DNA of 64,000 nucleotides, from contig JBAZSZ010000003.1 of assembly GCA_041662205.1 (NCBI GenBank), positions 9,772-73,771 on the forward strand, in the 5' to 3' direction. This document shows positions 1 through 64,000 of the stretch, in pieces. The notes under the pieces are model-generated. The model made no database searches, was not told the DNA's origin, and saw only the letters and a list, made by a program, of their open reading frames with translations. The stretch's first letter is position 1. Each line of letters starts with the position of its first letter. The position numbers were made by a program, and so were the translations under genes. Origin of the DNA: Minisyncoccota bacterium (GTDB lineage Bacteria > Patescibacteriota > Minisyncoccia > Phycocordibacterales > UBA9973).

Positions 1-100
1 TTGTGGCACGTAGCACAATCGTCAAGACATCTGGCTCTCAACCAGATATTCAGGTAGCCAATCCTGCACGCCCCGACACTTATCTGATCTGAGGAGAATT
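1..100 (+). rRNA. Probable 3'-terminal fragment of 23S rRNA (partial, runs off window start)
   Basis: Lies directly upstream of a clear 5S rRNA. Sequence resembles the terminal 23S helices (...gctctcaaccagatattca... versus E. coli ...gagctaaccggtactaat...). GC-rich relative to the flanks. Inference only. Confidence 0.4.
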
Positions 101-153
101 TTTTTCTCCTCTCCTCAACAAAGTTTATGAATGCTTTAAAAATCGAGTTTTCA

Positions 154-264
<111 letters not shown>

Positions 265-369
265 GAGTACTTGATTCCCAAAATAGCTATACAAAATATG
301 GCTATTTTTGTGCTTGACATTTTCATATTATGTGTGATATAATAAAAAATAGAAAGTGAGGTGTTTATT

Positions 370-549
370 ATGATAAAAAAAGACCTTGAGTTTAAGGAAG
401 TTGAAGTTTACGGAACGATATCAGAATCACTCCGTAAGGTTGTGGCAAACCTTCGTTGCCACTTTTCTCTTTCGCCGTGGATAATAATTGCGGCGATAGT
501 TGGTCTAGCTGTTTTTTTTGGGGTAAATCTTTTTTTTTATGGAGATTGA
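370..549 (+). CDS. Small hypothetical protein with a C-terminal transmembrane helix
   Basis: A good sigma70 promoter (TTGACA, 17 nt, TGtgATATAAT) and a GGAGG-like RBS (agtgaggtg) lie just upstream of the ATG at 370. The ORF track lists 361..549. Confidence 0.35.
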   Translation: MIKKDLEFKEVEVYGTISESLRKVVANLRCHFSLSPWIIIAAIVGLAVFFGVNLFFYGD

Positions 550-693
550 TACCCCTATCTACAAAGCTCGGTTGTTTTGTTCGTTTTGAACACGCCGGGC
601 TTTTCTCTTTTTTACCTGCCCGCAATGCTAAAGCATAGCTTTTGCAGACGAGGGCACGTTTATTTTTAGACTTAAAAATGTTATTATATCTTT

Positions 694-1485
694 ATGGTAC
701 TAATGACTTGGGGTCTAAAACGACAAATTTTTTATGTGGTTATTCTAATTTTATTTTTTTCTATATTTGGATTTTTGATAATTTATCCAAAACTAAATAA
801 AGCGCCGAGTTGCGTAGATAAAAAGCAAAATGGAGATGAGATAGGGATAGATTGTGGAGGGTCATGTCCAAATTTTTGTTTTAATCAAACGGACACCGTT
901 TCTATCCTCTGGGCTCGCGCTTTTCGGGTTGTGCCTGGACGGTATAATGCTGTAGCTTATATTGTAAATCATAATAAAAACGCTGCAGTAGAAAAAGTAA
1001 ATTATAAATTTCGTTTTGCTGATACAAATAATATTTACATCGGCAAAAGAGAAGGTAGTACTTTTATACCCCCAGCAGGCAATTTTGCTATTTTTGAACC
1101 GGGGATAGATATTGGAAATTCTATTCCTGTTTATGTGACTTTTGAATTCACGCAAGCACCACAGTGGCTCCAAGTATCAGAAGAGAAGATGGATCAATTG
1201 AAAATTTTAGTTTCAAATATAGAGCTCTCAGATGAGACGACATCTCCGAAGCTTTCTGCTAATATAAAAAATAATTCACTTTTTACAATTCCTAATATGA
1301 ATGTTATTACGATTCTTTATGATGCCAATAGAAATGCCATCTCTGCTAGTCGTACCTATTTAGACAAAATTAATCCACTTCAAATTGCTAATATTAATTT
1401 TACTTGGCCTGAACCATTTTCCGAGAAAGTGATAGCGAAAGAAATAATTCCGATGTTTAATATATTTTCTGCGCAGTTAAAATAA
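694..1485 (+). CDS. Hypothetical membrane-anchored protein with an N-terminal TM helix and a Cys-rich module (CVDKK..CGGSCPNFC)
   Basis: ORF of 263 aa. Hydrophobic N-terminus. No recognisable catalytic motifs. Confidence 0.5.
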   Translation: MVLMTWGLKRQIFYVVILILFFSIFGFLIIYPKLNKAPSCVDKKQNGDEIGIDCGGSCPNFCFNQTDTVSILWARAFRVVPGRYNAVAYIVNHNKNAAVEKVNYKFRFADTNNIYIGKREGSTFIPPAGNFAIFEPGIDIGNSIPVYVTFEFTQAPQWLQVSEEKMDQLKILVSNIELSDETTSPKLSANIKNNSLFTIPNMNVITILYDANRNAISASRTYLDKINPLQIANINFTWPEPFSEKVIAKEIIPMFNIFSAQLK

Positions 1486-1503
1486 TTTTGTACAATAAAT
1501 AAG

Positions 1504-2634
1504 ATGGCAGAAAAAGTTTTAAAAAGAATAGATTGGTTTCTCGTTATTTTTATCATTCCAATAGTTGCGGCAGGCTTGGTGACGATGAAGTCCTTTGCTC
1601 CTCTTGAAGATGGGGGAGATTTTTTTAGTAAACAAATTATTTGGGTATTTATTTCATTTGCTGTTTTTTTTATTTTTTCTTTTATTGACTTTCGTTTTTT
1701 AAAACGCACCGATATATTAGTATTTTTATTTTTATTTACATCTTTTCTTCTATTAATTCTAATGGTTTTGGGAAATATTTCAAATGGGGCGAAAAGCTGG
1801 TTTAATCTCGGCTTTTTCTTTTTTCAGCCGGTTGATGTGATGAAATTGGTATTGGTTCTCGTTTTGGCCAAATATTTTTCTCGCCGTCATGTGGAGATAC
1901 GATACATAAAACATATTTTTATTTCTGGATTTTATGCTCTCGTTCCTTTAGTTTTAGTTTTACTTCAACCAGATTTCGGTTCAGCAATGATAATATTTTT
2001 TATCTGGCTGGGGATGGTGCTTGTTTCTGGAATTTCTAAAACTCATTTGTTTGTTGTGTTTACCTCTGGACTCCTGATTTTGATAGTATGTTGGTTTTTT
2101 GTTTTTGCGCCATATCAAAAGGCTCGCATCTCTAATTTTATAAATCCTTTAGCTGATATCCACAAGACAGGATACAATGTTTTTCAGTCGACTATCGCTG
2201 TAGGTTCAGGTCAAATTTTAGGCAAGGGTTTGGGTTTTGGGACACAATCGAGACTAAAATTTTTACCTATTCCTCAGTCTGATTTTATCTTTGCTGCTTT
2301 TGCTGAGGAATGGGGTTTTATTGGTTCAACCCTGATTCTTTTATTTTATTGTTTGGTGATTTGGCGAATTCTTTATTTTGCATCACTGGGTGCATCTAAT
2401 TTTGAAATACTTTTCGGGATGGGAATTGCTATTTTCTTTATGAGTCATATACTTATAAATGTTGGAATGAATCTCGGGCTTTTGCCGGTAACTGGCATTC
2501 CTCTTCCTTTTATGAGTTATGGCGGTTCACATTTATTAACCGAATTTGCAGGATTGGGTATTTTGATGGGTATGCGCAAGTATTCTAGGATAGCCCACAA
2601 AGATGATACTAGAAATGAATTCTTAGGGATATAA
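1504..2634 (+). CDS. SEDS-family peptidoglycan glycosyltransferase (FtsW/RodA)
   Basis: Polytopic protein of about 10 TM segments. The C-terminal PLPFMSYGGSHLL motif is typical of FtsW/RodA/SpoVE. Confidence 0.85.
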   Translation: MAEKVLKRIDWFLVIFIIPIVAAGLVTMKSFAPLEDGGDFFSKQIIWVFISFAVFFIFSFIDFRFLKRTDILVFLFLFTSFLLLILMVLGNISNGAKSWFNLGFFFFQPVDVMKLVLVLVLAKYFSRRHVEIRYIKHIFISGFYALVPLVLVLLQPDFGSAMIIFFIWLGMVLVSGISKTHLFVVFTSGLLILIVCWFFVFAPYQKARISNFINPLADIHKTGYNVFQSTIAVGSGQILGKGLGFGTQSRLKFLPIPQSDFIFAAFAEEWGFIGSTLILLFYCLVIWRILYFASLGASNFEILFGMGIAIFFMSHILINVGMNLGLLPVTGIPLPFMSYGGSHLLTEFAGLGILMGMRKYSRIAHKDDTRNEFLGI

Positions 2635-2637
2635 TTT

Positions 2638-2685
2638 TCCCCCACCCCAGGGATAGGGGAATTCCCCTATCCCTGGGGTGGGGGA
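2638..2685. repeat. Perfect GC-rich palindrome cccccaccccagggatagggg-aatt-cccctatccctggggtggggg (GAATTC core)
   Basis: Read directly from the sequence. Sits immediately after the stop codon of the SEDS gene. It is a sibling of the palindrome at 3554..3599. Confidence 0.9.
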
Positions 2686-2707
2686 AGCAAGGTTTTTAAA
2701 AAAATTT

Positions 2708-3571
2708 ATGACACAAATTATAGACGGAAAAAAAATAAGAGATCAGATTTTAGAGAAAGTGAAAACGGAAGTAAGTGCGATACCTTTCAAGCCAGTTTTT
2801 TGTGACGTATTAGTCGGTAATGATTCAGCTTCTCTTCAATATGTCCAAATGAAAGGGCGGATGGCAGAATCTGTGGGTATAAGTTTTCATAAAGCAGAGT
2901 TTCCTGCTTCAATTTCAACTGAAGATTTAATAAAAGAAATAAAAGTTTTAAATAAAATTGAAAATATGTGTGGGATTATCATTCAGCTTCCTTTGCCTTC
3001 ACATTTGGACAAGCAAGCGGTCTTAGATGCTATTGATCCGAGGCTTGATGTCGATTGCCTTGGCACTATTGCTAGTGAAAAATTTTACAGTGGTGAAAGT
3101 GCTTTAGGTTTTCCGACGGCTTTAGCATGTATGGCATTATTAGATTCCATAAATTTATCTTTAGAAAATAAAAAGATTGTTGTTTTAGGGCAGGGGTTGT
3201 TGGTAGGAAAGCCAGTTACCGCTTTACTCAAATTTCGAGAGTTGGATCCAAATGTGATTAGAAGTAAGACTGAAAATAAAGAAGAACTCATCAAACAGGC
3301 AGATGTTATAATTTCAGGCATGGGCAAAGGTAAATATATTACGGGTGGCATGATCAAGTTAGGAGCGATCTTGATAGATGCTGGTACTTCTGAAGATAGT
3401 GGTTCATTAAATGAACGAACAAGTATTGTCGGTGATGTTGATTTTGAATCTGTGAAAGATGTTGCGGGGTATGTTTCGCCTGTGCCGGGAGGTGTAGGTC
3501 CAGTAACTGTCGCAATGCTTTTGAATAATGTGTTAACAGTAGCAAAAAGTTTTCCCCGAAACCAGGTATAG
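2708..3571 (+). CDS. folD: Bifunctional methylene-THF dehydrogenase / methenyl-THF cyclohydrolase FolD
   Basis: N-terminus MTQIIDGKKI is canonical FolD, followed by a Rossmann fold (VVLGQGLLVGKPV) and a C-terminal PVPGGVGPVT. I start at the ATG at 2708 rather than the GTG at 2678, which lies inside the palindrome. Confidence 0.85.
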   Translation: MTQIIDGKKIRDQILEKVKTEVSAIPFKPVFCDVLVGNDSASLQYVQMKGRMAESVGISFHKAEFPASISTEDLIKEIKVLNKIENMCGIIIQLPLPSHLDKQAVLDAIDPRLDVDCLGTIASEKFYSGESALGFPTALACMALLDSINLSLENKKIVVLGQGLLVGKPVTALLKFRELDPNVIRSKTENKEELIKQADVIISGMGKGKYITGGMIKLGAILIDAGTSEDSGSLNERTSIVGDVDFESVKDVAGYVSPVPGGVGPVTVAMLLNNVLTVAKSFPRNQV

Positions 3572-3599
3572 GGGAATTCCCCTATACCTGGTTTCGGGG
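3554..3599. repeat. Perfect palindrome ccccgaaaccaggtatagggg-aatt-cccctatacctggtttcgggg; its left arm encodes the FolD C-terminus and stop
   Basis: Read directly. Shares the core ataggggaattcccctat with the element at 2638..2685. Confidence 0.9.
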
Positions 3600-3614
3600 A
3601 AGGAATCAAATATT

Positions 3615-4184
3615 ATGAACAACACAATTTTTTTCTTTTTTTATAACTTAGCGTATCAATCAAATATCTTTGATAATATTGTTATTTTTTTAGCAGTGTA
3701 TTTTATATATATAGATATTTTTTTAGCAGGATTATATTTACTTTTTTATTACAAGATTTCATTTTCACAGAATTTTTTTCAACAATTTGTAAATAAATGG
3801 AGAGAATTTTCTTTTGTGATTTTATCAGTTGGTGTTACTTGGTTTTTTAATAAATTCATAGCAAAAATATTATTTTATGTATTTAGACCTTTTATAGTTT
3901 TTTCACAAGTACTTCCTCTTTTTCCAGAAACTGGATATGCTTTTCCTTCTGGGCATACGGCAGTCGCTTCAGCTTTGGCATTTTCTTTATTTTTTATAAA
4001 TAAAAAAGCAGGCCTGCCTGCGCAGGCAGGATATGTTTTTATGTTCTTTGCTTTGTTGATCGGGCTTGCTCGCGTTATCGCTGGAGTACATTTTCCGATT
4101 GATATTCTGGGTGGATTTTTCCTAGGGTTTCTCATGAGTTTCATTTTTAATTATATTTTTAATTCTTTTTCTAAAAAATTATGA
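3615..4184 (+). CDS. PAP2-family membrane phosphatase (undecaprenyl-PP phosphatase-like)
   Basis: PAP2 motifs PSGHT (FPSGHTAVAS) and SR...GVH..D (ARVIAGVHFPIDIL). Multiple TM segments. Confidence 0.7.
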   Translation: MNNTIFFFFYNLAYQSNIFDNIVIFLAVYFIYIDIFLAGLYLLFYYKISFSQNFFQQFVNKWREFSFVILSVGVTWFFNKFIAKILFYVFRPFIVFSQVLPLFPETGYAFPSGHTAVASALAFSLFFINKKAGLPAQAGYVFMFFALLIGLARVIAGVHFPIDILGGFFLGFLMSFIFNYIFNSFSKKL

Positions 4185-4789
4185 TTTTATCATTTATGGA
4201 AAGCCTGGGATTACTAGGTATTTTTTTTGTTGTGTTCGCCGAATCAGGACTTTTTTTCTGTTTCTTTTTTCCTGGAGGTTCTCTTTTGTTTAGCTCTGGT
4301 CTTTTGGCTTCAGTTGGATATTTTAATATTCTCTATTTATTTTTCGGATCCTTCTTGTTTGCTGTTTTAGGTGACAGTGTCGGATATTGGACAGGTAAAA
4401 AGTTTGGTCCAATAATTTTTTCTAAACCAAATTCTTTCTTTTTTAATAAAAATAATTTAGATAAAACTGCAAAGTTTTACGATAAATACGGTAAAAAAAC
4501 TATTGTCTTAGCACGTTTCGTTCCTATCGTGAGAACATTTGTTCCGATCATGGCTGGTGCGGGGAATATGAAATATGATAATTTTATTTCTTACAATATA
4601 TTGGGTGCTTTTTTGTGGACTGGTTCATTTATTCTAGGTGGATATTTTTTAGGTAATTCTGTTCCAAATATTAATCATTACATTTTACCGATAATAATAA
4701 TTATAGTAATTTTGTCTTTAGTGCCAATTATTGGTGATATTTTTATTAAAAAAATCATTTGCTTTTTTAATAAAAAGCGTATAGAATAG
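4181..4789 (+). CDS. DedA/SNARE-associated family membrane protein
   Basis: DedA-type signature (GxxGDSxGYWxGKKFG, LARFVPIVRTFVP). Start overlaps the PAP2 stop by 4 nt. Confidence 0.75.
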   Translation: MILSFMESLGLLGIFFVVFAESGLFFCFFFPGGSLLFSSGLLASVGYFNILYLFFGSFLFAVLGDSVGYWTGKKFGPIIFSKPNSFFFNKNNLDKTAKFYDKYGKKTIVLARFVPIVRTFVPIMAGAGNMKYDNFISYNILGAFLWTGSFILGGYFLGNSVPNINHYILPIIIIIVILSLVPIIGDIFIKKIICFFNKKRIE

Positions 4790-4831
4790 CCATATATTTA
4801 TTCGCCAGAGGCGAATAGGTGTGGAAAAAAA

Positions 4832-6214
4832 ATGATCAAAAAATTAATTTTATCAATTGTAATACTTATCGTTAGTGCTGGAATTGGCTTTTTTGTTTAC
4901 AAATCAGAAGCTAATTTTAGAAAATTACCAGAAGGTACAGTAGCTACTGGTTTGGCAAAATTTTCCTTTAAACTCGGACTGGATCTTTCTGGAGGCAGTC
5001 ATTTGATATACAAAGCTGATACTTCTTTGGTCCCAGCAGGTCAAGTGGGGGATTCAATGAATGCCCTTCGTGATGTAATCGAGCGACGTATAAATCTTTT
5101 CGGGGTTTCTGAGCCAGTAGTGCAAGTGCAACACGGAGGGTTTGTTTCTGGCAACAGCGATGAACAGTTGATAGTGGATCTTCCAGGAGTGACTGATGTG
5201 AAGCAAGCGATAAGTATGATCGGGCAGACTCCGCTTCTTGAATTTAAAATAGAAGGGGATAAGAATACTCCTCAAACTGTGACTGTTGGCAAAGACGGTA
5301 AAGTGAATTTGGAAAATTTGAATTTGGGAGCGCAATTTATTTCCACAGAACTTACTGGAAGATATTTAAAGAAAGCAACTCTAGAATTTGATACAAATAC
5401 TCGTGAACCTAAAATAAGTTTACAATTTGATGATACTGGTACAAAACTTTTTGCCCAAATTACAAAAGAAAATATCGGGAAAATGGTAGCGATTTATTTA
5501 GATGGCGCTCCTATCTCTACGCCAGTTGTTCGAGAAGAAATTCCTAATGGTCAAGCTGTCATTTCAGGTAGTTTCACTCCGACTGAAGCAAAAACACTTG
5601 TTGGCCGACTCAATTCTGGAGCTCTACCTGTACCGATAACACTCCTTTCTACTCAAACTATCGGTGCTACTCTAGGAGGTAGCGCAGTAAATGCTGGGGT
5701 CAAAGCTGCATTTATAGGATTTTTATTAGTGGCTATCTTTCTGATTCTTTTATATCGTTTACCTGGTTTGATTGCGACGATTTCTCTTTGTATTTTTATC
5801 GTTATAATACTTGCTCTGTTTAAATTAATGCCAGTGACTCTAACGGCAGCTGGTATCGCTGGTTTTATAATTTCGATGGGTATCGCAGTTGATGCAAATG
5901 TGCTTATTTTTGAACGGGTAAAAGAGGAACTACGTTCTGGCAAAAGTATTGCTGATTCAATTTCTATTGGTTTCTCTAGAGCTTGGTTTTCTATTCGAGA
6001 TTCAAATATTTCAAGTTTTATCACCGCCGTTATTCTTTTCTGGTTTGGTACATCTTTAATCAAAGGCTTTGCTTTGACACTCGGCATGGGAATCATTGTG
6101 TCGATGTTTAGTGCAATTGTCATTACTAGAATTTTTCTTTCAACAGTTGGCTTTATCGGAGAAGGGAAAATCGCTAGATTTTTATTTAGTTCAGGATTTA
6201 CTAGAAACAAATAA
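4832..6214 (+). CDS. secD: Protein translocase subunit SecD
   Basis: N-terminal TM helix, large periplasmic domain (LGLDLSGG), C-terminal 6-TM bundle with the GMGIAVDANVLIFERVKEE motif. Confidence 0.85.
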   Translation: MIKKLILSIVILIVSAGIGFFVYKSEANFRKLPEGTVATGLAKFSFKLGLDLSGGSHLIYKADTSLVPAGQVGDSMNALRDVIERRINLFGVSEPVVQVQHGGFVSGNSDEQLIVDLPGVTDVKQAISMIGQTPLLEFKIEGDKNTPQTVTVGKDGKVNLENLNLGAQFISTELTGRYLKKATLEFDTNTREPKISLQFDDTGTKLFAQITKENIGKMVAIYLDGAPISTPVVREEIPNGQAVISGSFTPTEAKTLVGRLNSGALPVPITLLSTQTIGATLGGSAVNAGVKAAFIGFLLVAIFLILLYRLPGLIATISLCIFIVIILALFKLMPVTLTAAGIAGFIISMGIAVDANVLIFERVKEELRSGKSIADSISIGFSRAWFSIRDSNISSFITAVILFWFGTSLIKGFALTLGMGIIVSMFSAIVITRIFLSTVGFIGEGKIARFLFSSGFTRNK

Positions 6215-6224
6215 CCTAATTAAC

Positions 6225-7127
6225 ATGTTTATAATAAAACACAAAAAAATATTTATCAGCATATCAGCAGTCTTGGTTATCCTTTCTTTTGTTTCTTTGT
6301 TTGTTTTTGGGCTGGAAATAGGTATTGATTTTAAAGGTGGCGCACTCACGGAGGTTGCTTATAAAGGAGAACGTCCAACTCAATCCACTCTGCAGGAATC
6401 TTTAGCGACTCTCGGTTTTGGATCAATTCTTCTTCAGCCAGTTGGAGATGTTGGCTATATTGCAAAGACTCGTGACTTAAATGATTCTGAACATGCCTTG
6501 CTTTTGACGACGCTCGGAGGAGGGAATAAAGATACTCTCACTGAAATGAGTTTCAATTCTATCGGGCCCTCTGTTGGTCAAGAACTTACTAGGAAAGCTA
6601 TTTTAGCGATTATTTTAATTTCATTTGCTATTATTTGTTTTATTGCTTTTGCTTTCAGGAAAGTTTCTAAGCCAGTTTCTTCTTGGAGATATGGGATTAT
6701 CGCCATCGTTACACTTTTACATGACGTATTTATTCCTATTGGAATATTTGTTATTCTTTCTCATTATTTTGGGGCAGAAATAGACACTCTCTTTGTGGTG
6801 GCAGTGCTTACTATTCTTGGTCTTTCTGTTTCTGACACAATAGTTATCTTTGATCGAATTAGAGAAAATTTGAGAAACCAAAATTCAATAGCTAAAGTAA
6901 ATTTTAGTGAAGTGATAGGTCACAGCTTAGAACAATCATATATTCGATCTATTTGTACCTCTTCGACTGTCATCCTCGTGCTTTTGGCCTTGTTCTTCTT
7001 TGGCCCAGTATCCACAAGGTATTTTGCTCTAATGCTTACGGCTGGAATGTTTTTTGGTACTTATTCTTCAATTTTCCTAGCTTCACCTTTGCTTATGCAA
7101 GTAGAAGAGTGGCAGAAGAAACAATAG
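6225..7127 (+). CDS. secF: Protein translocase subunit SecF
   Basis: GIDFKGG motif, then C-terminal TM bundle with VSDTIVIFDRIRE. The ATG at 6225 follows the secD stop; the ORF-track start at 6096 overlaps secD. Confidence 0.85.
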   Translation: MFIIKHKKIFISISAVLVILSFVSLFVFGLEIGIDFKGGALTEVAYKGERPTQSTLQESLATLGFGSILLQPVGDVGYIAKTRDLNDSEHALLLTTLGGGNKDTLTEMSFNSIGPSVGQELTRKAILAIILISFAIICFIAFAFRKVSKPVSSWRYGIIAIVTLLHDVFIPIGIFVILSHYFGAEIDTLFVVAVLTILGLSVSDTIVIFDRIRENLRNQNSIAKVNFSEVIGHSLEQSYIRSICTSSTVILVLLALFFFGPVSTRYFALMLTAGMFFGTYSSIFLASPLLMQVEEWQKKQ

Positions 7128-7175
7128 GTGTTATACTTTAAATAAGTTCTTGATTATTAGTTAACCATATAATAT

Positions 7176-7727
7176 ATGATGTACTTTTTAATAATTTTAC
7201 TTGCTATCGTTTTACTTGCAATTTTTTCTTTTAATCGTTTTGTTTCTTTGCGTAATCGTGCAAAAGAGGCGTGGGCAGATATTGAAGTTCAGCTCAAGCG
7301 TCGTTATGATTTGGTTCCGAATTTAGTGAATACAGTGAAGGGCTATGCTACGCATGAAAGTTCTGCTTTTGAGAATGTTACCAAAGCAAGATCAGCTGCC
7401 ATGGGAGCTACAGGGCCAACTACCGGCCATGCAGAAGCAGAAAATATGCTCACCAGTGCTTTGAAGTCAGTTTTTGCTATTGCTGAAGCATATCCAGATT
7501 TGAAAGCCAATCAAAATTTCTTAGCTTTACAAAACGAACTTTCTGATACAGAAAATAAAATTCAATCAGCACGCAGGTTTTATAATGCCAATGTTCGTGA
7601 CCTAAATACCTCAGTTGAAAGTTTCCCAGGCAATATTATTGCTAGTATATTTAATTTTTCTAAAATGGAATTTTTTGATCTAGCCGATAATGATGCTGCT
7701 CAAAATCCCGTAGAAGTAAAGTTTTAA
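7176..7727 (+). CDS. lemA: LemA family protein
   Basis: N-terminal TM helix plus the characteristic LemA core (AWADIEVQLKRRYDLVPNLV..., ...NQNFLALQNEL...). Confidence 0.8.
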   Translation: MMYFLIILLAIVLLAIFSFNRFVSLRNRAKEAWADIEVQLKRRYDLVPNLVNTVKGYATHESSAFENVTKARSAAMGATGPTTGHAEAENMLTSALKSVFAIAEAYPDLKANQNFLALQNELSDTENKIQSARRFYNANVRDLNTSVESFPGNIIASIFNFSKMEFFDLADNDAAQNPVEVKF

Positions 7728-7759
7728 ATTATTATTTTATTTCTTCAATAAATAAATTT

Positions 7760-8278
7760 ATGAAACAAAACGAATTTTTCGGTTCGAAATTAAATAGTGT
7801 ATTACTTTTAGTATTAATTATTTTAATGATTATTGCTATTAAAATAATGCTTCGAAATGAAAAAGAATATTTAGGTGTTTTTCAAAAGCAAGTTCCTGTC
7901 GTTGACACTACCCAAGAAATAATTCCGACAGAAGTCAGAAATAATATTTCAGGGAACAAAGATGATTTAATTTCTTTTTCTATCTGGCCAAATACTAAAG
8001 TCCGCGGCGTTCTATCTTATCGGGGAATAATAAAAGGCGGATATTTTTTTGAAGCTAATATCTTAATAAATATTTTGGACTCAAATAAAAAAATTATAAA
8101 ACAAAGTAATGCAATGGCTAAAGATGATTGGATGACTGCTGGTCCGGTAAATTTTGAAGGGAATATTGATTTTTCTGGACTTTTGAAAGGTCCAGCTTAT
8201 TTTGAAATCCATAATGATAATGCTTCAGGCTTACCGGAAAATGACAAATCTATCTTGATTCCTATTATAATAGAGTAA
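7760..8278 (+). CDS. Hypothetical membrane-anchored protein, possibly an Ig-like (Gmad2-type) domain
   Basis: N-terminal TM helix. Beta-rich C-terminus with GPVNFEGN. Sits between lemA and htpX. Confidence 0.45.
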   Translation: MKQNEFFGSKLNSVLLLVLIILMIIAIKIMLRNEKEYLGVFQKQVPVVDTTQEIIPTEVRNNISGNKDDLISFSIWPNTKVRGVLSYRGIIKGGYFFEANILINILDSNKKIIKQSNAMAKDDWMTAGPVNFEGNIDFSGLLKGPAYFEIHNDNASGLPENDKSILIPIIIE

Positions 8279-8282
8279 AATT

Positions 8283-9179
8283 ATGACGACACTTTATACC
8301 GAGCAATCAAAAAATGTTACGAAGACTTGGCTTTTGATGTCAATATTTTTTGTGGTGGTCATTAGTTTTGGTTGGTTTTTTAGTTTTTATTACAACAATC
8401 CGAATATTTTGTATTTTTTTGTTATCTTTAGTGTTTTAATGAATTTTTTTTCTTATTGGTATTCAGATAAAATAGTGCTTACTTTAGCTGGTGCCAAAGA
8501 AGCCAAAAGAGAAGAATATTTTGATCTTTATACGAGTGTTGAAAATCTATCAATCACTGCAGGACTGCCAATGCCGAAAGTATATGTGGTGCAAGATCTT
8601 GCGCCAAATGCTTTTGCTACCGGTAGAGATAAAAATCATGCCGTTGTTTGTGCCACCTCTGGACTTTTGCAAATTTTAGACAAGACAGAGCTAGAAGGAG
8701 TAATCGCACATGAACTTTCACATGTTGGGAATCGTGATATGTTGCTCTCGACTGTCGTCGTGGTGCTCGTCGGTTTTATTTCTATTATTGCAGATGTCTT
8801 TAGGAGAAATTTATTCTTTGGAGGTTTGGGAAGGGGTAGAGATGATAGAGAGAGTGGGGGAAATGCTATTTTTTTAATTGTCGGAATTGTTTTATCGATT
8901 TTAGCACCATTGGTGGCGGTTTTAATTCAGCTAGCTATTTCCAGAAAAAGAGAATTTTTAGCAGATGCTTCTGGAGCCTTACTTACCCGTTATCCTGAGG
9001 GCCTTGCTAATGCCCTGCGTAAAATTTCCCAATATAGCCAGCCGATGGTTCATCAGTCTAGTGCTATTGCACATCTTTATATCGCAGACCCAAAAGGTAA
9101 CAAAATCGGCAAGAAAATCAGTGGTCTTTTTGCCACTCATCCACCAGTTGAAGAAAGAATAAAAGCGCTCGTGGGATAG
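8283..9179 (+). CDS. htpX: M48 zinc metalloprotease HtpX
   Basis: HEXXH motif (HELSHVGNRD), four TM segments, C-terminal FATHPPVEERI. Confidence 0.85.
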   Translation: MTTLYTEQSKNVTKTWLLMSIFFVVVISFGWFFSFYYNNPNILYFFVIFSVLMNFFSYWYSDKIVLTLAGAKEAKREEYFDLYTSVENLSITAGLPMPKVYVVQDLAPNAFATGRDKNHAVVCATSGLLQILDKTELEGVIAHELSHVGNRDMLLSTVVVVLVGFISIIADVFRRNLFFGGLGRGRDDRESGGNAIFLIVGIVLSILAPLVAVLIQLAISRKREFLADASGALLTRYPEGLANALRKISQYSQPMVHQSSAIAHLYIADPKGNKIGKKISGLFATHPPVEERIKALVG

Positions 9180-9219
9180 AAATTTCGCAAGGGGAGTGTT
9201 TGCGAAATTATTTTAAAAT

Positions 9220-9843
9220 ATGAAAACATTGCCAATAAACCTCGATACTTTCGGTTTCGTAGAGAGAGAAAAAAATAATTCTGGTAAATATGTTCTTAAT
9301 CGTTGTGGTAGAGATTTTTTATATTATTCTCTCAATTATTTTCATCCAGATAAATACAATTCATTTGCAAAAAACCCTCAATTTATTCAGAAAAATAATA
9401 TTTTTGGTTTATCAACACCCCCATGGTTGGCTTTTGCTTTGTTGCAGTTTATTTACGTTCCTAAAGAATTGAAAAAAGAAAAATTAGAGTTATTTATAAA
9501 CGATAAATTGATTAACTCTGTGACTAATTTTTATCGAGTTTTATGGAAGCCTTCAAGAACAGATGTAGGGAAAAGAATAAAGGAGGTAGAATTCTCGATA
9601 GATAAAGGTTTTGTAGTTGGGATTGATTTATCTCTTTTTCTTTTTGGAATTTTTGATCATGTGATGTTTGTTTATGGTTATGACGAAGATAATTTTTATG
9701 TTTTCGATACACGAAAAATTAATAAATTAGAATATGAAAAAATAACAGAAGATAATAGATATATTATGAGATTACCTAAAGACATAGTCAGAAAAAGATG
9801 GTCTTTCTTTGGGAGAGTTTGGATTGTAAAAAGAATAGTATAG
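9220..9843 (+). CDS. Papain-fold cysteine peptidase-like protein (C39-like / BtrH_N-type)
   Basis: Candidate catalytic Cys (NRCGRDFLYYSL) and His (DHVMFVYGYDEDNFYVFD), spaced as in C39-like peptidases. Assigned by motif only. Confidence 0.4.
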   Translation: MKTLPINLDTFGFVEREKNNSGKYVLNRCGRDFLYYSLNYFHPDKYNSFAKNPQFIQKNNIFGLSTPPWLAFALLQFIYVPKELKKEKLELFINDKLINSVTNFYRVLWKPSRTDVGKRIKEVEFSIDKGFVVGIDLSLFLFGIFDHVMFVYGYDEDNFYVFDTRKINKLEYEKITEDNRYIMRLPKDIVRKRWSFFGRVWIVKRIV

Positions 9844-9856
9844 TAGTGTTAATCAT

Positions 9857-9876
9857 ATCTACGCTATAGCGTAGAT
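9857..9876. repeat. Perfect 20-bp palindrome atctacgctatagcgtagat (copy 1)
   Basis: Read directly. An identical copy lies at 10271..10290. Together they bracket ORF 9903..10265. Confidence 0.9.
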
Positions 9877-9902
9877 TAAGGAATGGTTATATAATCTATA
9901 TT

Positions 9903-10265
9903 ATGGCTGGAAGAAAATTAAAATATAAAGGTATGTCGGTGAATGTGTTTGGCTTACCAAGTTTTGGTAATTCTCATAAGGAAAATAAAATACTAAAAAT
10001 ACCAAAACGACGATATCTTCAATCCTTTATTTCTGATTTTAAAAAAGATTCACCTAAAAATTTGCTTCTAATTTATGATATTCCTGAAGGAAGAAAGAAG
10101 GAGAGGGATTGGTTTCGTCGTCAGCTAAAAAATTTTGACTTTATTATGATCCAAAGAAGTGTTTGGGTCGGACCATCACCTTTGCCAGTCAATTTTCTTG
10201 CCTACTTAAAAAGAATTGGATTACAAAAAGAATTTAAGACATTTAAACTAGCTAAGCCATATTAA
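9903..10265 (+). CDS. Small protein with a Cas2/VapD-like motif (also resembles the PaaX central-domain pattern); no CRISPR context
   Basis: Segment LLLIYDIPEGRKKERDWFRRQLKNFDFIMIQRSVWVGP matches the Cas2 core (hhhYDI..+R+.+h.+.L..aG.R.Q.SVa). A 55-aa basic N-terminal extension precedes it. Flanked by identical palindromes. Confidence 0.4.
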   Translation: MAGRKLKYKGMSVNVFGLPSFGNSHKENKILKIPKRRYLQSFISDFKKDSPKNLLLIYDIPEGRKKERDWFRRQLKNFDFIMIQRSVWVGPSPLPVNFLAYLKRIGLQKEFKTFKLAKPY

Positions 10266-10270
10266 AATTA

Positions 10271-10290
10271 ATCTACGCTATAGCGTAGAT
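10271..10290. repeat. Perfect 20-bp palindrome atctacgctatagcgtagat (copy 2)
   Basis: Identical to 9857..9876. Starts 6 nt after the stop of ORF 9903..10265. Confidence 0.9.
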
Positions 10291-10340
10291 GCAATAAGTA
10301 ATCTATTTATTTTTTAACTTCTCTCTGTTATACTCTTTAC

Positions 10341-10613
10341 ATGAACATTAAAGACGTTGAAAACCTTGCCAGCCTTGCTAGAATTGAGCTAGGAGAAGAA
10401 GAAAAAAAGAACCTACTCTCCGATATGGAGAGTATTTTAGGTTACGTCAAACAGATTGAAGAAGTGAAAGCCGAAGACGTAGAACCGGAATATAAAGTTT
10501 ATAATGTTTGGCGAGAGGACGAAATAATTCCAAGAGAATTTTCAAGAGAAATTATCGCAGAACAATTTCCAGATGCGCAAGAAGGATTTTTGAAAGTTAA
10601 AAAGATTTTGTGA
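10341..10613 (+). CDS. gatC: Asp/Glu-tRNA amidotransferase subunit C
   Basis: 90 aa. Begins MNIKDVENLASLARIELGEEEKKNL, which is GatC-like. Immediately precedes gatA. Confidence 0.8.
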   Translation: MNIKDVENLASLARIELGEEEKKNLLSDMESILGYVKQIEEVKAEDVEPEYKVYNVWREDEIIPREFSREIIAEQFPDAQEGFLKVKKIL

Positions 10614-10689
10614 ACATATCCTGTCATAAATTTTTTCCTCTTCCTCCCTTCTTGGATTACCAAGTGGGACCCACAGAGTTAAAAAATTT

Positions 10690-12132
10690 ATGACAGGCTA
10701 TGTTTTAAACAATATGATTGATTTAGAAAATTTAACAATAGAAAAAGCAAGAAAAGCTCTTGATGCGAAAGAATTTTCGGCGGTAGATTTAGCGTCCGCT
10801 TATTTAGCCGAGATTGAAAAGAAAAATAAAGAACTCAATGCATATTTGGAAGTTTTTGATGATGTGCTGGAACAAGCAAAAAAAGCAGACGAGATGATAG
10901 CCAAAGGGGAGACTTATCCACTACTTGGTATTCCTTTGGCTATTAAAGATGTGATATTAATCAAAGGCAGGAAAGTTTCTGCTGCTTCAAAAATTCTAGA
11001 AAATTATATCGCTTCGTATGATGCTACAGTTATCACTAAATTAAAAAAACAAGGGGTAGTATTTTTAGGTAGAACTAATACCGATGAATTTGCGATGGGT
11101 GGCTCTACTGAAAATTCAGCTTATGGAGTAACAAGAAATCCTCACGATGTATCACGGGTAGCAGGAGGGTCTTCTGGTGGATCAGTGGTCGCGGTGGCTG
11201 CAAATATGGCTCTGGGAGCCTTGGGTTCTGATACAGGTGGATCAGTGCGAGAGCCAGCTTCTTTTTGTGGAATAGTAGGCATGAAGCCTACTTATGGGAG
11301 GGTTTCTCGATATGGTCTTATCGCTATGGGTTCTTCTTTGGATTGTATTGGATCTATTGCTAAAAATATAACTGATGTTGAAATTATCTATAATGCTATT
11401 TATGGAAATGATGTGTTAGACAGCACTAGTATCACAGACACTACTTATTCAAAATCTTCCTTTAAAAAAGTTATTGGTGTGCCATGGGACTTAGTAAATG
11501 GAGAGGGTGTTGATTCAGATGTTAAGGAAAATTTTAAACAGTCTGTTTTAAAGTTAGAAAATCTTGGTTTTAAAATTAAAGATATTTCAATAAAAAATTT
11601 AGATCTAGCTCTGGCAATATATTATATTATAATGCCCGCTGAAGCGTCCACTAATTTGTCTCGTTTTGATGGGGTGCGATATGGTCTACACAAAGAAGGT
11701 AAAAATTTATTAGAAGATTATATGTTAACAAAAGGAAAAGGTTTTGGGAGAGAGGTTCGCCGTAGAATACTTTTGGGTACTTATGTGCTTTCTGCTGGTT
11801 ATTATGATGCTTATTATGGCAAGGCCCAAAATATTCGTAGTGTCTTAAGAAAAGAATTAATAAAAACATTTCAAGACGTTGATATTATAGCCACACCTAC
11901 TTCTCCTATACCGGCTTGGAAAATAGGGGAAAAAAGTGATCCGCTTTCTATGTATTTAGCAGATATATTTACTATTACTGCGAATATTGTTGGAGTTCCA
12001 GCTGTTTCAATACCATCAGGCTTAATGGAGGTAGAAGGCAAAAAATTACCTCTTGGTATTCAGTTTATGGTGTCACATGGAGCAGAAGAAGTGCTTTTCG
12101 AAGTCGGTAAAAAATTTGAAGAAATGCTATAA
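10690..12132 (+). CDS. gatA: Glu/Asp-tRNA amidotransferase subunit A (amidase signature family)
   Basis: Amidase signature block GGSSGGSVVAVAANMALGALGSDTGGSVREPA with the catalytic Ser, at GatA length. Confidence 0.9.
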   Translation: MTGYVLNNMIDLENLTIEKARKALDAKEFSAVDLASAYLAEIEKKNKELNAYLEVFDDVLEQAKKADEMIAKGETYPLLGIPLAIKDVILIKGRKVSAASKILENYIASYDATVITKLKKQGVVFLGRTNTDEFAMGGSTENSAYGVTRNPHDVSRVAGGSSGGSVVAVAANMALGALGSDTGGSVREPASFCGIVGMKPTYGRVSRYGLIAMGSSLDCIGSIAKNITDVEIIYNAIYGNDVLDSTSITDTTYSKSSFKKVIGVPWDLVNGEGVDSDVKENFKQSVLKLENLGFKIKDISIKNLDLALAIYYIIMPAEASTNLSRFDGVRYGLHKEGKNLLEDYMLTKGKGFGREVRRRILLGTYVLSAGYYDAYYGKAQNIRSVLRKELIKTFQDVDIIATPTSPIPAWKIGEKSDPLSMYLADIFTITANIVGVPAVSIPSGLMEVEGKKLPLGIQFMVSHGAEEVLFEVGKKFEEML

Positions 12133-12139
12133 TTTTATT

Positions 12140-12784
12140 ATGGAAACAGTTAATCAAAATTCCTTTTTACAAAACACTTTTATTGATTCAAAGTATTTTA
12201 ATCCTGAATATTTATTCAATCAAGGATCTATTTTTTTTCATGATTTATTTTCTTTTCTTTCCGAAGTTCCCATTGATCAGGTAATAATTTTTATAAAAAC
12301 AATTCTTTTCTTTTTAGCGATGTTTTTTTTGACCATAATTTGTTATGTGATTGTTCGAATGCTCGAAATTAGAGCAAAGGAACATAAATACACTCATGAT
12401 GAAATTCATGAATATGCTCATAAAAAAGAACAAGAGGAAAAAAAGAAACGTGAAGAGTCTAGGGGTTCAAAAAATGAGCGTTGGGTAAAGACTCTTAGTT
12501 ACCTTTTTTCTCAACATGCGAGTGATTGGAAGCTTTCAATCATCGAAGCGGACTCTATGCTTGAAAGTCTAATGGAGCAACTTGGTTTCAGAGGAGAAAC
12601 CTTAGGAGATAGATTAAAAATGGCTAATCAAGAAAATTTCCCAAATCTTACTATTGCTTGGGAGGTTCATACTATTAGAAATAGAATAGCGCATGAAGGT
12701 TTGAATTTCGAGGTCTCTCAACATGAAGCGAAAAGAGTCATCGCTTTATACGAGCAAATTTTTCATGAGTATGGCTATATTTGA
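12140..12784 (+). CDS. Membrane-anchored protein with a C-terminal HEPN-like domain (Rx4H: TIRNRIAHEG)
   Basis: One TM helix (ILFFLAMFFLTIICYVIV), a charged coiled linker, then a helical C-terminal domain with an RNxxxH motif typical of HEPN RNases. Start taken at METVNQ after the gatA stop. Confidence 0.45.
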   Translation: METVNQNSFLQNTFIDSKYFNPEYLFNQGSIFFHDLFSFLSEVPIDQVIIFIKTILFFLAMFFLTIICYVIVRMLEIRAKEHKYTHDEIHEYAHKKEQEEKKKREESRGSKNERWVKTLSYLFSQHASDWKLSIIEADSMLESLMEQLGFRGETLGDRLKMANQENFPNLTIAWEVHTIRNRIAHEGLNFEVSQHEAKRVIALYEQIFHEYGYI

Positions 12785-12825
12785 TTTTAAGTTTGCTTTT
12801 TAAAGAATTTAAGGTAAAATTGATA

Positions 12826-12850
12826 GGTGCCTCAGAGAAGGCATTTTTTA
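12826..12850 (+). terminator. Hairpin plus T-tract after ORF 12140..12784
   Basis: ggtgcctcagagaaggca followed by tttttt. Confidence 0.4.
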
Positions 12851-12855
12851 ATATA

Positions 12856-12924
12856 GCGGGGTAGAGAAGAGGTATCTCGTAAGGCTCATAACCTTAAGAC
12901 TCACGTTCGATTCGTGACCCCGCA
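12856..12924 (+). tRNA. tRNA with CAT anticodon (Met or Ile-lysidine type), short D-arm
   Basis: Acceptor gcggggt/accccgc. Anticodon stem taagg/cctta with loop ctCATaa. T-loop ttcgatt. Folded by eye. Confidence 0.55.
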
Positions 12925-12980
12925 ACAAGTCGGCAAGTGACATGCCAAAATGTCTAATTGTCGAGTATAATGTATAATAT

Positions 12981-13053
12981 GTCGGCGTAGCTCAGTTAGT
13001 AGAGCACGGGACTCATAAGCCCGGGGTCGCAGGCGCACTCCCTGCCGCCGACA
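12981..13053 (+). tRNA. tRNA with CAT anticodon, three G:C pairs in the anticodon stem (initiator-like), atypical T-loop (cgcactc)
   Basis: Acceptor gtcggcg/cgccgac. D-arm tagctcagttagtagagca. Anticodon loop ctCATaa. T-stem gcagg/cctgc. Confidence 0.5.
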
Positions 13054-13075
13054 CCCTCAAAAAAGAGGAAAATAT

Positions 13076-13149
13076 GCGGGCGTAGCTCAACTGGTTAGAG
13101 CGCATCCCTGTCACGGATGAGGTTGCCGGTTCAAGTCCGGTCGCTCGCG
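13076..13149 (+). tRNA. tRNA-Asp (GTC)
   Basis: Acceptor gcgggcg/cgctcgc. Anticodon stem catcc/ggatg with loop ctGTCac. T-arm gccgg-ttcaagt-ccggt. Confidence 0.8.
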
Positions 13150-13158
13150 CAAATTAAA

Positions 13159-13187
13159 AATACCGTAGCTTCTGCTACGGTATTTTT
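13159..13187. terminator. Hairpin plus T-run directly after tRNA-Asp (bidirectional)
   Basis: aaaataccgtag-cttctg-ctacggtattttt. Confidence 0.5.
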
Positions 13188-13320
13188 AATTCTAGCGCGA
13201 TGTAAGCAAGCAAACTGCTTTGCTTGCGTCCGGCTTGAACAGGCGGAGCCGTGTCGCAAAGCGACAGGCGAGCCCGGGGAGGAAGTTCTTAGGAGCAAAG
13301 GCGACTTAGAAACTTGACCC

Positions 13321-13340
13321 CAAGTCCGGTCGCTCGCGCA
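13321..13340 (+). repeat. Exact 20-nt duplicate of the tRNA-Asp 3' end (caagtccggtcgctcgcgca), att-site-like
   Basis: Identical to 13132..13151, the T-loop-to-3'-end region of tRNA-Asp. Separated from the tRNA by a 170-bp GC-rich segment. Confidence 0.8.
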
Positions 13341-13382
13341 GTATAAAATTTAGAAATAATATCTTTATTTCACAATGACTTT

Positions 13383-13435
13383 TCAGTTCCAACTGAGAGC
13401 AGTTTTTATACTGGTCTATTTGATGTTGGAACTGA
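13383..13435. repeat. 11-bp inverted repeat tcagttccaac ... gttggaactga with a 31-bp spacer
   Basis: Read directly. Lies just downstream of the duplicated tRNA 3' end. Confidence 0.7.
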
Positions 13436-13482
13436 TATAATAATATAGGTCAAAATTTATTAATTTTAATTATGTAGATAAT

Positions 13483-13704
13483 ATGAAAATATCAAAAATA
13501 ATGCACGTCGCTAGTGTTATCGTAGGGTTGGTTGGGATAGTTGTTTTTATTAAAACACTTGGAGTTCCGTCAGATGGGATGGTTTTCGGAATCACAAAAT
13601 TTGATGCGTTGTTCTGTATAGCAATTCTTTTTCTTATCGCTATTTGGAGCCAAGTTGGAACTATTCATCATATGATGCTTGAAAAAACAGGCGAGATTAT
13701 ATAA
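13483..13704 (+). CDS. Small hypothetical membrane protein (2 TM)
   Basis: 73-aa ORF with two hydrophobic helices. Confidence 0.4.
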   Translation: MKISKIMHVASVIVGLVGIVVFIKTLGVPSDGMVFGITKFDALFCIAILFLIAIWSQVGTIHHMMLEKTGEII

Positions 13705-13711
13705 AAATCAC

Positions 13712-13740
13712 TTGACATTTATACCCCATAGGGGTATAAC
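13712..13740 (+). promoter_or_regulatory. Sigma70-like promoter (TTGACA-N17-TATAAC) with the palindrome ATACCCcataGGGGTAT in its spacer (CsoR-type operator candidate)
   Basis: cttgacatttataccccataggggtataac. The palindrome ATACCC-N5-GGGTAT is the same as in the csoR-copA promoter at 51870..51898. Confidence 0.55.
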
Positions 13741-13812
13741 CAAAGCTGGGAGTAATTTTATTAGTCAATAAAATTATTAGACTTAATTAACAGCTAATTA
13801 AATTTTAATTAT

Positions 13813-14055
13813 ATGATGTATGGAATATATAATGGTTATGGAGGTTGGGGGAATATGATGGGTTATTTTGGAGGAGGAATTATGATGTTTTTATTTTGGG
13901 GAGCGATTATTTATTTTATTGTCTGGCTGGTTCGCAATAACAAAACAAATGGGGCAGATAGCAGTAAAAAGGCATTAGATATTTTAAAAGAAAGATATGC
14001 CAAAGGTGAGATAGATAAAAAAGAGTTTGAGGAAAAGAAGAAAGATTTAAGTTAA
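13813..14055 (+). CDS. SHOCT-domain membrane protein (Gly/Tyr-rich N-terminus, TM helix, C-terminal [22 protein letters not shown])
   Basis: C-terminal SHOCT motif. A paralog sits at 35401..35643 on the minus strand. Confidence 0.6.
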
Positions 14056-14061
14056 GTTATT

Positions 14062-14388
14062 ATGAAACTAGGAATGATTTTACAATCAAATAAACCAGAG
14101 CGTGTATGGAATACATTCCGTCTTGGAATTACTTCGCTTAAAGCTGGACATCAAGTAGAAATCTTTTTGATGAGCGAAGGTTCAGAATTAGATACAATTC
14201 CCGACACTAAGGATTTTGATATTTCCAAGAAAGTATTGGAGTTTAAAGAATTAAAAGGCAAGATTTATGCTTGTGGTAGTTGTCTTAAAATTCGTGGAAA
14301 GGAAGAAAGTAGTGTATGTCCAATTTCCACGATGTCCGACTTGCTCAAAATGGTTGAGAGTTCAGATAAATTATTAGTATTTGGATAA
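14062..14388 (+). CDS. DsrE/DsrF/TusD-like protein
   Basis: 108 aa. The conserved Cys sits in KIYACGSCLKIRG, as in DsrE-family sulfur-relay or redox proteins. Confidence 0.5.
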   Translation: MKLGMILQSNKPERVWNTFRLGITSLKAGHQVEIFLMSEGSELDTIPDTKDFDISKKVLEFKELKGKIYACGSCLKIRGKEESSVCPISTMSDLLKMVESSDKLLVFG

Positions 14389-14587
14389 AATTCCACTAAA
14401 CTGCAATTTACTCTTTCTGGATACATTTCTCTGGCTTTTTGTCTAAATTAGGTATAAAAATATAATCCTTATGATTGCGGATAGCGGTTCACACTTCGTT
14501 TACCAGTACGTGCAAATATTTTAGCCATTAAAATAAGGACCAAAAGTTCACGATTATGGTGGGCTTGATTTGTGATATAATTTTAGT

Positions 14588-15418
14588 ATGAAAAGATTAT
14601 TGATTTATATTGCTACTTTTTTTGTTATTTTAATAATAATTTTTATTTATCTTTTTAAGAATAAAAAAATAGAAACAATTAAAAATCCTATAGTGCCAGA
14701 AGCGGTCGCTATGTGTTATTTTTATTCTAAAAATACTTCAAATATTTTTGCTGATCGTGCTTGGCTTAAAATGAGTATTTTAGGTGATAAAGTAACAGGC
14801 GAATATCAAAATCTTCCAGCCGAAAAAGACAGCAAGATTGGAAAATTTAGTGGAGTAGTCGGCAAGATGGATCCTAAAATTAGTGGACGTATCGCCGATG
14901 TATGGTGGGATTCTTTAGCTGAAGGTATGACTGTAACTGAACAATTAAAAATTGAGTTTGGTGAAGGTAGTGCCGTTGTGTTTTTTGGTGAAATGATCGA
15001 TAGAGGAGACGGAGTTTACGTATATAAAGATGTCACAAAATTAACTCCAGGATTTCAAATGTCACAAATAGATTGTGAATCATTAGATGATAGAATAATA
15101 GTTGAAAATTATATTCGTAATAATGTTAAAACCATTGTGCCAGAAAAGCCTGTATTAGGTGGTTCGTGGTATGTAATTTCTGTAAATATAAATTCTTTTA
15201 CAAAAACAGGTTCTATGGTGTATGAAGATGGTCACATACAAGGGGAAAAAAGTTTTAATTATGTTCGGAATGGCACACAAGTAATAATTAATTTAATAAA
15301 TAGTTTACCTTCCATTAGATCAAAAGAACCAGTTGCTTGCACTATGGATGCTAAACAATGCCCTGACGGTTCTTATGTTGGCCGTACTGGTCCTAATTGT
15401 GAATTTGTTTGCCCTTAA
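14588..15418 (+). CDS. Hypothetical exported/membrane-anchored protein with a Cys-rich C-terminus (CTMDAKQCPDGSYVGRTGPNCEFVCP)
   Basis: N-terminal TM/signal region. No known motifs. Confidence 0.5.
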   Translation: MKRLLIYIATFFVILIIIFIYLFKNKKIETIKNPIVPEAVAMCYFYSKNTSNIFADRAWLKMSILGDKVTGEYQNLPAEKDSKIGKFSGVVGKMDPKISGRIADVWWDSLAEGMTVTEQLKIEFGEGSAVVFFGEMIDRGDGVYVYKDVTKLTPGFQMSQIDCESLDDRIIVENYIRNNVKTIVPEKPVLGGSWYVISVNINSFTKTGSMVYEDGHIQGEKSFNYVRNGTQVIINLINSLPSIRSKEPVACTMDAKQCPDGSYVGRTGPNCEFVCP

Positions 15419-15533
15419 TATAAGTTTGAATCTAGATTTTGTTTTCTCCAACCTTGCTTAGTTATATTTTTATTATATAATTATATAGGTCGTAACAATA
15501 TAAGAAAGATTATTATTAACTTTTTAAAATTTT

Positions 15534-15731
15534 ATGGCTGATACAATTATTACAAATTCTCCTGAAAGAGACGGAGGTGGTGGTGCAGGATGGGTAGTGG
15601 CCTTGGTTATTATTATTGCAGTTATTATTGGAGGTATAGTGCTGTATCGTCGAGGTGTATTTAGAGCGGCTCCAGCAGGTGACACTAATATTAATGTTAC
15701 TTTACCAAACCCTGTTGATTTGCCAAACTAA
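15534..15731 (+). CDS. Small single-TM hypothetical protein
   Basis: 65 aa with a Gly-rich N-terminus and a TM helix. Confidence 0.35.
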   Translation: MADTIITNSPERDGGGGAGWVVALVIIIAVIIGGIVLYRRGVFRAAPAGDTNINVTLPNPVDLPN

Positions 15732-15954
15732 CGTAACAAATAGTCTGAAAGAGCTTTGTTTTTAATTACTAGGTTTTTTAATAAATAAATTATTTATGTC
15801 GTTACTTACAATTTCTGAAATTATTTTTTTTCTTGTCTATGGTGTTAGTCATTTTTACCCGTTCAAAAATTCACAGATAATCTGTGCAATTGCGGCTATT
15901 GTAGTTGCTGTTCTTTTGATTGTTAAAATTTAGTTTTCACTAAATTGTGCAAGC

Positions 15955-15986
15955 ACAAAAAAAACCATATTAATATGGTTTTTTTT
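15955..15986. terminator. Bidirectional terminator hairpin flanked by A- and T-runs
   Basis: aaaaaaaaaccatattaatatggtttttttt, between convergent genes. Confidence 0.55.
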
Positions 15987-15992
15987 GTTTGT

Positions 15993-16448
15993 TTATAGAG
16001 ATTCAGGACTTTTTGAAAAATACGGGATTAATTTGGTTGAATAATATCCGCCTACAAAAGCAAGGGTGTGGATAATTCCAAAAGCTACTCCGGTTCCAAA
16101 AAGATCCATCCCTAAAAATGTTAATTTATTTAAGGAAATTCCAAAAGGATAAAAATAAACATTAAAAACCTTGTTCATTATAAAAGGCAGAATATTGTAA
16201 TAAAATCCAAAAATTGAGGCCACTAAGATTCCAGCTACGGATACCTTGATAAATTCTTTTCTATTCACATCAATAAAGGAAAGGAAAAGAATTGAAAACA
16301 AAAAGTAAAGGGAAAATTTTACGATAAAGTAAGGAAGTGTTTCCATTGGGTTGGAGAATAATAAATGAGAAAAATAATCAATCACGTAGACACCCACGAA
16401 CGATATTATTATCGCATTCAGTGCTATTTTAAAATAATTTTTTTTCAT
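15993..16448 (-). CDS. Hypothetical polytopic membrane protein
   Basis: 151 aa with 4-5 hydrophobic helices. Confidence 0.5.
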   Translation of the reverse strand: MKKNYFKIALNAIIISFVGVYVIDYFSHLLFSNPMETLPYFIVKFSLYFLFSILFLSFIDVNRKEFIKVSVAGILVASIFGFYYNILPFIMNKVFNVYFYPFGISLNKLTFLGMDLFGTGVAFGIIHTLAFVGGYYSTKLIPYFSKSPESL

Positions 16449-16540
16449 ACTGTCATTATACCATTTTTATTAATTAAATTAAAATCATTAGCCAACAAGG
16501 AGTACATTTGCAAATCGTTTGTATTTAGAATATCATTTCT

Positions 16541-17293
16541 TTGATGATTACATCATATATTTACGCATTGATTGCTGTTGTCATAGTCAGCTTGGTTTCA
16601 TTGGTTGGAGCTTTTTTTATTTCTATGAAAGAAGAACTGATAAAAAAGTATATTTTTTTGTTGGTTAGTTTGGCAGTGGGGGCTCTTTTAGGAGATGCCT
16701 TTATTCATTTAATACCGGAAGCATTTGAAAATTCTTTAAATCCTCTTTCTGTCAGCTTGTTTATTGTTGCGGGGATTATTTTATTTTTTGCATTAGAAAA
16801 GTTTATGCATTGGCATCATCATGGTGATGATACAGAAGAACACGATATTCACCCAGTAGGAAAACTTGTACTTTTTTCAGACGGTATTCATAATTTTATA
16901 GACGGAGTAATTATTGGGATAAGTTTTTTAGTAAGCGTTCCCATTGGTATTGCTACTACTTTGGCGGTCATCTTACACGAAATACCACAAGAGATAGGAG
17001 ATTTTGCAGTATTGTTGCACTCTGGATACACTAGAAAGCGAGCATTATGGCTTAATTTCCTATCCGCTTTAACAGCTATACTCGGAACTTTCTTAGCTTT
17101 TGTATTAGGAGAAACCAGTGAGAGCTTTACGAATTGGGTTCTACCGTTAGCAGCTGGAGGATTTATTTATATTGCAGTGGCAGATTTAATTCCAGAACTT
17201 CAAAAAACAAAAAAGGCGAGTTATTCTTTTTTTCAGTTGTTTTTCTTAATTATGGGAGTGATTTTAATGGTAGGCTTAGTTTTCTTAGAATAA
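16541..17293 (+). CDS. ZIP-family divalent metal (Zn/Fe) transporter
   Basis: ZIP signature HEIPQEIGDFAVLL, a His-rich loop (HWHHHGDDTEEHDIH) and 8 TM segments. Confidence 0.8.
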   Translation: MMITSYIYALIAVVIVSLVSLVGAFFISMKEELIKKYIFLLVSLAVGALLGDAFIHLIPEAFENSLNPLSVSLFIVAGIILFFALEKFMHWHHHGDDTEEHDIHPVGKLVLFSDGIHNFIDGVIIGISFLVSVPIGIATTLAVILHEIPQEIGDFAVLLHSGYTRKRALWLNFLSALTAILGTFLAFVLGETSESFTNWVLPLAAGGFIYIAVADLIPELQKTKKASYSFFQLFFLIMGVILMVGLVFLE

Positions 17294-17318
17294 GTTTAAA
17301 AAGGTATATAATATATAT

Positions 17319-19142
17319 ATGTTTAAAAATACCGAAGATTCTGATATTTCTATAGCAAATTTAAGATTTATAAAAATTGGTCTGTTCTTTTCATTAGTGT
17401 TTATTTTGTTTGGAATTTTAGAGTCCAAGACTTTTGAATTTAAATACAAAGATCGCTTTTATCCGGGTATCTTTATCGGTGGTGAATATGTCGGCGGGAA
17501 AACTTATTCTGAAGTCCTAAATAACTTTAAGGAAAAAAAAGCAGAATTAGAGAAAAAAGGATTGAGTGTGAATTTTTCTAGTTCACGCGGAATACAAAAA
17601 GTTAATATTCCAATGAACTCGATAGGATCTACCCCTGATAACTCTGTGGAATATTTTTCTTTTGATGATTGGGAAAATAATTTACAAGAAGCCTATCGGT
17701 GGGGGCATGAGGCAAACCTTCTTCTCAATCTAAAAGATCAAGCAATACTTTTATTTACAAAAAAATATTTTAATTTCACCAATTCAATACATCGAGAAGT
17801 AGTGGATCCTTTTTTGGAAGACAGAGTTTATAACTTTCTAAAAAAAAGTGTTCCGGCGACCTTTTCTTTTGCTTCGGGTAAAATAACTATTTTAAAAGAA
17901 GTAGAAGGAGAAAAAGTAGAAAGGGAAGAAGTTTTAAATATTTTAGAACAAAAGTTAAATTTATTTGACACAACACCTGTAATTTTTACGATTGATCAGG
18001 ATGTCCCGATAGTTACTATGGAAAGACTCGAACCCTTTTTAGATTTTGCAGAAAGATTTGCTAAAGGAAAAGAATTATCTTTTCAATATAAAGGACGGGA
18101 GTGGAAAATAAAAGAGAACAAAATCGTCTCGTGGCTTACCCTAAATAGAGAGAATACTATTGAGATTAATAGCACGATGCTAGAAGACTACCTTGCGAAC
18201 ACAGTTGCAAAGTCTATAGATAATCCTCCGCAAAATAGTCGTTTTAAAATGCAAAATGGAAAATTAGTTGAAACTGTTCCGGGTAAAAATGGTAACATCA
18301 TTGATGTAGGTGATGTATTGCAAAAGATCGAAAAATTAATTTCTGAAACGAACGGAGAAATAAAAAACAGTAGAATAAACATTCCTATAAAAACTATCGA
18401 AGTGGAACCTAGGGTAACTCAAAATACTGTAGAAAAATATCATATCTCGGATCTTGTCGGTGAAATTCGGACTAATTTTGACGGTAGCACTTCAGACCGT
18501 GAACACAATATAAAAATAGGGATTTCTATGATCGACGGAATGATAATACCTCCAGGAGCAGAATTTTCTACAGTAAATTCAATTGGTCACGTTTCTGCGC
18601 AAGAAGGTTATGTAAAAGAATTGGTAATAAAAGAAAATAAGACGACAAAAGAATACGGTGGAGGTTTGTGTCAGGTTGCTACTACTTTATTCCGTTTGGC
18701 GCTGAACGCTGGACTTCCGATCACAGAAAGACAAAATCATCGTTTCGTGGTTCATTATTATGACCCACCAGGATTTGATGCCACCATATATGGACCGCAT
18801 CCAGATCTTCGTTTTTTTAATGATACAAATAACTATCTTCTTTTGCAGGCACGAGTGGAAAAGAAGCAAGTAATTATGGAATTGTATGGACAAAAAGATG
18901 GGAGATCTTCAGAAATTTCTGAAGCTACTTTGTACAATAAAATTCCTGCTCCACCAACAAAATATGTGCAGAGTGCAGAACTTCCAATTGGACAAATAAA
19001 ATGTACTGAAGCGCCACATGATGGTGTGACTACAGATGTTTTATACACTGTCAAATATCCTGATGGGACAATAAAAGAGAAAAATTTCCACAGTGTTTAT
19101 CAACCTTGGCAAAAATTATGCCTGATCGGCACTGCTTTATAA
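17319..19142 (+). CDS. VanW-domain protein
   Basis: VanW core GGGLCQVATTLFRLALNAGLPITERQNHRF..YYDPPGFDATIY. N-terminal TM helix. Confidence 0.7.
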   Translation: MFKNTEDSDISIANLRFIKIGLFFSLVFILFGILESKTFEFKYKDRFYPGIFIGGEYVGGKTYSEVLNNFKEKKAELEKKGLSVNFSSSRGIQKVNIPMNSIGSTPDNSVEYFSFDDWENNLQEAYRWGHEANLLLNLKDQAILLFTKKYFNFTNSIHREVVDPFLEDRVYNFLKKSVPATFSFASGKITILKEVEGEKVEREEVLNILEQKLNLFDTTPVIFTIDQDVPIVTMERLEPFLDFAERFAKGKELSFQYKGREWKIKENKIVSWLTLNRENTIEINSTMLEDYLANTVAKSIDNPPQNSRFKMQNGKLVETVPGKNGNIIDVGDVLQKIEKLISETNGEIKNSRINIPIKTIEVEPRVTQNTVEKYHISDLVGEIRTNFDGSTSDREHNIKIGISMIDGMIIPPGAEFSTVNSIGHVSAQEGYVKELVIKENKTTKEYGGGLCQVATTLFRLALNAGLPITERQNHRFVVHYYDPPGFDATIYGPHPDLRFFNDTNNYLLLQARVEKKQVIMELYGQKDGRSSEISEATLYNKIPAPPTKYVQSAELPIGQIKCTEAPHDGVTTDVLYTVKYPDGTIKEKNFHSVYQPWQKLCLIGTAL

Positions 19143-19150
19143 AATTAATC

Positions 19151-19693
19151 TTAATTTGCTAATGCGAGTACTTTTTCTTTTGTTTTAGGTTCTCGGATCA
19201 CTATTAGTCTTTTCTTCCATCCCTTCATAAAATCACTAATGGGAACTGTCCTGATGCCTAGGCGTTTACCAGGATCGTTGTAATAGACCAGTTTATCATC
19301 AAATCCGGTTACAACAATTAAATGACCATACGGGCTAGCAGGATTAAAGCCTCTGCGTATTGATGCGATGACAGGCCCCTCTTTTACGGTGTTTTTAAAT
19401 TCACTCAAAGCAGCTTCGTTTTTAAGTTTTGATAAATCAACAGTCTTTCCAACCAAGCCGTGCTTTACAGCTAAGGCGGCTAACCCCTGGTGGCTCCAGC
19501 CCACGTTTTTTACATAAGCCCCTCCCTTGAGAGCTTCTTGAAGTATTTTTTGTACCGAGGTAGTATTTGGTTTATAAAATTCTACTATCATTGCTACATC
19601 TGCTACCCCGCAACCTTTTTGTTGCCAAGCGACAGATGAAATATCGCTGATTTGTGAGTACAGCGGAACACTATATGGCATTATTGGTATCAT
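19151..19693 (-). CDS. Peptidase C39-like (papain-fold) domain protein
   Basis: Candidate catalytic Cys (QQKGCGVADVAMIVEFY) and His (YGHLIVVTGFDD), arranged as in Peptidase_C39_2 / YvpB-like proteins. Confidence 0.5.
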   Translation of the reverse strand: MIPIMPYSVPLYSQISDISSVAWQQKGCGVADVAMIVEFYKPNTTSVQKILQEALKGGAYVKNVGWSHQGLAALAVKHGLVGKTVDLSKLKNEAALSEFKNTVKEGPVIASIRRGFNPASPYGHLIVVTGFDDKLVYYNDPGKRLGIRTVPISDFMKGWKKRLIVIREPKTKEKVLALAN

Positions 19694-19847
19694 AGCTATA
19701 ATGGTAACAAGTGTGGACTCAATGTCAATGCTTTCACGTTAGTTTTTTAAATAATATATTTAAAGCTTATTTTTTATAGCTTTTTCAATAAATCTGGTAT
19801 AATAGTATTTATTATTCCAAGATAAACTTTTTATCAAAGCTTAAAAA

Positions 19848-20081
19848 ATGATTTTAATTGATGTAAGAACAAAGTATGAATATGATGCAGAGCATATAAA
19901 TGGCGCAATACTTCATGACATTATGGATATAATGCAAGGGATTTTTCCTAGTATAGATAAAAACGAAGAAATCACTTTATATTGTGAATCTGGTAATAGG
20001 TCTATGATGGCTAAAAATATGATGGAAAGAGCTGGCTTTACAAAAATAATGGACGCTGGGAGTATTGATAATCTAAGATAA
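19848..20081 (+). CDS. Single-domain rhodanese (sulfurtransferase)
   Basis: Active-site loop LYCESGNRS with the catalytic Cys. About 77 aa. Confidence 0.75.
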   Translation: MILIDVRTKYEYDAEHINGAILHDIMDIMQGIFPSIDKNEEITLYCESGNRSMMAKNMMERAGFTKIMDAGSIDNLR

Positions 20082-20181
20082 ATATTTAATTTTTGCAAAA
20101 TAGCTCAAAATAAACTACTATATTCTAGTAGTTAGTTAAGTTTGCCGTTGTGGCTGTTTTGGTAGGTCGTTACGTTAGTTT

Positions 20182-20254
20182 GCCGTTGTAGCTCAGTTGG
20201 TAGAGCACGTCATTGGTAATGACGAGGTCATCGGTTCAATCCCGATCAACGGCT
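20182..20254 (+). tRNA. tRNA-Thr (GGT)
   Basis: Acceptor gccgttg/caacggc. Anticodon stem cgtca/tgacg with loop ttGGTaa. T-arm catcggttcaatcccgatg-like. Confidence 0.8.
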
Positions 20255-20262
20255 CCGCAATC

Positions 20263-20279
20263 AAAAAAAAAGGGGGGGG
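20263..20279 (+). repeat. Homopolymer tract A9G8
   Basis: aaaaaaaaagggggggg lies directly 3' of tRNA-Thr and about 50 bp upstream of ORF 20330. Exceptional in a ~30% GC genome. Confidence 0.9.
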
Positions 20280-20329
20280 TGATTAGAAGTACGATACTAT
20301 TTTTCTAGCGAATATGGTAAAATAATCCT

Positions 20330-20713
20330 ATGCCTGAAGAAGAAAAAGAAGAGAAAAAGAATGATTGGTTTTTGTATTTGATAGGTATTAGTTGTCTATC
20401 TGCAATTTTTGTGTCCTTTTATTTTTTCTACTTCAGAAAAGACTACGATTTTATTGTAGAAGTTGCTTGCGATCCAGCTAAAGAAACTTGCTTTCAGCGT
20501 GATTGCTCAAATCCTGATGATTGTCCGCCAAACGGCTTGTCTGATTTTAAAAGATACACCCTGAATGCTGGAGATTTCAAGATGTGTGAAAATGAAGATT
20601 GCACTACTGCCTGCGAAACTGGAACCATAAAATGTGAACCCATAGAATGTGAGGAAGATGAAGATGTTGGAGAATCTTGCTCTTTACTTGAATCATCTGT
20701 TGTTGGAGAATAA
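20330..20713 (+). CDS. Small acidic Cys-rich membrane-anchored protein (12 Cys in the 80-aa ectodomain)
   Basis: TM helix, then CDPAKETCFQRDCSNPDDCPPNG ... CENEDCTTACETGTIKCEPIECEED. Confidence 0.5.
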   Translation: MPEEEKEEKKNDWFLYLIGISCLSAIFVSFYFFYFRKDYDFIVEVACDPAKETCFQRDCSNPDDCPPNGLSDFKRYTLNAGDFKMCENEDCTTACETGTIKCEPIECEEDEDVGESCSLLESSVVGE

Positions 20714-20717
20714 ATTC

Positions 20718-21155
20718 ATGTTAAAAATAATTAACAAATGGCACTCTATTTTAAATATGCCGAAAAAAGATTTTGAATGGCATCAAGCTGATGTTTTGGA
20801 AGAACTGAAAGAATTTGAAGAGGCAGGGGGGTTGATAAATAAATGGAGCGAATTATCAGATGTGGTTTACACATACACTAGAGCGCGTTGGTCTGGACAT
20901 AAAAATATAAAATATCCATTAAATAAAATTAGTTTTTATTTAGGACTTCTATACATGTTTCCTAAACATACTCTTCGCTGGAAATTTTATAGAATCTTAG
21001 GGCAGAAAATTGATAAAAACGTAAAAATGACTGAGGTTCGTAATCCAAGAAAAATAGAAAAATTAAAACATATTGCTTCTAAATATAATCTAGATCCTGA
21101 ACAGTTCGTAAATGAAGCAAATAAATTAATGAAAAAGTGGGTGTTTTTGAAGTAA
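20718..21155 (+). CDS. Hypothetical protein, possibly MazG-like all-alpha NTP pyrophosphohydrolase
   Basis: Segment DVLEELKEFEEAGGLINKWSELSDVVYT resembles the E..E..EE...EL.D helix pair of MazG/dUTPase-like enzymes. Start taken at the ATG after the upstream stop. Confidence 0.3.
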   Translation: MLKIINKWHSILNMPKKDFEWHQADVLEELKEFEEAGGLINKWSELSDVVYTYTRARWSGHKNIKYPLNKISFYLGLLYMFPKHTLRWKFYRILGQKIDKNVKMTEVRNPRKIEKLKHIASKYNLDPEQFVNEANKLMKKWVFLK

Positions 21156-21172
21156 AAAAAACACAAGCTAGT

Positions 21173-21946
21173 CTAGTAATAAATCTTTTTGAATGGAATT
21201 TTTGATGAAAAGAAACCTTTTTTCTTAAAAAATTCTTCTTTGTTTATATCTTTTGGTTGCAATAGATATAGAGAAAGATTTTCATCTTGCAATCCATAAA
21301 AAAGTACACAACCATCATCATTGACTGGCACCTCTGATACAATGGGAGCGTTTAAGTTAGGGCGAATAGTATAACCAAAACGCAATCTAAGATCTAAATA
21401 ATCAGGAGCATTGATAACCCCAAAAGCATTTCTTGATCTTGTAATTACTTTTTTGTATTTACCTTCTTGGCAAATTAATTTTAACCTTAGATAATCAATA
21501 ATAGACCCAAGGCTTCCATACGATACATGAGAAACAGTTATCCTATCTGTAGCTTTAAAAGCTAAAGAAACCCGATCATCTTTAAACGCCATTATTCCGC
21601 TTCCCACCATCTTTCCATTTTGATAAAAAAATAAAGCTTTAATATTAAATCCTTTTTGAACTTGTTCTTGGTACCATTTCTCATCAGCCCAAACATCATG
21701 TTCAAGCTCCTCCATTTTTCCTTTATAGTAAGGCAACCACTCGAGAAATTTTTTCTCAGTTAATTCTTCATATTTCCACTCAATATTATTTTTCTTTAAA
21801 ATTTCCTCGCTTTTGCGTAAAAAAGATTTCAATCTTTTACCTTTTATATTATTAAGTAAGTCAGTTTCATTAGAAATAGAAAGATCATATAAAATCTTTT
21901 CAGGTCGTTCAATATTAAATTGTTCTAGTGAAATGGTTTTTAGCAT
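21173..21946 (-). CDS. Hypothetical protein, possibly FemAB/GNAT-like acyltransferase fold
   Basis: 257 aa with no decisive motifs. Weak impression only. Confidence 0.3.
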   Translation of the reverse strand: MLKTISLEQFNIERPEKILYDLSISNETDLLNNIKGKRLKSFLRKSEEILKKNNIEWKYEELTEKKFLEWLPYYKGKMEELEHDVWADEKWYQEQVQKGFNIKALFFYQNGKMVGSGIMAFKDDRVSLAFKATDRITVSHVSYGSLGSIIDYLRLKLICQEGKYKKVITRSRNAFGVINAPDYLDLRLRFGYTIRPNLNAPIVSEVPVNDDGCVLFYGLQDENLSLYLLQPKDINKEEFFKKKGFFSSKIPFKKIYY

Positions 21947-22038
21947 AAGGATTTTTTAATAGTAGGGAACAATCTTTACTATTGTTCTGATTTTTCCTTC
22001 CACATCCTTTAATTATATACTTATGTTACGATAAAGAT

Positions 22039-22794
22039 ATGAAAAAAATTATTGCTATTGGTGGTGGAGAAATTGGAAAGCCCGGATACCCAATTGAAAC
22101 CACTCAAATAGATAAAGAAATAATAAATTTAACTGGCAAGAAAAATCCAAAATTGCTTTTTATTCCTACGGCTAGTTCTGATTCAGAAGAATATTATTGG
22201 ACAGTTGAAAAACATTTTGGGAAACGACTAGGTTGTAAAGTTGATGTCTTATATTTGTTGAAAAATAAACTATCAAAAAAAGAAATCGAAGATAAGATTT
22301 TAAAATCTGACATAGTTTATGTGGGTGGTGGCAACACTTTGAAAATGATGCAAATTTGGAGAAAGTTTGGAATAGATAAAATTTTAATTAAAGCTCATCA
22401 AAAAGGAATTGTGATGTCGGGTGTAAGCGCTGGGTCAATATGTTGGTTTAAAAATGGAAATTCGGACTCAAGAAAATTCAAGAATCCAAAAGTAAATTTT
22501 AATTATATAAAAATTTCAGGTTTAGGTTTAATAAATGCGCTTCATTGTCCTCACTATGATGTAGAAAAAAAAAGAAAAGTTGATCTTAAGAAAATGATGA
22601 AAAAAACTTCAGGTACTGCTATCGCCATAGATAATTGTTGTGCCTTAGAAGTAATTGATGATAAATATCGAATTATTACTTCAAAAAAAACTGCAAATGC
22701 TTATAAGGTTTATTGGAAAGCAAATAAATATTATGAGGAGGTGATTAAAAAAGAAAAGAATTTTAAATCATTAAGTATTTTTTTGGTAAAATAA
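22039..22794 (+). CDS. Peptidase S51 family (dipeptidase E / cyanophycinase-like)
   Basis: GGGNTLKMM ... GVSAGSICWF carries the nucleophile-elbow Ser. Class I glutamine-amidotransferase-like fold. Confidence 0.7.
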   Translation: MKKIIAIGGGEIGKPGYPIETTQIDKEIINLTGKKNPKLLFIPTASSDSEEYYWTVEKHFGKRLGCKVDVLYLLKNKLSKKEIEDKILKSDIVYVGGGNTLKMMQIWRKFGIDKILIKAHQKGIVMSGVSAGSICWFKNGNSDSRKFKNPKVNFNYIKISGLGLINALHCPHYDVEKKRKVDLKKMMKKTSGTAIAIDNCCALEVIDDKYRIITSKKTANAYKVYWKANKYYEEVIKKEKNFKSLSIFLVK

Positions 22795-22925
22795 AAACAT
22801 TTTAATTTCAAAAACACTTTATTTTATAAGCACTTTATAACAGTAAGGTTTGACAAAACACCTCAATCTGTTATGTTGTAATAAATCTACACATTGAAAA
22901 CTTAATATAAAAAAAGGAGGGTCCA

Positions 22926-23504
22926 ATGATTATTTCTCTCAGTGGGCCCTCCGGAATCGGTAAGGGCTTTATCAAAGAACAACTATTACAGCTTTATCCA
23001 CAGATTCAGGAATTAGCGTGGTTTACAACCCGTCCTTTGCGTTCCAATGAACACCAGAGCGGAAACAGAATTCACACTCCACTTCCTGAATTCAATCAGA
23101 TGGCTAAATTTGGTAAGTTGGTCTTGATCCAAAATCTCTTTGGCCATTATTATGGCCTTAAAAAAGAAGATTTACTCCCAAGTTCAGACATCAAACTGAC
23201 TGAGGTGCATCCAGACAATATGTTGGAAGCAAAAAGAATTAACCCTGAAATATTTGCTATTGGTTTTGTAACCTTTGACCACTCTTTACTTCACAAAAGG
23301 CTTTCTATTTTGCGAAAGACAGAAAGCTCGGAAGAGATACAGAAAAGAGTTGCAATGGCTGCAAGTGAGATTAAGACAATCCTTAAGAGAAGGTCACTGT
23401 TTGCTTCTGTGATTGAAATCACAGAAACTGAAGAGGATCAAGTGTTCGGAAAGGTTCACGTAATTTTGCAATCACAAATTAAACAGAGAGGAGAAGAAAA
23501 ATGA
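22926..23504 (+). CDS. P-loop kinase, guanylate-kinase-like
   Basis: Walker A SLSGPSGIGKG and a TTRPLR motif (GMP kinases have TTRPPR). Strong RBS aaaaggaggg. Local GC is clearly above the genome background. Confidence 0.55.
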   Translation: MIISLSGPSGIGKGFIKEQLLQLYPQIQELAWFTTRPLRSNEHQSGNRIHTPLPEFNQMAKFGKLVLIQNLFGHYYGLKKEDLLPSSDIKLTEVHPDNMLEAKRINPEIFAIGFVTFDHSLLHKRLSILRKTESSEEIQKRVAMAASEIKTILKRRSLFASVIEITETEEDQVFGKVHVILQSQIKQRGEEK

Positions 23505-24652
23505 AATTAGAAACACAAGTTGGTAATCTGAAGTTGCAGACACCGTTGTTGCTAGCTTCAGGATACATCACCGAAACGCCTGAGTTTTTTCTGAGAGCTC
23601 AACCCTATGGTTGTTCGGGTATCGTTACTCGATCGCTTAAACAGCATGTTCCAGCAGAACGTTCACGGATTACATCTCCTCGTTACGCAGTTTTCGATAA
23701 AGACAGCATGCTCAACTGCGAGTGGGGGAATGAAAGACCTTGGACAGATTGGCGAGATTATGGTGTGCATCAGGTCAAAGAGACTGGTTGCCCTATCATT
23801 ATTTCGCTTTCAGGACGCGACCTGGATAGCTGTTGCTATCTGATCCGTACCCTCGATGAGATCGGTGTTGATGCTTTCGAAATCAATATCTCGTGTTCGC
23901 ATTCTGGAGCACTGTACGGAAATTTGAATGTCGATGCACTTCATCTAGAGCAATTGATGAAAAAAGTGCGTGGCACTACGACGACCCCAATCTGGATTAA
24001 GTTGTCGTATTCGAATTTGTTGATTCCGATGGCTAAGATTGCGGAAGAGCTAGGAGCTAATGCTATTGTTTGCACAAATAGCATTGGTCCCGGAATGTTG
24101 ATTGACACCAAAACAGCCAAACCAAAACTCGGAATAAAGGGCGGAGGTGGAGGAATGACAGGAAAAGCAATTTTTCCTATTGCTCTGTGGTGTGTGCATC
24201 AACTTTCAGAGAATCTTAGCATCCCAGTTGTCGGTTGTGGTGGAATTTACACTGCTGACGATGTAGTTCAGATGCTGATGGCGGGTGCAAGTGCGGTTCA
24301 GCTTTATACCGCACCAGCACTTAAGGGCCCTATAGTTTTTAAACGGATTATGGTTGGCCTGCAAAGATTTCTCACAGAGAATCCAAAGTATGATTCGGTT
24401 AAGAATTTAGTTGGACTCTCATTAGGGAAGACAGACAATCACCAGTTTTCTTCACCTCGTCCAGTCGTGATTGAAGAAAAGTGTACAGGCTGTGGAATCT
24501 GTGTCCAATCCTGCGCTTTTGATGCCCTAGTAATGACTCCTCGTGGTGTCGACAAAAAGGCATTAGCGGTCATTAGCGACAATTGTATCTCATGCAACGC
24601 TTGCGTTGGGGTGTGTCCTCAAAAATTCGATGCTATCAGAGCATCATTTTAG
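23501..24652 (+). CDS. Dihydroorotate/dihydropyrimidine dehydrogenase-family flavoprotein with a fused C-terminal 2x[4Fe-4S] ferredoxin domain (PreA-like)
   Basis: DHOD/DPD TIM-barrel motifs (CTNSIGPGM, GGGMTGKAIFPIAL, VVGCGGIYTADDVVQMLMAGASAVQLYTA). C-terminal CTGCGICVQSCAFDA and CISCNACVGVCPQ. Start overlaps the kinase stop by 4 nt. Confidence 0.7.
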   Translation: MKLETQVGNLKLQTPLLLASGYITETPEFFLRAQPYGCSGIVTRSLKQHVPAERSRITSPRYAVFDKDSMLNCEWGNERPWTDWRDYGVHQVKETGCPIIISLSGRDLDSCCYLIRTLDEIGVDAFEINISCSHSGALYGNLNVDALHLEQLMKKVRGTTTTPIWIKLSYSNLLIPMAKIAEELGANAIVCTNSIGPGMLIDTKTAKPKLGIKGGGGGMTGKAIFPIALWCVHQLSENLSIPVVGCGGIYTADDVVQMLMAGASAVQLYTAPALKGPIVFKRIMVGLQRFLTENPKYDSVKNLVGLSLGKTDNHQFSSPRPVVIEEKCTGCGICVQSCAFDALVMTPRGVDKKALAVISDNCISCNACVGVCPQKFDAIRASF

Positions 24653-24669
24653 GAGGTTAAAAAAGTGAT

Positions 24670-24912
24670 ATGAAAACATACACAATTGCAATACATTGCA
24701 ACGCTTGTCGAGCCTTACTGTATCGCTACAAAAAAGAAGGTGGTGGACATCTTCTCAAGTGTTATGCTGACATGATAATGTTGGACAGCACCAAGGGTGA
24801 TCTAAAATGTCCTTCTTGCGGTCAAGAGTTTGCTCGACACGCCATTATTCACAATCGCCCCGCACACAAGATAATCCAAGGGAGAGTCTTTGTGAAGGGC
24901 CATCATGGGTGA
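24670..24912 (+). CDS. Small zinc-ribbon protein (CNAC...C...CPSC)
   Basis: 80 aa with Cys pairs CNACRALLY and CPSCGQEF. Last gene of the GC-rich block. Confidence 0.4.
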   Translation: MKTYTIAIHCNACRALLYRYKKEGGGHLLKCYADMIMLDSTKGDLKCPSCGQEFARHAIIHNRPAHKIIQGRVFVKGHHG

Positions 24913-24935
24913 TGGCTTTGTAACACATCATTACC

Positions 24936-24972
24936 AACAGGTAGCTGAGTTGAACCTCAGCTACCTGTTTTT
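24936..24972. terminator. Strong bidirectional rho-independent terminator
   Basis: aacaggtagctgag-ttgaac-ctcagctacctgtt followed by ttt. Sits between the convergent Zn-ribbon and CYTH genes. Confidence 0.65.
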
Positions 24973-25588
24973 ACTTAATATTAAATCTATTTTTAAAATA
25001 ATTAGGAGTGTAATTTTTGTAATCAAAAATCTCGTTAGCTTCTTTATTTAATTTATCTATGTATTCAAAAAATTGTTTTTTATCAAAAATATCAAGCTTG
25101 AGTTCTCTGCAAACATTTTCAATTTCTTTAATTAATTCATCCCCATTTTCTTTTTTATTTGCCATTTTTTCTGCTTCGTAATAATAGCTGTGTCCCGGTA
25201 CTTCTACTAATGCGAATTCAATATCTTTATATTCATAAACTTTACTTTTCCTGACACAAAGCATTCCTTTAATAAATCCTAGTTCACCAAAAATTTCTAC
25301 CAAAGTATCAAATTCACCAGGTTTAGTGAAAGCAGAAAGTTCTTTTCGCTGTTCATTTCCTCCCCATTCCCCAATTTTAACAATAATTTCAGGAATTCCA
25401 TTGGTTGTTCGAAGTCGTATATCTTTTTTTCTATCCTCAACCCCACCTTCTAGAAAAGTAGAATAATCAATTAAAATTCGATCCTTTTCTGATTTCTTTG
25501 TACCTTTTTCTTCAAAAAATTTTACTAAATTATCAAATTCTTTTTTCGACAGAGGACCCCGTATTTCAATTTCTATATTTTTATCCAT
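24971..25588 (-). CDS. CYTH-domain protein (triphosphate tunnel metalloenzyme / class IV adenylyl cyclase-like)
   Basis: N-terminal EIEIRGPL (ExExK-type), then DIRLR, EIIVKIG and ALVEVPGHSYYYEAE beta-strand motifs of the CYTH tunnel. Confidence 0.55.
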   Translation of the reverse strand: MDKNIEIEIRGPLSKKEFDNLVKFFEEKGTKKSEKDRILIDYSTFLEGGVEDRKKDIRLRTTNGIPEIIVKIGEWGGNEQRKELSAFTKPGEFDTLVEIFGELGFIKGMLCVRKSKVYEYKDIEFALVEVPGHSYYYEAEKMANKKENGDELIKEIENVCRELKLDIFDKKQFFEYIDKLNKEANEIFDYKNYTPNYFKNRFNIK

Positions 25589-25591
25589 AAT

Positions 25592-26707
25592 TTATTGATT
25601 TCTTAAATTTATAAACAATTGTTTTATGATCATAGTGGCATAACTACCTGTTGGTAAATAAAATGAAAGTGTTATTTTCTTTTTATTTTTATGAAATTCA
25701 TCGGGCTCTAAATCATGAGCATACATATTAGTAGCAACTAAGAGATTTCTCTTGTTTGGTTTTGGTTTAACTAAGAAGTTTTCTGAAATTAATTCATATC
25801 CTCCTGCTTCATAAATGTGCGGACATTGAAACAGATAATCAGTGGGTAAATATAATCTTCCAACATTTTTAAATAAACTATTTTTACTTTTTGTATGTTT
25901 TTTTATTATCAATGAAGCCTGAGTGTTCCATAAAAAACTATTATAAGCGGAGACAAAGAATGAAACCTTTTTGGGATTCATGGATTCAAAAATTTTTTTA
26001 AAATTAGCAATATTTTTTGTTTTTAATTCACCTTTTTGAGTGATATTATTAGTGATTTTTAATTGTTCAAAAGCTTGCTTCCAATTATTTTTCACTATTG
26101 CTTTGCCAATCAAATGAGTATTATATGGACCACCTGGCATTCCAAATCGTTGGTTGTCATAGTAGTTAATAAAATAAAGTTGTTTATGGTTATGAATATA
26201 ATCTAAAAGATTATTAGCCAAAGAAGAATTTAAATTTCTTACTACAATTTTAAAAGCATTGCCATGGAGGGCTCTTTCTTTTATTGCTTTTTCTCCGTAA
26301 CCAATTACGTATTTAATTTTTGCAAACTTATTTTTTAAAACATATTTTTTATTGAAAGCTTTAATATCTTTTTCTTTTAGAACTTTTTTTATAGAAATAA
26401 GTTGTTCAGTGATTGCATCTTCATCTTTTAATCCTTGACTACATACATCCTCAAATGAAAGTTTAAAAAATATCTTAATTTGTTCCAAAATTTCAAATGT
26501 CGTAAATCCAGATTTTTGAAGCCAAATATAAGTAAATTTGCGAAGACCTTTTTGTGTAAAAGATGGCATTAAAGATACTTCTGTTACTTGGAAGTCTTCA
26601 TTTATGCATTTAAGCTTGTAACTTAATGAATTATTCATAATTTGTGCATTATGCCACATTAACTTGTATTTTACTAGTTTTTCAAGTGATAATAATTCTA
26701 TCCTCAA
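25592..26707 (-). CDS. truD: tRNA pseudouridine synthase TruD/Pus7 family
   Basis: Catalytic-Asp motif SQGLKDEDAITEQ (TruD: GxKDxxAxTxQ) and C-terminal INYYDNQRFGMPGG (TruD: NYFGxQRFG). Confidence 0.75.
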   Translation of the reverse strand: MRIELLSLEKLVKYKLMWHNAQIMNNSLSYKLKCINEDFQVTEVSLMPSFTQKGLRKFTYIWLQKSGFTTFEILEQIKIFFKLSFEDVCSQGLKDEDAITEQLISIKKVLKEKDIKAFNKKYVLKNKFAKIKYVIGYGEKAIKERALHGNAFKIVVRNLNSSLANNLLDYIHNHKQLYFINYYDNQRFGMPGGPYNTHLIGKAIVKNNWKQAFEQLKITNNITQKGELKTKNIANFKKIFESMNPKKVSFFVSAYNSFLWNTQASLIIKKHTKSKNSLFKNVGRLYLPTDYLFQCPHIYEAGGYELISENFLVKPKPNKRNLLVATNMYAHDLEPDEFHKNKKKITLSFYLPTGSYATMIIKQLFINLRNQ

Positions 26708-26735
26708 TTTTAATAGGTGTGTTATACTAAACTAT

Positions 26736-27557
26736 ATGCCCGCAGAGGACAAAAAAATAAAGATTGGGGACTATAATACAATAATGAACGATCGGAATAT
26801 TTTTAATCAGGTTGTTTATACTCCGCTTTCTGAAGCCTTAAGGCTTTTGGAGGAAAGGAGGAAGGATCCGGAATTGGTGGCGAAAGTTGAGAAATTGTTA
26901 AAAGGAGACATACCGGAGGTTTTGAAAAATAAAAAGTGTGCTGTGCTTTTTAGGCAAATCGCTACACCAAATCATGAGACAAAAAGATTTATAGCTTTGG
27001 CAAAAGAAAATAATCTACACCCAGTAATCTTTGAGTATCACAATGATAAATTTACTTCGAATAATCAATTTAAGCATTCCTTAGGTCAGCTAAATATACA
27101 AAAAAAATGTAGCAAGAATGGCAATTACAATGTTGAAAAAATTACTATTGTGGATTTTGCAAAATACGATGGTAAAAAATTAAAAGAAGTAATAACTTTA
27201 TGGGAAGAGCCACTAGTTAATTTTCATAAAAAATTATTTGAATTGCATGGGTATGATGTAAAAAGTATTGATTTTTTTGAGGCATCTGATTGGCTAAAAG
27301 GTAATGGAGGGAAAGCAATAGACTATTATACAAATTTTTTTCTTGTTTTTTCTTGTCTTGGAATTTTATTTGAAAATTTTTTAATGTCAAAAGATTCAGA
27401 GGGTGATTTTACAAAAAAAGTAGTGCTTCCATCTATGGAAAATGTAATAAATTTAACTGGTGTTAAATCGCTTATAGTTCCCATAGAACCAATAGAAATA
27501 GAAACCGATAAGCATTGTATTTCTTATCATCCTAAAATAAAAACATTAATACAATAA
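26736..27557 (+). CDS. Hypothetical protein
   Basis: 274 aa from MPAEDKK; the upstream ORF extension overlaps truD. Possible weak D...DGK (PD-D/ExK-like) triad, not convincing. Confidence 0.4.
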   Translation: MPAEDKKIKIGDYNTIMNDRNIFNQVVYTPLSEALRLLEERRKDPELVAKVEKLLKGDIPEVLKNKKCAVLFRQIATPNHETKRFIALAKENNLHPVIFEYHNDKFTSNNQFKHSLGQLNIQKKCSKNGNYNVEKITIVDFAKYDGKKLKEVITLWEEPLVNFHKKLFELHGYDVKSIDFFEASDWLKGNGGKAIDYYTNFFLVFSCLGILFENFLMSKDSEGDFTKKVVLPSMENVINLTGVKSLIVPIEPIEIETDKHCISYHPKIKTLIQ

Positions 27558-27569
27558 TATAATACAATT

Positions 27570-29219
27570 ATGATTGATCAAAATATAATAATAAATACTT
27601 GTTATCAAACACAAAATACTATACAAACTATTGTTAGGTACTCACACTTAATTCCATTAATTCTTTCTATTATTTTGGCAATTTTTGTATTTGTAAAAGC
27701 AAAATTTAATCTCTTTTCAAAAATATTTTTGGTTTTTATTGTTTCATTCTCACTTTGGCTTTTGGGTGATTATATTTTATGGAGTTCTTTAAATTATCAT
27801 CTTATCTATGCTGTTTGGGCTCCTATTGATTATTTAGAAATTGTCTTTTATGTATTAGGATTTTATTTTGCAACTGTTTTCGTAAAAAAAACTGACATAT
27901 CAATATTGTGGAAGGTGTTACTTTTTGTCTTAACTTTGCCAGCACTTTTTCTAAGTATAACTAAACAATCAATAACCGGTTTTTATTATCCTGTATGTGA
28001 AGCATTAAGTAATGGATTTTTAAGTGATTACAAACTAGCGGTTGAGGCGGTTTTATTGCTTGTAATTCTCATCTACGCTATTACACCTCTTTTTAAAAAA
28101 TTTTTATGGAAAGAGAAAAAAGCTGATTTTATCGTGCTTGGTTCCATGTTTTTGTTTTTATCAACCTTTGGAATTACAGAATATCTTGCATCAACTACAG
28201 GATATTATGAAATGAATCTTTATAGTTTATTTCTTTTACCTGTATTCCTTATAGTCATTATTTACTCTGTATTTGAGCTTGATATTTTTAAAATCCACAT
28301 TCTCGGTACTTATTATCTCGTTATAGGTCTTATGATTCTGATGGGCGGGCAATTGTTCTTTATCACTAGTACAACCAATAAATTACTTACTGTTTTGACT
28401 ATAATATTGCTCGCTCTTTTAAGTTTAATTCTTTTTAGAAATTTAAAAAGAGAATCTGATCAAAGAGAACATATTGAACAATTAAACATTCAACTTGGAG
28501 ACTTGCTCAAACAAAGAGAAAGTCTCGTGCACTTGGTTACCCATAAAGTGAAGGGTTCTTTTACGCGTTCAAAATATATTTTTGCCGGATTATTGGATGG
28601 GACCTTTGGTGAGATAAATCCTGAAGTAAAAAAGTATGCGCAGATGGGGCTAGAGTCTGATAATGGTGGAATTCAGACAGTTAACTTGGTCTTGAATGCT
28701 TCCAACTTATCTACCGGATCAGTGAAATATGAAATGAAGCCAGTTGATTTCAAAGAAATAGTGCTGAAAGTTTTGGCTGATAAAAAAATTCAAGCAGAAG
28801 CTAAAGGACTGCAAGTGGAAAGTAATATTCATGATGACAAAAATGATGTGTATAATGTTCTTGGTGATGCTTTTTGGCTCACTGAATGTGTGAATAATTT
28901 GATTGATAATTCTATAAAATATACTAAAGCAGGGAAGATAAATATTGATCTGCATGATGGCAATGGTAAGGTTAATTTTTCTATCAAAGATACTGGCGTA
29001 GGTATCACCGAAGAAGATAAAAAGCATTTGTTCACCGAAGGTGGACGAGGTAAAGAATCCGTCAAAGTAAATGTGGATAGTACGGGTTACGGTTTATATT
29101 CGGTAAAACTAATTATCGAAGAACACAAAGGTAAGGTCTGGGCAGAATCCGAAGGCGAAGGTAAAGGCTCAGCTTTTTATATTGAATTGCCTGCAAATTT
29201 GGAGAACAAACCTTTATAG
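27570..29219 (+). CDS. Sensor histidine kinase with about 8 N-terminal TM helices (no cognate response regulator adjacent)
   Basis: HisKA H-box LVHLVTHKVKG. HATPase_c N/G boxes (NLIDNSIKYT, DTGVGI, GYGLGL-like STGYGLYSV). Confidence 0.8.
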   Translation: MIDQNIIINTCYQTQNTIQTIVRYSHLIPLILSIILAIFVFVKAKFNLFSKIFLVFIVSFSLWLLGDYILWSSLNYHLIYAVWAPIDYLEIVFYVLGFYFATVFVKKTDISILWKVLLFVLTLPALFLSITKQSITGFYYPVCEALSNGFLSDYKLAVEAVLLLVILIYAITPLFKKFLWKEKKADFIVLGSMFLFLSTFGITEYLASTTGYYEMNLYSLFLLPVFLIVIIYSVFELDIFKIHILGTYYLVIGLMILMGGQLFFITSTTNKLLTVLTIILLALLSLILFRNLKRESDQREHIEQLNIQLGDLLKQRESLVHLVTHKVKGSFTRSKYIFAGLLDGTFGEINPEVKKYAQMGLESDNGGIQTVNLVLNASNLSTGSVKYEMKPVDFKEIVLKVLADKKIQAEAKGLQVESNIHDDKNDVYNVLGDAFWLTECVNNLIDNSIKYTKAGKINIDLHDGNGKVNFSIKDTGVGITEEDKKHLFTEGGRGKESVKVNVDSTGYGLYSVKLIIEEHKGKVWAESEGEGKGSAFYIELPANLENKPL

Positions 29220-29270
29220 CTGGAATTCTTTCTGAATTTTTGATAAAGTGGGTTCGAACTAAAACGGTTT

Positions 29271-29343
29271 GCCATCCTAGCTCAGTTGGTAGAGCGCGGT
29301 CTTCGTAAGACTGAGGTCCCGAGTTCGATCCTCGGGGATGGCT
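29271..29343 (+). tRNA. tRNA-Thr (CGT)
   Basis: Acceptor gccatcc/ggatggc. Anticodon stem cggtc/gactg with loop ttCGTaa. T-arm ccgag-ttcgatc-ctcgg. Confidence 0.8.
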
Positions 29344-29344
29344 C

Positions 29345-30232
29345 ATGGAAAATAATACAAACGAAATTACAAAAGAGATAGCAGAAGTGGAAGCAGAAAT
29401 GCAGGCTCCAGATTTTTGGAATGATAAAAATAAGGCACAGGCGACGTTGAAGAAATTGGCAGAACTAAAAGAAAAAAAAGAAGGGGTAGGTAAATACGAT
29501 AAAGGCAATGCTGTAGTCACCATAATTTCCGGTGCCGGCGGAGATGACGCAGAAGATTTTTCAGCGATGCTTTTGTCTATGTATCTGAAGTATGCCGAAA
29601 AAAGTGGCTGGAAAGTTTTTTTTATTCATGAAAATAAAAATGAACATGGTGGATATAGAAACATAAGCGTAGAAATTTCAGGTAAAAATGTCTACGGGAA
29701 TTTAAAAAATGAATCTGGGGTGCACCGCTTGGTACGAATCTCACCTTTTGACGCAAAAAAATTACGACATACTTCTTTTTCCATGGTGGAAGTTCTGCCA
29801 AAATTTTCTAAATTTGAAGAAAAAGATTTTTCCATACCACCTGCTGATCTAAAGATAGAATATTCTCGTTCTGGAGGTCCGGGTGGGCAGAACGTGAATA
29901 AGAGAGAGACAGCGGTCCGCCTAGTGCATATCCCTACAGGGATAGCGGTGCATGCCTCAAATGAACGATCTCAAGAACAAAATCGAGAACGGGCGATGGC
30001 GATACTTTTAGCAAAAATTTTCAAAAAAGCACAAGAAGATAAGAAGACGATAGAAGAAAGTTTGAAATTGACTAAAAATACTGAAATAGAATGGGGGAAT
30101 CAGATTCGTTCTTATGTGTTGCATCCTTATAAAATGGTCAAAGACCACCGGACTGGAGTGGAAACTTCGAATGTTGATTCGGTTCTTGATGGGGAAATAG
30201 ATATTTTTATTGAGGCAGAAAAGAATTTGTGA
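29345..30232 (+). CDS. prfB: Peptide chain release factor 2 (short N-terminus, no programmed-frameshift site)
   Basis: RF2 motifs [20 protein letters not shown] (GGQ), IRSYVL and [12 protein letters not shown]. The ORF begins 1 nt after the tRNA; the true start may be Met19 (MQAPDFWND, about 29399). Confidence 0.8.
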
Positions 30233-30288
30233 TATAGTTAAAAAATAGAGAATTACTTTACCATTCAAAAAAGTAACTCTCATTTTTT

Positions 30289-30960
30289 ATGATTTACTTT
30301 AATAATGTTTCAAAAATTTACAAGGATTTAGCCGCGCTGGATGATATTACTTTTACTGTTGAATCTGGCGAATTTGTTTCTATCGTCGGACATTCCGGTG
30401 CTGGTAAAACCACTTTAACAAAAATGATTTTAGCAGAAGAAATGCCATCTTTAGGTACAATCTTTTTTGAGTCGATTGACGTAAATAAAATAAAAAATAA
30501 GGATTTAACTAAACTTCGTCGTCGGATCGGCATGGTTTTTCAAGATTATAAACTACTTTCTAATAAAACAGCTTATGAAAATATCGCTTTTGCTATGGAG
30601 GCTGTAGGTAAAACTGAAGAAGAAATAGCGAGTGATGTTCCGCATGTTTTGGAGCTTGTTGATTTGAGTCATAGAGTTTGCCATTTTCCAAATCAAATGT
30701 CTGGTGGTGAACAGCAACGTCTAGCGATAGCACGAGCGATCATCAATCAGCCCGAAATCATTATTGCTGATGAACCGACAGGGAATTTAGATCCAGTAAA
30801 CACGCATGAAATAGTGCAGATCTTGAAAAAGATAAATGATCTAGGCACGACGGTTATTTTAACCACACATAATTATGGAATCATAGAATCCCTAGGAAAA
30901 AGAGTGATTACGATGGAAAATGGGAAAATTATAAGGGACACCAAGCATAATAAAAAGTGA
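30289..30960 (+). CDS. ftsE: Cell-division ABC ATPase FtsE
   Basis: Walker A GHSGAGKTT, ABC signature LSGGEQQR, Walker B IIIADEPTGNLD. Conserved prfB-ftsE-ftsX order. Confidence 0.85.
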   Translation: MIYFNNVSKIYKDLAALDDITFTVESGEFVSIVGHSGAGKTTLTKMILAEEMPSLGTIFFESIDVNKIKNKDLTKLRRRIGMVFQDYKLLSNKTAYENIAFAMEAVGKTEEEIASDVPHVLELVDLSHRVCHFPNQMSGGEQQRLAIARAIINQPEIIIADEPTGNLDPVNTHEIVQILKKINDLGTTVILTTHNYGIIESLGKRVITMENGKIIRDTKHNKK

Positions 30961-30996
30961 TTCTGTGCTGGAATAAAATAATGATATAATGAATTT

Positions 30997-31920
30997 ATGA
31001 GAATGATCGCATTAAAAAGAATAATAAAAGGCGGATTTTTAAACTTTAAAAGGAGTGGGCTTGTTTCTTGGGCAGCAGTCCTCGTGGTTACCATCACCCT
31101 TTCGGTTATCACGCTTCTTATTTTTTTACAGGCAGTTTTACATTTCTCTCTTAATCAGATAAAAGACAAAGTGGATGTCACTATTTATTTTACTAGTAGC
31201 GCGCCTGAGAATAATATTTTACTTTTGAAATCTTCATTAGAAAAATTACCTGAAGTGTCTCAAGTCTTTTATACCAATGCTGAAGATAATTTAAAGAATT
31301 TTCGTCTTCGCCATTCCAATGATTATCCGACGATTCAAGCTTTGGATGAGATAGGAGGCAATCCGCTTCTTCCGACTCTTGGAGTAAAAGCAAAAGAAAT
31401 TTCTCAATATGAAGCTATTGCTAATTTTCTAAAATCAGACAATGCTTTAGTTTCGGGACCAGTTTCTATAATAGATCATACAAATTATCACAACAATAAA
31501 GAGGTGATATCTAAATTAGATGGCTTGATTTCCAGTGCACAAAAACTTGGTTTTCTAGTGACCTTGCTTTTCGTGATTATTTCTATCATTATCACTTACA
31601 ATACGATTCGTTTAACCATTTTTATTTCTAAAGAAGAGATAGGTGTGATGCGTCTCGTAGGTGCTTCCAAGATGCATGTGCGTGGGCCTTTTATGATTGA
31701 AGGTGCCATTTATGGCATCGTAGCGACTTTCTTTACCCTGATTCTTTTTTGGCCAACCTCAGCTTGGCTCGGGCGCAATATGACCAGTTTTCTCGGTATT
31801 GATATGTATGATTATTTTCTTGCAAGCTTCTTTCAAATTCTCATAATACTTTTATTATCAGGGGTAGGCTTAGGTATTATTTCTAGCTTTTTGGCGGCTA
31901 GAAAATATTTAAATAAATAA
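30997..31920 (+). CDS. ftsX: Cell-division permease-like FtsX
   Basis: N-terminal TM, extracellular domain, then 3 C-terminal TM helices. Positioned after ftsE. Confidence 0.8.
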   Translation: MRMIALKRIIKGGFLNFKRSGLVSWAAVLVVTITLSVITLLIFLQAVLHFSLNQIKDKVDVTIYFTSSAPENNILLLKSSLEKLPEVSQVFYTNAEDNLKNFRLRHSNDYPTIQALDEIGGNPLLPTLGVKAKEISQYEAIANFLKSDNALVSGPVSIIDHTNYHNNKEVISKLDGLISSAQKLGFLVTLLFVIISIIITYNTIRLTIFISKEEIGVMRLVGASKMHVRGPFMIEGAIYGIVATFFTLILFWPTSAWLGRNMTSFLGIDMYDYFLASFFQILIILLLSGVGLGIISSFLAARKYLNK

Positions 31921-31923
31921 TTT

Positions 31924-33561
31924 ATGCAAAAAAAGGAAACAAAATATATTTTTGTAGTGGGTGGGGTTATGTCTTCTGTGGGTAAGGGTATTGCTGCTTC
32001 TTCTATTGGAAAAATATTACAGTCTCGCGGTTATAAAGTAGCAAATATGAAAGCGGATATGTATGTTAATCTTGATGCGGGGACTATTCGCCCTGCTGAA
32101 CACGGAGAAGTTTTTGTCGGAGAAGATGGAATAGAAGCTGATCAAGATCTCGGAAATTATGAACGTTTTACAAATCAGATTAGTACCCGCGAAAATTATA
32201 TCACTACTGGACAAGTATATGCAGAGGTAATAAAAAGAGAACGGAATTTAGAGTACGAAGGGGAAGATGTCGAAGTTTACCCTGATATCCCAAAAGAAAT
32301 AATCAGGCGCATTGAAGCTTGCCAAGAAAAAAATGAGTCTGAAATTACTATCATAGAATACGGAGGCACAGTGGGGGAATATCAGCTTCTTCCTTTTCTT
32401 GAAGCGACTCGGATGATGAAATCAAAAAATCCCTCTAGTGTTTTTGTTGTTTTAATAAGTTATTTGCCGACACCTATTATCTTGGGTGAGCAAAAATCAA
32501 AACCTACTCAGCATGCCATTACTGATCTTCATTCCATGGGTTTAAATCCTGATTTTGTGATTTGTCGAGCTGATAAACCTGCCACTTCAGACATCAAACG
32601 AACTATTAGCAATGTGTGTAGTTTACCGATAGAGAGAATAATCTCCGCACCAGATGTGTATTCTATTTATGATGTGCCGGTTAATTTTGAAAAAGAAAAT
32701 CTCGGCGATACTTTGCTCAAAACTATTGGCTTGAAGCCACGAGAGCAGGATTTGGCTAATTGGACGGCTTTGGCAAATAAAATAAAAAATATAAAAAAAG
32801 AAGTGCGGATCGGTATAGTAGGTAAGTATTTTAATTTTAAATCTTGCAAGGATACTTATATTTCTGTGATTGAATCTATCAACCACGCTACTTGGGCCCT
32901 GGGTTATAAGCCAGATATCGTATGGCTTGATTCAGAAAAATATGAAAAAAATCATAAATTATTAAGCGAGCTTGATGAGCTAGACGGCATTATTGTTCCT
33001 GGAGGGTTTGGCAATAGGGGTGTAGAAGGGATGATCTTAGCAGCAGATTATGCTCGTAGGAAAAATATCCCATATTTTGGTTTGTGTTTAGGGATGCAAA
33101 TTTTAACGATTTCTTATGCTCGGAATGTTTTAAAATTTAACAATGCTAATTCTACTGAGATGAATGCGAATACCCCATATCCCGTTATCGCTACCATGGC
33201 TGACCAAGTAGAAAAAATAAAGAATAAAAATTATGGAGCAAGTATGCGTTTAGGTGCTTATGATTGTCTTTTGGCCAAGGACACCATTGCATTTCAATCT
33301 TACAAAGCTCCTAAGATTTCCGAACGTCATCGACATCGATATGAAGTTAACCCAAAATATATTGCAGAATTAGAAAAAGCTGGTTTAGTATTCTCTGGCC
33401 GATCTCCAGATGGAGTTTTGATGGAAATAGCAGAACTTCCGAAAAAAGTACATCCATTTTACTTAGGTACTCAATTTCATCCTGAATTCAAATCTCGTCC
33501 ACTTGATCCACATCCTCTTTTCTCCTCTTTCATCAAGGCAAGTATAAATAATAAGAATTAA
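31924..33561 (+). CDS. pyrG: CTP synthase
   Basis: N-terminal synthetase domain (IFVVGGVMSSVGKGI) and C-terminal class-I GATase with GLCLGMQ (catalytic Cys) and HRHRYEVN. Confidence 0.9.
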   Translation: MQKKETKYIFVVGGVMSSVGKGIAASSIGKILQSRGYKVANMKADMYVNLDAGTIRPAEHGEVFVGEDGIEADQDLGNYERFTNQISTRENYITTGQVYAEVIKRERNLEYEGEDVEVYPDIPKEIIRRIEACQEKNESEITIIEYGGTVGEYQLLPFLEATRMMKSKNPSSVFVVLISYLPTPIILGEQKSKPTQHAITDLHSMGLNPDFVICRADKPATSDIKRTISNVCSLPIERIISAPDVYSIYDVPVNFEKENLGDTLLKTIGLKPREQDLANWTALANKIKNIKKEVRIGIVGKYFNFKSCKDTYISVIESINHATWALGYKPDIVWLDSEKYEKNHKLLSELDELDGIIVPGGFGNRGVEGMILAADYARRKNIPYFGLCLGMQILTISYARNVLKFNNANSTEMNANTPYPVIATMADQVEKIKNKNYGASMRLGAYDCLLAKDTIAFQSYKAPKISERHRHRYEVNPKYIAELEKAGLVFSGRSPDGVLMEIAELPKKVHPFYLGTQFHPEFKSRPLDPHPLFSSFIKASINNKN

Positions 33562-33593
33562 AAAAGTGATGAAGGTTGAACCTTCACAAAATT

Positions 33594-33628
33594 AAGAAAT
33601 GAGCAAGGGAAGGGAAGTTCTTGCTCAT
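33594..33628. repeat. Hairpin repeat aagaaatgagcaaggg-loop-cccttgctcat (copy 1, downstream of pyrG)
   Basis: A second copy with the same 16-nt 5' arm lies at 34481..34511. Together they flank the minus-strand gene 33632..34471. Confidence 0.75.
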
Positions 33629-33631
33629 GTT

Positions 33632-34471
33632 TTAAAAGTACTCATTAGTATTTTTTACAGTTTGAGTATCTAATAAGGGTAGTTTGTTTGGTGCACCTTT
33701 TAATTTATTTAAGCGAAAAGCAGAACTATTGATGGTGCAATTATAATCAGCACCAAGTTTATATTTTATTTCAATTTTTCCTTCAAATTCTTTTCTAATT
33801 TTTTTCACCCAAGTTTCAAGAAGGTTGTTAAATATAGGAGGTGTTTGTATAAACATTACTCCTCCTTCGCGTAATAAGTTATACCAAATATTTAGAATTT
33901 TACTTACGATGTATGGGTCAGGTGGGACAAATTCTAAGCCTTTTATCATTCGCTCTATGATTAAATCTACTTTTTCTCCATCTAGGATTTTGTCTAAAGA
34001 TTTATAAGTATCAGGAGAAAATATATCACCGATGAGTAATTGATGATTTATTCTTTTATCTCTTTCTATTTTTTCTTTTAAATTGTGTTCTGAGCGATGA
34101 TCTGCTAAAGAAATAGCCACAGATTTTGCAAAAAATCCAGGAGAAAAGTCGCTGAATAATTTTGATCCTGTTCCACCAAATTCTACACCAATAGCTTTGC
34201 CTTTTCTTACTTCTAGGGTTTTTTCGATATACCTTTGTAAGGTACTATCTGGAATTACATACATAAATGTTTCAAGAAAAGGTTTTTCTTCTCCGTAATC
34301 CCCAATATTATCCAGAGCAGAATCTGTGAAATCATAATGGCCTTCGTTTCCTTTTCCTCTGGATTTAAATTTATCTCTTTGTTCTTTCAAATATTCATTT
34401 ATTTCTTTTCTATTTTCTCCTCTTGGAAAAGGATTAGATGATTCCATGATAGTTATTATACCAAATTTCAA
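33632..34471 (-). CDS. Hypothetical protein, possibly Rossmann-fold SAM-dependent methyltransferase
   Basis: GVEFGGTGSKLF resembles MTase motif I. Otherwise unassigned. A TATAAT sits about 9 nt upstream of the ATG, suggesting a leaderless transcript. Confidence 0.35.
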   Translation of the reverse strand: MKFGIITIMESSNPFPRGENRKEINEYLKEQRDKFKSRGKGNEGHYDFTDSALDNIGDYGEEKPFLETFMYVIPDSTLQRYIEKTLEVRKGKAIGVEFGGTGSKLFSDFSPGFFAKSVAISLADHRSEHNLKEKIERDKRINHQLLIGDIFSPDTYKSLDKILDGEKVDLIIERMIKGLEFVPPDPYIVSKILNIWYNLLREGGVMFIQTPPIFNNLLETWVKKIRKEFEGKIEIKYKLGADYNCTINSSAFRLNKLKGAPNKLPLLDTQTVKNTNEYF

Positions 34472-34480
34472 TTTTGAATA

Positions 34481-34511
34481 AAGAAATGAGCAAGGGTAGT
34501 CCCTTGCTCAT
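34481..34511. repeat. Hairpin repeat aagaaatgagcaaggg-tagt-cccttgctcat (copy 2)
   Basis: Read directly; see 33594..33628. Confidence 0.75.
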
Positions 34512-34518
34512 AAAAAAG

Positions 34519-34541
34519 GGCGGAGGCAACACCTCCGCCCT
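34519..34541 (-). terminator. GC hairpin gggcggagg-tgttg-cctccgccc plus T6 (minus-strand reading), terminator of the DUF1059 gene
   Basis: Read directly on the minus strand. Confidence 0.65.
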
Positions 34542-34570
34542 AAAAAGATTTACTCTTTTTTAATCTAAAA

Positions 34571-34756
34571 CTATTCGTGCACTTTTGATTCCATCATGCT
34601 TTTTGTATCAGTATCAGACATATCCTTAATATCCTCAGGATGTGCTATCTTGGCATGAGCCAACATTTTATCTGCTACCTCTCCCTTCGTATCTCCTGTG
34701 GCTTCAAATTGACACATAGTGCTAGGATTTATATCTTTACAAGCTAGTTTCATCAT
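34571..34756 (-). CDS. DUF1059-family small metal-binding-like protein
   Basis: MMKLACKDINPSTMCQFEATGDTKGEVADKMLAHAKIAH fits the DUF1059 pattern (CKD..C.FEA.G.T.EE....HAK..H). Confidence 0.6.
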   Translation of the reverse strand: MMKLACKDINPSTMCQFEATGDTKGEVADKMLAHAKIAHPEDIKDMSDTDTKSMMESKVHE

Positions 34757-34802
34757 AAATATTATTAGATAATTATCTTATAGTAATTCGACTTTAAATA
34801 AA

Positions 34803-35270
34803 CTAAGGTTTAAGGACAAACCAGACGCCCCCGACATTTTGCCCTGTTGTATCTCCTACAACTTTATCAAATTTCCAAAAATAAAGCGGGATACCGTTAT
34901 AGGTAAGTTGTTTAGAGCCATCAGTACGAGTAGTCGTAGCTAGTACGCCATTTATCCCTTCATCGGCAGAGAGATTTTGATCAGCTGATACTGTGTATGG
35001 AGGCCAATTGACAGCACAAGTATCATAACAGGTACTGACATTTGCTACTGTATCCTTTGTAAATAAATATAACGTCATTCCATTGGAGGCTACTAAAAAA
35101 CTACCTAGTGTTGGATTAGAGGAAACTTTTAGGATCGGAGTAGTATTTTTCTGTTCAGTGTTTGATGGATTTACTTCTGTTCGTGTAGTAGGTTTCATTG
35201 AAAAAAAGTAAAGACCACCTATCACGATAATAACAATTAACACGATCACAACGATATTCGATGTTTTCAT
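34803..35270 (-). CDS. Secreted protein of the Yx(FWY)xxD-motif lipoprotein family
   Basis: N-terminal TM/signal region. Repeats ending LTYNGIPLYFWKFDKVVGDTTGQNVGGVWFV match the PLYxFxxDxxxGxxxGxGxxxWxv signature. Confidence 0.6.
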   Translation of the reverse strand: MKTSNIVVIVLIVIIVIGGLYFFSMKPTTRTEVNPSNTEQKNTTPILKVSSNPTLGSFLVASNGMTLYLFTKDTVANVSTCYDTCAVNWPPYTVSADQNLSADEGINGVLATTTRTDGSKQLTYNGIPLYFWKFDKVVGDTTGQNVGGVWFVLKP

Positions 35271-35400
35271 ATTTTTTTTAATTTTATTTTTTAATTTTTT
35301 TAATTCGACCTTTAATCTAATAAAAATTATAAAAAAGATTTATTAAAATAACATTAATAAACTTTAAAGAGCATAATTTCAATTTTGCGTCTTAGAGGAT

Positions 35401-35643
35401 TTAATTACTTAAATCTTTCTTTTTGGCCTCAAATTCTTCTTTATTAATTTCTCCTTTTGCGTATCTCTCTTTTAGAATGTCTAGGGCATTATTATTTTTA
35501 CCCCCCATACATTCATGATGAAAAGGTGACTTGCCACCTCGAATTAGCCAAACAATAAAATAAATAACAGCAACCCAAAAAATAAACATAATTAATCCAC
35601 CCAAAATAGGACTACCCCAATTCCCATAATATCCATACATCAT
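35401..35643 (-). CDS. SHOCT-domain membrane protein (paralog of 13813..14055)
   Basis: Same architecture as its paralog. C-terminus [27 protein letters not shown] is nearly identical to the paralog. Confidence 0.6.
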   Translation of the reverse strand: MMYGYYGNWGSPILGGLIMFIFWVAVIYFIVWLIRGGKSPFHHECMGGKNNNALDILKERYAKGEINKEEFEAKKKDLSN

Positions 35644-35739
35644 ATATTTTAACTATATTAATATTATTAATATCGACTTTACTATTATCTATTATTATAC
35701 ACTCTTTTAAGATTATATTATAAGATTGATATTAAATTA

Positions 35740-35786
35740 CCACAAATAAAAGAGAGGACCGTGTAGGGCCTCTCTTTTATTTGTGG
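35740..35786. terminator. Long perfect hairpin (about 20-bp stem) between minus-strand genes
   Basis: ccacaaataaaagagaggacc-gtgta-gggcctctcttttatttgtgg. Confidence 0.6.
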
Positions 35787-35813
35787 TAATTCTTAAAAAA
35801 GAATTAAACAATT

Positions 35814-36611
35814 CTATTTCCAGAACCAATTTAACATTTTTCCAAACCATCCACCTCTATTTTCTTTCCTATTGTTATTATTATCATTTACGTTAGCATT
35901 TTCACTTTCTATTGATACTTTTGACGCAGTGATAATATTTCCACTAGTGTTTAGTTCACCAGTTACTTTTACTTTGTTTTCTATTTGGAGAGAGGACAAA
36001 GTCTTAACAATATTATTTGCTGTAATAACAGTGTTACTTGAAACAATAATTTTTACAGTTAATCCACTTTTTAGTTTAAGAATAAATGAATTATCTGTAA
36101 GATTGATTTCCCTTACTTCACCTTGAAAAGAAGTCTTATCTTCAATTTTAGATTTATTGAAGAGGGTTTGGCTTACCGCATGAGTTCCATTGACAACAAT
36201 TGAAGAGCTTGTAGAAGATGCAATTATTCCAACAAAACTAATATTGTCTCCTGCTTTTAATTGATTCAAGATTGCAATATCTGTTAATAGCTTACCGTTT
36301 AATTTACTTGTTGTATTCATCTTTACGACAAAATTTAGAGGACTACTGCCGAAGAGAACTGTTGCATTAATATCACCTCCAACCACAGAAATGACCTTTG
36401 CACCAATTACTTTAACAGAACCTTCTTTACCCATTACGACTCCTACAGAAGAAGAGTCCAACTTCATCAATGCATCAACTTTCATTGAATTTTTGGCATT
36501 AGATAAATTTTTTGACCCGTTGTTTTCTGCTCTTGCTGGAGTTGCAATGATTATGCCAACAAAAAAAGCTAACACAAGAAACCCTTTTGCGATATTTTTT
36601 ACATTCTTCAT
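35814..36611 (-). CDS. Hypothetical secreted beta-rich protein (Asn/Ser/Thr-rich repeats)
   Basis: Signal peptide/TM, then repetitive beta-strand segments. C-terminus GGWFGKMLNWFWK. Confidence 0.5.
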   Translation of the reverse strand: MKNVKNIAKGFLVLAFFVGIIIATPARAENNGSKNLSNAKNSMKVDALMKLDSSSVGVVMGKEGSVKVIGAKVISVVGGDINATVLFGSSPLNFVVKMNTTSKLNGKLLTDIAILNQLKAGDNISFVGIIASSTSSSIVVNGTHAVSQTLFNKSKIEDKTSFQGEVREINLTDNSFILKLKSGLTVKIIVSSNTVITANNIVKTLSSLQIENKVKVTGELNTSGNIITASKVSIESENANVNDNNNNRKENRGGWFGKMLNWFWK

Positions 36612-36768
36612 AATATTTTTATTGATTAATTAATAATACTTTAAGAAGATAAGAAAATTATCCTCACATTTATACAGACGACACAGGGCAAGGATACTTA
36701 CACAGCATAAAATATACAGAATTTAATGTTAGAATAGTAAGTATTAGAGTGACCAATCGTCTACCTTT

Positions 36769-37284
36769 ATGAATCCATCCTTAGAAAAAATCTTTGAAAA
36801 AGCTTATGCCGACAATATTGATGGCCTGTTTCGTTTTGTTTTATACAAAGTATCTGACAAGGAGCAAGCAATAGATATTGTAGAAGATGTATATCTTAGG
36901 TTTTGGCAGACATTACAGAAAGAAAAAGTTGAAGAAATAAGAGCTTATCTTTATAAAATAGCCAGAAATCTCGTGATAGACTGGTATAAGAAAAAAAAGA
37001 GTATACCATTACAAAGTTTCAAAGGGGAAGAGTCTGAAAATTCTGAACTTTATTTAGATATGTTTACAGGGAATTTAGTTGGAATAGATGTAATGCTCGA
37101 AGTAAAAATTGTCATAGAGAAGATTGCAAGTTTAGAGCCAATATACAGAGAAGCAGTTTATCTACGGTTCGTGGAGGAGATGACCCCGAAAGAAATTGCA
37201 GCAGTTCTAGGAGAGTCAACAAATGTAATTTCTGTGCGAATTAATCGTGGGCTTAATTTATTAAAATTAAAGCTTCATATATAA
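36769..37284 (+). CDS. ECF (sigma-70 family) RNA polymerase sigma factor
   Basis: Region 2 (DIVEDVYLRFWQ ... IARNLVIDWYKKKK) and region 4 HTH (EAVYLRFVEEMTPKEIAAVLGESTNVISVRINRGL). Confidence 0.75.
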   Translation: MNPSLEKIFEKAYADNIDGLFRFVLYKVSDKEQAIDIVEDVYLRFWQTLQKEKVEEIRAYLYKIARNLVIDWYKKKKSIPLQSFKGEESENSELYLDMFTGNLVGIDVMLEVKIVIEKIASLEPIYREAVYLRFVEEMTPKEIAAVLGESTNVISVRINRGLNLLKLKLHI

Positions 37285-37285
37285 A

Positions 37286-37930
37286 ATGAAAATGGACGAA
37301 TTTAAAAAATTAAAAAAGATAAAGTTATCTGATTACGAAAAAAGGAATCTTTTTAACCGTATTTCAAATTCAATAAAGGAAGATGGCGAGAATGTAGAAT
37401 TGCATTATCCTATACCGAGTCCCTTTTTTAGATTTTCATCCTTACTAGAGAACAAGAGATCATTTGTTTTAGTATTTTCTGTTTTCTTTTTATTTTTAAT
37501 TAGTACCACTGTTTTTGCTTCTTTCAATACTTTACCTGGAGATTTGCTTTATGGTGTGAAAATAAATGTGACAGAAAAAATTTCAGATCTTACTTATTTG
37601 ACCCCAGAGAGTAGGGCAGAACATAATCTTAGGAAAATTGAAAGAAGAATAAATGAATTTGAAAAATTGGCGGAGAAAGGTAGGCTTACAGAAGAAAATA
37701 CTAAAAAAATAGAAAAAGATGTTGATAAAAATTTTGGAGATTTTGATCATAATCTCGGACAAATAAAAAAAGATACAAAAGAAAATAAAAATCGTTTGGG
37801 TAAAATGTTAAGATCAGATCTTCAAAAGCACACTGAAAAAATAAAGAAAATAAGAGAAGATAAAAAAGTTTCTAATAAACGTGCGTTACAATCAGTGATT
37901 GAAAGAGTGCACTCTTCCGATAGTGAGTAA
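37286..37930 (+). CDS. Putative anti-sigma factor (single TM, coiled-coil C-terminus)
   Basis: Start overlaps the sigma-factor stop. One TM helix and a charged coiled-coil tail. Assigned by position only. Confidence 0.4.
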   Translation: MKMDEFKKLKKIKLSDYEKRNLFNRISNSIKEDGENVELHYPIPSPFFRFSSLLENKRSFVLVFSVFFLFLISTTVFASFNTLPGDLLYGVKINVTEKISDLTYLTPESRAEHNLRKIERRINEFEKLAEKGRLTEENTKKIEKDVDKNFGDFDHNLGQIKKDTKENKNRLGKMLRSDLQKHTEKIKKIREDKKVSNKRALQSVIERVHSSDSE

Positions 37931-37991
37931 AAATATAAAAGAATACTTAGATTAAAGGTTTTTAGGCCTCTAGGACAGTACACATGAAGTG

Positions 37992-38062
37992 CTACGGGAC
38001 TTGGACTCGAACCAAGATCACATCCTCCAGAGGGATGGGTCCTACCATTAGACGATCCCGTA
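37992..38062 (-). tRNA. tRNA-Gln (CTG)
   Basis: Minus-strand reading tacgggatcgtctaatggtaggacccatccctCTGgaggatgtgatcttggttcgagtccaagtcccgtag. U1-A72 start as in bacterial tRNA-Gln. Anticodon stem catcc/ggatg. Confidence 0.75.
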
Positions 38063-38122
38063 ATGGTTATTCTTACAATAGAACAAAATTACGTTTTTAT
38101 CAAACTGTTGTATAATGTATTG

Positions 38123-38812
38123 ATGAATATCAATTCAAAAACAACAACGAAGGTAGAGGAAGCGGCGGATTTTATTGCTACTTCTATTTTAAATCAATTA
38201 AAATCAGGCAGGCAGGTTTTGTTTTTTGTTACAGGAGGTTCTTCTATCGCTGTCGGGGCAAAAGTCTCAGAATTTTTGAGAAATAACTTAGAGCAGGATT
38301 TAACTAAAAATCTGACTATTATGATGACTGATGAGAGGTATGGACCGCTTGATCATCTAGATTCAAATTGGTATCAATTGATGCAGAAAGGTTTTAATCT
38401 TCCGGGAGCCTTACTTTTACCTATTTTAGATGGAAGTGATCGCGCTAGCACAACTCTTAAATTCAATACGAATCTTCAGCGAGAATTAATAGAAAATAAA
38501 GAAACAAGGTATAAAATAGGTTTGTTTGGTATAGGAGCAGATGGGCATACGTCTGGAATCTTGCCGAAAAGTGATGCAGTGAAATCCGAAGATTTTGCTT
38601 ATAGTTATGATACTCCCACCTTTTCTAGAATCACCATAACCCCAAAAGTAATAGAACAATTAGATGAAGTGGTGGTTTGGGTGCAGGGTGAAGAAAAATG
38701 GCAGGTAGTAAAAGATTTATTAACGGAGAATGTTGAAATAGAAAAACAACCAGCTCAAATATTAAAAAAAGTTCCTTTATTAACAATTTTTTCTGATTTT
38801 AAGATTAATTAA
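38123..38812 (+). CDS. pgl: 6-phosphogluconolactonase (NagB/Pgl family)
   Basis: VLFFVTGGSS and FGIGADGHTSGILP motifs. A TATAAT sits 6 nt upstream of the ATG (leaderless-like). The ORF-track start at 38063 would overlap the tRNA. Confidence 0.7.
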   Translation: MNINSKTTTKVEEAADFIATSILNQLKSGRQVLFFVTGGSSIAVGAKVSEFLRNNLEQDLTKNLTIMMTDERYGPLDHLDSNWYQLMQKGFNLPGALLLPILDGSDRASTTLKFNTNLQRELIENKETRYKIGLFGIGADGHTSGILPKSDAVKSEDFAYSYDTPTFSRITITPKVIEQLDEVVVWVQGEEKWQVVKDLLTENVEIEKQPAQILKKVPLLTIFSDFKIN

Positions 38813-40098
38813 TGGATAAAAATACACCGACAATTTTAGTTATTTTTGGAATCTCTGGAGACCTAGCCAAGAGATATTTATTGCCATCTATTAAAGCTAT
38901 CGCTAAAGCTAAAATGCTTCCGGATAAATTCAAAATAGTGGGTATTACCCGTCAAAAAAATTCTGAATTCTATCAAATGGATGTTACCAAGAAAGAAGAT
39001 TATAAAAAATTAGGAGAATATTTAACAGAAATAGAAAAAGATTTTAATCTGCCTGCAGGTCTCTCAGCACAACGTTTATTTTATTTATCTGTCCCTCCTA
39101 TCGTGTCCAAATCAATCATTGAGCTATTAGGGGAATCAGGCTTAGCTAAAATAGGGGAAACAAAATTGTTATTGGAAAAGCCTTTTGGAATTGATTTAGA
39201 AAATGCGATATATTTGGCGCACCATATCAAGCAATATTTTTCAGCAAGGCAAGTCTATAGAGTAGATCATTATCTGGCAAAAGAAACAGCACAAAATATT
39301 ATTGTTTTTCGCGAGGGAAATTCACTTTTCAAAAAAACTTGGAATAAAGATTTTATTGAAAGTATAGAAATTGTCGTGAGTGAAGAAATAGGAATAGAAG
39401 GACGTGCGAATTTTTATGAGCAAACAGGCGCCTTGCGAGATGTGGTCCAAAGTCATCTTTTGCAATTAGCTGCATTAACTTTGATGGCTTTACCAAAAAA
39501 TTTAGAAGAAGTACCACAAGAGAGATTGAATGCACTAAGACAGTTAAATATAGTTTGTGATATTGAAAATAGCGAATGTGTAAAACGAGGTCAATATGAA
39601 GGTTATCGTAAAGAAGTGGGGAATTCAAAAAGTAGTACAGAAACATTTGTCTCGGTAAATTTACAATCGAGTGACCCAATTTGGGCTGGGGTTGTTATAA
39701 AACTCACAACTGGCAAAGCTTTAAAAGAAAAACTCACAGTGATAAAAATTCGTTATAAAAAAGATAAAGAATTAGAATCAAATGAATTATTGTTGCGGAT
39801 TGCTCCGGATGCAGGAATAGAATTTAACATGTGGGCCAAGAAACCTGGGCTCGAACATCAAGTCAGCCGTCACGCACTTCATTTTTTATTTAAGGAACAT
39901 TATGGAGAATTGCCCGATGCTTATGAACAAGTTTTGTTCAATGCTATAAATGGAGATCACAATTTATTTACTTCAGGAGAGGAGGTGATCGAAACATGGA
40001 GGATTTTAGATGCGATACAGAAAACGTGGGAAAAATCTGGGGATGATTTAATAATTTATCCTAAGGGAAATACAATCGAAGAAGTTCTAGATATGTAG
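38812..40098 (+). CDS. zwf: Glucose-6-phosphate 1-dehydrogenase
   Basis: NADP motif FGISGDLAKR, active-site EKPFGID and RVDHYLAKE. Confidence 0.85.
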   Translation: MDKNTPTILVIFGISGDLAKRYLLPSIKAIAKAKMLPDKFKIVGITRQKNSEFYQMDVTKKEDYKKLGEYLTEIEKDFNLPAGLSAQRLFYLSVPPIVSKSIIELLGESGLAKIGETKLLLEKPFGIDLENAIYLAHHIKQYFSARQVYRVDHYLAKETAQNIIVFREGNSLFKKTWNKDFIESIEIVVSEEIGIEGRANFYEQTGALRDVVQSHLLQLAALTLMALPKNLEEVPQERLNALRQLNIVCDIENSECVKRGQYEGYRKEVGNSKSSTETFVSVNLQSSDPIWAGVVIKLTTGKALKEKLTVIKIRYKKDKELESNELLLRIAPDAGIEFNMWAKKPGLEHQVSRHALHFLFKEHYGELPDAYEQVLFNAINGDHNLFTSGEEVIETWRILDAIQKTWEKSGDDLIIYPKGNTIEEVLDM

Positions 40099-40153
40099 TT
40101 TACTTCTAATTAAAATTGCAATATCTAAGTTTTTCCACTATACTTAAGTCTCA

Positions 40154-41305
40154 ATGAGTAAAAAACCTTGGATTTTTTTAATAATTACGATATTTTTATT
40201 TGTCGTATTTTTTATATTTTTAGAGTTTTTTAGTAGTACTTTATCCTATAGTCAAGATGAAAAAGTAATAACTCAAAATACTAATAAAATTGAAAATAAA
40301 AAGATTACAGCGACTATTTCACCTCTTGATAAAGTGGCTTATGATAAAAAATTAAATGAGATAGCTAATAACCCCCCTGATCCAATAATTTACAATACAG
40401 TGAAAACTATTGAAAAAGACAAGAACGGTAAGTCCATAACTAAGCTTACTAAAGTTCCTGTTTCACCTCAGCCCACTCCTACGCATCTTTGGCCTGTGAA
40501 GACTGTTTATCCGAATGCTGGCGCTATTTTGCCATTTCATCGTATTATCGCTTATTATGGAAATTTGTATTCCACAAAAATGGGAGTATTAGGGCAATAC
40601 CCTGAGGCTATAATGTTGGCAAAATTAAAAACTGAAGTAGAAAAATGGAATGCTGCTGATCCTTCGACTCCAGTGATTCCTGCGCTTCATTATATCGTGG
40701 TGGTTGCTCAAGGGAGTGCTGGAGCTGATGGTAAATATAGAGCTCGCATGCCGAACTCGGAGATAAATAAAGTGCTCGCAATTGCAGCAAAAATTAATGC
40801 TCTTGTTTTTTTGGATGTGCAGGTTGGTTTTTCTAATATTCAGACAGAAGTCCCACTTTTGGAAAAATATTTAAAAATGCCACAAGTTCATTTGGGGATT
40901 GATCCAGAATTTTCTATGAAGTCAGGCATTCGGCCTGGGAAGGTAGTTGGCACCGTAGATGCCACTGATATAAATTTTGCTTCAAATTATTTAGCCAAGC
41001 TCGTGCGGGAAAATAATCTCACTCCAAAAATTCTTATTGTGCATCGCTATACGCAAAAGATGGTGACTAATTATAAACAGATTAAAACTTTACCAGAAGT
41101 ACAAATCATAATGCATATGGATGGTTGGGGAGTGCAGGCGAAGAAAATAAATACCTATCAGCAATTTGTTTACAAAGAACCTGTACAATTCACTGGTTTT
41201 AAATTATTTTATAAAAATGATCTTTTAACAAAAGGTACGACGCTCATAACCCCAGCCACTTTACTTAAATTAAATCCAAAACCGAGCTATATTCAGTATC
41301 AGTAA
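40154..41305 (+). CDS. Hypothetical secreted protein, possibly a glycoside-hydrolase-like TIM barrel
   Basis: N-terminal TM/signal. No decisive motifs. Confidence 0.45.
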   Translation: MSKKPWIFLIITIFLFVVFFIFLEFFSSTLSYSQDEKVITQNTNKIENKKITATISPLDKVAYDKKLNEIANNPPDPIIYNTVKTIEKDKNGKSITKLTKVPVSPQPTPTHLWPVKTVYPNAGAILPFHRIIAYYGNLYSTKMGVLGQYPEAIMLAKLKTEVEKWNAADPSTPVIPALHYIVVVAQGSAGADGKYRARMPNSEINKVLAIAAKINALVFLDVQVGFSNIQTEVPLLEKYLKMPQVHLGIDPEFSMKSGIRPGKVVGTVDATDINFASNYLAKLVRENNLTPKILIVHRYTQKMVTNYKQIKTLPEVQIIMHMDGWGVQAKKINTYQQFVYKEPVQFTGFKLFYKNDLLTKGTTLITPATLLKLNPKPSYIQYQ

Positions 41306-41357
41306 TTGAGAAACAAAAGGAGCAGGCAAATGCCGACTCCTTTATAGGATACCTGGT

Positions 41358-41489
41358 TCATTCCCATTGTGTAACGGGAGAAAAATATCCACATTGATCT
41401 TTTGAAGTAAATGTGCAAGTTGCACATTTATCTTTTTTTTCTACAGCCATGCTTGGATGTAGTTTAAAAAGACAGACTACGTGTTCCAT
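41358..41489 (-). CDS. Candidate 43-aa Cys-containing peptide (MEHVVCLFKLHPSMAVEKKDKCATCTFTSKDQCGYFSPVTQWE), not in the ORF track
   Basis: Found by own translation. Strong SD (aggaaggaaaATG). Lies in a GC-rich patch. Speculative. Confidence 0.2.
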   Translation of the reverse strand: MEHVVCLFKLHPSMAVEKKDKCATCTFTSKDQCGYFSPVTQWE

Positions 41490-41683
41490 TTTCCTTCCCT
41501 CCTTTCTGGGAAATATAACGAGCAACAAAGTGTTTCCTAATTATAACATTAATTTAAGATTAAATGTCAAGCTTTTTGTCAAAGAATGAAGATTGACAGG
41601 GGTATCCTTTAAATGTATAAAGGAAATAGAAAGATGTTTTTTAAATTCTTTAAAAGGGTACATATACCCAGAAAGGAGGAAAA

Positions 41684-41935
41684 ATGAAAGATGACCGTCC
41701 TGAAGTTTTGAAAGAGCATTACCCTGATTTTTTGGTGCGTTGGGCTTCTGACGCGTTAGAAAAAGGCGGGTTCGCTTCGGGAGACCTGCTGTTGCTCGGA
41801 CAGCCCGAGCAGCGTCAAAAGATTGCTGAATTTCGGCTCGTTTTGCATGATCGGGCCGAGATAGTTTTAAAACCCTCCATCCCCAAGATGGAGGAAGAAA
41901 AGCCCGAAAGTTATTTCGGGCAAGGTATAAGTTAA
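41684..41935 (+). CDS. Small acidic hypothetical protein in a GC-rich (~50%) patch
   Basis: Strong RBS gaaaggagga. 83 aa. Followed by a hairpin terminator near 41940..41990. Confidence 0.45.
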   Translation: MKDDRPEVLKEHYPDFLVRWASDALEKGGFASGDLLLLGQPEQRQKIAEFRLVLHDRAEIVLKPSIPKMEEEKPESYFGQGIS

Positions 41936-42219
41936 ATCAAGCCGTTCTCTCTAGCGCTGAAAAAGCCGTCTGGAGGAACGGTTTTTCATTTGCTTTTATT
42001 TTTCTTTTTTTATATTTTTTTGCTATAATATATTTATGAATATAAATAAAGATTCAGTGCCACAAACAAAATCATATATGGATTATTCTGAAGAAGAAAG
42101 AAAATTATTGGTAGAAGGTATTCTTATAAATCGAAAAGAAGGTAAACCACCTACAGAAGATCAAAGGAAATTTCAAGAGGCGGAAGATATCTTTTTTGAA
42201 AAAGATAGTCAAGATCGAC

Positions 42220-42621
42220 ATGGACACTAAAAAAGAAAAAAAAGCGTGGAAGGATGTGGAACATGGACAAAGATTTTTAAATGCTTTTCGAGGGATAGGT
42301 GTTTTTTGGATTATGACGAATAGTTTATTTAGATATGTGTCATCCTTGGCGATTATATTAGTAATAATTTTAGGATTTTATCTTCATGTTTCTATTTCTG
42401 AATGGATTTCTTTAGTCTTTGCTATTGGTTTTGTTGTAGTTTCGGAAGCTTTTAATACAGCTATTGAGATAGATATAGATCTAACTTCTCCAGAATATCA
42501 TCCTTTTGCGAGAGATACGAAAGACGTAGCAGCTGCGGCTGTTGTTTTATCTGCACTTGTTTCTGTAATTGTAGGATTTATTATTTTCTTGCCTAAAATT
42601 TTTTTAATTGATAAAATATAA
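42220..42621 (+). CDS. dgkA: Diacylglycerol/undecaprenol kinase DgkA family
   Basis: DgkA motifs RFLNAFRG...VSEAFNTAIE and 3 TM segments. The ATG at 42220 is preferred over the TTG at 42196. Confidence 0.7.
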   Translation: MDTKKEKKAWKDVEHGQRFLNAFRGIGVFWIMTNSLFRYVSSLAIILVIILGFYLHVSISEWISLVFAIGFVVVSEAFNTAIEIDIDLTSPEYHPFARDTKDVAAAAVVLSALVSVIVGFIIFLPKIFLIDKI

Positions 42622-42623
42622 CC

Positions 42624-43013
42624 ATGAACAATAATGTAAAAATTTTCATTTTAATAATTTGTCTTTTGGTTTTAGGGGTGATTGCTACCGTCTTATTTCA
42701 ACCAAATGTTATTCCTTTAGGTCCTGGAAAATATGATGGATTTGCCACTTGCTTAAAAGATAAAGGAGCAGTTTTTTATGGAGCCTTTTGGTGTGCCCAT
42801 TGTCAAGAACAAAAGAAGCTTTTTGGTGTATCTCAGAAATTATTACCTTATGTTGAATGTTCTACTGCTAATGGTCAAGGCCAGACACAGATCTGCATAG
42901 ACAAGAAAATAACAAGTTATCCAACTTGGACGTTTGCTGATGGGACTATTCTAAATGGAGAGATTCCGTTACAACAGTTAGCCGATAAAACTTCTTGCGT
43001 ATTGCCTCAATAA
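42624..43013 (+). CDS. Secreted thioredoxin-fold thiol-disulfide oxidoreductase (CxxC: WCAHC)
   Basis: TM/signal region, then FYGAFWCAHCQEQKKLFG. Confidence 0.65.
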   Translation: MNNNVKIFILIICLLVLGVIATVLFQPNVIPLGPGKYDGFATCLKDKGAVFYGAFWCAHCQEQKKLFGVSQKLLPYVECSTANGQGQTQICIDKKITSYPTWTFADGTILNGEIPLQQLADKTSCVLPQ

Positions 43014-43129
43014 TAGACAATGTTTATATTATTAGTTAATCATTAAATTTTATGGGAAAAGGAAATAACGCATATCGAAAAGATGTGAAAAAGCCTAAAA
43101 AGGCAAAAAAGAAATAATCTACATAGAAG

Positions 43130-43741
43130 ATGTCTCCGTTTACTAAAAGGGAAATTACGCTGATGCGGAAATTAAATACCCCTGCCAGGGTTCAGGATTT
43201 TTTAGATGGGCTAAGGTTTAATTTTGAGAAGGGAGGAGAAACATTAAAATCTCCTATTTTTACTTTAAGGACACGAAATGCACATTGTTTTGAGGGAGCT
43301 TTACTCGGCGCTTATATTTTGTCTTTACATGGTTTCAAACCTTATTTGATGCATTTCAAGGTAATGAAAGGAGATTATGATCATGTTATTACCTTATTCA
43401 AAGTAGGTGGGTTTTGGGGCGCATTATCAAAAACCAATCATGCGGTTTTGCGTTATCGTGAACCAATTTATAAGAATGTTAGGGAACTCGCTATGTCCTA
43501 TTTCCATGAATATTTTTTAAATAATAGAAAAAAAACATTAAGACAATATTCAGCCCTTCTCGATCTAAATACTTGTGAAAAAGATTGGGCAATTTCAGAG
43601 GATAATCTCTGGTATATAGATAAAAAATTAGACAGAATAAAACATTACGATATTGTTCCAAAAGCTTATCTCAAAAAACTTCGCAAGGCAGACAAAATTG
43701 AAATAGAGGCTACCAAAATTGTCGAGTTTAAAAAATACTAA
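43130..43741 (+). CDS. Transglutaminase-like cysteine peptidase superfamily protein
   Basis: Catalytic-Cys context RNAHCFEGALLGAYIL followed by a His motif DHVITLFKVGGFWGAL, as in the TGase-like papain fold. Confidence 0.45.
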   Translation: MSPFTKREITLMRKLNTPARVQDFLDGLRFNFEKGGETLKSPIFTLRTRNAHCFEGALLGAYILSLHGFKPYLMHFKVMKGDYDHVITLFKVGGFWGALSKTNHAVLRYREPIYKNVRELAMSYFHEYFLNNRKKTLRQYSALLDLNTCEKDWAISEDNLWYIDKKLDRIKHYDIVPKAYLKKLRKADKIEIEATKIVEFKKY

Positions 43742-45512
43742 AAATACTATCTAGTAATTTTATAAACCAGTTTTTCTTTGTATTTTCCTTTTGTTCTATT
43801 TGATTTGTTGTAGGGATAGAATCAATGGCATTTATCACTGTAGCAGTATTTTCAAGTTTGTTATTTTTTATAATTTTTTTAGGAGCTTTCACCGCAATTT
43901 GATTTACTGTTGTAATTTTTGGCTTTTCAAACTTTTGCATTATTTGATTCCAAGTTTTACCAGATAATACAGAAGCAACATAAGAAGTTTCCCAGATTTT
44001 ATTATTTATATTGTCGTTTTTCGTTCCGCCATCGATGTCTTGTATTGTTGCCAGATAATCAAGTGGTGTGTCTTCATTTTTTTTCCAGTCTTCTATTTTC
44101 TCACCTAATGCGAGGATTCCTTCTATCGCCCAAGCAGTAGATGAAGCATTACCCCAGCCACCGTCTTCTTTTTGTTTTTGTTTTAAGAATTCTCTAGCTT
44201 TTACCAAACTTCCCATTACCTTTTCCCCTTCACCTGGTGAAGGGGAAAAGGTGGAGAGAGCCTCTATCGCTGCGCCTGTCATATCTACGGAATTATCCCA
44301 TGAACCATCTGCATTTTGTGCTTTTAGAACAAAAAGAATATCATCCTCTATCATTTTATCAGTTATTGTATAGCCTGCGTTTTGTAAAACAATTAAAGCA
44401 AATATGTCATCATTGTCTTCGTGGATATCTCCAAATTGTGTGCCATCAAAACTCTCTATAATTTTTTTAATGTAATTTAAACCACTCGTGTCGTATGGGT
44501 TCTGTCCTAGGGACATTAGGGCCATTGCGTGTCTTTCGTGATCTGTCAGAGATAGATTTTCTATTTTTATTTCTTTAAAATATTTAATCAATTTTGATAT
44601 TTGTTCTGGATAATTTGCCGATGCTAGTGCCATTGTTGTCCAATCAGTATACAAATCTTCGCCAAAAGATCCGTTTTCTTTTTGTTGTGACGCAAGAAAG
44701 TTGAAAGCCTTTTGTAAATCAAAAGAAAGTTTTGGTTTTGGAGCGATAGGTGCGACAAATATTCTACTCCCACCACTAGAACGTGAAACCACTGGCTCTG
44801 GAATGACAGCAGGTTCAGGGTTAGGCGCTGGTGGTGTTGTCACAGTTAGAGTTTCAGTTGGAAAGTAATAATCTTCTTTAATTCCAATATTATATGAACC
44901 AACACCTAATGGTGTAAAAATTGCTTGTCCATTTTCATCAACCGGTTGCACTTGAATTTCGGTTGGCGACCAAGGATCACTGGGATTTGGTTGCGTTGCT
45001 CCTATATTTACACTTGTTAAAGCCAGCCAGCTATTATTTTGATAATCATAATCTTGTGCGTTTATTGTTAAAATATCATTTGTATTTATTGAATTAGAAC
45101 TTAAAATTATTTTATGGTGTGGTCCAAAATAAAGATATACGCTTTCTACGCCAGTAAGAATTTTTTTATCTATTGCATCATAAGGATAAGAATTATTTAC
45201 CGTGTATTGCCAATTATCGCAACTGCTATCAATGCATTTTAAATAAAATCCCATACTGGAATATTGTAAATCAGTAATTGAAAAATTATCGCTTAAAGTA
45301 TCCGCATCCATTAATACTGAAAGAACACTATTAGCATCAACATCTTGTCCTTGTATTTGAATTGTTCCAGGTGTTTGAAGTGGAACAGCTCCGGAATAAA
45401 TAATATTGGCTTCGTTTCGTATTGTTAAATTAACATTTGCGGCTAAAACAACATTTTTCCCGACAAAAAACAACGTCACTAATAAAACTATTTTAATAAT
45501 TTTATTTTTCAT
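43728..45512 (-). CDS. Secreted surface protein: N-terminal DUF4430-like domain plus C-terminal prenyltransferase/squalene-cyclase-type alpha-alpha toroid repeats
   Basis: Repeated DGSW/DGGW..W..A motifs (ENGSFGEDLYTDWTTMALAS, DGSWDNSVDMTGAAIEAL, DGGWGNASSTAWAIEGILAL). The N-terminal WQYTVNN...VYLYFG segment is DUF4430-like. Confidence 0.6.
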   Translation of the reverse strand: MKNKIIKIVLLVTLFFVGKNVVLAANVNLTIRNEANIIYSGAVPLQTPGTIQIQGQDVDANSVLSVLMDADTLSDNFSITDLQYSSMGFYLKCIDSSCDNWQYTVNNSYPYDAIDKKILTGVESVYLYFGPHHKIILSSNSINTNDILTINAQDYDYQNNSWLALTSVNIGATQPNPSDPWSPTEIQVQPVDENGQAIFTPLGVGSYNIGIKEDYYFPTETLTVTTPPAPNPEPAVIPEPVVSRSSGGSRIFVAPIAPKPKLSFDLQKAFNFLASQQKENGSFGEDLYTDWTTMALASANYPEQISKLIKYFKEIKIENLSLTDHERHAMALMSLGQNPYDTSGLNYIKKIIESFDGTQFGDIHEDNDDIFALIVLQNAGYTITDKMIEDDILFVLKAQNADGSWDNSVDMTGAAIEALSTFSPSPGEGEKVMGSLVKAREFLKQKQKEDGGWGNASSTAWAIEGILALGEKIEDWKKNEDTPLDYLATIQDIDGGTKNDNINNKIWETSYVASVLSGKTWNQIMQKFEKPKITTVNQIAVKAPKKIIKNNKLENTATVINAIDSIPTTNQIEQKENTKKNWFIKLLDSIFSIF

Positions 45513-45861
45513 ATTTCCAAGAGACTATATCTCCAAAGTTAATTTTATAATTTGAAACACCGACTTGTGCTTCAATACCGTTCACATAATAAATCCAATT
45601 TTCTGACCCATTTCCTTTAATTCCATTTATCGAGTCTATAAATTTCCCAATTCCTGCATAATTTTTTTCTGTAAAATTTATTTTTCCTTCTTCTCGCAGT
45701 TTACTCATAAAATCATAAACACTCATTTCGCCCGTGATCGTATCTTTTAATTCAATATTGTTTATGAGGCTAGGTGTAGAAGTATGAGGTATTATAAAAA
45801 AAACGCTTAAAATAGCTATAAAAATTAAAATTATTAAAATTATTTTTTTTCTTTTAGACAT
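45502..45861 (-). CDS. DUF4430-domain protein (transcobalamin-like beta domain family)
   Basis: Signal/TM, then ENWIYYVNGIEAQVGVSNYKINFGDIVSWKY, matching the DUF4430 W.Y.VNG...G.....l..GD.i.W.Y signature. Overlaps the downstream gene by 11 nt. Confidence 0.6.
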   Translation of the reverse strand: MSKRKKIILIILIFIAILSVFFIIPHTSTPSLINNIELKDTITGEMSVYDFMSKLREEGKINFTEKNYAGIGKFIDSINGIKGNGSENWIYYVNGIEAQVGVSNYKINFGDIVSWKYEK

Positions 45862-46164
45862 AAAAAAATTCTGCTATTTTGAGCAGAATCTGAGAAACTT
45901 TCATTATAGGTAGAAATAAGGAAAGCTTATCCTGCTCGGGACACACATAAAATGATTGGTATTCGGGCTTGTTCCTTCCACCTTTTGGTGTTTAGGACTT
46001 ACCGTAGCGGCACTGCACTGGAATCTAACCAGTTTCCCCAATCACTTCTTTTAATTTTCAAGTTAACTCCTTTAGTATATACTTACATTATATTATGTCA
46101 AAGAAGAATGTGGATATTAAGAAAACAAGAAATCAAAAAAGGGCACAAACCCGCCAAAGGCGGG

Positions 46165-46574
46165 AAAGAATAATGGTATTTGGAACTTTTGACGATTTGC
46201 ATCTCGGTCATTTTAATTTTTTTAAACAGGCAAAAAACATCGCGAAGAATTCATATTTAATTGTTTCAATAGGGAGAGATAAGAATGTTAAAAAAATAAA
46301 AGGGGAATATCCTTTAAAAAACGAAAGGGAAAGAATGATTTTAGTAAAAAAAAGCAAGCTCGCAGACAAGGTGGTTTTAGCTGGGAAAGAGAAATATTTA
46401 CCACATATCTTAAAAGAAAAAATAGATATGATTGCCCTTGGTTATGATCAAAAAGCATATGTACAAGAGCTAAAAAAAGACTTAAAAAATAAAGGTCTCT
46501 CTATAAAAATCGTACGCTTAAAACCTTATAAAGAAAAAATTTATAAAAATCACTTGATAAAAATGAAAAGATAA
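46165..46574 (+). CDS. Cytidylyltransferase-like nucleotidyltransferase (HxGH; FAD synthase RibL / GCT-like)
   Basis: MVFGTFDDLHLGH motif (GxFDxxHxGH). The ORF-track start at 46095 adds a basic 23-aa leader of uncertain reality. Confidence 0.6.
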
Positions 46575-47735
46575 TTAAATATCACTCCTATTTATTGTGG
46601 ATGATAGATAAATTCCGTATAGCATTATTGCTCCTAAAATTAGAAAAATATAATTAAAAGAAGGGGTAAATAGAAAAATAATAAACGCAATAAGTGGAGC
46701 TATGATATAAGCTATAGATCTAGAGTTACGATAGATGCTAATAAATTCATCATTTTCCATATTTATATGCTTGAAAAAATATACATCACTCATTACCTCT
46801 GTGATTGCCGCACCGATTCTGGTACTAAAAAGGACGGTTGCCCAAATCCAAATTTCGTGTTTTTGAATAAGAAAAAGTGATAAAGTGGAAATGGACATTA
46901 TTAAAAATCCCAGCATCATCATTTTTCTCTCCCCGATTTTATCTGAATATTCGCCTAATGGGAATTGAATTAATACGAACGGCAAAAGCATAACAGTGAA
47001 TATCATGGCTGTTTCTTTTAAGCTGAAACCTAAATGTGCGTATAAATATATCGGTGTGTAGATAATCATCCAAACATAAAAAAATTGCAAAAGAAAATTT
47101 ATTTTATAAGCGCGAGCCAGATTCTTATTTATAAAGAAATTTTTGAATGATTGCCAGACAAAAACTTTATCATATTTTGGATCGTTTAAATTCTTTAGGT
47201 TCCAAAAAGTAGCGACAAAAAAGATAGCCATTATTATAAAAGCGATAAAATAAAGGGCTGAAAAGGAAAATTTTGATAATATTTCTATAGACAGAGCCTG
47301 AGAAATTACCCAAGCCAAACCAACGATAGAGAGATACAACCCCCGCATTTTCCCCATCAAAGAATTTTTGGAAAATATTTGTAACAATTCGTCTAAGGCA
47401 AAAACAATTAAATGGTTTAGGGTGAAATAAAAAATAAAAATTGAAATTACAATAACAGGACTTTTCAAACTAGCTAATAAGAGAAGAGAGAGAGCATTTA
47501 GGCCCGATAAATAAAGTAAGAATTTATATCCTCCTATTTTTCGGAATATTCCAGGTATAAAAAAAAATACAAATAGAGAAATCAAAGAACCTAAGGCATA
47601 TATTAGGCCGACATTTTTTTCTCCTGAAAATAAAGAAAGAAAACTTGAATTAATAAAAGAAGTGAAAGCTAGCTGTAAAGATGCTAAAAAACCCAGAACG
47701 AAAATGCTTTTTAATTTTGAATTTTTTGTAAACAT
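46575..47735 (-). CDS. MFS transporter
   Basis: 12 predicted TM segments. MFS motif-A-like GIFRKIGG. Confidence 0.7.
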   Translation of the reverse strand: MFTKNSKLKSIFVLGFLASLQLAFTSFINSSFLSLFSGEKNVGLIYALGSLISLFVFFFIPGIFRKIGGYKFLLYLSGLNALSLLLLASLKSPVIVISIFIFYFTLNHLIVFALDELLQIFSKNSLMGKMRGLYLSIVGLAWVISQALSIEILSKFSFSALYFIAFIIMAIFFVATFWNLKNLNDPKYDKVFVWQSFKNFFINKNLARAYKINFLLQFFYVWMIIYTPIYLYAHLGFSLKETAMIFTVMLLPFVLIQFPLGEYSDKIGERKMMMLGFLIMSISTLSLFLIQKHEIWIWATVLFSTRIGAAITEVMSDVYFFKHINMENDEFISIYRNSRSIAYIIAPLIAFIIFLFTPSFNYIFLILGAIMLYGIYLSSTINRSDI

Positions 47736-47745
47736 TTTTAAATTT

Positions 47746-49710
47746 TTATACGCTCAGTATTACAGGTATAACCAATGGCCTTTTGGCTGTTTTTTGATAC
47801 AAGAATTTTGAGATGTTTTCCCCCAAATTTGCTTTGATTATATCAAAATTCACCATGTTTCCATTTTGAGCAGAGGTTGCAGGCATTTTTGTTGTTATAT
47901 TTTCTATGCCATTTTTAATAATTATTCTTACTTGGCGCAAAAGATCTTGATTTTCTTTTAAATAGACAAATCCACGAGAGATCAAGTCTGGGGATTTTTT
48001 TAATTTTCCAGTTTTTTGGTCAATGAGCGCGATAATGACAAACATTCCATCTTGGGCGAGCATCACTCTGTCGCGGATCACTATGTCTTGAGTGTCGCTG
48101 ATAGAAGCTCCGTCCACAAGCATTGCGCCACTTGGAGCGCGTTCTTTTCGTGTTGTGATCTTTTGTCCGTTAGCAGATATTTCAATTACTGAACCATTGT
48201 CAGGGACAATAATATTTTCTTCTGGCATACCTAAGTCCATAGCTAGTTCTTTATGAAGCACTAAGCGATAATGGTTGCCATGAATTGGTATAAAGAATTT
48301 TGGATGAGTTTTTCTATGGAGCCATTTTACATCTTCTTGGTTGCCGTGTCCTGTGGCATGTACGAAATCTTCACCAGCCGTTCGGTAACTGATAACTTTT
48401 ACACCTTGGCGAGATAAAGCATCTCTCATTTTTACTACGGCCAGTTCATTGCCAGGCACAATAGAAGCAGAGAGTATGATCGTGTCTCCTTTGTGTAAGG
48501 AAAATTTTGTATTTGATTTGTTGGCCGCACGATTGAGTGCCGCAAATTCTTCTCCTTGAGCGCCTGTCATTAAGACGACAATTTTATTTGGGGGATAGTT
48601 GTTTGCTTCTTCTAATGGAATAATAGTATCTTTTTTTGGTGCAAAAAAACCTGCCTCTATGGCTACATCGATGTTTGTTTTCATCGAACGCCCATCAATC
48701 GCTATTTTTTTGCCCAACGATTCAGCTACTTTGACGATATGCGCCAAGCGAGTAATGTGTGAAGAAAAAGCTGCGATGATTATTCGTCCTTGGATTTTTT
48801 TAATTAAATTTTCCAAACCTTGATGCACTTTTATTTCTGGTAAGGAAAAACCCTCATTTTCAATATTGGTTGAATCAGTCATTAATAAGAGAACCTTAGC
48901 TTTATCAAAGATTGAATACTCTTTTTCTTCTTCTTTGGCAACAATTCCATCTATTTGATCAAGTTTGTAATCTCCTGGATTTACTATCCAGCCATGTTCA
49001 GTTTCTATAATTATTCCCATAGAATCTGGGATAGTGTGTGTAACACCAAAGAATCTAATTTTTATTTTTCCGCAGGTTATAACAGAATCTTTTTCAACAA
49101 TATTTTCTTTTATTGGAGGTAAGTGAGGAAATTCTGCCTGCCTTTTTTTCATCATTAACATAGAAAGTTTTCTAGAATACACGGTAGGATTTCCAATACG
49201 CGAGAGCACGAGTGGCACTCCACCGATATGATCCAAGTGCCCATGAGTAATTATCAATGCTCGTATTTTTTCTTTGCGTTCTTCTAGATATGTAGTATTT
49301 GGAATAACATAATCAACCCCTGGGGTTAATTCATTTGAAAAATGCATGCCGGCATCTATCACAATAATATCATCGCCGATTTCTATGGCTGTCATATTTT
49401 TGCCGATTTCTTCCACTCCTCCAAGTGGAATAATGCGAATTACATTTTTTTCTACTGGTGGGATTTTTTCATTTGCATTCTTATTTTGGTTTTTTGTTCC
49501 GAATTGGGAAGGTCGAGGACTTTTACCAAATTTTTTTTGGGTGTATTGATAAGTGGAACTTTTTGTTATTTTTTTTCTTTGTTCCCCTCCAGCCATTGGG
49601 CGGATAGGTCCATTTGCATAATTTTGTGCGACATTATGAGTAGGTATTTTGTTTTCTTTCTTGTCCTCTATCTTAAGTGAAGAAAAAGAAAGTCTTGTTT
49701 TTTTTATCAT
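47746..49710 (-). CDS. rnj: Ribonuclease J (metallo-beta-lactamase / beta-CASP) with a basic N-terminal extension of about 90 aa
   Basis: IIPLGGVEEIGKNM, HxHxDH motif (ITHGHLDHIGG), then beta-CASP and C-terminal domains. Confidence 0.85.
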   Translation of the reverse strand: MIKKTRLSFSSLKIEDKKENKIPTHNVAQNYANGPIRPMAGGEQRKKITKSSTYQYTQKKFGKSPRPSQFGTKNQNKNANEKIPPVEKNVIRIIPLGGVEEIGKNMTAIEIGDDIIVIDAGMHFSNELTPGVDYVIPNTTYLEERKEKIRALIITHGHLDHIGGVPLVLSRIGNPTVYSRKLSMLMMKKRQAEFPHLPPIKENIVEKDSVITCGKIKIRFFGVTHTIPDSMGIIIETEHGWIVNPGDYKLDQIDGIVAKEEEKEYSIFDKAKVLLLMTDSTNIENEGFSLPEIKVHQGLENLIKKIQGRIIIAAFSSHITRLAHIVKVAESLGKKIAIDGRSMKTNIDVAIEAGFFAPKKDTIIPLEEANNYPPNKIVVLMTGAQGEEFAALNRAANKSNTKFSLHKGDTIILSASIVPGNELAVVKMRDALSRQGVKVISYRTAGEDFVHATGHGNQEDVKWLHRKTHPKFFIPIHGNHYRLVLHKELAMDLGMPEENIIVPDNGSVIEISANGQKITTRKERAPSGAMLVDGASISDTQDIVIRDRVMLAQDGMFVIIALIDQKTGKLKKSPDLISRGFVYLKENQDLLRQVRIIIKNGIENITTKMPATSAQNGNMVNFDIIKANLGENISKFLYQKTAKRPLVIPVILSV

Positions 49711-49711
49711 T

Positions 49712-51493
49712 TTATTTATTGAATATCCTCCAAACGTTTTCCGTTTCAGTGTACCATGAATATACGCTTGAAAAACGATCAGCGGGAGAGGTAATGTGAT
49801 TAATAGAAAGACCTTTTAAATTTTTTGATATTACATAAATAAAATTAGGACTGTATAAGAAAACTGCTGGCATGTCTTTTTTCATTTCATCTTCAAATTG
49901 GGCATATTTTTTAATTCTTGCCTGTTCATTGATAGTAATAGAAGCATCTTCTAAAATTTTATCTACTTTTGCATTAGCATACACGGCGACATTGAGGCCA
50001 GGATCTTTTCGTTGTGATGAATGCCAAAAAGCAAACAAATCTGATTCATTGTTTATTATTTGTCCAAACAATAGTGCATCATAGTCGCGCGGACGAATTA
50101 CATTTTGATTTAAATTGCCTATTTCAAAAGTTTTTATATTAACCTTCATTCCGATTTTTTCTAAATCCTGCTTAATTATTTCGGCAGTTTTTGTGAGCTC
50201 TTCTGCATTACCCGTAGAGATGGAAAATTCTAAAGTAGTAGTAGTTTTCTTTTTATTTTTATCAGTTATTGTTTTTTGCAAAAATCCATCTGTACCTTTT
50301 GACCAGCCATTTTTCGCTAAACTATTTTGTATATTTTGTAATATAAGTTCACGAGAAGAATTATTGTCTGCAGATAGTTTTTGGTATGCAATCATATTCG
50401 GTGGGATAGGATCATCTATTGCGACTCCATAGTTAAAAAGAACTTCTCGAACTACTTTGTCCTTATCTATAGCTTGGTCGATTGCTTTTGTAATGACTTT
50501 ATCAGTAAAAAGAATATTTTTATTTTGATTAAAGAAAAGCCCGAATATTCTTGGGAGTACTGAGGCGTCTATCTGATAATTTCTTTCTTTTAAAATATCC
50601 GCATTTAAAGGAGTGATAGAGCTTATTTGTTCTACTGTGCCATCTTCGAGTGCGCCAATAAGATCATTTTCATTTAAATAAAAATATAAGTTAATTTTTG
50701 CAATGTATGGCTCACCTAATATAAATTTATCGAATGATTCTAATTCGTAAGAATTAATGATTCCCGAGGATTCTTTGGTGACATTTTTTATAAGATAGGG
50801 TCCAGAACCGATAGGGGAAATATTGGCATCATTAAGTTCTATGGAAGAATTATTCCATAGATATCGGGGCATTATTCCAAGTGTTAAGCTTTCCAGAAAT
50901 GATGGATAAGGTTTTTTCAGAGAAAATTCTATAGTCTTGTCATCTATCTTTATTGCATTTACGCCATCAAAGTTTACTTTTCGTGGACTTTTTATGACCG
51001 GATCTTTTATTTCATTTATAGTAAATATAATATCGTCTACAGTAACAGGTTCCTCATCCTGAAAATATATTTTGTCTTTTAATGTAAATTTATAAATTAA
51101 GCCATCTTTAGACATTTCATATTTTTCCGCCAAGTCTGGAGATAGTGTGCCATCAGGATTTTTTCTCATTAAGCCAGAATAAATAAGTGATACGAGGTCT
51201 AGATCGACAGGAGAATTTGCTAACACTGGGTTTATAAAACGGGGAGTACCGATAATACCTTCAGAAATAGTGCCTCCATGGAGAGGTATCGTTACCATTA
51301 GAGATTTATTTATACTATTCAATATCAAAATGGTGCTTATTAAGAAAGTTAAAAATAAGATTATAAAAATAACCCGTTCTTTTTTTGAGAAAGTGTTGAA
51401 AATCAAATTAATTTCGTCTTTTTTAGGTAATTTAAAATTACGAATGCGACTATATAAATTTTGCATATAAGATATAAAACGAAGAAGACACAA
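49712..51493 (-). CDS. ABC-type substrate-binding protein, family 5 (peptide/nickel), orphan
   Basis: N-terminal TM anchor and a large SBP_bac_5-like body. No permease or ATPase genes nearby. Confidence 0.7.
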   Translation of the reverse strand: MCLLRFISYMQNLYSRIRNFKLPKKDEINLIFNTFSKKERVIFIILFLTFLISTILILNSINKSLMVTIPLHGGTISEGIIGTPRFINPVLANSPVDLDLVSLIYSGLMRKNPDGTLSPDLAEKYEMSKDGLIYKFTLKDKIYFQDEEPVTVDDIIFTINEIKDPVIKSPRKVNFDGVNAIKIDDKTIEFSLKKPYPSFLESLTLGIMPRYLWNNSSIELNDANISPIGSGPYLIKNVTKESSGIINSYELESFDKFILGEPYIAKINLYFYLNENDLIGALEDGTVEQISSITPLNADILKERNYQIDASVLPRIFGLFFNQNKNILFTDKVITKAIDQAIDKDKVVREVLFNYGVAIDDPIPPNMIAYQKLSADNNSSRELILQNIQNSLAKNGWSKGTDGFLQKTITDKNKKKTTTTLEFSISTGNAEELTKTAEIIKQDLEKIGMKVNIKTFEIGNLNQNVIRPRDYDALLFGQIINNESDLFAFWHSSQRKDPGLNVAVYANAKVDKILEDASITINEQARIKKYAQFEDEMKKDMPAVFLYSPNFIYVISKNLKGLSINHITSPADRFSSVYSWYTETENVWRIFNK

Positions 51494-51534
51494 AGAATAA
51501 ACGAAAAGTAAATATTAACTCAAGTTAAATCAAA

Positions 51535-51777
51535 TTAACTATTAGCTTTTATTATTATACTGAGCAGGGCAAATAAAGCAAAAAGAATTCCACAAACAAG
51601 GGACAAGTAAAAAAGAAACTTTTCAAAGCCTCGACGGGTGTGATGAAAGGATTCTGTATCTCCTCCACCCAAAGCACCTCCTAAACCAGCAGCAGATTGC
51701 TGAAGCAAGATTGCGGTTACTAGTATTACTGAAAGAATGATCTGCGCATAAGGCAAAATCTTCGCTACTAAATTCAT
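51535..51777 (-). CDS. secG: Preprotein translocase subunit SecG
   Basis: 80 aa with two TM helices and a Gly-rich loop (AAGLGGALGGG). SecG-like N-terminus. Confidence 0.6.
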   Translation of the reverse strand: MNLVAKILPYAQIILSVILVTAILLQQSAAGLGGALGGGDTESFHHTRRGFEKFLFYLSLVCGILFALFALLSIIIKANS

Positions 51778-51869
51778 AAGGCAATTATTGCATATTGGGG
51801 ATTAAAAGGCAAATACATTTTATAATTTTAAATAACTGCAAGGTTTTGCCTTGCAGTTATTTAAAAGAC

Positions 51870-51898
51870 TTGACAAATACCCTACAGGGGTATATACT
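51870..51898 (+). promoter_or_regulatory. csoR-copA promoter: TTGACA, then ATACCCtacagGGGTAT palindrome, then -10
   Basis: acttgacaaataccctacaggggtatatact. Same ATACCC-N5-GGGTAT inverted repeat as at 13721..13737. Confidence 0.6.
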
Positions 51899-51904
51899 CT
51901 GGAG

Positions 51905-52168
51905 ATGCAAAAAAGTAAGCAAAAATTAATTAATCGACTTAAGATAATTGAAGGGCAGATACGTGGATTGCAAAATATGATTGAAAAAGATATTTATTGT
52001 ATTGATGTTATTACTCAAACTTCGGCTGTAAAACAAGCCTTGTCTTCTATTGAAGATGTTTTAATGGAAAACCATTTAGGTTCTTGCTTAGTTCATCAAA
52101 TAAAAAAAGGGGAAACAGCCAAAGCAGCGAAAGAAATGTTGAAAGTTTATCAGCTTAAAAGAAAATAA
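51905..52168 (+). CDS. csoR: CsoR/RcnR-family metal-sensing transcriptional repressor
   Basis: 87 aa. NRLKIIEGQIRGLQNMIE...C..DVITQ...H..C motif set. Start taken at the ATG downstream of the promoter; the ORF-track start at 51851 would contain the promoter. Confidence 0.75.
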   Translation: MQKSKQKLINRLKIIEGQIRGLQNMIEKDIYCIDVITQTSAVKQALSSIEDVLMENHLGSCLVHQIKKGETAKAAKEMLKVYQLKRK

Positions 52169-52171
52169 AAA

Positions 52172-54478
52172 ATGCAAAAAGAAACATATCAAATAAAAGG
52201 AATGCATTGTGCTTCATGTGCCAGTATTATAGAAAAAACTGTTAAAAAAATTGATGGCGTGGAAGATATTTCAGTTTCTGCTGGGATGGAAAATGCTAAG
52301 GTGTCTTTCGATACTACGAAGACAAATCCGGCATCTTTTAATGAAAAATTAAAACCATTAGGTTATTCTTTTGTCATTCAACAAACTGCAAGCGAGATGG
52401 GAATGAGCGAAAGTGAACACGCAGCACATCTAGGACTTAGTCAAACAAAAAAAGAAAAATTGGAAGAATTAAAGGACATGCGAAATAAACTTCTCTCTCT
52501 CATTCCTATTGTTATCATAAGCATCTTCGTTATGAGTTATGATATTTTTGCAGAATTGAATTGGATATCCCCCATGTCTCTTATTTGGAAAAAGTTTTTT
52601 CATAACTTACTTCCTATATTGGCTACTTATACTTTGTTTGTGGTAGGCAAGCCGTATTTGCTTGGTTTGTATCGTTTCTTGCGTTACGGAAAAGCTAATA
52701 TGGATACTTTGATTGGTCTCGGCACCTCGGTAGCTATATTTTATAGTTTTATTCTGAGTGCTTTTGAAACAAGCCTGAAACCTTTTTTAAATGTTGATCA
52801 AAGTTATTATGATGTAGCTATTGTGGTTATTGCTTTTATTACTTTCGGTAAATATCTCGAGATCCGTTCAAAATTGAAAACCGGAGATGCTATTGAAAAA
52901 CTTTTAAATTTACAAGCAAAGACCGCTCTCGTCGTGAGAAATGGTCAGGAGATTGAAATTCCTATCGAGCAAGTAATTCACGGAGATTTGATCGTAGTAA
53001 AACCCGCAGGTAAAATTCCGGTGGATGGAATTGTGGTGACAGGTTTTTCTTATGTAGATGAATCGATGGTCACAGGCGAACCGATGCCAGTAGAAAAAAA
53101 AGAAGGAGATAGTGTGGTGTCTGGGACGATAAATACCTCGGGGTCTTTCACGTTTAAGGCGACAAAAGTAGGTGGGGAGACGCTCTTGGCGCATATTGTA
53201 AAAATGGTGGAGGAAGCGCAGAGTAGCAAGGCGCCCATCCAAGCATTGGCGGACAAAATCTCAAGTGTTTTTGTTCCTGTTGTTTTAGGTATAGCAGTTG
53301 TTGCTTTATTTTTATGGCTTATCATCGGTACGCAATACTTAGGATTTTCTCAAGCTCTTTCTTTTGGTTTAGTTTCTTTTGTGAGCATACTTATTATTGC
53401 TTGTCCGTGCGCACTCGGACTAGCGACTCCTACGGCTATCATCGTGGGCGTAGGAAAAGGAGCAAAAGAGGGGATTCTCATTAAAGATGCAGCAACTCTT
53501 CAAAAACTCTATGAAGTAAATACTGTCGTTGTGGATAAAACTGGAACCTTAACTTTTGGAAAACCAGAACTTGTTTCTGTAAATAATCTTACAAATAAAT
53601 CCGCAAATAAGACTGATAGTGAGCTCGTGGCTATCCTAGCTACTTTGGAAAATAAATCAGAGCATCCTATCGCGCATGCCATTATCGAATATGCTAAACA
53701 AAAAGAAATACAATTTTTTGATGTGCAGGGATTTGAAATTATAAAAGGTAAAGGTTTAAAAGGAATAGTGAACGGAGTAGAATATTTTGCTGGAAATACA
53801 AAATTAATTAAAGATTTGAATTTAGAATTTGATATAGAAGTATTGGAAAAAGAAACTTCAGAAGGTAAAACGCCAATTATTCTTGCGGATAAAAATAATG
53901 TGCTTGGTGTTTTTATGATAGCTGATACGATAAAACCTGAAGCCATAGAAGCAGTGAAAAATTTACATAAACTCGGTATAAAGGTTGTAATGCTTTCGGG
54001 TGATAATAAAAATACAGCGGAATATATTTCCAAGCTTATAGGTATTGACGAAGTGGTGGCAGAGTCTATGCCCGAGGATAAATTAAATAAAATAAAAGAA
54101 CTTCAAGCGGAGGGCTACATCGTAGCAATGGCGGGAGACGGTGTGAATGATGCCCCTGCTTTGGCTCAAGCAGATGTAGGCATAGCTATGGCTACAGGTA
54201 CAGATGTAGCGATAGAAAGCGCTGGGATTACTCTGCTTGGCGGAGATATTTCAAAGCTTGTCAAAGCAATAAATCTTTCCAAGATAACCATGCGAGGGAT
54301 AAAACAGAATCTTTTTTGGGCTTTTGTGTATAATATAGTAGGTATTCCTTTAGCTGCTGGATTATTTTATCCATTATTTGGTTGGTTATTAAATCCAGTA
54401 TTTGCAGGGTTTGCGATGGCAATGTCGAGTGTGTCAGTAGTCGGGAATTCACTTCGTATTAAAAGTAAAAAAATATAA
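52172..54478 (+). CDS. copA: Copper-translocating P1B-type ATPase
   Basis: N-terminal HMA (GMHCASCAS), TM CPC motif, DKTGTLT phosphorylation site, [10 protein letters not shown] hinge. Confidence 0.9.
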
Positions 54479-54496
54479 TTTAATTAAATTAATTTT

Positions 54497-55513
54497 ATGA
54501 AAAAATATACATTTCATGTTTCAGGAACTCATTGTGCATCTTGTAAAATCTTGATAGAAGATATTTTAAAAGAGCAGGATTTTGTTAAAGACGTTCAGGT
54601 AAATTTAAAAAAAGAAATTGTTGAAATAGAAACTGATAGTGATCAGAACCCTGAAGATCTGGCGCAAATTCTCACAAGTAAAACAATAGCAAATGGTTAT
54701 GCGATTTCAGTAGATAAAAAAGACTTGCCCGCTGTGGTAGGTGATGATAATGTGTTTTGGAAAGCATTACCTCTCGGACTTGCTTTTGTAGTGTTGTTTT
54801 TCTTACTACAAAAATCTGGTATTCTTAATTTGAGTTTTGGTAGTAGCATTACACCGACGACTAGTTTTTTGATTGGAATCATCGCCTCATTTTCTTCATG
54901 TCTTGCAGTCGTAGGTGGTTTGATATTATCATTATCAGCAAAAATAGCGAAAGATGATGATGGTAAAAATAAAAAACCTTTAATATTGTTTCATATGGGA
55001 AGATTGGTGAGCTTTGCTGTGCTTGGTGGATTGCTCGGAATTCTTGGAAAAGAAATAGGCGTTAGTTTTATTTTTTCCACGATACTTGGGTTACTAGCTT
55101 CAGTGGTGATGCTTTTACTTGGTATCAATTTACTTGGTATCTTTAAGAAAAATATTTTTACTTTACCGAGTAATCTATTTTCTTTTTTTAGAAAAATAGA
55201 ACATGCCACTCTTGCTCCTATTGTAGTAGGCATAGGAACCTTTTTCTTGCCTTGCGGTTTTACGCAGGCGATGCAAATTACAGCGCTTTCCAGCGGATCA
55301 TTTATCTCAGGGATGTTTATTATGTTTTCATTTGCTCTTGGTACATTGCCAGTATTAGCATTGTTGTCGTTTAGTTCAGTATCATTCGCTCATTCTAAAT
55401 ATGCACCACTTTTCTTCAAATCAGCCGGAGTAGTAGTAATTGTTCTTGCTTTGTTCAATCTTATTAATAGCTTGGTGGTTCTTGGTCTTATTCCACCCAT
55501 ATTTAACTTCTAG
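54497..55513 (+). CDS. HMA-domain protein fused to a CcdA/DsbD-like (DsbD_2/TauE-type) polytopic membrane domain
   Basis: N-terminal GTHCASCKILIED metal-binding fold, then 6-8 TM helices with Cys pairs (FSSCLAV, LPCGF). Confidence 0.5.
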   Translation: MKKYTFHVSGTHCASCKILIEDILKEQDFVKDVQVNLKKEIVEIETDSDQNPEDLAQILTSKTIANGYAISVDKKDLPAVVGDDNVFWKALPLGLAFVVLFFLLQKSGILNLSFGSSITPTTSFLIGIIASFSSCLAVVGGLILSLSAKIAKDDDGKNKKPLILFHMGRLVSFAVLGGLLGILGKEIGVSFIFSTILGLLASVVMLLLGINLLGIFKKNIFTLPSNLFSFFRKIEHATLAPIVVGIGTFFLPCGFTQAMQITALSSGSFISGMFIMFSFALGTLPVLALLSFSSVSFAHSKYAPLFFKSAGVVVIVLALFNLINSLVVLGLIPPIFNF

Positions 55514-55550
55514 TTTAATTTCTAGATTAATTATTATTTTAAAATACATT

Positions 55551-55940
55551 ATGAAAAACATTTCAATTTCAATTTTAGTAGCCTTAGTACTTATAGCCGT
55601 TGCTTTTTTGATTGCGAAAGGAGGAGATAGAACTCCTTTACCCAATGGCGAAAACAATGTTTCTGTGGTTGAGGAGAGACAGATTATAGATCTTACTGCA
55701 GTGGGAGGTTATTCTCCGGAAAAAAGTATTGCTAAAGCTGGTATCCCCACTGTCTTACGATTTACCACAAATGGAACATTCGATTGTTCATCATCAGTGC
55801 GAATTCCGTCTATGAATGTGAGTAAAAATTTAGCACCTGCAGGAATTACTGAGATAGACTTAGGGATTCCGAAAGTTGGAATTTTACAAGGAAGTTGTGG
55901 TATGGGAATGTATCCATTCGAAATTGATTTTCAAAATTAA
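55551..55940 (+). CDS. Small exported cupredoxin-like protein (C...C..M: GSCGMGMYPFEI)
   Basis: TM/signal region, then a beta-rich domain with Cys/Met ligand candidates. Last gene of the cop operon. Start taken at MKNISIS. Confidence 0.4.
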   Translation: MKNISISILVALVLIAVAFLIAKGGDRTPLPNGENNVSVVEERQIIDLTAVGGYSPEKSIAKAGIPTVLRFTTNGTFDCSSSVRIPSMNVSKNLAPAGITEIDLGIPKVGILQGSCGMGMYPFEIDFQN

Positions 55941-56001
55941 TTTAAAGTTAAGAAAGAAAGCGCTATCCCCAAAGAGGTTAGCGCTTTTTAATTTGATTGC
56001 T

Positions 56002-56361
56002 TTATATTAAAAGCTTTGAAACGGTAGTGGTGAAATCTTTTACCCTGAAAGGTTTAATGATAAAATCATCAACCTTCAGGTCGGCTGGAAATTCATGCCC
56101 AAAAAATGACCCAGTTATCATAATGATCTTCGTTGCCTCTGATGTCTCGCGTATAAATTTCGCTAGTTTAAAACCATCAATTTTGGGCATCCGATAATCC
56201 AAGATCACTAAATCAAATTCCTTGGAGAATTTTTCCTTCGCCTCAAACCCATCTTCTGCTTCGACCACCACCAAATTTTCTTTTTTTAATATTGTCTTTA
56301 GTAAACCCACTATAAGTTTTCTGATGCTTTCATCGTCATCAGCCACTAATACTTTTTTCAT
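56002..56361 (-). CDS. Single-domain CheY-like response regulator (orphan)
   Basis: Phospho-acceptor region VLVADDD...LVILDYRMPKIDGF...IIMITG. No output domain and no kinase adjacent. Confidence 0.75.
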   Translation of the reverse strand: MKKVLVADDDESIRKLIVGLLKTILKKENLVVVEAEDGFEAKEKFSKEFDLVILDYRMPKIDGFKLAKFIRETSEATKIIMITGSFFGHEFPADLKVDDFIIKPFRVKDFTTTVSKLLI

Positions 56362-56574
56362 ATCATCCTCCCTTGGATTTATTATAAAAGTTTATTAAGA
56401 TTTAAAAAATCAAATAATTAGATAGTTAAAGTGTTAATGTCTCCGTTTTAAATTTTACGGGGAGATTATTAATAGAGCATTAAAAGTCAAAAGTAACGGA
56501 TGATATATAGTATTGAACGAAGGGTAGTCCTTATTGAGACTGACATTTTAGATTTTTTCTGCTATATTTTCTTT

Positions 56575-57396
56575 ATGTCAAAGCTTTCTGTGGGAATTGT
56601 GGGGTTACCGAATGTGGGAAAGTCCACGCTTTTTAATGCGCTTACCAAGAAAGGTGTGCCGGCAGAAAATTATCCTTTTTGTACAATTGATCCATCGGTT
56701 GGCATTGTGCCAGTGCCAGATGAACGCTTGACTAAGCTTTCAGAAATTTCTAAATCTAAAAAAACTATTCCGGCTGTAGTAGAATTTGTAGATATTGCAG
56801 GATTAGTGAAAGGCGCAAGTACTGGTGCTGGACTCGGTAATAAATTTCTTTCACATATTCGTGAAGTGGACGCTATCATTGAAGTAGTGCGAATTTTTGA
56901 AGATAAAGATATGATTCACGTTCATGATAAAGTTGATCCACTTTTTGATATAGAAGTTATAAATTTTGAACTTGAACAAGCAGGAATTAAAAAGCCTACT
57001 CTGTATGTTTTAAATACATCTGAAGCAGCTGATAGCATTAAGAAAGATTTTATAGCTAAACTCCCTGGTCCTCATTTAGAAGTTGATCCGATATTTGGTA
57101 CCGGATTGGATACTCTCATAAAAGCAAGTTATGATTTATTAAATTTAATTACTTTTTTTACTACGGGAGAGGATGAAACGCGTGCGTGGACCACGCTCCG
57201 CGACTCAACTGCGCCTTTTGCTGGCCGTTCTATACATACGGATTTTCAACAGAAATTTATCCGCGCAGAGGTGGTATCTTATGATCAACTTATTGAGGCT
57301 GGAAGTTTCGCCAAGGCTCGTGAGCGTGGCTGGGTTCGCACTGAAGGCAAAGAATATATAGTCCAAGATGGTGATGTTATAGAATTTTTGATATAA
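56575..57396 (+). CDS. ychF: Ribosome-binding ATPase YchF (Obg family), compact form
   Basis: G1 motif [12 protein letters not shown] and a C-terminal TGS-like segment (QDGDVIEFL). Start taken at MSKLSVG. Confidence 0.8.
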
Positions 57397-57398
57397 AT

Positions 57399-58409
57399 AT
57401 GAAAAATCAAAACCAAAAAGAACACAAGATTAAAATTTTTTATTCGAAAGACTGGCCCCTCGTCTCTGCTCGGGACAAGACAGGATATGAGCTCATTGAT
57501 ACAGGCGAAGGGGAAAAGCTAGAGAGATTCGGACCATACACTTTTGTTCGGCCTTATGAAGATGCGGTTTGGCCGAAAACTTTGGAAAATAAGGAATGGG
57601 CAAAAGCGGATGGAAAATTTTGGAGTTCAAAAGTTGGTGCGAAGGCTGGATGGAAAATGTCAAAGGTGGGCTTTGATCTGAAATCAAAGTGGGAGATGGA
57701 ATATAAAGGTATTAAATTTTTAGCTTTACCTACGCCCTTTAGGCATTTAGGATTTTTCCCCGAGCAGGCGAGTCATTGGGATTTTATCGAAGAAAAAATA
57801 AGCACTGCCACGGAACAGATGAAGAATTCTTTGGCTTTACTCCACCCTTCGGGCGGAACCTTCCGCCAGCAGAATTCTTCTTCTGCTCCGCGACCTAAAT
57901 TTCTAAATTTATTCGGCTACACTGGAGTAGCGAGTCTTTTTGCTCTTCGCGCTGGTGCGGAAGTTACGCATGTCGATGCTTCAAAGCAAACTTTGAATTG
58001 GGCGAAAGAAAATCAAAATTGTAATGCTTTGCTTGTTGGGGCGCCGATGCGAGTGATAGAAGATGATGTAATGAAATTTTTAGAACGAGAAATAAAAAGG
58101 GGAAATAAATACGATGCAGTCATAATGGACCCACCGAAGTTTGGCAGAGGACCCAAGGGAGAAGTTTGGAAAATTGAAGAAATGTTGCCGAAACTTTTAT
58201 CACAAGTGCAAAAAGTTTTAAGTGATAAACCTATTTTTGTAATTCTAACTTCTTATGCGATTGATTCTTCTTCGCTTTCTTTGGGTTACGCTCTTTTTGA
58301 TATAATGAAGAATTTAAAAGGTAATACTGAACAAGGAGAGCTTTGCGTGTTAGAAAAATCCAACAATCGCATTATTCCACTTGCTAATACGGCCGTATGG
58401 AGCGTATAA
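57399..58409 (+). CDS. Class I SAM-dependent RNA methyltransferase (RlmI/YccW-like)
   Basis: Motif I LNLFGYTGVASL and motif IV VIMDPPKF, typical of RlmI-family m5C methyltransferases. Confidence 0.6.
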   Translation: MKNQNQKEHKIKIFYSKDWPLVSARDKTGYELIDTGEGEKLERFGPYTFVRPYEDAVWPKTLENKEWAKADGKFWSSKVGAKAGWKMSKVGFDLKSKWEMEYKGIKFLALPTPFRHLGFFPEQASHWDFIEEKISTATEQMKNSLALLHPSGGTFRQQNSSSAPRPKFLNLFGYTGVASLFALRAGAEVTHVDASKQTLNWAKENQNCNALLVGAPMRVIEDDVMKFLEREIKRGNKYDAVIMDPPKFGRGPKGEVWKIEEMLPKLLSQVQKVLSDKPIFVILTSYAIDSSSLSLGYALFDIMKNLKGNTEQGELCVLEKSNNRIIPLANTAVWSV

Positions 58410-58418
58410 TTTGATTAT

Positions 58419-59432
58419 ATGATTGTAGTTGTTCTCTTTGTCATATTTATAGGTGTGGTCGCTTTTTTTATTAATCTTAATATAAATTATATGGAGCCAA
58501 ATCAAACACAAAATCAAGTAAGTTCTAAAACAAGTGCAAAAGATTTTTTTATAAATTTAGGCGCTATCGTTGCCTTAGGTTTTTTTGTCGGAAATCTCAT
58601 CAATCTTTTATTTACAATAATAAATAAGGCTTTCCCTCTCACTACTGGTTTTAATTTTTCTGGAAGTTCTTCGATTAGTTTTCCTGTAGCTTCTCTCATT
58701 ATTTTCTTTCCAGTTTATATTTTCCTCATGTATTTACTCGAAAAGGATTATGTTTTGGAACCAGAAAAGAGAAATGTCGGAATACGCAAATGGTTGACTT
58801 ATATTACTTTGTTTATTTCTGGATTTGCTTTAGTGGGGGATTTAGTGACAGTTTTATATTATTTTATTGATGGTCAAGATATCACAATGGGATTTATTCT
58901 AAAAGCTTTATCAGTCTTGATTATCTCCCTTTCAATTTTCTATTATTATATTTCTGAAGTACGAGGAAAAATGAACATGAGTTTACAAAAAAAATGGGCG
59001 CTTGGTTCAGGGATAATAATTATTGCTTGTATTATCTGGGGTTTTTCTGTTCTTGGTTCTCCTCGCAATCAGCAACTTTTAAAATATGATGGACAAAAAG
59101 TGAATGATTTACAGAGTATAGAAAATTCGGTTCAGGATTTTTACGTCACCAAAGGTGTTTTGCCAAATAATCTTGATGAACTATTAACTCAAAATTATTT
59201 TGTAAATACAATAGATTCCCAAACTCAAAAACCATACGAGTATGAAAAGACAAGTAAAACTACTTTTAGCTTGTGCGCGGAGTTCAATAAAGAATTAACT
59301 AAGGCTGATTTTGGGGCGCAGCCTATGATATTTGGTGGAAATACTTGGATTCATGGGGTTGGAAGATTTTGTTTTAATAAAACCATAAATCCAAATTTAT
59401 TTTCAAAGCCAATACCAGTGCCAGTGAGATAA
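58419..59432 (+). CDS. Hypothetical polytopic membrane protein (about 6 TM) with an extracytoplasmic C-terminal domain
   Basis: Hydrophobicity only. Confidence 0.45.
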   Translation: MIVVVLFVIFIGVVAFFINLNINYMEPNQTQNQVSSKTSAKDFFINLGAIVALGFFVGNLINLLFTIINKAFPLTTGFNFSGSSSISFPVASLIIFFPVYIFLMYLLEKDYVLEPEKRNVGIRKWLTYITLFISGFALVGDLVTVLYYFIDGQDITMGFILKALSVLIISLSIFYYYISEVRGKMNMSLQKKWALGSGIIIIACIIWGFSVLGSPRNQQLLKYDGQKVNDLQSIENSVQDFYVTKGVLPNNLDELLTQNYFVNTIDSQTQKPYEYEKTSKTTFSLCAEFNKELTKADFGAQPMIFGGNTWIHGVGRFCFNKTINPNLFSKPIPVPVR

Positions 59433-59433
59433 A

Positions 59434-62328
59434 ATGAAAGAATACGATCATAAGAAAATTGAAAAAAAGTGGCAGATTCTTTGGGAGAAAAAAGGAATTT
59501 ATCACGCCCAAAACAAATCTAAAAAAAAGAAATATTATAGTTTGATTGAATTTCCTTATCCATCGGGGGATGGTATGCACGTGGGACATATCAGAAGTAA
59601 TACCGCAATGGATATCATTTCCCGCAAGCGTAGAATGGAAGGCTTTAATGTGCTTTACCCCATAGGTTGGGATGCTTTCGGTTTACCTACAGAAAATTAT
59701 GCCATAAAGACAGGCAAACAACCTGCTGTTATCACAAAAAAGAATACAGATACTTTTAGGAGGCAGCTTCAGTCTATTGGTTTTTCTTTTGATTGGTCTA
59801 GAGAAATAAATACCACAGATCCAAAATATTATAAATGGACACAATGGATATTTTTACAATTTTTGAAAAAAGGTTTGGCTTATAAAGCGAAAATGACCAT
59901 TAATTGGTGTCCGAAAGATAAAATTGGCTTGGCAAATGAAGAAGTGATAAATGGATGTTGTGAACGTTGCGGAACTACTGTAGAACAAAGAGAAAAAGAA
60001 CAGTGGATGCTCGCGATTACTAAATACGCCGATAGACTCTATGAAGACTTAGATGATGTTGATTATCTTCCACAAATAAAACTCGGGCAGAGAAATTGGA
60101 TAGGGAAATCCGAAGGCGCAGAAATCGAATTTAAAATTTCTTCCCCTATCCCAGGGATGGGGGAAAAGGTGAAAGTTTTTACCACGCGTCCAGATACTAT
60201 TTTTGGGGCGACATATCTTGTGCTTGCGCCCGAGCACCAATTAGTCCAAAAATTAAAATCACAAATTCCAAATTGGAAAGAGGTGGAGAAATATATTGAG
60301 GAAACAAAAAGTAAAACTGAGATAGATAGAAAAATTGAAGACAAAATAAAAACTGGAGTTGAACTGAAAGGAATTAAGGCAATAAATCCGGCAACAAAAG
60401 AAGAAATTTCTGTGTGGATTGCAGATTATGTACTTTCAACATATGGCACAGGAGCGATAATGGCAGTTCCCGCACATGATGAGAGAGATTTTGCATTTGC
60501 AAAGAAGTATAATTTAGAAATCAAGAATGTTATTGAACCAATTTTTGTTAATAATCCAAAAGAAGATTTACACTTTGTTGAACGAGAAGCTATACATGCA
60601 ATAGTAAAACATTGGACAGAAGAAAAATATTTAGCTCTAAAGTGGAAAAAAGTCGACTGGCTAACTTTTGTAACTGGAGGGGTAGAATCTGGAGAAAATA
60701 CTAAAGATGCTGCAATACGAGAGATTCAAGAAGAAACTGGATATCAAAATATAAAATTAATTAAAGAGTTACCACGTTCACATAGTAAGTTTTATCATGA
60801 GCCCAAAAAAGAAAATCGTTTTGCTCATTTTTCTAACTTTTATTTTCAACTCATTAATGATGAACAAAAAGAATTATCTCAAGAAGAAAAAGAAATACAT
60901 GAATTAAGATGGATGACTATAGAAGATTTGGAAAAAGAGATGACAATAGGTGGTGCTTTACGAGATTTAGAAAATTTACAAGGTAAAGAAAAATTTTATC
61001 TGGGCAATGGTATAGTAACTAATTCTGGGAGATTTGATGGTCAGGATTCAGAAAAAGCTAAAAAGGAAATTGTAAAATTTGTCGGGGGGAAAATAAAAAC
61101 TACTTTTAAGCTTCGTGATTGGATTTTTTCTAGACAGCGATATTGGGGTGAACCTATTCCGGTAATTCATTGTGAAGATTGTGGAATGGTCCCTGTGCCG
61201 GAAAAAGATTTACCAGTAGAATTACCAAAAGTAAAAAATTATCAGCCGACGGATAGCGGGGAATCACCGCTCGCAAATATTGCAAAATGGGTGAACGTAA
61301 AATGTCCAAAGTGTAAAGGCAAAGCCAATAGGGAAACAGACACGATGCCAAACTGGGCTGGTTCTAGCTGGTATTATCTTCGCTATACAGATCCAAAAAA
61401 TAAAAAAGAATTTGCCAATAAAAAAAATCTAAAATATTGGACACCAGTGGATTGGTACAATGGAGGCAATGAACACACCACACTTCATCTTTTATATTCT
61501 CGTTTTTGGCATAAATTTTTGTACGATTTAAAATTAGTGCCGACAAATGAACCATATATGAAACGTACTTCACACGGTATGATTTTAGGTGGGGGAGGTG
61601 TAAAAATGTCAAAGTCTCTTGGTAATGTAATAAATCCAGACGATATAGTAAAAACATATGGTGCAGATACATTACGCCTTTATGAGATGTTTATGGGGCC
61701 TTTCAATCAATCCGTCGCTTGGAGTGAAGAAGCGATTATTGGGCCGAGAAGATTTTTGGAAAGGGTGTGGAAGATAGGGAAACAAGTTGCCGAGCCTGAT
61801 ACTTTTACTCAGTCGCTCGGTCCCTCGCTTCGCTCAGCCACTCCTTCGCAAAAGCATACAGGCTCGGCAATGTCTGTTTCAAAACTACTCAATAAAACTA
61901 TCAAGAAAGTAACCGAAGATATCGAAGAAATGCGTTTTAATACGGCAGTTTCGACGATGATGATCTTGGTAAATGAAATGGATAAAAACGAAGTTAGTAT
62001 AAAAGATTTTAAAAAATTCTTACAGATTCTTGCTCCATTTGCTCCACACATTACTGAAGAACTTTGGGGTGTATTGGGTGAGAAAAAAACAATTCATCTT
62101 TCAGAGTGGCCTAAGTGGGATAAAAATTTTATTCAAGATGAAGAGATAAAAATAGCAGTACAGATAAATGGGAAAGTTAAGGCAGAAATAATGATATTGC
62201 TTGATGAAGACGAAGAGTCAATAAAGAAAAAAGTCTTTGCCAATGAAACAGTTTTGAAACAAATAGCTGGCAAAGAAATAAAAAAAGTGTTTTATGTAAA
62301 AAATAGACTTTTAAACATAGTTTTGTAG
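59434..62328 (+). CDS. leuS: Leucyl-tRNA synthetase with an in-frame Nudix-hydrolase domain insertion after the editing domain
   Basis: HIGH (HVGH), editing-domain motifs, KMSKS. Between ...AHDERDFAFAKKYNLEIK and ...TNSGRFDG lies an insert of about 150 aa containing a perfect Nudix box, GGVESGENTKDAAIREIQEETGY. Total length 964 aa. Confidence 0.9.
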   Translation: MKEYDHKKIEKKWQILWEKKGIYHAQNKSKKKKYYSLIEFPYPSGDGMHVGHIRSNTAMDIISRKRRMEGFNVLYPIGWDAFGLPTENYAIKTGKQPAVITKKNTDTFRRQLQSIGFSFDWSREINTTDPKYYKWTQWIFLQFLKKGLAYKAKMTINWCPKDKIGLANEEVINGCCERCGTTVEQREKEQWMLAITKYADRLYEDLDDVDYLPQIKLGQRNWIGKSEGAEIEFKISSPIPGMGEKVKVFTTRPDTIFGATYLVLAPEHQLVQKLKSQIPNWKEVEKYIEETKSKTEIDRKIEDKIKTGVELKGIKAINPATKEEISVWIADYVLSTYGTGAIMAVPAHDERDFAFAKKYNLEIKNVIEPIFVNNPKEDLHFVEREAIHAIVKHWTEEKYLALKWKKVDWLTFVTGGVESGENTKDAAIREIQEETGYQNIKLIKELPRSHSKFYHEPKKENRFAHFSNFYFQLINDEQKELSQEEKEIHELRWMTIEDLEKEMTIGGALRDLENLQGKEKFYLGNGIVTNSGRFDGQDSEKAKKEIVKFVGGKIKTTFKLRDWIFSRQRYWGEPIPVIHCEDCGMVPVPEKDLPVELPKVKNYQPTDSGESPLANIAKWVNVKCPKCKGKANRETDTMPNWAGSSWYYLRYTDPKNKKEFANKKNLKYWTPVDWYNGGNEHTTLHLLYSRFWHKFLYDLKLVPTNEPYMKRTSHGMILGGGGVKMSKSLGNVINPDDIVKTYGADTLRLYEMFMGPFNQSVAWSEEAIIGPRRFLERVWKIGKQVAEPDTFTQSLGPSLRSATPSQKHTGSAMSVSKLLNKTIKKVTEDIEEMRFNTAVSTMMILVNEMDKNEVSIKDFKKFLQILAPFAPHITEELWGVLGEKKTIHLSEWPKWDKNFIQDEEIKIAVQINGKVKAEIMILLDEDEESIKKKVFANETVLKQIAGKEIKKVFYVKNRLLNIVL

Positions 62329-62423
62329 TTGTTTAAAAAGATAAATCTAGATATAATGAATACAACATATTAAATGTTTATAATTTATAGTCGTTGTTGT
62401 TTATTATTTTTTATTAAAAACTT

Positions 62424-64000
62424 ATGATTTCAAGCATATTTGACAAGATTTCATTTTGGGCATTATTTTTAGTGATAGTATTATTACCACTTTTCTGTTT
62501 ACCTTTTACCAATATACCGGTTGAGACTTCTAAAGGACTCCTTTTAGTTGTTGGGCTTGCAATATCTGTGATTTTTTGGGCAATAGCTAGATTCTCTGAT
62601 GGTAAAATAATTCTTCCAAAATCATGGCTTTTAGTTTCTGGTTTTAGTATAGCTTTGATATTTTTATTGTCCTCTCTTTTTTCCTCGAATCCTCTAGTTT
62701 CATTATTTGGTACGATGTTTGATATTGGATCTTTCTATTTTATTTTTGCTGGCTTTGTTTTGATGTTGATGTCTTCTGTCGTTTTTAAAAATCCTAAACA
62801 GGCTAAAATACTTTTACTTGGGGCAATCCTGTCTTTGGCTTTTGTTTCGATTTTTCAGGTTGTTCATTTATTTGCGCCTACATTCTCATCGCTTGGGATC
62901 TTATCTTCTAAAACAGGAAATATTTTAGGTTCTTGGAATGCGCTCGGGCTTTTTGCAGGCTTTTCTATTTTGATGTTTCTTTTTATAATTGAATTTTTTC
63001 CAACTTCTAGAAGAGAGAAAATTTTATTGGGAATATTTATTTTATTTTCTGCCCTTCTAATGATAGTGGTAAATTTTCAATTAGCTTGGGTGCTTTTTGG
63101 AATTTCTAATTTGATAATATTTGTCTATAAGGCGTCAATCGTTTCTCAAGTAAAAGAAGAGAATGAGGGGGGAAATCCTGTCTACATAGGTGGGAACAAA
63201 AGACAATTTCCTATTATACCTTTTGTAGGTCTGATGATATCCTTGTTATTTTTTATTTCTGGACAGTTTGTCGGTGGTGTTGTTTCAAATCGTTTACAGA
63301 TATCAAATACTGAAATTAATCCTTCTCTTAGCGCTACTATGTCCATAACCAAAGAAGTATTTGTTAAAAATCCATTACTGGGTACTGGTCCAAATAGATT
63401 TGGTGTTGCTTGGTCAATGTATAAACCTTTTGCCATAAACAATACCCAATTCTGGGACACCACTTTTGATTCAGGTTCAGGATTATTACCTACCTTAGTT
63501 TCTACCGCTGGGATTCCCGCTATTCTAGCTTGGATTATTTTTCTTATTTTGTTTTTAATTATTGGAGTAAGGTCAGTTTTTTCTAGTATTAAAAATGGTA
63601 AAAATTGGGAGATGGTAGTATTTTTTGTATTATCCTTATATTTATTTGTTGCTTCATTCTTTTATTTTACTGGATCAGTAATTTTCCTATTAGCGCTTGC
63701 ATTTGCTGGGGTATTTATTGGATTAACTACTTCTAATTCCAATAAAGAAATATCAATATCATTTTTAGAAGATCATAGAAAAAGTTTTTTCTCTATTTTA
63801 TTACTCATCTTGCTTATGATTTTTTCTGCCTCTCTTTCATTTATGTATATAGAACGTTTTGCTTCTGTTTATTATTTCAGAAAATCCCTCTCCGCCACGA
63901 CCATTTCAGACGCAGAAGTTTATATTAACAAAGCACTTTCTTTATATTCAAATGATCTATATTTGCGTACTTATTCACAAATATACCTTATTAAGTTAAA
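62424..64000 (+). CDS. Large polytopic membrane protein, tentatively O-antigen ligase/Wzy-like (partial, runs off window end)
   Basis: Reading frame stays open from the ATG at 62424 to the window end by manual translation. More than 12 TM helices. Family assignment tentative. Confidence 0.4.
   Translation, partial: MISSIFDKISFWALFLVIVLLPLFCLPFTNIPVETSKGLLLVVGLAISVIFWAIARFSDGKIILPKSWLLVSGFSIALIFLLSSLFSSNPLVSLFGTMFDIGSFYFIFAGFVLMLMSSVVFKNPKQAKILLLGAILSLAFVSIFQVVHLFAPTFSSLGILSSKTGNILGSWNALGLFAGFSILMFLFIIEFFPTSRREKILLGIFILFSALLMIVVNFQLAWVLFGISNLIIFVYKASIVSQVKEENEGGNPVYIGGNKRQFPIIPFVGLMISLLFFISGQFVGGVVSNRLQISNTEINPSLSATMSITKEVFVKNPLLGTGPNRFGVAWSMYKPFAINNTQFWDTTFDSGSGLLPTLVSTAGIPAILAWIIFLILFLIIGVRSVFSSIKNGKNWEMVVFFVLSLYLFVASFFYFTGSVIFLLALAFAGVFIGLTTSNSNKEISISFLEDHRKSFFSILLLILLMIFSASLSFMYIERFASVYYFRKSLSATTISDAEVYINKALSLYSNDLYLRTYSQIYLIKL

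What the first reader, a model, noticed from the sequence alone, without database searches (positions are those of the whole stretch)
9220..10290. Solo Cas2/VapD-like small gene exactly bracketed by identical 20-bp perfect palindromes, beside a papain-like peptidase
ORF 9903..10265 contains LLLIYDIPEGRKKERDWFRRQLKNFDFIMIQRSVWVGP, which fits the Cas2/VapD endoribonuclease core pattern. There is no cas1, no CRISPR array and no other cas gene in 64 kb. It is flanked, 45 nt upstream and 6 nt downstream, by two identical copies of the perfect palindrome ATCTACGCTATAGCGTAGAT; this sequence occurs nowhere else in the window. Perfect identity of the two copies argues for recent duplication or mobility (a mini-cassette) or a dedicated protein-binding site. 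Upstream is a papain-fold (C39/BtrH_N-like) peptidase. This could be a VapD-like toxin module or a degenerate Cas2 relic being domesticated.
Basis: partly seen in the sequence, partly recalled or inferred. Interest (0 to 1): 0.6.

Follow-up and report, generated by a model that had tools for sequence, protein, structure and literature searches.

The report
Cas2-fold protein flanked by its own sites
A small, highly conserved Cas2-shaped protein of Paceibacteria (candidate phyla radiation) has its gene bracketed by a palindrome that changes together with the protein across many lineages, so the protein most likely binds that palindrome and controls its own promoter; it is not a CRISPR relic, a toxin or a mobile cassette.

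Summary
ATCTACGCTATAGCGTAGAT occurs only at 9857-9876 and 10271-10290, bracketing a 120-aa ORF. The ORF matches Pfam PaaX_M (Cas2-like domain, 9e-13), and a good model (pLDDT 86) has the Cas2 fold.

It is not a recent duplication or a mobile cassette. The protein belongs to a large Paceibacteria family (about 1950 homologues). In loci chosen by protein alone, the palindrome lies upstream in 63/70 and downstream in 46/70.

The upstream copy has a fixed geometry: site, 13-14 nt, TATAAT, 6-9 nt, ATG. It therefore covers the -35 position of a leaderless promoter.

Protein and site co-vary. Residue 62 is E/D with a TATA centre (48 of 53 typed sites) and non-acidic (mostly H) with CATG (29 of 30, never TATA), with roughly 17 apparent switches on a tree. 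An N-terminal basic motif tracks the outer arm bases. Remote copies in the same genomes match the local protein type (18/21).

Best reading: a homodimeric, sequence-specific DNA binder lacking the usual winged helix, which regulates itself and acts at a few other sites. Those other sites sit mostly at gene 3' ends or inside genes, and their role is unresolved. The papain-like neighbour is a variable, unrelated gene.

The parts
9857..9876 (.). Upstream copy of the palindrome (18-bp core TCTACGC-TATA-GCGTAGA at 9858-9875). Proposed operator covering the -35 position of the gene's own promoter.
   Evidence: Exact match, unique pair in the window. Conserved in relatives with the same spacing to the -10 box: start at -43..-47 from the ATG in 72/83 loci, and a 13-14 nt gap to a TATAAT-like box in 63/79.
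9890..9895 (+). TATAAT -10 box, 7 nt before the ATG. This implies a leaderless mRNA. There is no recognisable -35 hexamer and no TGn extension.
   Evidence: Read directly from the sequence. The same box at the same distance is seen across relatives. The generic promoter scan does not call it, because the palindrome occupies the -35 position.
9903..10265 (+). 120-aa Cas2-fold protein (PaaX_M family, called CAS2L here). Residues 1-50 form an N-terminal arm with the YKGxSVNxFGLP motif and basic K35-R36-R37. Residues 54-115 form the beta-alpha-beta-beta-alpha-beta domain.
   Evidence: Pfam PaaX_M 9e-13, Cas2 2.8e-6. AlphaFold2 pLDDT 85.9, above 94 for residues 45-120. Foldseek top hits are Cas2 and VapD. 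1954 homologues.
10086..10088 (+). Codon of Glu62 (YDIPE), the N-cap of helix alpha1. This residue co-varies with the central 4 bp of the palindrome.
   Evidence: E/D with TATA 48, with CATG 1. Non-acidic with CATG 29, with TATA 0. Normalised mutual information 0.91 against 0.49 for the next column. About 17-18 parsimony changes of each character on a neighbour-joining tree.
10005..10013 (+). Codons of K35-R36-R37 (PKRRY), the N-terminal basic motif that co-varies with the outer arm bases (positions +/-8) of the palindrome.
   Evidence: x[KR][KR]xY goes with TCT..AGA arms. [KR]Rx[FL]Y goes with TAT/TTT..ATA/AAA arms. This includes paralogue pairs within one genome.
10271..10290 (.). Downstream copy of the palindrome, 5 nt after the stop codon. 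Proposed second binding site (auxiliary operator, roadblock or insulator).
   Evidence: Exact match. Present 0-28 nt after the stop in most relatives: 28/32 at >=70% identity, 46/70 overall with a strict pattern. Its distance to the gatC -10 box varies from 35 to 41 nt, so it is not a fixed element of the gatC promoter.

Best explanation
The 120-aa gene encodes a small homodimeric protein with a Cas2-type fold, a stripped-down relative of PaaX-like regulators. The proposal is that it recognises the 18-20 bp palindrome TCTACGC-YATR-GCGTAGA as duplex DNA.

Each monomer is proposed to read one half-site. Glu62 sits at the start of helix alpha1, next to the conserved Asp59, which in Cas2 dimers lies at the two-fold axis. 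Glu62 would read the T:A pair two positions from the centre. The N-terminal basic arm (K35-R36-R37) would read the outer G:C pair at position 8.

The upstream copy covers about -27 to -44 of a promoter that has a good -10 box, no -35 hexamer, and starts transcription at or next to the ATG. Occupancy of that site must therefore set the gene's own transcription. Autorepression is the default guess; activation is not excluded.

The downstream copy abuts the stop codon. It is proposed to be a second binding site, acting either as a loop partner about 414 bp away or as a roadblock that insulates gatCAB from this promoter.

The same protein acts in trans on a handful of further copies elsewhere in the genome.

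Shown by comparison: conservation of both sites, the fixed promoter geometry, protein-site covariation, and remote sites following the protein type. Inferred: dimer formation, DNA rather than RNA as the ligand, the sign of regulation, and the role of the downstream and remote sites.
For: Fold and family.

Family size and conservation.

Both palindromes are conserved around the gene while the flanking DNA diverges. In loci chosen by protein alone, 63/70 have the upstream site and 46/70 the downstream site.

Fixed geometry (site, 13-14 nt, TATAAT, 6-9 nt, ATG).

Covariation of residue 62 with the site centre: 48:1 against 0:29, nMI 0.91, about 17 co-occurring switches. The same rule holds in distant TM+wHTH relatives (L017, L044, L114: E/D with TATA; L111: Q with CATG). 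Paralogues in one genome form orthogonal pairs (L037, L099).

The outer arm co-varies with the N-terminal basic motif.

The change from E to H matches a change from an adenine N6 donor to a guanine O6/N7 acceptor. This is an inference from standard protein-DNA recognition chemistry.

The centre is almost always self-complementary: TATA 70, CATG 58, against TATG 7, CATA 5. This fits one residue per monomer reading symmetric half-sites of a duplex.

Alternative half-sites (TCAGC for TACGC) occur in mixed and symmetric combinations. These break hairpin pairing but still fit half-site recognition.

Stem mismatches show no G.U-over-A.C bias (9 against 10).

Remote sites match the type predicted from the local protein in 18/21 cases. 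Within one assembly, pairs of sites share their centre in 59/76 cases, against 0.42 expected.

More distant relatives carry different palindromes at the same places (L200, L205, L208, L206, L207).
Against: The window protein lacks the recognition helix and wing of the winged helix that its roughly 160-aa relatives have. A Cas2-fold domain reading DNA sequence has no precedent that I could find.

Many sites are extended to perfect palindromes of 26-50 bp, with arms that differ between species but stay complementary. This is what selection on a hairpin would give, although template-switch 'perfection' of palindromes could also produce it.

Non-flanking intergenic sites lie mostly after stop codons. 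Convergent junctions outnumber divergent ones 14 to 4. That is not where promoter operators are expected.

24 sites lie inside genes (rsmI, comF, folA, recR, mnmA), always in the frame LR[HY][GS]VD.

The Cas2 catalytic-type Asp59 is nearly invariant, so nuclease activity cannot be excluded.

No binding experiment exists. The number of independent switches rests on a neighbour-joining tree of a short protein and may be overestimated.
Confidence: 0.55

Rival explanations
1. RNA-level element. The palindrome acts as a hairpin in transcripts, and the Cas2-fold protein binds or cleaves it, as a Cas6- or VapD-like endoribonuclease or as a protein-dependent terminator or 3'-end protector. Copies at gene ends would define transcript ends. 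The copy upstream of the gene would stop read-through from the neighbouring gene.
For: Cas2 and VapD relatives are ribonucleases (named in the PDB hits). Asp59 is conserved. Extended perfect stems with species-specific complementary arms are common. Most non-flanking sites lie 0-20 nt after stop codons or between convergent genes. In the ZnR560 arrays the site sits 7-10 nt before the next ATG, in intergenic gaps of about 35 nt.
Against: No U-tract follows the hairpin on the sense strand. The upstream copy keeps a fixed distance to the -10 box and would lie outside the gene's own leaderless mRNA. The centre is almost always self-complementary, which a loop does not need. One residue switch tracks both Y and R together. 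Mixed half-sites disrupt the stem. There is no G.U bias. No Rfam family matches.
Confidence: 0.2
2. Chromosome landmark. The protein is a site-specific DNA binder whose main job is not transcription but chromosome organisation or segregation, in the manner of parS/ParB, Noc or MatP. It would have a few conserved sites per genome, placed where they do least harm, and its own gene would be marked by sites.
For: There are only a few sites per genome (3-5 seen per assembly, a lower bound because the scan was truncated). Sites occupy conserved positions inside housekeeping genes, and the encoded peptide changes with the site type (LRYSVD against LRHGVD). Promoter regions are avoided. The site is conserved across Nomura-, Kaiser-, Taylor-, Sungii- and Levyibacteria.
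Against: The strict promoter geometry at its own gene, and at the 207-aa gene of a sister genome, points to transcriptional control. No ParA-like partner is seen next to the gene. The chromosomal distribution relative to the origin could not be examined.
Confidence: 0.12
3. Mobile or recombination cassette. The palindromes are ends or recombination sites (REP/RAYT-like, IS200-like or attC-like), and the Cas2-fold protein is the nuclease that moves them or the genes between them.
For: The gene is flanked by identical palindromes, and dispersed solo copies exist. Arrays look like site-gene-site-gene-site with variable genes between the sites (L062: htpX-site-207aa-site-CAS2L-site-gatC; L010: htpX-site-CAS2L-site-218aa-site-gatC). 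The Asp is conserved.
Against: The gene is single-copy with conserved synteny. It is absent from viral contigs and plasmids. Copy number is very low. The site sequence is conserved across a whole class instead of being lineage-specific. No transposase or integrase lies nearby. Intragenic sites sit at orthologous positions in different genomes.
Confidence: 0.08
4. VapD-like toxin, or a decaying solo Cas2, with two chance or generic terminator hairpins.
For: Marginal Cas2 HMM hits and fold similarity to VapD HP0315.
Against: There is strong purifying selection over about 1950 homologues. There is no antitoxin-like partner and the neighbours vary. There is no cas or CRISPR context. The palindrome pair is not chance and co-varies with the protein.
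Confidence: 0.03

Closest known systems
PaaX-family transcriptional repressors (E. coli PaaX, PDB 8A39; Pfam PaaX_M, PF20803)
   Same: The best HMM match is the PaaX central Cas2-like domain. The relatives of about 160-190 aa have an N-terminal winged helix followed by this domain. JGI names several family members 'DNA-binding transcriptional regulator PaaX'. The proposed function, binding a palindromic operator at a promoter, is the same in kind.
   Different: The window protein has lost the recognition helix and wing, about 40 residues. It has no PaaX C-terminal ligand domain. It keeps the Cas2-type YDIP motif, which E. coli PaaX lacks (from my recollection of the PaaX sequence, not tested here). 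The specificity-linked residue lies in the Cas2-like domain, not in a winged helix. There is no phenylacetate pathway context.
CRISPR-associated Cas2 (Pfam PF09827, TIGR01573)
   Same: It has the beta-alpha-beta-beta-alpha-beta fold, the conserved Asp at the end of beta1 and the QxSVW motif in beta2-beta3. Scores are just above the curated cut-offs. Cas2 dimers lay duplex DNA across their surface in Cas1-Cas2 complexes (established knowledge; such PDB entries are listed).
   Different: There is no cas1 and no array. It has an extra conserved 50-residue N-terminal arm. Sequence-specific association with a palindrome has not been described for Cas2.
VapD endoribonuclease toxins (HP0315, PDB 3UI3; C. 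jejuni VapD-VapW, 9KAN)
   Same: Fold similarity (Foldseek probability 0.97). Both are solo Cas2-like genes outside CRISPR loci.
   Different: There is no antitoxin partner. The gene has conserved housekeeping synteny and is absent from plasmids and viral contigs. The family is CPR-wide and highly conserved.
REP elements with their RAYT transposase gene (REPtrons)
   Same: A single-copy gene is flanked by copies of a palindromic element that also occurs dispersed at gene 3' ends.
   Different: The protein fold is unrelated (Cas2-like, not HUH). There are only a few copies per genome instead of hundreds. The element is conserved across a class of bacteria, and intragenic in-frame copies exist.
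Two-operator autoregulatory loops (for example lac O1-O2, 401 bp apart)
   Same: An operator at the promoter is paired with an identical or similar site about 400 bp downstream (414 bp here).
   Different: Here the second site lies just past the stop codon of the regulator's own gene. Tetramerisation and looping are untested.

Membership tests
CRISPR-associated Cas2 | Cas2 ferredoxin-like fold with a conserved Asp at the end of beta1 | tested here: met
   AlphaFold2 model with pLDDT above 94 over residues 45-120 and beta-alpha-beta-beta-alpha-beta topology. Foldseek top hits are Cas2 chains with probability 0.95-0.99. D59 is invariant in A1 and at least 90% conserved in A3.
CRISPR-associated Cas2 | HMM score above the curated cut-off | tested here: inconclusive
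   PF09827 27.8 bits against 23.8. TIGR01573 24.7 against 24.5. These are marginal, and PaaX_M outscores them at 48.6 bits.
CRISPR-associated Cas2 | Encoded next to cas1 and/or a CRISPR array | tested here: not met
   No CRISPR-like repeat array in 64 kb. No cas gene among the called neighbours in L001-L006.
PaaX-family regulator | PaaX central (Cas2-like) domain | tested here: met
   PF20803 E 9e-13, 48.6 bits against a cut-off of 24.
PaaX-family regulator | N-terminal winged helix-turn-helix DNA-binding domain | tested here: not met
   No HTH family hit. Alignment with relatives of about 160 aa shows about 40 residues missing (recognition helix and wing). Those relatives give weak wHTH hits at residues 31-80.
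PaaX-family regulator | C-terminal PaaX_C effector-binding domain | tested here: not met
   The protein ends at residue 120, right after the Cas2-like domain. TIGR02277 scores only 12.3 bits against a cut-off of 264.
PaaX-family regulator | Binds a palindromic operator overlapping a promoter | not testable with these tools
   Only indirect evidence: conserved site at -27..-44 of its own promoter and protein-site covariation.
VapD toxin-antitoxin module | Adjacent cognate antitoxin gene; mobile or plasmid context | tested here: not met
   The upstream neighbour varies (207-aa ORF, PhzF, LysE) and the downstream neighbour is gatC. No plasmid or viral relatives.
Intrinsic (rho-independent) terminator | GC-rich hairpin followed directly by a U-tract on the transcribed strand | tested here: not met
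   Neither copy is followed by a T-run on the + strand. The scan calls only the - strand reading of the downstream copy. The sequence, and not merely the structure, is conserved and co-varies with the protein.
REP/RAYT (REPtron) | HUH tyrosine transposase gene flanked by REPs that are present in many copies | tested here: not met
   The protein is Cas2-fold. There are two copies in 64 kb and 3-5 seen per assembly.

The most novel reading that the evidence does not exclude
The Cas2-fold domain is itself a programmable, sequence-specific reader of a palindromic element, and possibly an enzyme acting on it. Together, protein and palindrome would form a genome-wide system in Paceibacteria that marks gene boundaries. 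It could work as a protein-dependent terminator or insulator, or as a hairpin-processing system analogous to Cas6/repeat or RAYT/REP. Specificity would be reset by single-residue changes (E62 to H). This would be a non-CRISPR use of the Cas2 fold that may resemble what Cas2 did before it joined Cas1.
Probability: 0.15. Interest if true: 0.85.

Novelty: new variant of a known kind. Interest (0 to 1): 0.65.

Why it matters
Cas2 is the most enigmatic core CRISPR protein. Its fold also appears in VapD toxins and in the middle of PaaX repressors, where it is regarded as a dimerisation module.

Here a minimal Cas2-fold protein has lost the classical winged helix, yet its cognate palindrome still co-varies with a residue in the Cas2-like domain and with an N-terminal arm. 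If binding is confirmed, three things follow:
- It would show that this fold can read nucleic-acid sequence.
- It would give a simple specificity code (E for T:A, H for C:G).
- It would provide one of the very few regulatory circuits that can be inferred for uncultivated CPR bacteria, including evidence for leaderless promoters.

The conserved in-frame copies inside rsmI, comF, folA and recR are unusual. They show selection on DNA sequence that overrides the protein sequence.

Tried and rejected
- A sequence search of the protein against PDB found nothing useful.
- The first AlphaFold2 run, with a shallow alignment of close homologues, gave a poor model (pLDDT 62). A deeper alignment fixed this.
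- Literature searches for PaaX with Cas2-like, with candidate phyla radiation, and with Cas2/winged helix found no description of this family.
- Rfam has no match to the palindrome region.
- The generic promoter scan misses the proposed promoter, because it requires a -35 hexamer.
- I tested whether the downstream site is a fixed element of the gatC promoter. Its spacing to TATACT varies from 35 to 41 nt, so this was rejected.
- I tested for RNA-type G.U tolerance in the stems and found no bias, though the numbers are small.
- I looked for a second PaaX_M paralogue and for the Cys-rich 'ZnR560' family in the window. Neither is present.
- The ZnR560 family, next to about 21 remote sites, has no Pfam assignment.
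- A profile search with the 207-aa family against PDB gave only spurious hits.
- Mobility was checked in viral contigs and plasmids, with no relatives found.
My ORF calling in fetched loci was crude (longest ORFs), so some 'intragenic' or 'distance' calls are approximate.
Full report
**Observation.** The sequence is as described. ATCTACGCTATAGCGTAGAT occurs at 9857-9876 and 10271-10290 and nowhere else in the 64 kb, even with three mismatches; none was expected in shuffles. The two copies bracket an ATG-initiated ORF, 9903..10265, of 120 aa. The neighbours are secD, secF, lemA, htpX and a 207-aa ORF upstream, and gatC and gatA downstream. The exact protein is on record from a Candidatus Paceibacterota MAG.

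**The protein.** Pfam gives PaaX_M, 'PaaX protein central Cas2-like domain' (E 9e-13), and CRISPR_Cas2 (E 2.8e-6, 27.8 bits against a cut-off of 23.8). NCBIfam cas2 is at threshold. With a deep alignment, AlphaFold2 gives pLDDT 85.9, above 94 for residues 45-120. The topology is beta1 (54-58), alpha1 (62-77), beta2, beta3, alpha2, beta4. Foldseek ranks Cas2 chains and VapD HP0315 first, at probability 0.95-0.99, with modest E-values as expected for a 70-residue domain. The first 50 residues are modelled with lower confidence and carry a conserved YKGxSVNxFGLP motif and a basic patch.

**Family and context.** The family is large and tightly conserved: 1954 hits, of which the best 120 are 73-100% identical, 110-130 aa long, and all from Paceibacteria/Nomurabacteria-type MAGs. 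At 50% clustering there are 1135 relatives. Most are 155-200 aa, with the Cas2-like domain at the C-terminus. Alignment shows that these longer forms have an N-terminal winged helix (weak wHTH HMM hits at residues 31-80). The 120-aa form lacks about 40 residues, namely the recognition helix and wing. In four close lineages the gene always sits directly upstream of gatC-gatA. The upstream neighbour varies: the 207-aa ORF, PhzF or LysE. There are no relatives in viral contigs or plasmids, no CRISPR-like array and no second family member in the window. This is a vertically inherited chromosomal gene. It is not a relic, a toxin module or a mobile cassette.

**The palindromes are conserved with the gene.** In the close lineages both copies are present while the surrounding intergenic DNA has diverged. 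I then fetched 80 metagenome loci chosen only by the protein. Among 71 unique proteins, a site of the form NNN[AC][CAG]GC-NATN-GC[GT][TG]NNN lies upstream in 63/70 and downstream in 46/70. For relatives at 70% identity or more the figures are 30/32 and 28/32. The downstream figure is an underestimate, because variant sites such as TTTACGCTATCGCGCATA escape the pattern. The upstream copy starts 43-47 nt before the ATG in 72/83 loci. A TATAAT-like box follows it after 13-14 nt in 63/79 loci, and the ATG follows that box after 6-9 nt in 65. In the window this reads site 9858-9875, TATAAT 9890-9895, ATG 9903. The geometry is that of a leaderless promoter whose -35 position is occupied by the palindrome. 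There is no -35 hexamer and no TGn extension. The downstream copy begins 0-28 nt after the stop, abutting it in 21/58 loci. Its distance to the gatC -10 box (TGnTATACT, also leaderless) varies from 35 to 41 nt, so it is tied to this gene and not to the gatC promoter.

**Protein and site co-vary.** The residue after YDIP (Glu62 in the window) predicts the central four bases.
- E/D: TATA 48, GATA 3, CATA 1, CATG 1.
- H, Q, Y, S, A, F, I or T: CATG 29, CATA 1, TATA 0.
- This column has normalised mutual information 0.91 with the centre, against 0.49 for the next best.
- On a neighbour-joining tree both characters need about 17-18 changes, and these coincide.

The tree of a short protein is noisy, so I take this only as 'many independent switches'. 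The rule extends to distant TM+wHTH+Cas2-like relatives that carry the same palindrome (E/D with TATA in L017, L044, L114; Q with CATG in L111). It also extends to paralogue pairs in one genome, which form orthogonal pairs (L037: YDIPD with TCTACGC-TATA, and YDIPH with TATACGC-CATG).

A second covariation links the N-terminal basic motif to the outer arms. x[KR][KR]xY goes with TCT..AGA, and [KR]Rx[FL]Y goes with TAT/TTT..ATA/AAA, again including paralogues. Still more distant relatives have different palindromes at the same positions. L200 has CAAGTGCAC-CATG-GTGCACTTG and L205 has AAGTAAGC-GATA-GCTTACTT, each up- and downstream. L208 has TCTACGATCGTAGA on both sides. L206 and L207 have other long palindromes. 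This is the pattern expected if each protein binds the element flanking its gene.

**Sites elsewhere.** Almost all were Patescibacteria, or contigs that carry Patescibacteria-type genes despite another label. Of 141 sites:
- About 40-50 flank family genes.
- About 21 adjoin a Cys-rich family of about 560 aa with no Pfam assignment, often between tandem paralogues and 7-10 nt before the ATG.
- 24 lie inside genes, at orthologous positions in rsmI, comF, folA, recR and mnmA, always in the frame LR[HY][GS]VD.
- The rest are intergenic: 31 tandem, 14 convergent and only 4 divergent, usually within 20 nt of a stop codon.

Within an assembly, sites share the same centre (59/76 pairs, against 0.42 expected). 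Remote sites match the type predicted from the local protein's residue 62 in 18/21 cases. Inside rsmI the encoded peptide itself changes (LRYSVD, LRHSVD, LRHGVD) with the site type. The nucleotide sequence is therefore what is selected. These facts identify the protein as the trans-acting partner of all copies. They also show that most remote copies are not classical promoter operators.

**DNA, RNA or mobility.** Five points favour duplex DNA read by a symmetric dimer.
1. The centre is self-complementary in 128 of 141 sites, although the search pattern allowed all four Y/R combinations. A hairpin loop has no such need.
2. A single residue tracks both the Y and the R together. In a duplex these are the same base pair seen in two half-sites.
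3. The alternative half-site TCAGC occurs in mixed and in symmetric sites, which breaks stem pairing.
4. Stem mismatches show no G.U bias.
5. The spacing to the -10 box is strict.

The E to H change fits a switch from accepting a hydrogen bond from adenine N6 to donating one to guanine O6/N7. Residue 62 follows Asp59, which in Cas2 dimers lies at the two-fold axis. Both points rest on established structural knowledge and were not tested here.

Three points count against duplex DNA: many sites are perfect palindromes of 26-50 bp with species-specific complementary arms, the sites prefer gene 3' ends, and the Cas2-type Asp is conserved. The hairpin is modest (-7 kcal/mol as DNA). It has no U-tract on the sense strand and no Rfam match. 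Long perfect palindromes are common in this genome anyway; a second family, TTCCCC..GGGGAA, is described below. Template-switch perfection of palindromes is therefore a plausible non-selective source. Mobility is disfavoured by the synteny, the single copy, and the absence from mobile-element collections. However, the site-gene-site-gene-site arrangements in L062 and L010 show that genes are gained and lost between sites.

**Most likely mechanism.** A homodimer binds the palindrome. The alpha1 N-termini sit at the dyad and the N-terminal arms reach positions +/-8. At its own gene, the upstream site at about -27 to -44 makes expression depend on occupancy, so the gene is autoregulated. The sign is unknown. 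Repression is the default, but a promoter with no -35 hexamer and no TGn extension could also be activator-dependent. The downstream site at the stop codon could loop with the upstream one (414 bp apart, comparable to lac O1-O2) or block read-through into gatCAB. In a sister genome the 207-aa gene has the same site-13 nt-TATAAT arrangement, so the set of controlled genes varies between genomes. The role of the 3'-end and intragenic copies remains open: roadblock or insulator, chromosome landmark, or an RNA-level function.

**The papain-like neighbour.** The 207-aa family (215 homologues, all 'hypothetical') has invariant C29 and H147 and nearly invariant D163. It gives recurrent sub-threshold hits to BtrH_N (19/41 members) and Peptidase_C39_2 (13/41). 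A papain-like fold is plausible. It is a variable neighbour, not a partner.

**Comparison and novelty.** The protein works most like a PaaX-type regulator but fails two of the three domain criteria for that family: it has no wHTH and no C-terminal domain. It has the Cas2 fold but not the Cas2 context. It resembles VapD in fold only. I found no description of this family or of sequence-specific recognition by a Cas2-like domain, though the searchable library is incomplete. I rate it a new variant of a known kind. It is supported by strong comparative evidence, but there is no experiment and the physiological role is unresolved.

Noticed in passing
window 2637-2686, 3552-3601, 44223-44247, 60141-60165: A second, unrelated palindrome family made of 25-nt units, TTCCCC-N13-GGGGAA. 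Two 50-nt perfect double units exactly bracket the folD gene (2678/2708..3571). Single units occur at 44.2 kb and 60.1 kb. It looks REP-like. A distant CAS2L relative (L200) has TTCCCC..GGGGAA around its own palindrome.
   Followed up: partly
L026, L038, L056, L093, L094, L103 and others (about 21 sites): A Cys-rich protein family of about 560 aa with no Pfam assignment (only a weak treble-clef zinc-finger hit), often in tandem paralogues. The palindrome sits in a gap of about 35 nt, 4-9 nt after one stop and 7-10 nt before the next ATG. The right arm plus T gives a -10-like TAGATT. The family is absent from this window.
   Followed up: partly
L032, L035, L043, L051, L063 (rsmI); L047, L066, L071, L085, L086, L115 (comF); L020, L029, L116 (folA); L068, L098 (recR); L053 (mnmA): The palindrome lies inside conserved genes at orthologous positions, always read as LR[HY][GS]VD with the rare codons CGC/GGC. 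The encoded residues change with the genome's site type.
   Followed up: partly
window 10318-10343 and the gatC loci in L007, L010, L016, L031, L061, L075: gatC has a conserved extended -10 box (TGnTATACT) 5-8 nt before its ATG and no Shine-Dalgarno sequence. As with the CAS2L gene, this suggests that leaderless mRNAs are common in these bacteria.
   Followed up: no
window 9182-9210: A different hairpin (AATTTCGCAA-N9-TTGCGAAATT) lies between htpX and the 207-aa ORF. The sister genome (L062 1112-1129) has a third copy of the CAS2L palindrome at this place, with the same site-13 nt-TATAAT geometry.
   Followed up: yes
L062 (htpX-site-207aa-site-CAS2L-site-gatC) and L010 (htpX-site-CAS2L-site-218aa-site-gatC): Variable genes are inserted between copies of the palindrome, on either side of the CAS2L gene. 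This gives a cassette-like array and may mark the sites as places where genes are gained and lost.
   Followed up: partly
window 12977-13041, 20178-20242, 29267-29331; 13152-13191: tRNA-like direct repeats (GTAGCTCAGTTGGTAGAGC...), and a perfect hairpin with 18-nt arms next to the first one. Not examined.
   Followed up: no
L133, L136, L096, L155, L171, L162, L166, L185, L196 and others: A recurrent asymmetric site variant, TCTCAGC..GCGTAGA (AC to CA in one half). It is nearly always oriented with the variant half distal to the gene start. A fully symmetric ATCAGCCATGGCTGAT occurs downstream in L067. This suggests two half-site types.
   Followed up: partly

Follow-up and report, generated by a model that had tools for sequence, protein, structure and literature searches.

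A predicted CsoR-type operator upstream of a SHOCT-dsrE gene pair in a Patescibacteria genome

The SHOCT and dsrE genes are encoded on the same strand (Table 1), and are predicted to be co-transcribed because dsrE starts 6 nt past the SHOCT stop codon. A terminator scan revealed none between the two genes, the nearest terminator-like site being located at 14544-14566. All positions refer to the window, i.e., the whole 64-kb stretch of DNA that was analyzed. Pfam searches bore out the gene calls of the initial annotation for the SHOCT, DsrE and CsoR-family proteins and for a ZIP protein (16541-17293), and likewise identified the P1B ATPase with an HMA domain. The promoter that had been claimed at 13712-13740 is present and reads TTGACA-ttt-ATACCCCATAGGGGTAT-aac. 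The operator, whose core ATACCC-N5-GGGTAT spans 13721-13737 and includes TAC-N9-GTA, shares its last three bases with the first three of the -10 hexamer. A promoter/terminator consensus scanner did not list this promoter because the last base of its -10 hexamer (TATAAC) is C.

Table 1. Positions of the features of the two predicted CsoR-controlled loci in the window
Feature	Position	Strand	Basis
SHOCT-dsrE promoter, -35 hexamer TTGACA	13712..13717	+	Direct sequence reading
Predicted type-2 CsoR-family operator, perfect 8-3-8 palindrome TATACCCC-ATA-GGGGTATA	13720..13738	none	
Probable -10 hexamer TATAAC, 17-nt spacer from -35	13735..13740	+	Sequence reading
Leader hairpin AATTTTATT-AGTC-AATAAAATT in the 5' UTR	13766..13787	+	Alignment A3
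SHOCT gene, 80 aa	13813..14055	+	Pfam PF09851, 34.7 bits (cut-off 27), residues 54-79
dsrE, 108-aa DsrE-fold protein	14062..14388	+	Pfam PF02635, 35.5 bits (cut-off 22.7)
csoR promoter: -35 TTGACA (51870-51875), operator ATACCCTACAGGGGTAT (51877-51893), -10 TATACT (51893-51898)	51870..51898	+	Sequence
csoR, 87-aa CsoR-family repressor	51905..52168	+	PF02583, 90.5 bits
copA, P1B-1-type ATPase (N-terminal HMA, CPC, YN-x4-P, M-x2-SS)	52172..54478	+	Pfam, motif reading
HMA-DsbD_2 fusion membrane protein, next after copA, same strand	54497..55513	+	Pfam
Cupredoxin-like protein, after HMA-DsbD_2, same strand	55554..55940	+	PF13473, 31.9 bits

The SHOCT protein is composed of a Met/Gly/Tyr-rich N-terminal tail, a single hydrophobic segment and a C-terminal SHOCT domain, a motif of ~28 residues scoring above the Pfam cut-off. 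To our knowledge, this very widespread domain has no known function. One SHOCT gene of Haloferax is induced by silver, according to the literature. The second SHOCT paralog pointed out by the initial annotation is real (35401-35643, minus strand) and has DUF1059 and Lipoprotein_15 neighbors, with no ATACCC-N5-GGGTAT box upstream. The scattered metal-homeostasis theme of the initial annotation is only loosely relevant, since the ZIP, second SHOCT and DUF1059 genes all lack the box.

The SHOCT gene is preceded by a leader containing a hairpin for which covariation provides modest support: in alignment A3, 84% of the cells are paired, versus 40 to 56% in slid controls, and changes on both sides were found in four pairs. 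Its folding energy was no better than that of shuffled sequences (z = -0.37) and an Rfam search with the hairpin returned no match. Its assignment to a known RNA was rejected on these two grounds.

The product of dsrE belongs to the DsrE/DsrF-like family, based on a PF02635 score above the curated cut-off and on the DsrE/YchN alpha/beta fold of its predicted model. The AlphaFold model had a pLDDT of 83.5, with one of five models confident and residues 71-90 weak. Foldseek retrieved 1jx7 (YchN) as the best match (TM score of 0.82), in addition to 3pnx, 2fb6, 2qs7 and 3mc3 (range, 0.69 to 0.82). The predicted fold is alike in this group, whereas the match to solved structures is undetectable by sequence: nothing meaningful was returned whether the search started from the single protein or from a profile. 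The protein is a short, 108-residue CxxC form, and the 160-residue DsrE-like protein 3pnx is only 15% identical to it. NCBIfam detected just a faint YedF C-terminal similarity. Comparison of homologues indicated that C71-x-x-C74 is invariant and that C86 is mostly conserved; the invariant CxxC, the third cysteine and the metal-related contexts distinguish the window protein from DsrE/YchN/TusD proteins. Neither the window nor the majority of the loci have a second DsrE-family gene adjoining dsrE that could encode a DsrF/DsrH or TusB/TusC partner. The gene set of a DsrEFH/TusBCD relay is absent beside dsrE; the cysteines are conserved.

The initial annotation considered that the motif would be non-specific if it were frequent. 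This is not the case, since ATACCC-N5-GGGTAT occurs exactly twice in the 64-kb window, at 13721-13737 and 51877-51893, versus zero expected by chance (no exact match in 100 dinucleotide-preserving shuffles). Allowing two mismatches revealed no extra site in the window, and a relaxed TACC-N-GGTA search retrieved nothing further except one match within an ORF, which was free of G tracts. Both copies, ~38 kb apart, are located between a TTGACA -35 hexamer and an overlapped -10 hexamer, in the promoters of csoR-copA and SHOCT-dsrE. The inverted repeats had been described as identical and as occupying the same position relative to -35 and -10. The half-sites are indeed identical, but the centers differ (CCCC-ATA-GGGG in the SHOCT promoter versus CCC-TACA-GGGG in the csoR promoter), and the positions are similar but shifted by 2 bp, the box starting 3 nt past -35 at SHOCT and 1 nt past it at csoR. 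A recent duplication of the csoR promoter was rejected as the origin of the SHOCT promoter, the identity being limited to ACTTGACA and the box. The arrangement is old, since orthologous promoters in other genomes carry it.

Type-2 operators of the CsoR family are bound by two apo-CsoR tetramers per site and are released by Cu(I). They are defined by the Streptomyces consensus ATATACCCCTNAGGGGTATAT, in which TAC-N9-GTA is essential (PMC3902906), and by two short G/C tracts, 2 to 4 bases apart, within an AT-rich inverted repeat. At the SHOCT promoter, positions 13722-13736 read TAC-CCCATAGGG-GTA, and the G/C tracts and their AT-rich flanks read TATA-CCCC-ATA-GGGG-TATA. The site also overlaps the core promoter, a layout kept in the sequences of seven promoters. 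The csoR promoters of four other genome loci (L046, L055, L063 and L066) and of the window share the same organization, with TTGAC(A/T) followed after 1 to 4 nt by a box overlapping -10. The SHOCT site thus agrees with the published sequence definition of a type-2 CsoR-family operator, and the proposal that it is of the CsoR type agrees with both the consensus and the layout of Patescibacteria csoR promoters.

The repressor encoded by the window displays the x-C-H-C fingerprint in the fingerprint alignment, i.e., Tyr-Cys ... His-x3-Cys (Y-C ... H-L-G-S-C). It combines PF02583 with the Cys-His-Cys ligand set and the absence of the N-terminal His that characterize Cu(I)-sensing CsoR proteins, and the copA gene starts 4 nt after csoR. 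Proteins with the x-C-H-C fingerprint encoded beside copA are Cu(I) sensors of the CsoR family (PMC8643695). The best NCBIfam match, below its cut-off, was the copper-sensing repressor RicR. In the 64-kb window, the only repressor of this family retains the His residue and hence does not display the x-C-x-C fingerprint of CstR; tblastn (E<=10) for a second CsoR-family gene retrieved only csoR itself.

Scanning metagenomes revealed six further loci (five distinct) containing the -35, box and -10 elements, a leader of ~70 nt and SHOCT as the first gene after the operator; these loci were retrieved by a query combining the box and the SHOCT start, and they accordingly indicate existence and conservation rather than frequency. 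Their SHOCT proteins are 60 to 89% identical to that of the window, and the genes located upstream and downstream differ, placing the unit in different genomic contexts. Homology of the promoters and leaders indicates that the six loci are not independent inventions. All 14 positions of the operator arms are invariant in the seven promoters (window plus six), whereas the 3 nt at the center vary, as does the leader. The -35 hexamer is TTGACA in six of the seven promoters of alignment A3 and TTGATA in L095; the -10 hexamer of the related promoters is TATCAT, TATACT or TATCCT, and TATATA in L092. The gene following SHOCT encodes DsrE, DUF302 or DUF3105 proteins or is missing, and the gene preceding the box encodes a GlpM-like protein, a redoxin or a glutaredoxin, or is likewise missing. 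One locus (L096) is orthologous to that of the window, with a 73-aa ORF, the box, SHOCT and DsrE. In another (L092), one box precedes SHOCT-DUF302 and a second box (TTGACA, TATAAT), 700 nt away, precedes HMA-DsbD_2. An ArsR-rhodanese pair lies directly downstream of box-SHOCT-DUF3105 in L093 and L095.

Genome loci selected through DsrE gave a different picture. Among 80 such loci, the box was found at csoR promoters only (L046, L055, L063 and L066), in addition to a one-mismatch box at the edge of L014. The proposal that DsrE is the conserved CsoR target was rejected for this reason, and the conserved target is rather SHOCT. In the closest SHOCT-DsrE relatives (L067, L087, L004 and L081-L086), with SHOCT identities of ~88 to 91% (measured in L004 and L067), the box is absent and a TGnTAAAAT-type promoter is found in its place. 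Most DsrE homologues look like free-standing cassettes, with a -10-like hexamer directly before the ATG, so that as a rule DsrE is no target of CsoR. The neighbors of this DsrE subfamily in cultured haloarchaea and Bacillus mycoides are ArsR, rhodanese-like, methyltransferase and DUF302 genes, not cop genes.

SHOCT and DsrE nevertheless recur in copper-related neighborhoods of other genomes. The gene orders include csoR-DUF5676-SHOCT-DsrE-ATPase (L049), box-csoR-DsrE-ATPase (L066), copA-HMA_DsbD_2-cupredoxin-SHOCT-DsrE (L004), DsrE-HMA_DsbD_2-cupredoxin (L020) and CDF-HMA_DsbD_2-cupredoxin-x-SHOCT-DsrE (L081-L086, in which DsrE is 94% identical); in L046 and L055, box-csoR-copA is immediately preceded by DsrE. 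Homologues of the HMA-DsbD_2 protein adjoin SHOCT or DsrE in L004, L020, L046, L081-L086 and L092, and cupredoxin homologues accompany HMA-DsbD_2 and SHOCT-DsrE in L004, L020 and L081-L086. All CsoR-family genes located beside SHOCT or DsrE encode x-C-H-C or x-C-H-H proteins, and most adjoin P1B ATPase genes. Both fingerprints have been assigned to copper sensors (PMC8643695).

Together, the rarity of the site, its agreement with the consensus, its conservation in related promoters and the gene neighborhoods suggest that SHOCT-dsrE is probably a real second, copper-responsive target of CsoR. The dispersed CsoR regulon proposed by the initial annotation is supported to this extent, but not with DsrE as its conserved member. 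On the evidence of the sequences, we consider it likely that the palindrome is a CsoR operator, that the window CsoR represses SHOCT-dsrE and that Cu(I) induces both operons; CsoR binding and copper induction at SHOCT-dsrE are what we infer from this arrangement. A sigma-70-type promoter with a built-in type-2 CsoR-family operator would drive the two-gene operon. The likeliest repressor would be the CsoR encoded by the window, which would also autoregulate csoR-copA-HMA/DsbD_2-cupredoxin through a nearly identical promoter and operator. At low copper concentrations, apo-CsoR tetramers would occupy the spacer and -10, thereby blocking RNA polymerase. Binding of Cu(I) in the Cys-His-Cys site would take the repressor off both operators, and SHOCT-DsrE would then be induced alongside the copper pump. 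Since related uncultured bacteria retain the site before the SHOCT gene, SHOCT-dsrE is probably turned on at the same time as copper export. The selected unit conserved across relatives would comprise the promoter, the operator, the leader and the SHOCT gene. DsrE would be one of several interchangeable downstream passengers, together with DUF302 and DUF3105, and elsewhere a free-standing cassette that may have spread horizontally.

A CstR-like persulfide sensor (x-C-x-C), encoded outside the window, could instead bind the operator, in which case SHOCT-DsrE would form a reactive-sulfur-species operon. CstR/YrkD systems have an operator core identical to that of the window, as illustrated by ATACCCTTATGGGGTAT in the cst operator of S. 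mitis (PMC8643695), and a DsrE homologue, yrkE, belongs to the cluster controlled by the CsoR-family repressor YrkD in Bacillus licheniformis, a situation similar to that predicted here (PMC9918477). The sulfur-carrier fold of DsrE/YchN (Pfam and predicted model), the rhodanese-like and cysteine-desulfurase-like genes located near haloarchaeal plasmid DsrE homologues and the ArsR-rhodanese pairs of L093 and L095 point in the same direction. Against this, the fingerprint of CstR is x-C-x-C, whereas the window repressor is an x-C-H-C protein encoded with copA, the 64-kb window contains no other gene of the CsoR family, and none of the CsoR-family genes located beside SHOCT or DsrE encodes an x-C-x-C protein. 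The second box of L092 precedes a gene encoding a metal-binding HMA domain. Genes for sqr, persulfide dioxygenase, TauE and TusA were not seen in the loci, and the SHOCT-dsrE operon of the window lacks sqr, pdo, TusA and TauE genes, unlike CstR/YrkD clusters. Only SHOCT and DsrE follow the operator, DsrE being the sole sulfur-type fold, and the nearest rhodanese gene is located 5.5 kb from SHOCT-dsrE (19848-20081), the two boxes of the window being elsewhere. We regard this persulfide-sensing explanation as unlikely.

It is also conceivable that CsoR binds the operator but that SHOCT alone is meaningful, DsrE being a recently captured cassette for soft-metalloid or sulfur handling that is transcribed by read-through. 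The variable partner after box-SHOCT is in keeping with such a passenger, as are the conservation of DsrE (80 to 94% identity over many CPR lineages and 45 to 50% in DPANN archaea), its frequent adjacency to tRNA genes, its own -10-like element, and its association elsewhere with ArsR, XRE, methyltransferase or MFS genes. However, DsrE recurs inside csoR/copA/HMA-DsbD_2 operons both with and without SHOCT (L066, L046, L055 and L020), and no plausible promoter of its own was found for dsrE in the 6-nt gap or the 3' end of SHOCT in the window. A purely accidental DsrE appears quite improbable in this context. Finally, the palindrome starts 16 nt past the stop codon of the upstream 73-aa ORF (13483-13704) and could form an 8-bp G/C-rich stem, but an inverted repeat arisen by chance, or a hairpin that would end or stabilize the transcript of that ORF, is very hard to reconcile with the lack of a U tract after the palindrome, the identity of its arms at the csoR promoter, the association of the box with TTGACA and SHOCT despite different upstream genes, and an exact core match not expected from shuffled sequences.

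The CsoR-based organization that we favor is similar to the multi-operator CsoR regulon of Streptomyces lividans (sites at csoR, copZA1 and copZA2), which has the same type of operator, including ATACCC-N5-GGGTAT, TAC-N9-GTA and split G/C tracts (PMC3902906). The CsoR operators of S. aureus, L. monocytogenes and B. subtilis were compared as members of the same Gram-positive class. As predicted here, Gram-positive regulons rely on a single autoregulated repressor for several dispersed sites, and the x-C-H-C repressor adjoins copA. The extra targets are copZ/copA-type genes in these regulons versus SHOCT and DsrE-fold genes in the window, and the hosts are Gram-positive bacteria versus a Patescibacteria (Paceibacterota) MAG. 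In copper fitness islands of Thermoplasmatales/ARMAN, SHOCT-family and DUF302 genes also adjoin those for a copper ATPase, a chaperone and a regulator (PMC5498576). This adjacency resembles the SHOCT-DUF302 pairing of L092 and of archaeal loci L069-L076, but the archaeal regulator is of the Lrp/AsnC type rather than CsoR, and adjacency was noted with no operator (PMC5498576).

The biochemical roles of the SHOCT and DsrE-fold proteins are a matter of conjecture. As a guess made with low confidence, the Met/Gly-rich outer tail of SHOCT and the CxxC-plus-Cys site of DsrE might deal with Cu(I) or with copper-damaged thiols and sulfur. A broader possibility, which we put forward tentatively and with considerable doubt, is that the leaderless-looking DsrE(CxxC) cassette forms, with the operator-leader-SHOCT unit, a new horizontally mobile module for tolerance to soft metals (Cu(I), perhaps Ag or As) or to thiol stress, which would circulate in CPR and DPANN lineages and be wired in by the local sensor (CsoR, ArsR or XRE). 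In such a module, the Met/Gly/His-rich extracytoplasmic segments of SHOCT would bind Cu(I) outside the cell, and the missing CopZ chaperone would be replaced by the DsrE-fold protein, acting as a new carrier of Cu(I) or persulfide in the cytosol.

In the literature searched, no earlier account linked CsoR or copper with SHOCT-DsrE, apart from notes on adjacency, and none described a CsoR regulon for Patescibacteria. Such a regulon thus seems undescribed so far in these bacteria, for which cultivation is rarely possible. Annotation calls for caution, as the operator alone does not reveal the signal because copper-sensing and persulfide-sensing members of the family share the box. We know of no characterized member of the short CxxC DsrE-fold proteins. 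For these proteins and for SHOCT, the conserved CsoR operator provides copper as a concrete, testable condition. The predicted regulon would also illustrate how a minimal genome may hold a regulon together after an operon has been split, the operator traveling with the gene.

Exact copies of ATACCC-N5-GGGTAT occur twice in the 64-kb window, in the SHOCT-dsrE and csoR promoters, and in none of 100 dinucleotide-preserving shuffles; allowing up to two mismatches revealed no additional site in the window. At both sites, a perfect TTGACA precedes the box, the spacer to the -10 element is 17 nt, and the -10 element overlaps the 3' arm of the box. The initial annotation had reported an identical repeat in the same position in the two promoters. 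The half-sites are identical, but their position is only roughly alike, with a 2-bp offset (gap between -35 and box of 3 nt in the SHOCT promoter versus 1 nt in the csoR promoter). The SHOCT-promoter site is a perfect 8-3-8 palindrome. The consensus of type-2 CsoR operators of Streptomyces is ATATACCCCTNAGGGGTATAT, in which ATACCC/GGGTAT is most conserved, and the TAC-N9-GTA dyad of these operators has been experimentally established as essential (PMC3902906). Judged by its sequence, the SHOCT-promoter site qualifies as a type-2 CsoR operator. The csoR promoters of other Patescibacteria (loci L046, L055, L063, and L066) are built like the two in the window: TTGAC(A/T) is separated by 1 to 4 nt from the box, which overlaps the -10.

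Features of the two predicted operator regions and of other elements in the window
Feature	Coordinates	Description
Third tRNA, between tRNA-Met and tRNA-Asp	12981-13053	Rfam, 54 bits; anticodon loop CTCATAA
Copies of tRNA-Asp 3' end	13132-13151; 13321-13340	CAAGTCCGGTCGCTCGCGCA
Insertion after tRNA-Asp	13152-13340	189 bp
Hydrophobic ORF	13483-13704	73 aa
SHOCT promoter	13712-13740	TTGACA-ttt-ATACCCCATAGGGGTAT-aac
Palindrome	13720-13738	TATACCCC-ATA-GGGGTATA
Box, first site	13721-13737	
-10 of SHOCT promoter	13735-13740	TATAAC
5'-UTR hairpin	13766-13787	loop TAGTC
SHOCT protein gene	13813-14055	80 aa; downstream of first site
DsrE-family gene	14062-14388	108 aa; starts 6 nt past SHOCT gene
Stand-alone single-domain rhodanese	19848-20081	77 aa
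Cobalamin riboswitch match	45937-46087, minus strand	40.9 bits (Rfam gathering score, 31.5)
Box, second site	51877-51893	
-10 of csoR promoter	51893-51898	TATACT
csoR	51905-52168	PF02583, 90 bits; downstream of second site

Gene calls confirmed the SHOCT and DsrE-like pair that had been proposed downstream of the first promoter. Past the second site, csoR is followed on the same strand by genes for a P1B ATPase (HMA domain; CPC, YN-x4-P, and M-x2-SS motifs), an HMA-DsbD_2 fusion, and a cupredoxin-like protein. The ligand set of the window CsoR (Tyr-Cys ... His-x3-Cys) corresponds to x-C-H-C, a fingerprint that, combined with a copA neighbor, was assigned to Cu(I) sensors by a family-wide analysis (PMC8643695). 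No further CsoR-family gene was detected by tblastn within the 64-kb window.

A hydrophobic ORF with no match in Pfam or NCBIfam stops 7 nt upstream of the SHOCT-promoter -35. It has its own promoter-like sequence upstream and is 90% conserved in L096, the orthologous metagenome locus. No terminator lies between this ORF and the SHOCT promoter, and read-through into the operator is therefore possible. The insertion located farther upstream is absent from L096. It contains an AT-rich hairpin and an unusually GC-rich stretch of ~130 bp, and its end repeats the 20-bp 3' end of tRNA-Asp exactly (0 expected by chance). An element that integrated into the tRNA appears to have left it as a scar or remnant. 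The third tRNA of this region was not reported by ARAGORN.

The window DsrE has over a thousand relatives, of which the best 120 are 83 to 94% identical and bear names from many CPR lineages; 80 genome loci were fetched. Neighborhoods repeatedly tie DsrE and SHOCT to copper genes: csoR-DUF5676-SHOCT-DsrE-ATPase (L049), box-csoR-DsrE-ATPase (L066), copA-HMA_DsbD_2-cupredoxin-SHOCT-DsrE (L004), DsrE-HMA_DsbD_2-cupredoxin (L020), DsrE directly upstream of box-csoR-copA (L046 and L055), and, for the nearest DsrE relative (94% identical), CDF-HMA_DsbD_2-cupredoxin-x-SHOCT-DsrE (L081 to L086). A cop-type gene was present within 4 kb in about 8 of the 80 loci, against a chance baseline of ~1% that is a rough estimate for a single cop operon in a ~1-Mb genome rather than a computed control. 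The commonest neighbors were SHOCT-domain proteins (39 loci), ahead of ArsR (9) and XRE (6) regulators. With up to one mismatch, the box was absent upstream of DsrE among the 80 loci and present only at csoR promoters. The arrangement in the window lineage resembles an operon that was split, with the SHOCT-dsrE part retaining its own operator.

Among these loci (L001 to L080, with DsrE at about 4001 in most), the 108-aa DsrE gene is 80 to 94% identical across many CPR lineages and 45 to 50% identical in DPANN archaea. In 16/57 cases, the 400 nt upstream include a tRNA gene, and a TAnnnT hexamer, sometimes directly after a terminator hairpin, ends 5 to 9 nt before the ATG in 41/57 (e.g., GTAAAATAATTTT-ATG; a raw count in AT-rich DNA). 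The high identity, upstream tRNAs, and hexamer suggest a horizontally spread, self-contained, possibly leaderless gene cassette. The P1B-type ATPases beside csoR-DsrE in L049 (4383-6620) and L066 (4651-6834) have CPD in place of CPC, which may be an unusual variant of the transmembrane metal site; they carry an N-terminal YTCPMHPE...CPxCGM domain and are paired with x-C-H-H CsoR variants. The 44-aa ORF between DsrE and box-csoR in L055 (4375-4508) encodes MMWNWGQGMMSWGGFGF and a single hydrophobic segment; it is similar to the N-terminal half of the SHOCT protein but has no SHOCT domain.

Because the closest SHOCT-DsrE pairs (L067, L087, L004, and L081 to L086) lack the box and have a TGnTAAAAT-type promoter, metagenome contigs were scanned for the window arrangement (ATACCC-N5-GGGTAT, 55 to 85 nt, ATGATGTAYGG). 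Six loci were recovered, including the near-duplicates L093 and L095. All six display TTGA(C/T)A (TTGATA in L095), 1 to 4 nt, ATACCCC-N3-GGGGTAT overlapping the -10, and a ~70-nt leader followed by a SHOCT gene 60 to 89% identical to that of the window. L096 contains the same 73-aa ORF, box, SHOCT, and DsrE. The other orders are GlpM-like-box-SHOCT (L091), DsbD_TM-redoxin-box-SHOCT-DUF302-second box-HMA_DsbD_2 (L092), box-SHOCT-DUF3105 followed by ArsR-rhodanese (L093 and L095), and ArsR-glutaredoxin-box-SHOCT-DUF3105 (L094). In the alignment of the seven promoters, 14/14 box arm positions are invariant and the central bases and leader diverge, providing good evidence at the sequence level that selection acts on the box along with the SHOCT gene. 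The second box of L092 lies in a textbook TTGACA-t-box-ATAAT promoter before a gene with a heavy-metal-associated domain, which is likewise good evidence for one regulator serving SHOCT and a metal-binding gene. Since the loci were picked by the pattern itself, they establish existence and conservation, not frequency.

The hairpin between operator and SHOCT start is conserved in this alignment (84% of cells paired versus 40 to 56% in slid controls; 4 compensatory pairs). Its folding energy is no better than that of shuffles, and it matches no Rfam family. The window rhodanese is 87% identical to that following ArsR near the box-SHOCT-DUF3105 of L093; it has no ArsR neighbor in the window, whose only two boxes are elsewhere.

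The main alternative is that the box is bound by a persulfide-sensing, CstR-type paralog of the CsoR family encoded outside the 64-kb window. CsoR-family persulfide sensors share the operator core found here, as in the cst operator of S. mitis, ATACCCTTATGGGGTAT (PMC8643695); one of these sensors, YrkD, governs a cluster with a DsrE homologue (PMC9918477), and DsrE homologues of cultured haloarchaea and Bacillus mycoides lie beside ArsR, rhodanese-like, methyltransferase, DUF302, and MFS genes. However, all CsoR-family genes found beside SHOCT/DsrE encode x-C-H-C or x-C-H-H, both Cu-sensor fingerprints (PMC8643695), the loci contain no sqr, persulfide dioxygenase, TusA, or TauE gene, and the box also fronts the HMA-domain gene of L092. 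Regulation by the copper-sensing CsoR is most likely, by extrapolation of its established mechanism (PMC3902906, PMC8643695) to the window. Apo-CsoR would occupy both operators, occluding the -10 and spacer; Cu(I) binding to Cys-His-Cys would free it from both, and csoR-copA-HMA/DsbD_2-cupredoxin and SHOCT-dsrE would be induced together.

Dispersed operators under one autoregulated repressor are well known in CsoR regulons, and the window probably shares this organization. What is new is the predicted target in Patescibacteria, namely a membrane protein of the SHOCT family accompanied by DsrE, DUF302, or DUF3105 passengers. No link between a CsoR operator and SHOCT/DsrE was found in the searched literature: SHOCT and DUF302 were noted, as adjacency only, to adjoin archaeal copper islands (PMC5498576), a Haloferax SHOCT gene is silver induced (PMC10694973), and the original SHOCT paper mentions neither copper, DsrE, DUF302, nor operon context (PMC3581485).

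The N-terminal tail of the SHOCT protein is rich in Met, Gly, and Tyr; the protein also has a single hydrophobic segment and a basic stretch that precedes its SHOCT domain. In the longer SHOCT proteins that accompany DsrE, there are signal peptides and Met/His-rich stretches (e.g., AMNAMMIQAHGE and MPMMQMMMGGW), which resemble the Met motifs that bind Cu(I)/Ag(I). In the DsrE-fold protein, C71-x-x-C74 is invariant and C86 is 93% conserved. The fold predicted for this protein is similar to YchN and DsrE-like structures (TM up to 0.82); only one of five models was confident, and the Cys region was the least confident part. Conjectured roles are to carry or buffer Cu(I), to act with the DsbD_2 protein in thiol-disulfide exchange, or to carry persulfide. 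The same direction is indicated by an Arthrobacter plasmid module in which CcdA/DsbD analogues are paired with a DsrE/DsrF protein (PMC6305408). Among cultured organisms, DsrE-family genes 43 to 48% identical are present on large plasmids of Bacillus mycoides, Natrinema zhouii, and Haloferax larsenii (L097 to L099), next to an ArsR/SmtB regulator and an MFS transporter in the first and to rhodanese-like, DUF302, SAM-methyltransferase, and multicopper oxidase genes in the haloarchaea. These three species offer an experimentally tractable entry to the DsrE subfamily.

Follow-up and report, generated by a model that had tools for sequence, protein, structure and literature searches.

The leuS locus

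The window (the whole 64-kb stretch of DNA that was analyzed) carries a leuS gene whose product, a leucyl-tRNA synthetase (LeuRS), has a Nudix hydrolase module nested within its CP1 editing domain (Table 1). An identical protein is on record as NCBI MFA6177916.1 from a Candidatus Paceibacterota MAG. The genes surrounding leuS are of a housekeeping kind and include those for YchF, a methyltransferase, and membrane proteins.

Table 1. Positions in the window of leuS and of the features encoded within it
Feature	Residues	Position	Strand	Basis
leuS, bacterial-type leucyl-tRNA synthetase with nested Nudix module	964 aa	59434..62328	+	continuous ORF
HIGH signature (HVGH), class I catalytic core	49-52	59578..59589	+	read from sequence
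CP1 editing domain, N-terminal part	220-367	60091..60534	+	PF13603 profile positions 1-143
T-rich region TTRPDT, in CP1 N-terminal part	250-255	60181-60198	+	
GTG loop, in CP1 N-terminal part	338-340	60445-60453	+	
AHDERD with conserved aspartates, in CP1 N-terminal part	347-352	60472-60489	+	
Nudix hydrolase module, nested in I4b loop of CP1	368-518	60535..60987	+	
Nudix box GGVESGENTKDAAIREIQEETGY (G-x5-E-x7-REUxEExGU)	415-437	60676..60744	+	regex
Subfamily-specific motif HSKFYHEPKKENRFAH: aromatic pair at +16/+17 past the box (X-loop), then K-x2-NR		60781..60828	+	
CP1 editing domain, C-terminal part, continuing 3′ of the Nudix module	519-549	60988..61080	+	
KMSKS loop: MILGGGGV, then KMSKS (724-728)	716-728	61579..61617	+	
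Anticodon-binding domain	818-928	61885..62217	+	PF08264, E 3.8e-23

The leuS product belongs to the bacterial LeuRS family, with a score of 1007 bits on the NCBIfam model TIGR00396 (leuS_bact, cutoff 548). Its domain order and motifs are those of the enzymes from Thermus thermophilus (1H3N/2BTE) and Escherichia coli (4AQ7), with which it shares HIGH, ZN1, CP1 with its T-rich, GTG, and Asp motifs (as defined in PMC3747510), KMSKS, the anticodon-binding domain, and the C-terminal domain. It scores 721 bits against 1H3N by sequence, and its AF2 model matches the T. thermophilus and E. coli LeuRS structures with TMt values of 0.78-0.80. Furthermore, G51 and H52 of the HIGH signature are invariant across 99 homologues. 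Judged by its residues, both the synthetic and the editing motifs of the host enzyme are intact and the protein looks functional. This is a full-length, bacterial-type LeuRS and, as judged from the 64-kb window, probably the organism's housekeeping enzyme.

A preliminary description of this DNA had considered the protein to be canonical apart from the insert. This view holds for HIGH, the T-rich region, GTG, the AHDxRD aspartates, and KMSKS, but the enzyme is not fully canonical because the leucine-specific domain is absent. Most LeuRS proteins, although not all, carry this domain before KMSKS. Here, query residues 720 and 724 align to T. thermophilus (Tth) residues 580 and 637, which leaves Tth 581-636 uncovered, and the site reads MILGGGGVKMSKS, with a stretch of four Gly residues before KMSKS. 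The protein is therefore unlike the T. thermophilus enzyme in having GGGG for the leucine-specific domain and a Nudix module for the loop Tth 364-373. For comparison, the LeuRS of Mycoplasma mobile has a tetrapeptide, GKDG (PMC3643597).

A Nudix module nested in CP1

The presence of a complete Nudix domain in the LeuS reading frame, first proposed from the sequence, is borne out by profile searching. The segment at 60541-61020 matches the Pfam NUDIX family (PF00293) with 67.9 bits (E 1.2e-18), well above the gathering cutoff of 21.1, and the ORF of 964 aa is continuous. The Nudix box lies exactly where it had been placed, its predicted catalytic Glu residues are aa 430, 433, and 434, and a motif scan found no second box elsewhere in the 64-kb window. 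The 3′ end of the segment required correction. When free-standing homologues and the junction conserved in tblastn matches are used to set the boundaries, the module is the interval given in Table 1, and the segment as first delimited runs 33 nt into LeuRS. The module adopts the alpha/beta/alpha Nudix fold, with an AF2 pLDDT of 95.9 when modeled alone and of about 89-94 for the same region in the full-length model. The Pfam score, together with the predicted fold and the results of fold searching, rules out a chance motif match. A real, complete, and confidently folded Nudix domain sits at a fixed junction in this LeuRS, and we regard the architecture itself as virtually certain.

The module also has a signature of its own, which comprises an N-terminal EPxF strand, WKKxxW, and HSKFYHxPKxxNRFAH. 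Across 27 diverse copies, K90, N93, and R94 (insert numbering) vary little or not at all. In Nudix proteins, the X-loop, located approximately 17 aa downstream of the box, determines substrate specificity (PMC5389931).

The extra residues were originally thought to follow the editing domain, but they are in fact nested inside it, at the I4b loop. Query residues 1-368 correspond to Tth 1-363 and residues 519-720 to Tth 374-580, and therefore about 150 residues stand in place of the 10-residue loop Tth 364-373. When aa 369-518 are deleted, PF13603 matches the protein as one uninterrupted stretch, in which construct residues 220-399 cover profile positions 1-183 of 185. The insert sits between model helices 350-358 and 539-549, which places it between the CP1 core helices alpha2 and alpha3 and beside the editing pocket. 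This is the position of I4b, the variable segment between CP1 alpha2 and alpha3 that borders the editing pocket (PMC3747510). The arrangement is a nesting three levels deep, from Rossmann core to CP1 to Nudix, with the Nudix module at the rim of the CP1 pocket that takes the tRNA 3′ adenosine.

Aminoacyl-tRNA synthetases (aaRSs) are textbook cases of domain accretion, and catalytic passengers are rare among the bacterial enzymes. An isoleucyl-tRNA synthetase (IleRS) with a GNAT N-acetyltransferase domain (NCBIfam NF040702) resembles the present protein in joining a class Ia synthetase to a second enzyme domain. However, that fusion, known from the NCBIfam listing, involves a different synthetase and a different passenger, whereas the Nudix module is nested within the editing domain. 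Among the peripheral insertions of CP1 (I2b/I4b in bacteria and I1ae-I4ae in eukarya and archaea), the insert shares the topological position of I4b. The known CP1 insertions are loops or single pocket-shaping helices, whereas the position is filled here by a complete enzyme fold with its own active-site motif, and none of the solved LeuRS structures contains a catalytic domain within CP1. Indeed, the LeuRS editing domain has been called strictly "insertion-only", with zero host instances among 2.7 million classified domains (PMC13114784). Here it hosts a whole enzyme, in lineages that make up much of the candidate phyla radiation (CPR).

Embedded and free-standing copies in Patescibacteria

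A unique fusion is ruled out by the hundreds of embedded copies recovered in a full-length search and an exhaustive phmmer search. Hundreds of MAG proteins in public databases have the architecture, among them UniProt entries dating from 2015 (e.g., A0A0G0QTG5). The rarity implied by the preliminary description is therefore dispelled, although its suggestion that the architecture had not been described agrees with a full-text literature search, which found no published description or test of it. Among the 120 closest LeuRS proteins from NCBI, JGI, ENA, and Logan assemblies, PF00293 is present in 118. A motif scan located the same junction in 66 of 80 GTDB species loci, and these span Paceibacterota, Nomura-, Moran-, Colwell-, Vogel-, Kaiser-, and Berkelbacteria; the locus scan, limited by its motif, comprised at least 92 species. 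All copies retrieved are limited to CPR/Patescibacteria, in line with the lineage specificity that had been suspected.

Conservation of the module is strong. The Glu of the RE pair in the Nudix box is found in 283 of 285 subfamily copies, and all 285 have the final Glu of the EE pair. About 20% of copies have Q for the first box Glu and A, M, or T for the box Arg, and even these Q/A box variants retain, essentially without exception, the three metal-binding/catalytic glutamates of REUxEE. The dN/dS ratio among close relatives is ~0.11 in the insert versus ~0.08 in the rest of the gene. LeuRS is the usual host, with 241 of the 285 subfamily copies residing within it. Moreover, the long proteins among the best 150 matches are all LeuRS or LeuRS fragments save for two multi-Nudix proteins. 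Five copies not assigned to LeuRS at first come from four proteins, namely two LeuRS fragments and these two multi-Nudix proteins.

The copy at the I4b site is nearly universal in the clade and, among close relatives, is as conserved as the synthetase core. However, the same module occurs in relatives at other LeuRS sites (~aa 210-245 and ~aa 580-640), with at least three alternative positions in all. Of the four insertion sites, three lie within or at CP1. One to three copies are carried per LeuRS, some in tandem, and free-standing copies also occur. Exact placement by the editing pocket is therefore not required, and the alternative positions, as read from the sequences, argue against strict geometric coupling to one active site. 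The insertion probably arose once, early in Patescibacteria (in Parcubacteria-type lineages), and the module has been retained through purifying selection.

Free-standing Nudix proteins from Patescibacteria (P0001-P0007; 157-182 aa) share 49-59% identity with the window copy across the entire module, its EPxF strand at the N terminus and its C-terminal helices included. Because these matches are full-length, the module is a self-sufficient domain. Unlike the window copy, these proteins are encoded by stand-alone genes, and many have the Q/A box variant. The gene for P0003 belongs to a cluster (L001) of genes for small hydrolases, which includes four NUDIX genes along with Ham1, HAD, His_Phos, and Ser_hydrolase genes. 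In a Doudnabacteria MAG (L003), a free-standing copy is located 2.4 kb upstream of a leuS gene that lacks the insert. A 145-aa Nudix gene directly upstream of the same leuS was considered as a further member, but it is MutT-like and belongs to a different subfamily. No conserved gene neighbors of the free-standing copies were found.

Possible activities of the module

From its residues, the Nudix domain is probably competent for catalysis. Its nearest characterized relatives in sequence and fold searches are ApnA/polyphosphate hydrolases, which fits the earlier idea of an Ap4A-degrading activity. Among characterized enzymes, the best matches are lupin Ap4A hydrolase (1F3Y), Aquifex 3I7U, T. 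thermophilus Ndx1 (1VC8), and Mycobacterium tuberculosis Rv2985 (9CXX), and identity to any characterized Nudix protein is 13-23%. The module shares the fold and the box with free-standing (di)nucleoside-polyphosphate hydrolases and has an aromatic X-loop residue at +17, but it is only 18-23% identical to them, has its own signature, and is embedded in another enzyme. The top structural neighbor is an uncharacterized Enterococcus faecalis protein (2AZW) that has the Nudix fold and box in common with the module, and RppH and mRNA-decapping Nudix enzymes are also among the neighbors by sequence and fold.

None of the NCBIfam Nudix equivalog cutoffs was reached, the best score being 39.7 bits for RppH (NF001936, cutoff 118). 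Membership in the RppH, MutT, NudC, and ADPRase groups was rejected on these missed cutoffs and on the absence of the Pro +16 and SQPWPFPxS markers; the window protein has Phe453 at +16, where the ADP-ribose marker Pro would stand. The exact offset of the Tyr past the box in ApnA hydrolases was reportedly given by Dunn et al. in 1999. In the window copy, Tyr454 is at +17, and this position is Y, F, or H, not an invariant Tyr, across 27 diverse copies. ApnA hydrolases are marked by an invariant Tyr downstream of the box (PMC6856373, which cites Dunn et al. 1999).

The likeliest task of the module would be to hydrolyze adenine-containing (di)nucleoside polyphosphates of the ApnA/NpnN type (Ap4A-like), which arise as side products of aminoacyl-adenylate chemistry. 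The Nudix domain would then work independently as a second enzyme on a tether to the synthetase, with no step in aminoacylation or editing. Counting against an ApnA substrate is the fact that LeuRS is a weak producer of Ap4A compared with LysRS or PheRS. We consider an ApnA-type substrate possible rather than probable. The reading as a whole, in which a housekeeping LeuRS carries a nested, independent Nudix pyrophosphohydrolase with ApnA/NpnN-type hydrolysis as its likeliest reaction, is offered tentatively, at somewhat less than an even chance. If it is correct, then nature has fused a producer and a destroyer of disputed alarmones, and the protein would be a clean system in which to examine the physiological relevance of dinucleoside polyphosphates made by aaRSs.

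The module might instead be a general nucleotide-sanitizing enzyme with no substrate link to LeuRS, which in tiny genomes could act as a permissive, constitutively expressed scaffold whose surface loops gather small hydrolase domains. Related LeuRS proteins do carry other, unrelated domains in frame, including Ham1/ITPase (197 bits, P0210), Ser_hydrolase, alpha/beta-hydrolase, DUF559 endonuclease, and NTase-like domains, at the CP1 beta1-beta2 loop and elsewhere. The hydrolase cluster around the P0003 gene, the several positions and one to three copies of the module, and the lack of a conserved gene partner for the free-standing copies point the same way. Nevertheless, the near restriction of long matches to LeuRS, the conservation of the I4b copy, and the proximity of the free-standing Doudnabacteria copy to leuS all count against this reading, and house-cleaning of this kind seems somewhat unlikely. 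In a more intimate role, the module would be coupled to the editing pocket as a third active site, with the acceptor end of the tRNA or adenylates bound in the pocket as its targets, for example by removing a 3′-pyrophosphate or ADP-ribosyl group, by 5′-ppp/NpnN decapping of tRNALeu, or by gating CCA entry. In that case, selection for nearness to the tRNA end would explain why the same module was captured again and again at several CP1 sites. Consistent with this proposal, I4b residue Thr373 of Streptococcus pneumoniae LeuRS is ~4 A from an editing-site ligand, and I4ae lies over the entrance to the editing pocket in eukaryal and archaeal LeuRS, the eukaryal I4ae helix being the comparison for gating (PMC3747510). 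The predominance of CP1 among the insertion sites and the decapping enzymes among the module's neighbors are also in its favor. However, no RNA-binding features were found in the module, copies exist that are free-standing or lie outside CP1 (~aa 620-640), and a repair enzyme specific for tRNALeu would leave other tRNAs unrepaired. We judge such coupling improbable; were the Nudix domain to act on the tRNA end in this way, it would represent quality control of a new type, in which proofreading or repair takes place at the nucleotide level, a step not known in any aaRS.

The Nudix fold could also be non-catalytic, serving as a structural, tRNA-binding, or ligand-sensing appendage that compensates, for instance, for the missing leucine-specific domain. 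The Nudix clan does include non-enzymatic members (PMC5389931), and the replaced first Glu and Arg in about a fifth of the boxes would be in keeping with such a role. On the other hand, the REUxEE glutamates persist in those variants and the box of the window copy is fully canonical. Furthermore, an insert-less relative (P0121), whose I4b loop reads RPTDLPAMEGEKSKLIYDAIISGEG, likewise lacks the leucine-specific domain (GMILGEGGVKMSKS), and the Nudix module is therefore not its replacement. A non-catalytic role is accordingly quite improbable. Least credible, to the point of being nearly dismissed, is an artefact or a selfish element (an assembly chimera, pseudogene, intein, or recent mobile insertion), although some relatives do carry the DUF559 endonuclease domain in CP1 and the GC3 of the insert (0.13) is well under that of the rest of the gene (0.30). 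This dip is systematic, being found in 69 of 74 embedded copies and in all lineages, and therefore is no sign of recent transfer. An assembly chimera, the outcome against which the preliminary description had warned, and a pseudogene, which it had discounted, are both ruled out, because the ORF is unbroken and dozens of independent assemblies show the same architecture with the same junction; the dN/dS of ~0.1 and the housekeeping gene context agree. It was also right to discount an intein: the Pfam scan of the LeuRS found no Hint or intein family, and the junctions VIE|PIFV and LQGK|EKFY lack splice residues.

Whether it degrades ApnA/NpnN or acts on the tRNA end, the module marks a lineage-specific feature in an essential enzyme of organisms that are hard to culture. 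More broadly, the LeuRS of Patescibacteria is a hot spot of in-frame domain capture, having acquired Nudix modules (one to three), Ham1, hydrolases, and an endonuclease. The insert also accounts for the fact that NCBI names many such proteins only as "class I tRNA ligase family protein".

A Nudix domain nested in the LeuRS editing domain

The leuS gene of the window encodes a leucyl-tRNA synthetase (LeuRS) whose reading frame is continuous, as stated in the preliminary description. The protein scores 1007 bits against NCBIfam TIGR00396 (cutoff 548), with the match divided into two stretches, and Pfam assigns to it the class I catalytic core, the editing domain (CP1, PF13603), the anticodon-binding domain, and a NUDIX domain (PF00293, residues 408–502, E = 2e-17). 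The enzyme was originally described as otherwise canonical, and this holds for its HVGH, TTRPDT, GTG, AHDERD, and KMSKS motifs, which are all intact, but not for the leucine-specific domain. That domain is absent, and the short segment MILGGGGVKMSKS stands in place of residues 581–636 in an alignment to Thermus thermophilus LeuRS. P0121, a relative without the insert, likewise has no leucine-specific domain.

Features of the leuS region (window coordinates)
Feature	Nucleotides	Strand	LeuRS residues	Comment
YchF GTPase gene	56500–57396	+		First in packed run before leuS
SAM-methyltransferase gene	57399–58409	+		Follows YchF, tightly packed
DUF5671 membrane-protein gene	58419–59432	+		Stop 2 nt before leuS start
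leuS	59434–62328	+		Continuous, 964 aa, bacterial-type LeuRS
Nudix module	60535–60987	+	368–518	Boundaries from free-standing homologues and conserved junction
Nudix box GGVESGENTKDAAIREIQEETGY	60676–60744	+	415–437	
First box Glu	60694–60696		421	
Box Arg	60718–60720		429	
MILGGGGVKMSKS	61579–61617		716–728	
Stretch with pLDDT <50	61801–61863		790–810	Within AEPDTFTQSLGPSLRSATPSQKHTGSAMS
Large multi-pass membrane-protein ORF	62418–63998			Downstream of leuS; continues past window end

In the T. thermophilus alignment (1H3N), residues 1–368 and 519–720 of the window protein correspond to residues 1–363 and 374–580, so the loop at 364–373 has been replaced by approximately 150 residues. Deleting residues 369–518 in silico yields a single continuous PF13603 match (residues 220–399 to profile positions 1–183 of 185) with an unchanged score. 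Therefore, the Nudix domain is nested within CP1 and does not follow the end of the editing domain, as had been proposed.

In the AlphaFold2 (AF2) model, the insert is flanked by helices 350–358 and 539–549, a position that corresponds to the published I4b segment. The module is thus predicted to border the editing pocket at its rim. I4b is a long, non-conserved loop running from alpha2 to alpha3 in bacterial CP1; its residue Thr373 in Streptococcus pneumoniae LeuRS is ~4 Å from an editing-site ligand, and its eukaryal/archaeal counterpart, I4ae, covers the pocket's entrance (PMC3747510). Solved LeuRS structures have nothing beyond a loop at this site, whereas the window LeuRS carries a whole Nudix domain.

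The textbook Nudix box reported in the preliminary description is present at the position first assigned to it, and no second box occurs elsewhere in the 64-kb window. Two of the checks proposed there, a profile search and structure prediction, bear out a Nudix fold. The originally delimited segment (60541–61020) alone matches PF00293 with 67.9 bits (E = 1.2e-18, gathering cutoff 21.1). A full-length AF2 model built with 99 homologues has a pLDDT of 83 overall and ~89–94 over the insert, and it superposes on bacterial LeuRS with TMt values of 0.78–0.80, while the module modeled alone reaches a pLDDT of 95.9. The protein belongs to both the Nudix superfamily and bacterial LeuRS. It reaches the threshold of no characterized Nudix subfamily (e.g., RppH, 39.7 bits versus a cutoff of 118). 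The sole stretch of the LeuRS model with a pLDDT below 50 is directly N-terminal of the anticodon-binding domain, where local GC content rises to as much as 0.44, and is probably a variable linker.

Distribution and variation of the module

An exhaustive phmmer search of 1.84 billion representatives with the module gave 930 matches at E ≤ 1e-3, of which 205 reached E ≤ 1e-10, and the long proteins among the best 150 matches are nearly all LeuRS or LeuRS fragments. Most of the 285 classified copies (212) occupy the I4b loop, as in the window (site B). Another 24 are on or close to the N-terminal border of CP1 (site A, ~210–245), 5 are at ~580–640 (site C), and 39 are free-standing proteins of 150–200 amino acids. 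The remaining 5 are in proteins with no LeuRS match, which proved to be either fragments of LeuRS or proteins with multiple Nudix domains. In window numbering, the subfamily is found at no fewer than four distinct LeuRS positions (~210–224, 236–245, 368, and 580–640), and some proteins, such as P0152 and P0244, carry it solely at a non-window site. Two or three copies in a single LeuRS, tandem pairs, or placement at other positions are seen among proteins P0128 (two copies at A plus one at B), P0129, P0130, P0151, P0175 (a tandem pair at B), and P0244, and among loci L059, L062, L069, L070, L079, L080, L082, and L083.

The window protein is identical to MFA6177916.1 from a Candidatus Paceibacterota metagenome-assembled genome (MAG). 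Precomputed annotation places PF00293 in 118 of its 120 best LeuRS homologues (55–83% identity), and alignment places the module at the same site in 119, with P0121 (826 aa) as the sole exception. A motif-limited GTDB scan of one genome per species matched 92 species, and 66 of the 80 loci kept have an embedded module with its junction at residues 367/368. Counts obtained from searches limited by motif or word are minimum values. These 66 loci are labeled Paceibacterota, Nomura-, Moran-, Colwell-, Vogel-, Kaiser-, and Berkelbacteria, or 'Patescibacteria group'. A few GTDB records with a CPR-type leuS are labeled Nanoarchaeota, Gammaproteobacteria, or Saccharibacteria, which are probably binning or labeling errors. 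Homologues have been in UniProt since MAGs of 2015 (e.g., A0A0G0QTG5). An assembly chimera is excluded, given that the module and its junction recur in dozens of independent assemblies. P0008 and many other relatives are named by NCBI only as 'class I tRNA ligase family protein' and not as leucine--tRNA ligase, likely because their match to the LeuRS model is split by the nested domain.

Within the box, the first Glu and the Arg co-vary across the 285 copies: 201 have the ER pair, ~55 have Q with A, M, or T, and only 5 have QR. Both ER and Q-type boxes occur in embedded and free-standing copies, and they can share one protein (P0128). Relative to the closest relative (locus L004), dN/dS is ~0.11 for the insert and ~0.08 for the remainder of the gene. 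In four comparisons, amino acid identities are 89, 83, 76, and 72% for the insert, in step with values of 85, 76, 80, and 73% for the core.

Possible functions of the module

Both component families are known, and the combined architecture is present in databases but is undescribed and uncharacterized in the searchable literature. Our full-text literature searches found no description of it. The words tRNA and synthetase are absent from a 2017 review of the Nudix clan (PMC5389931). According to a 2026 survey of domain insertions (PMC13114784), the editing domain of LeuRS is exclusively an inserted module, with 'zero instances of host function', a statement that is contradicted by a Nudix domain nested in CP1.

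The module is a conserved Nudix fold at I4b that looks catalytically competent, and we infer that it is an active pyrophosphohydrolase. A non-catalytic role is unlikely because the REUxEE glutamates are essentially invariant (kept in 283–285 of the 285 copies). We tentatively favor the idea that the module would hydrolyze ApnA/NpnN-type by-products as an autonomous activity tethered to LeuRS. Just three leads bear on the substrate. Among characterized proteins, those closest in sequence and structure are (di)nucleoside or long-polyphosphate hydrolases, and the module is associated near-exclusively with one adenylate-forming enzyme, LeuRS. Furthermore, in the X-loop, which sets Nudix substrate specificity (PMC5389931), positions +16 and +17 downstream of the box are both aromatic, with Tyr at +17 in the window protein and no Pro at +16. 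An invariant Tyr is a mark of ApnA hydrolases, and Pro at +16 is a mark of ADP-ribose pyrophosphatases (PMC6856373).

Perhaps the module is instead a generic house-cleaning domain on a permissive LeuRS scaffold. This main alternative, which we consider only somewhat less likely, would fit the multiple LeuRS sites occupied by the module and the capture of other, unrelated domains by related LeuRS proteins, but the host range of the module, which is strictly LeuRS, speaks against it. A role in which the module is mechanistically coupled to the editing pocket or to the end of the tRNA seems quite improbable.

Other captured domains, gene neighborhoods, and base composition

Further in-frame domains are found in Patescibacteria LeuRS proteins of 1100–1350 amino acids (P0015, P0043, P0056, P0085, P0086, P0116, and P0210). 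The unrelated domains include DUF559/MTES_1575 endonuclease, alpha/beta-hydrolases, Ser_hydrolase, aminoglycoside-NTase-like, and Ham1/ITPase (197 bits for Ham1 in P0210). They are mostly located in the CP1 beta1-beta2 loop (PF13603 profile position ~20), and one complete Ham1 separates the catalytic core from the anticodon-binding domain. In the candidate phyla radiation, LeuRS seems to be a hot spot at which domains are captured.

Free-standing homologues are 49–59% identical to the window module, and no conserved neighbors of these copies were found. One resides within a small-hydrolase cluster (four NUDIX, Ham1, HAD, His_Phos, and Ser_hydrolase). In a Candidatus Doudnabacteria MAG (GCA_023245955.1, locus L003), a free-standing module is 2.4 kb upstream of a leuS that lacks the insert. 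One strand of this locus (2482–11389) encodes MetRS, TatD, the module-type Nudix, a YfbR-like HD-domain protein, a second, MutT-like Nudix, and a LeuRS of 823 amino acids. Thus, the Nudix subfamily can be near leuS even when unfused. The Nudix gene adjoining leuS is the MutT-like one, which is of a different subfamily from the module.

The module in the window has a GC3 of 0.13 versus 0.30 for the remainder of leuS (GC 0.30 versus 0.36), and sliding 150-codon GC3 falls to ~0.15 across codons 300–500. Across lineages, GC3 is lower in the insert than in the host in 69 of 74 embedded copies (loci L004–L083; means 0.369 versus 0.445; Wilcoxon p ~1e-11). This dip might reflect weaker codon/accuracy selection or, perhaps, translational pacing for the folding of a nested domain.
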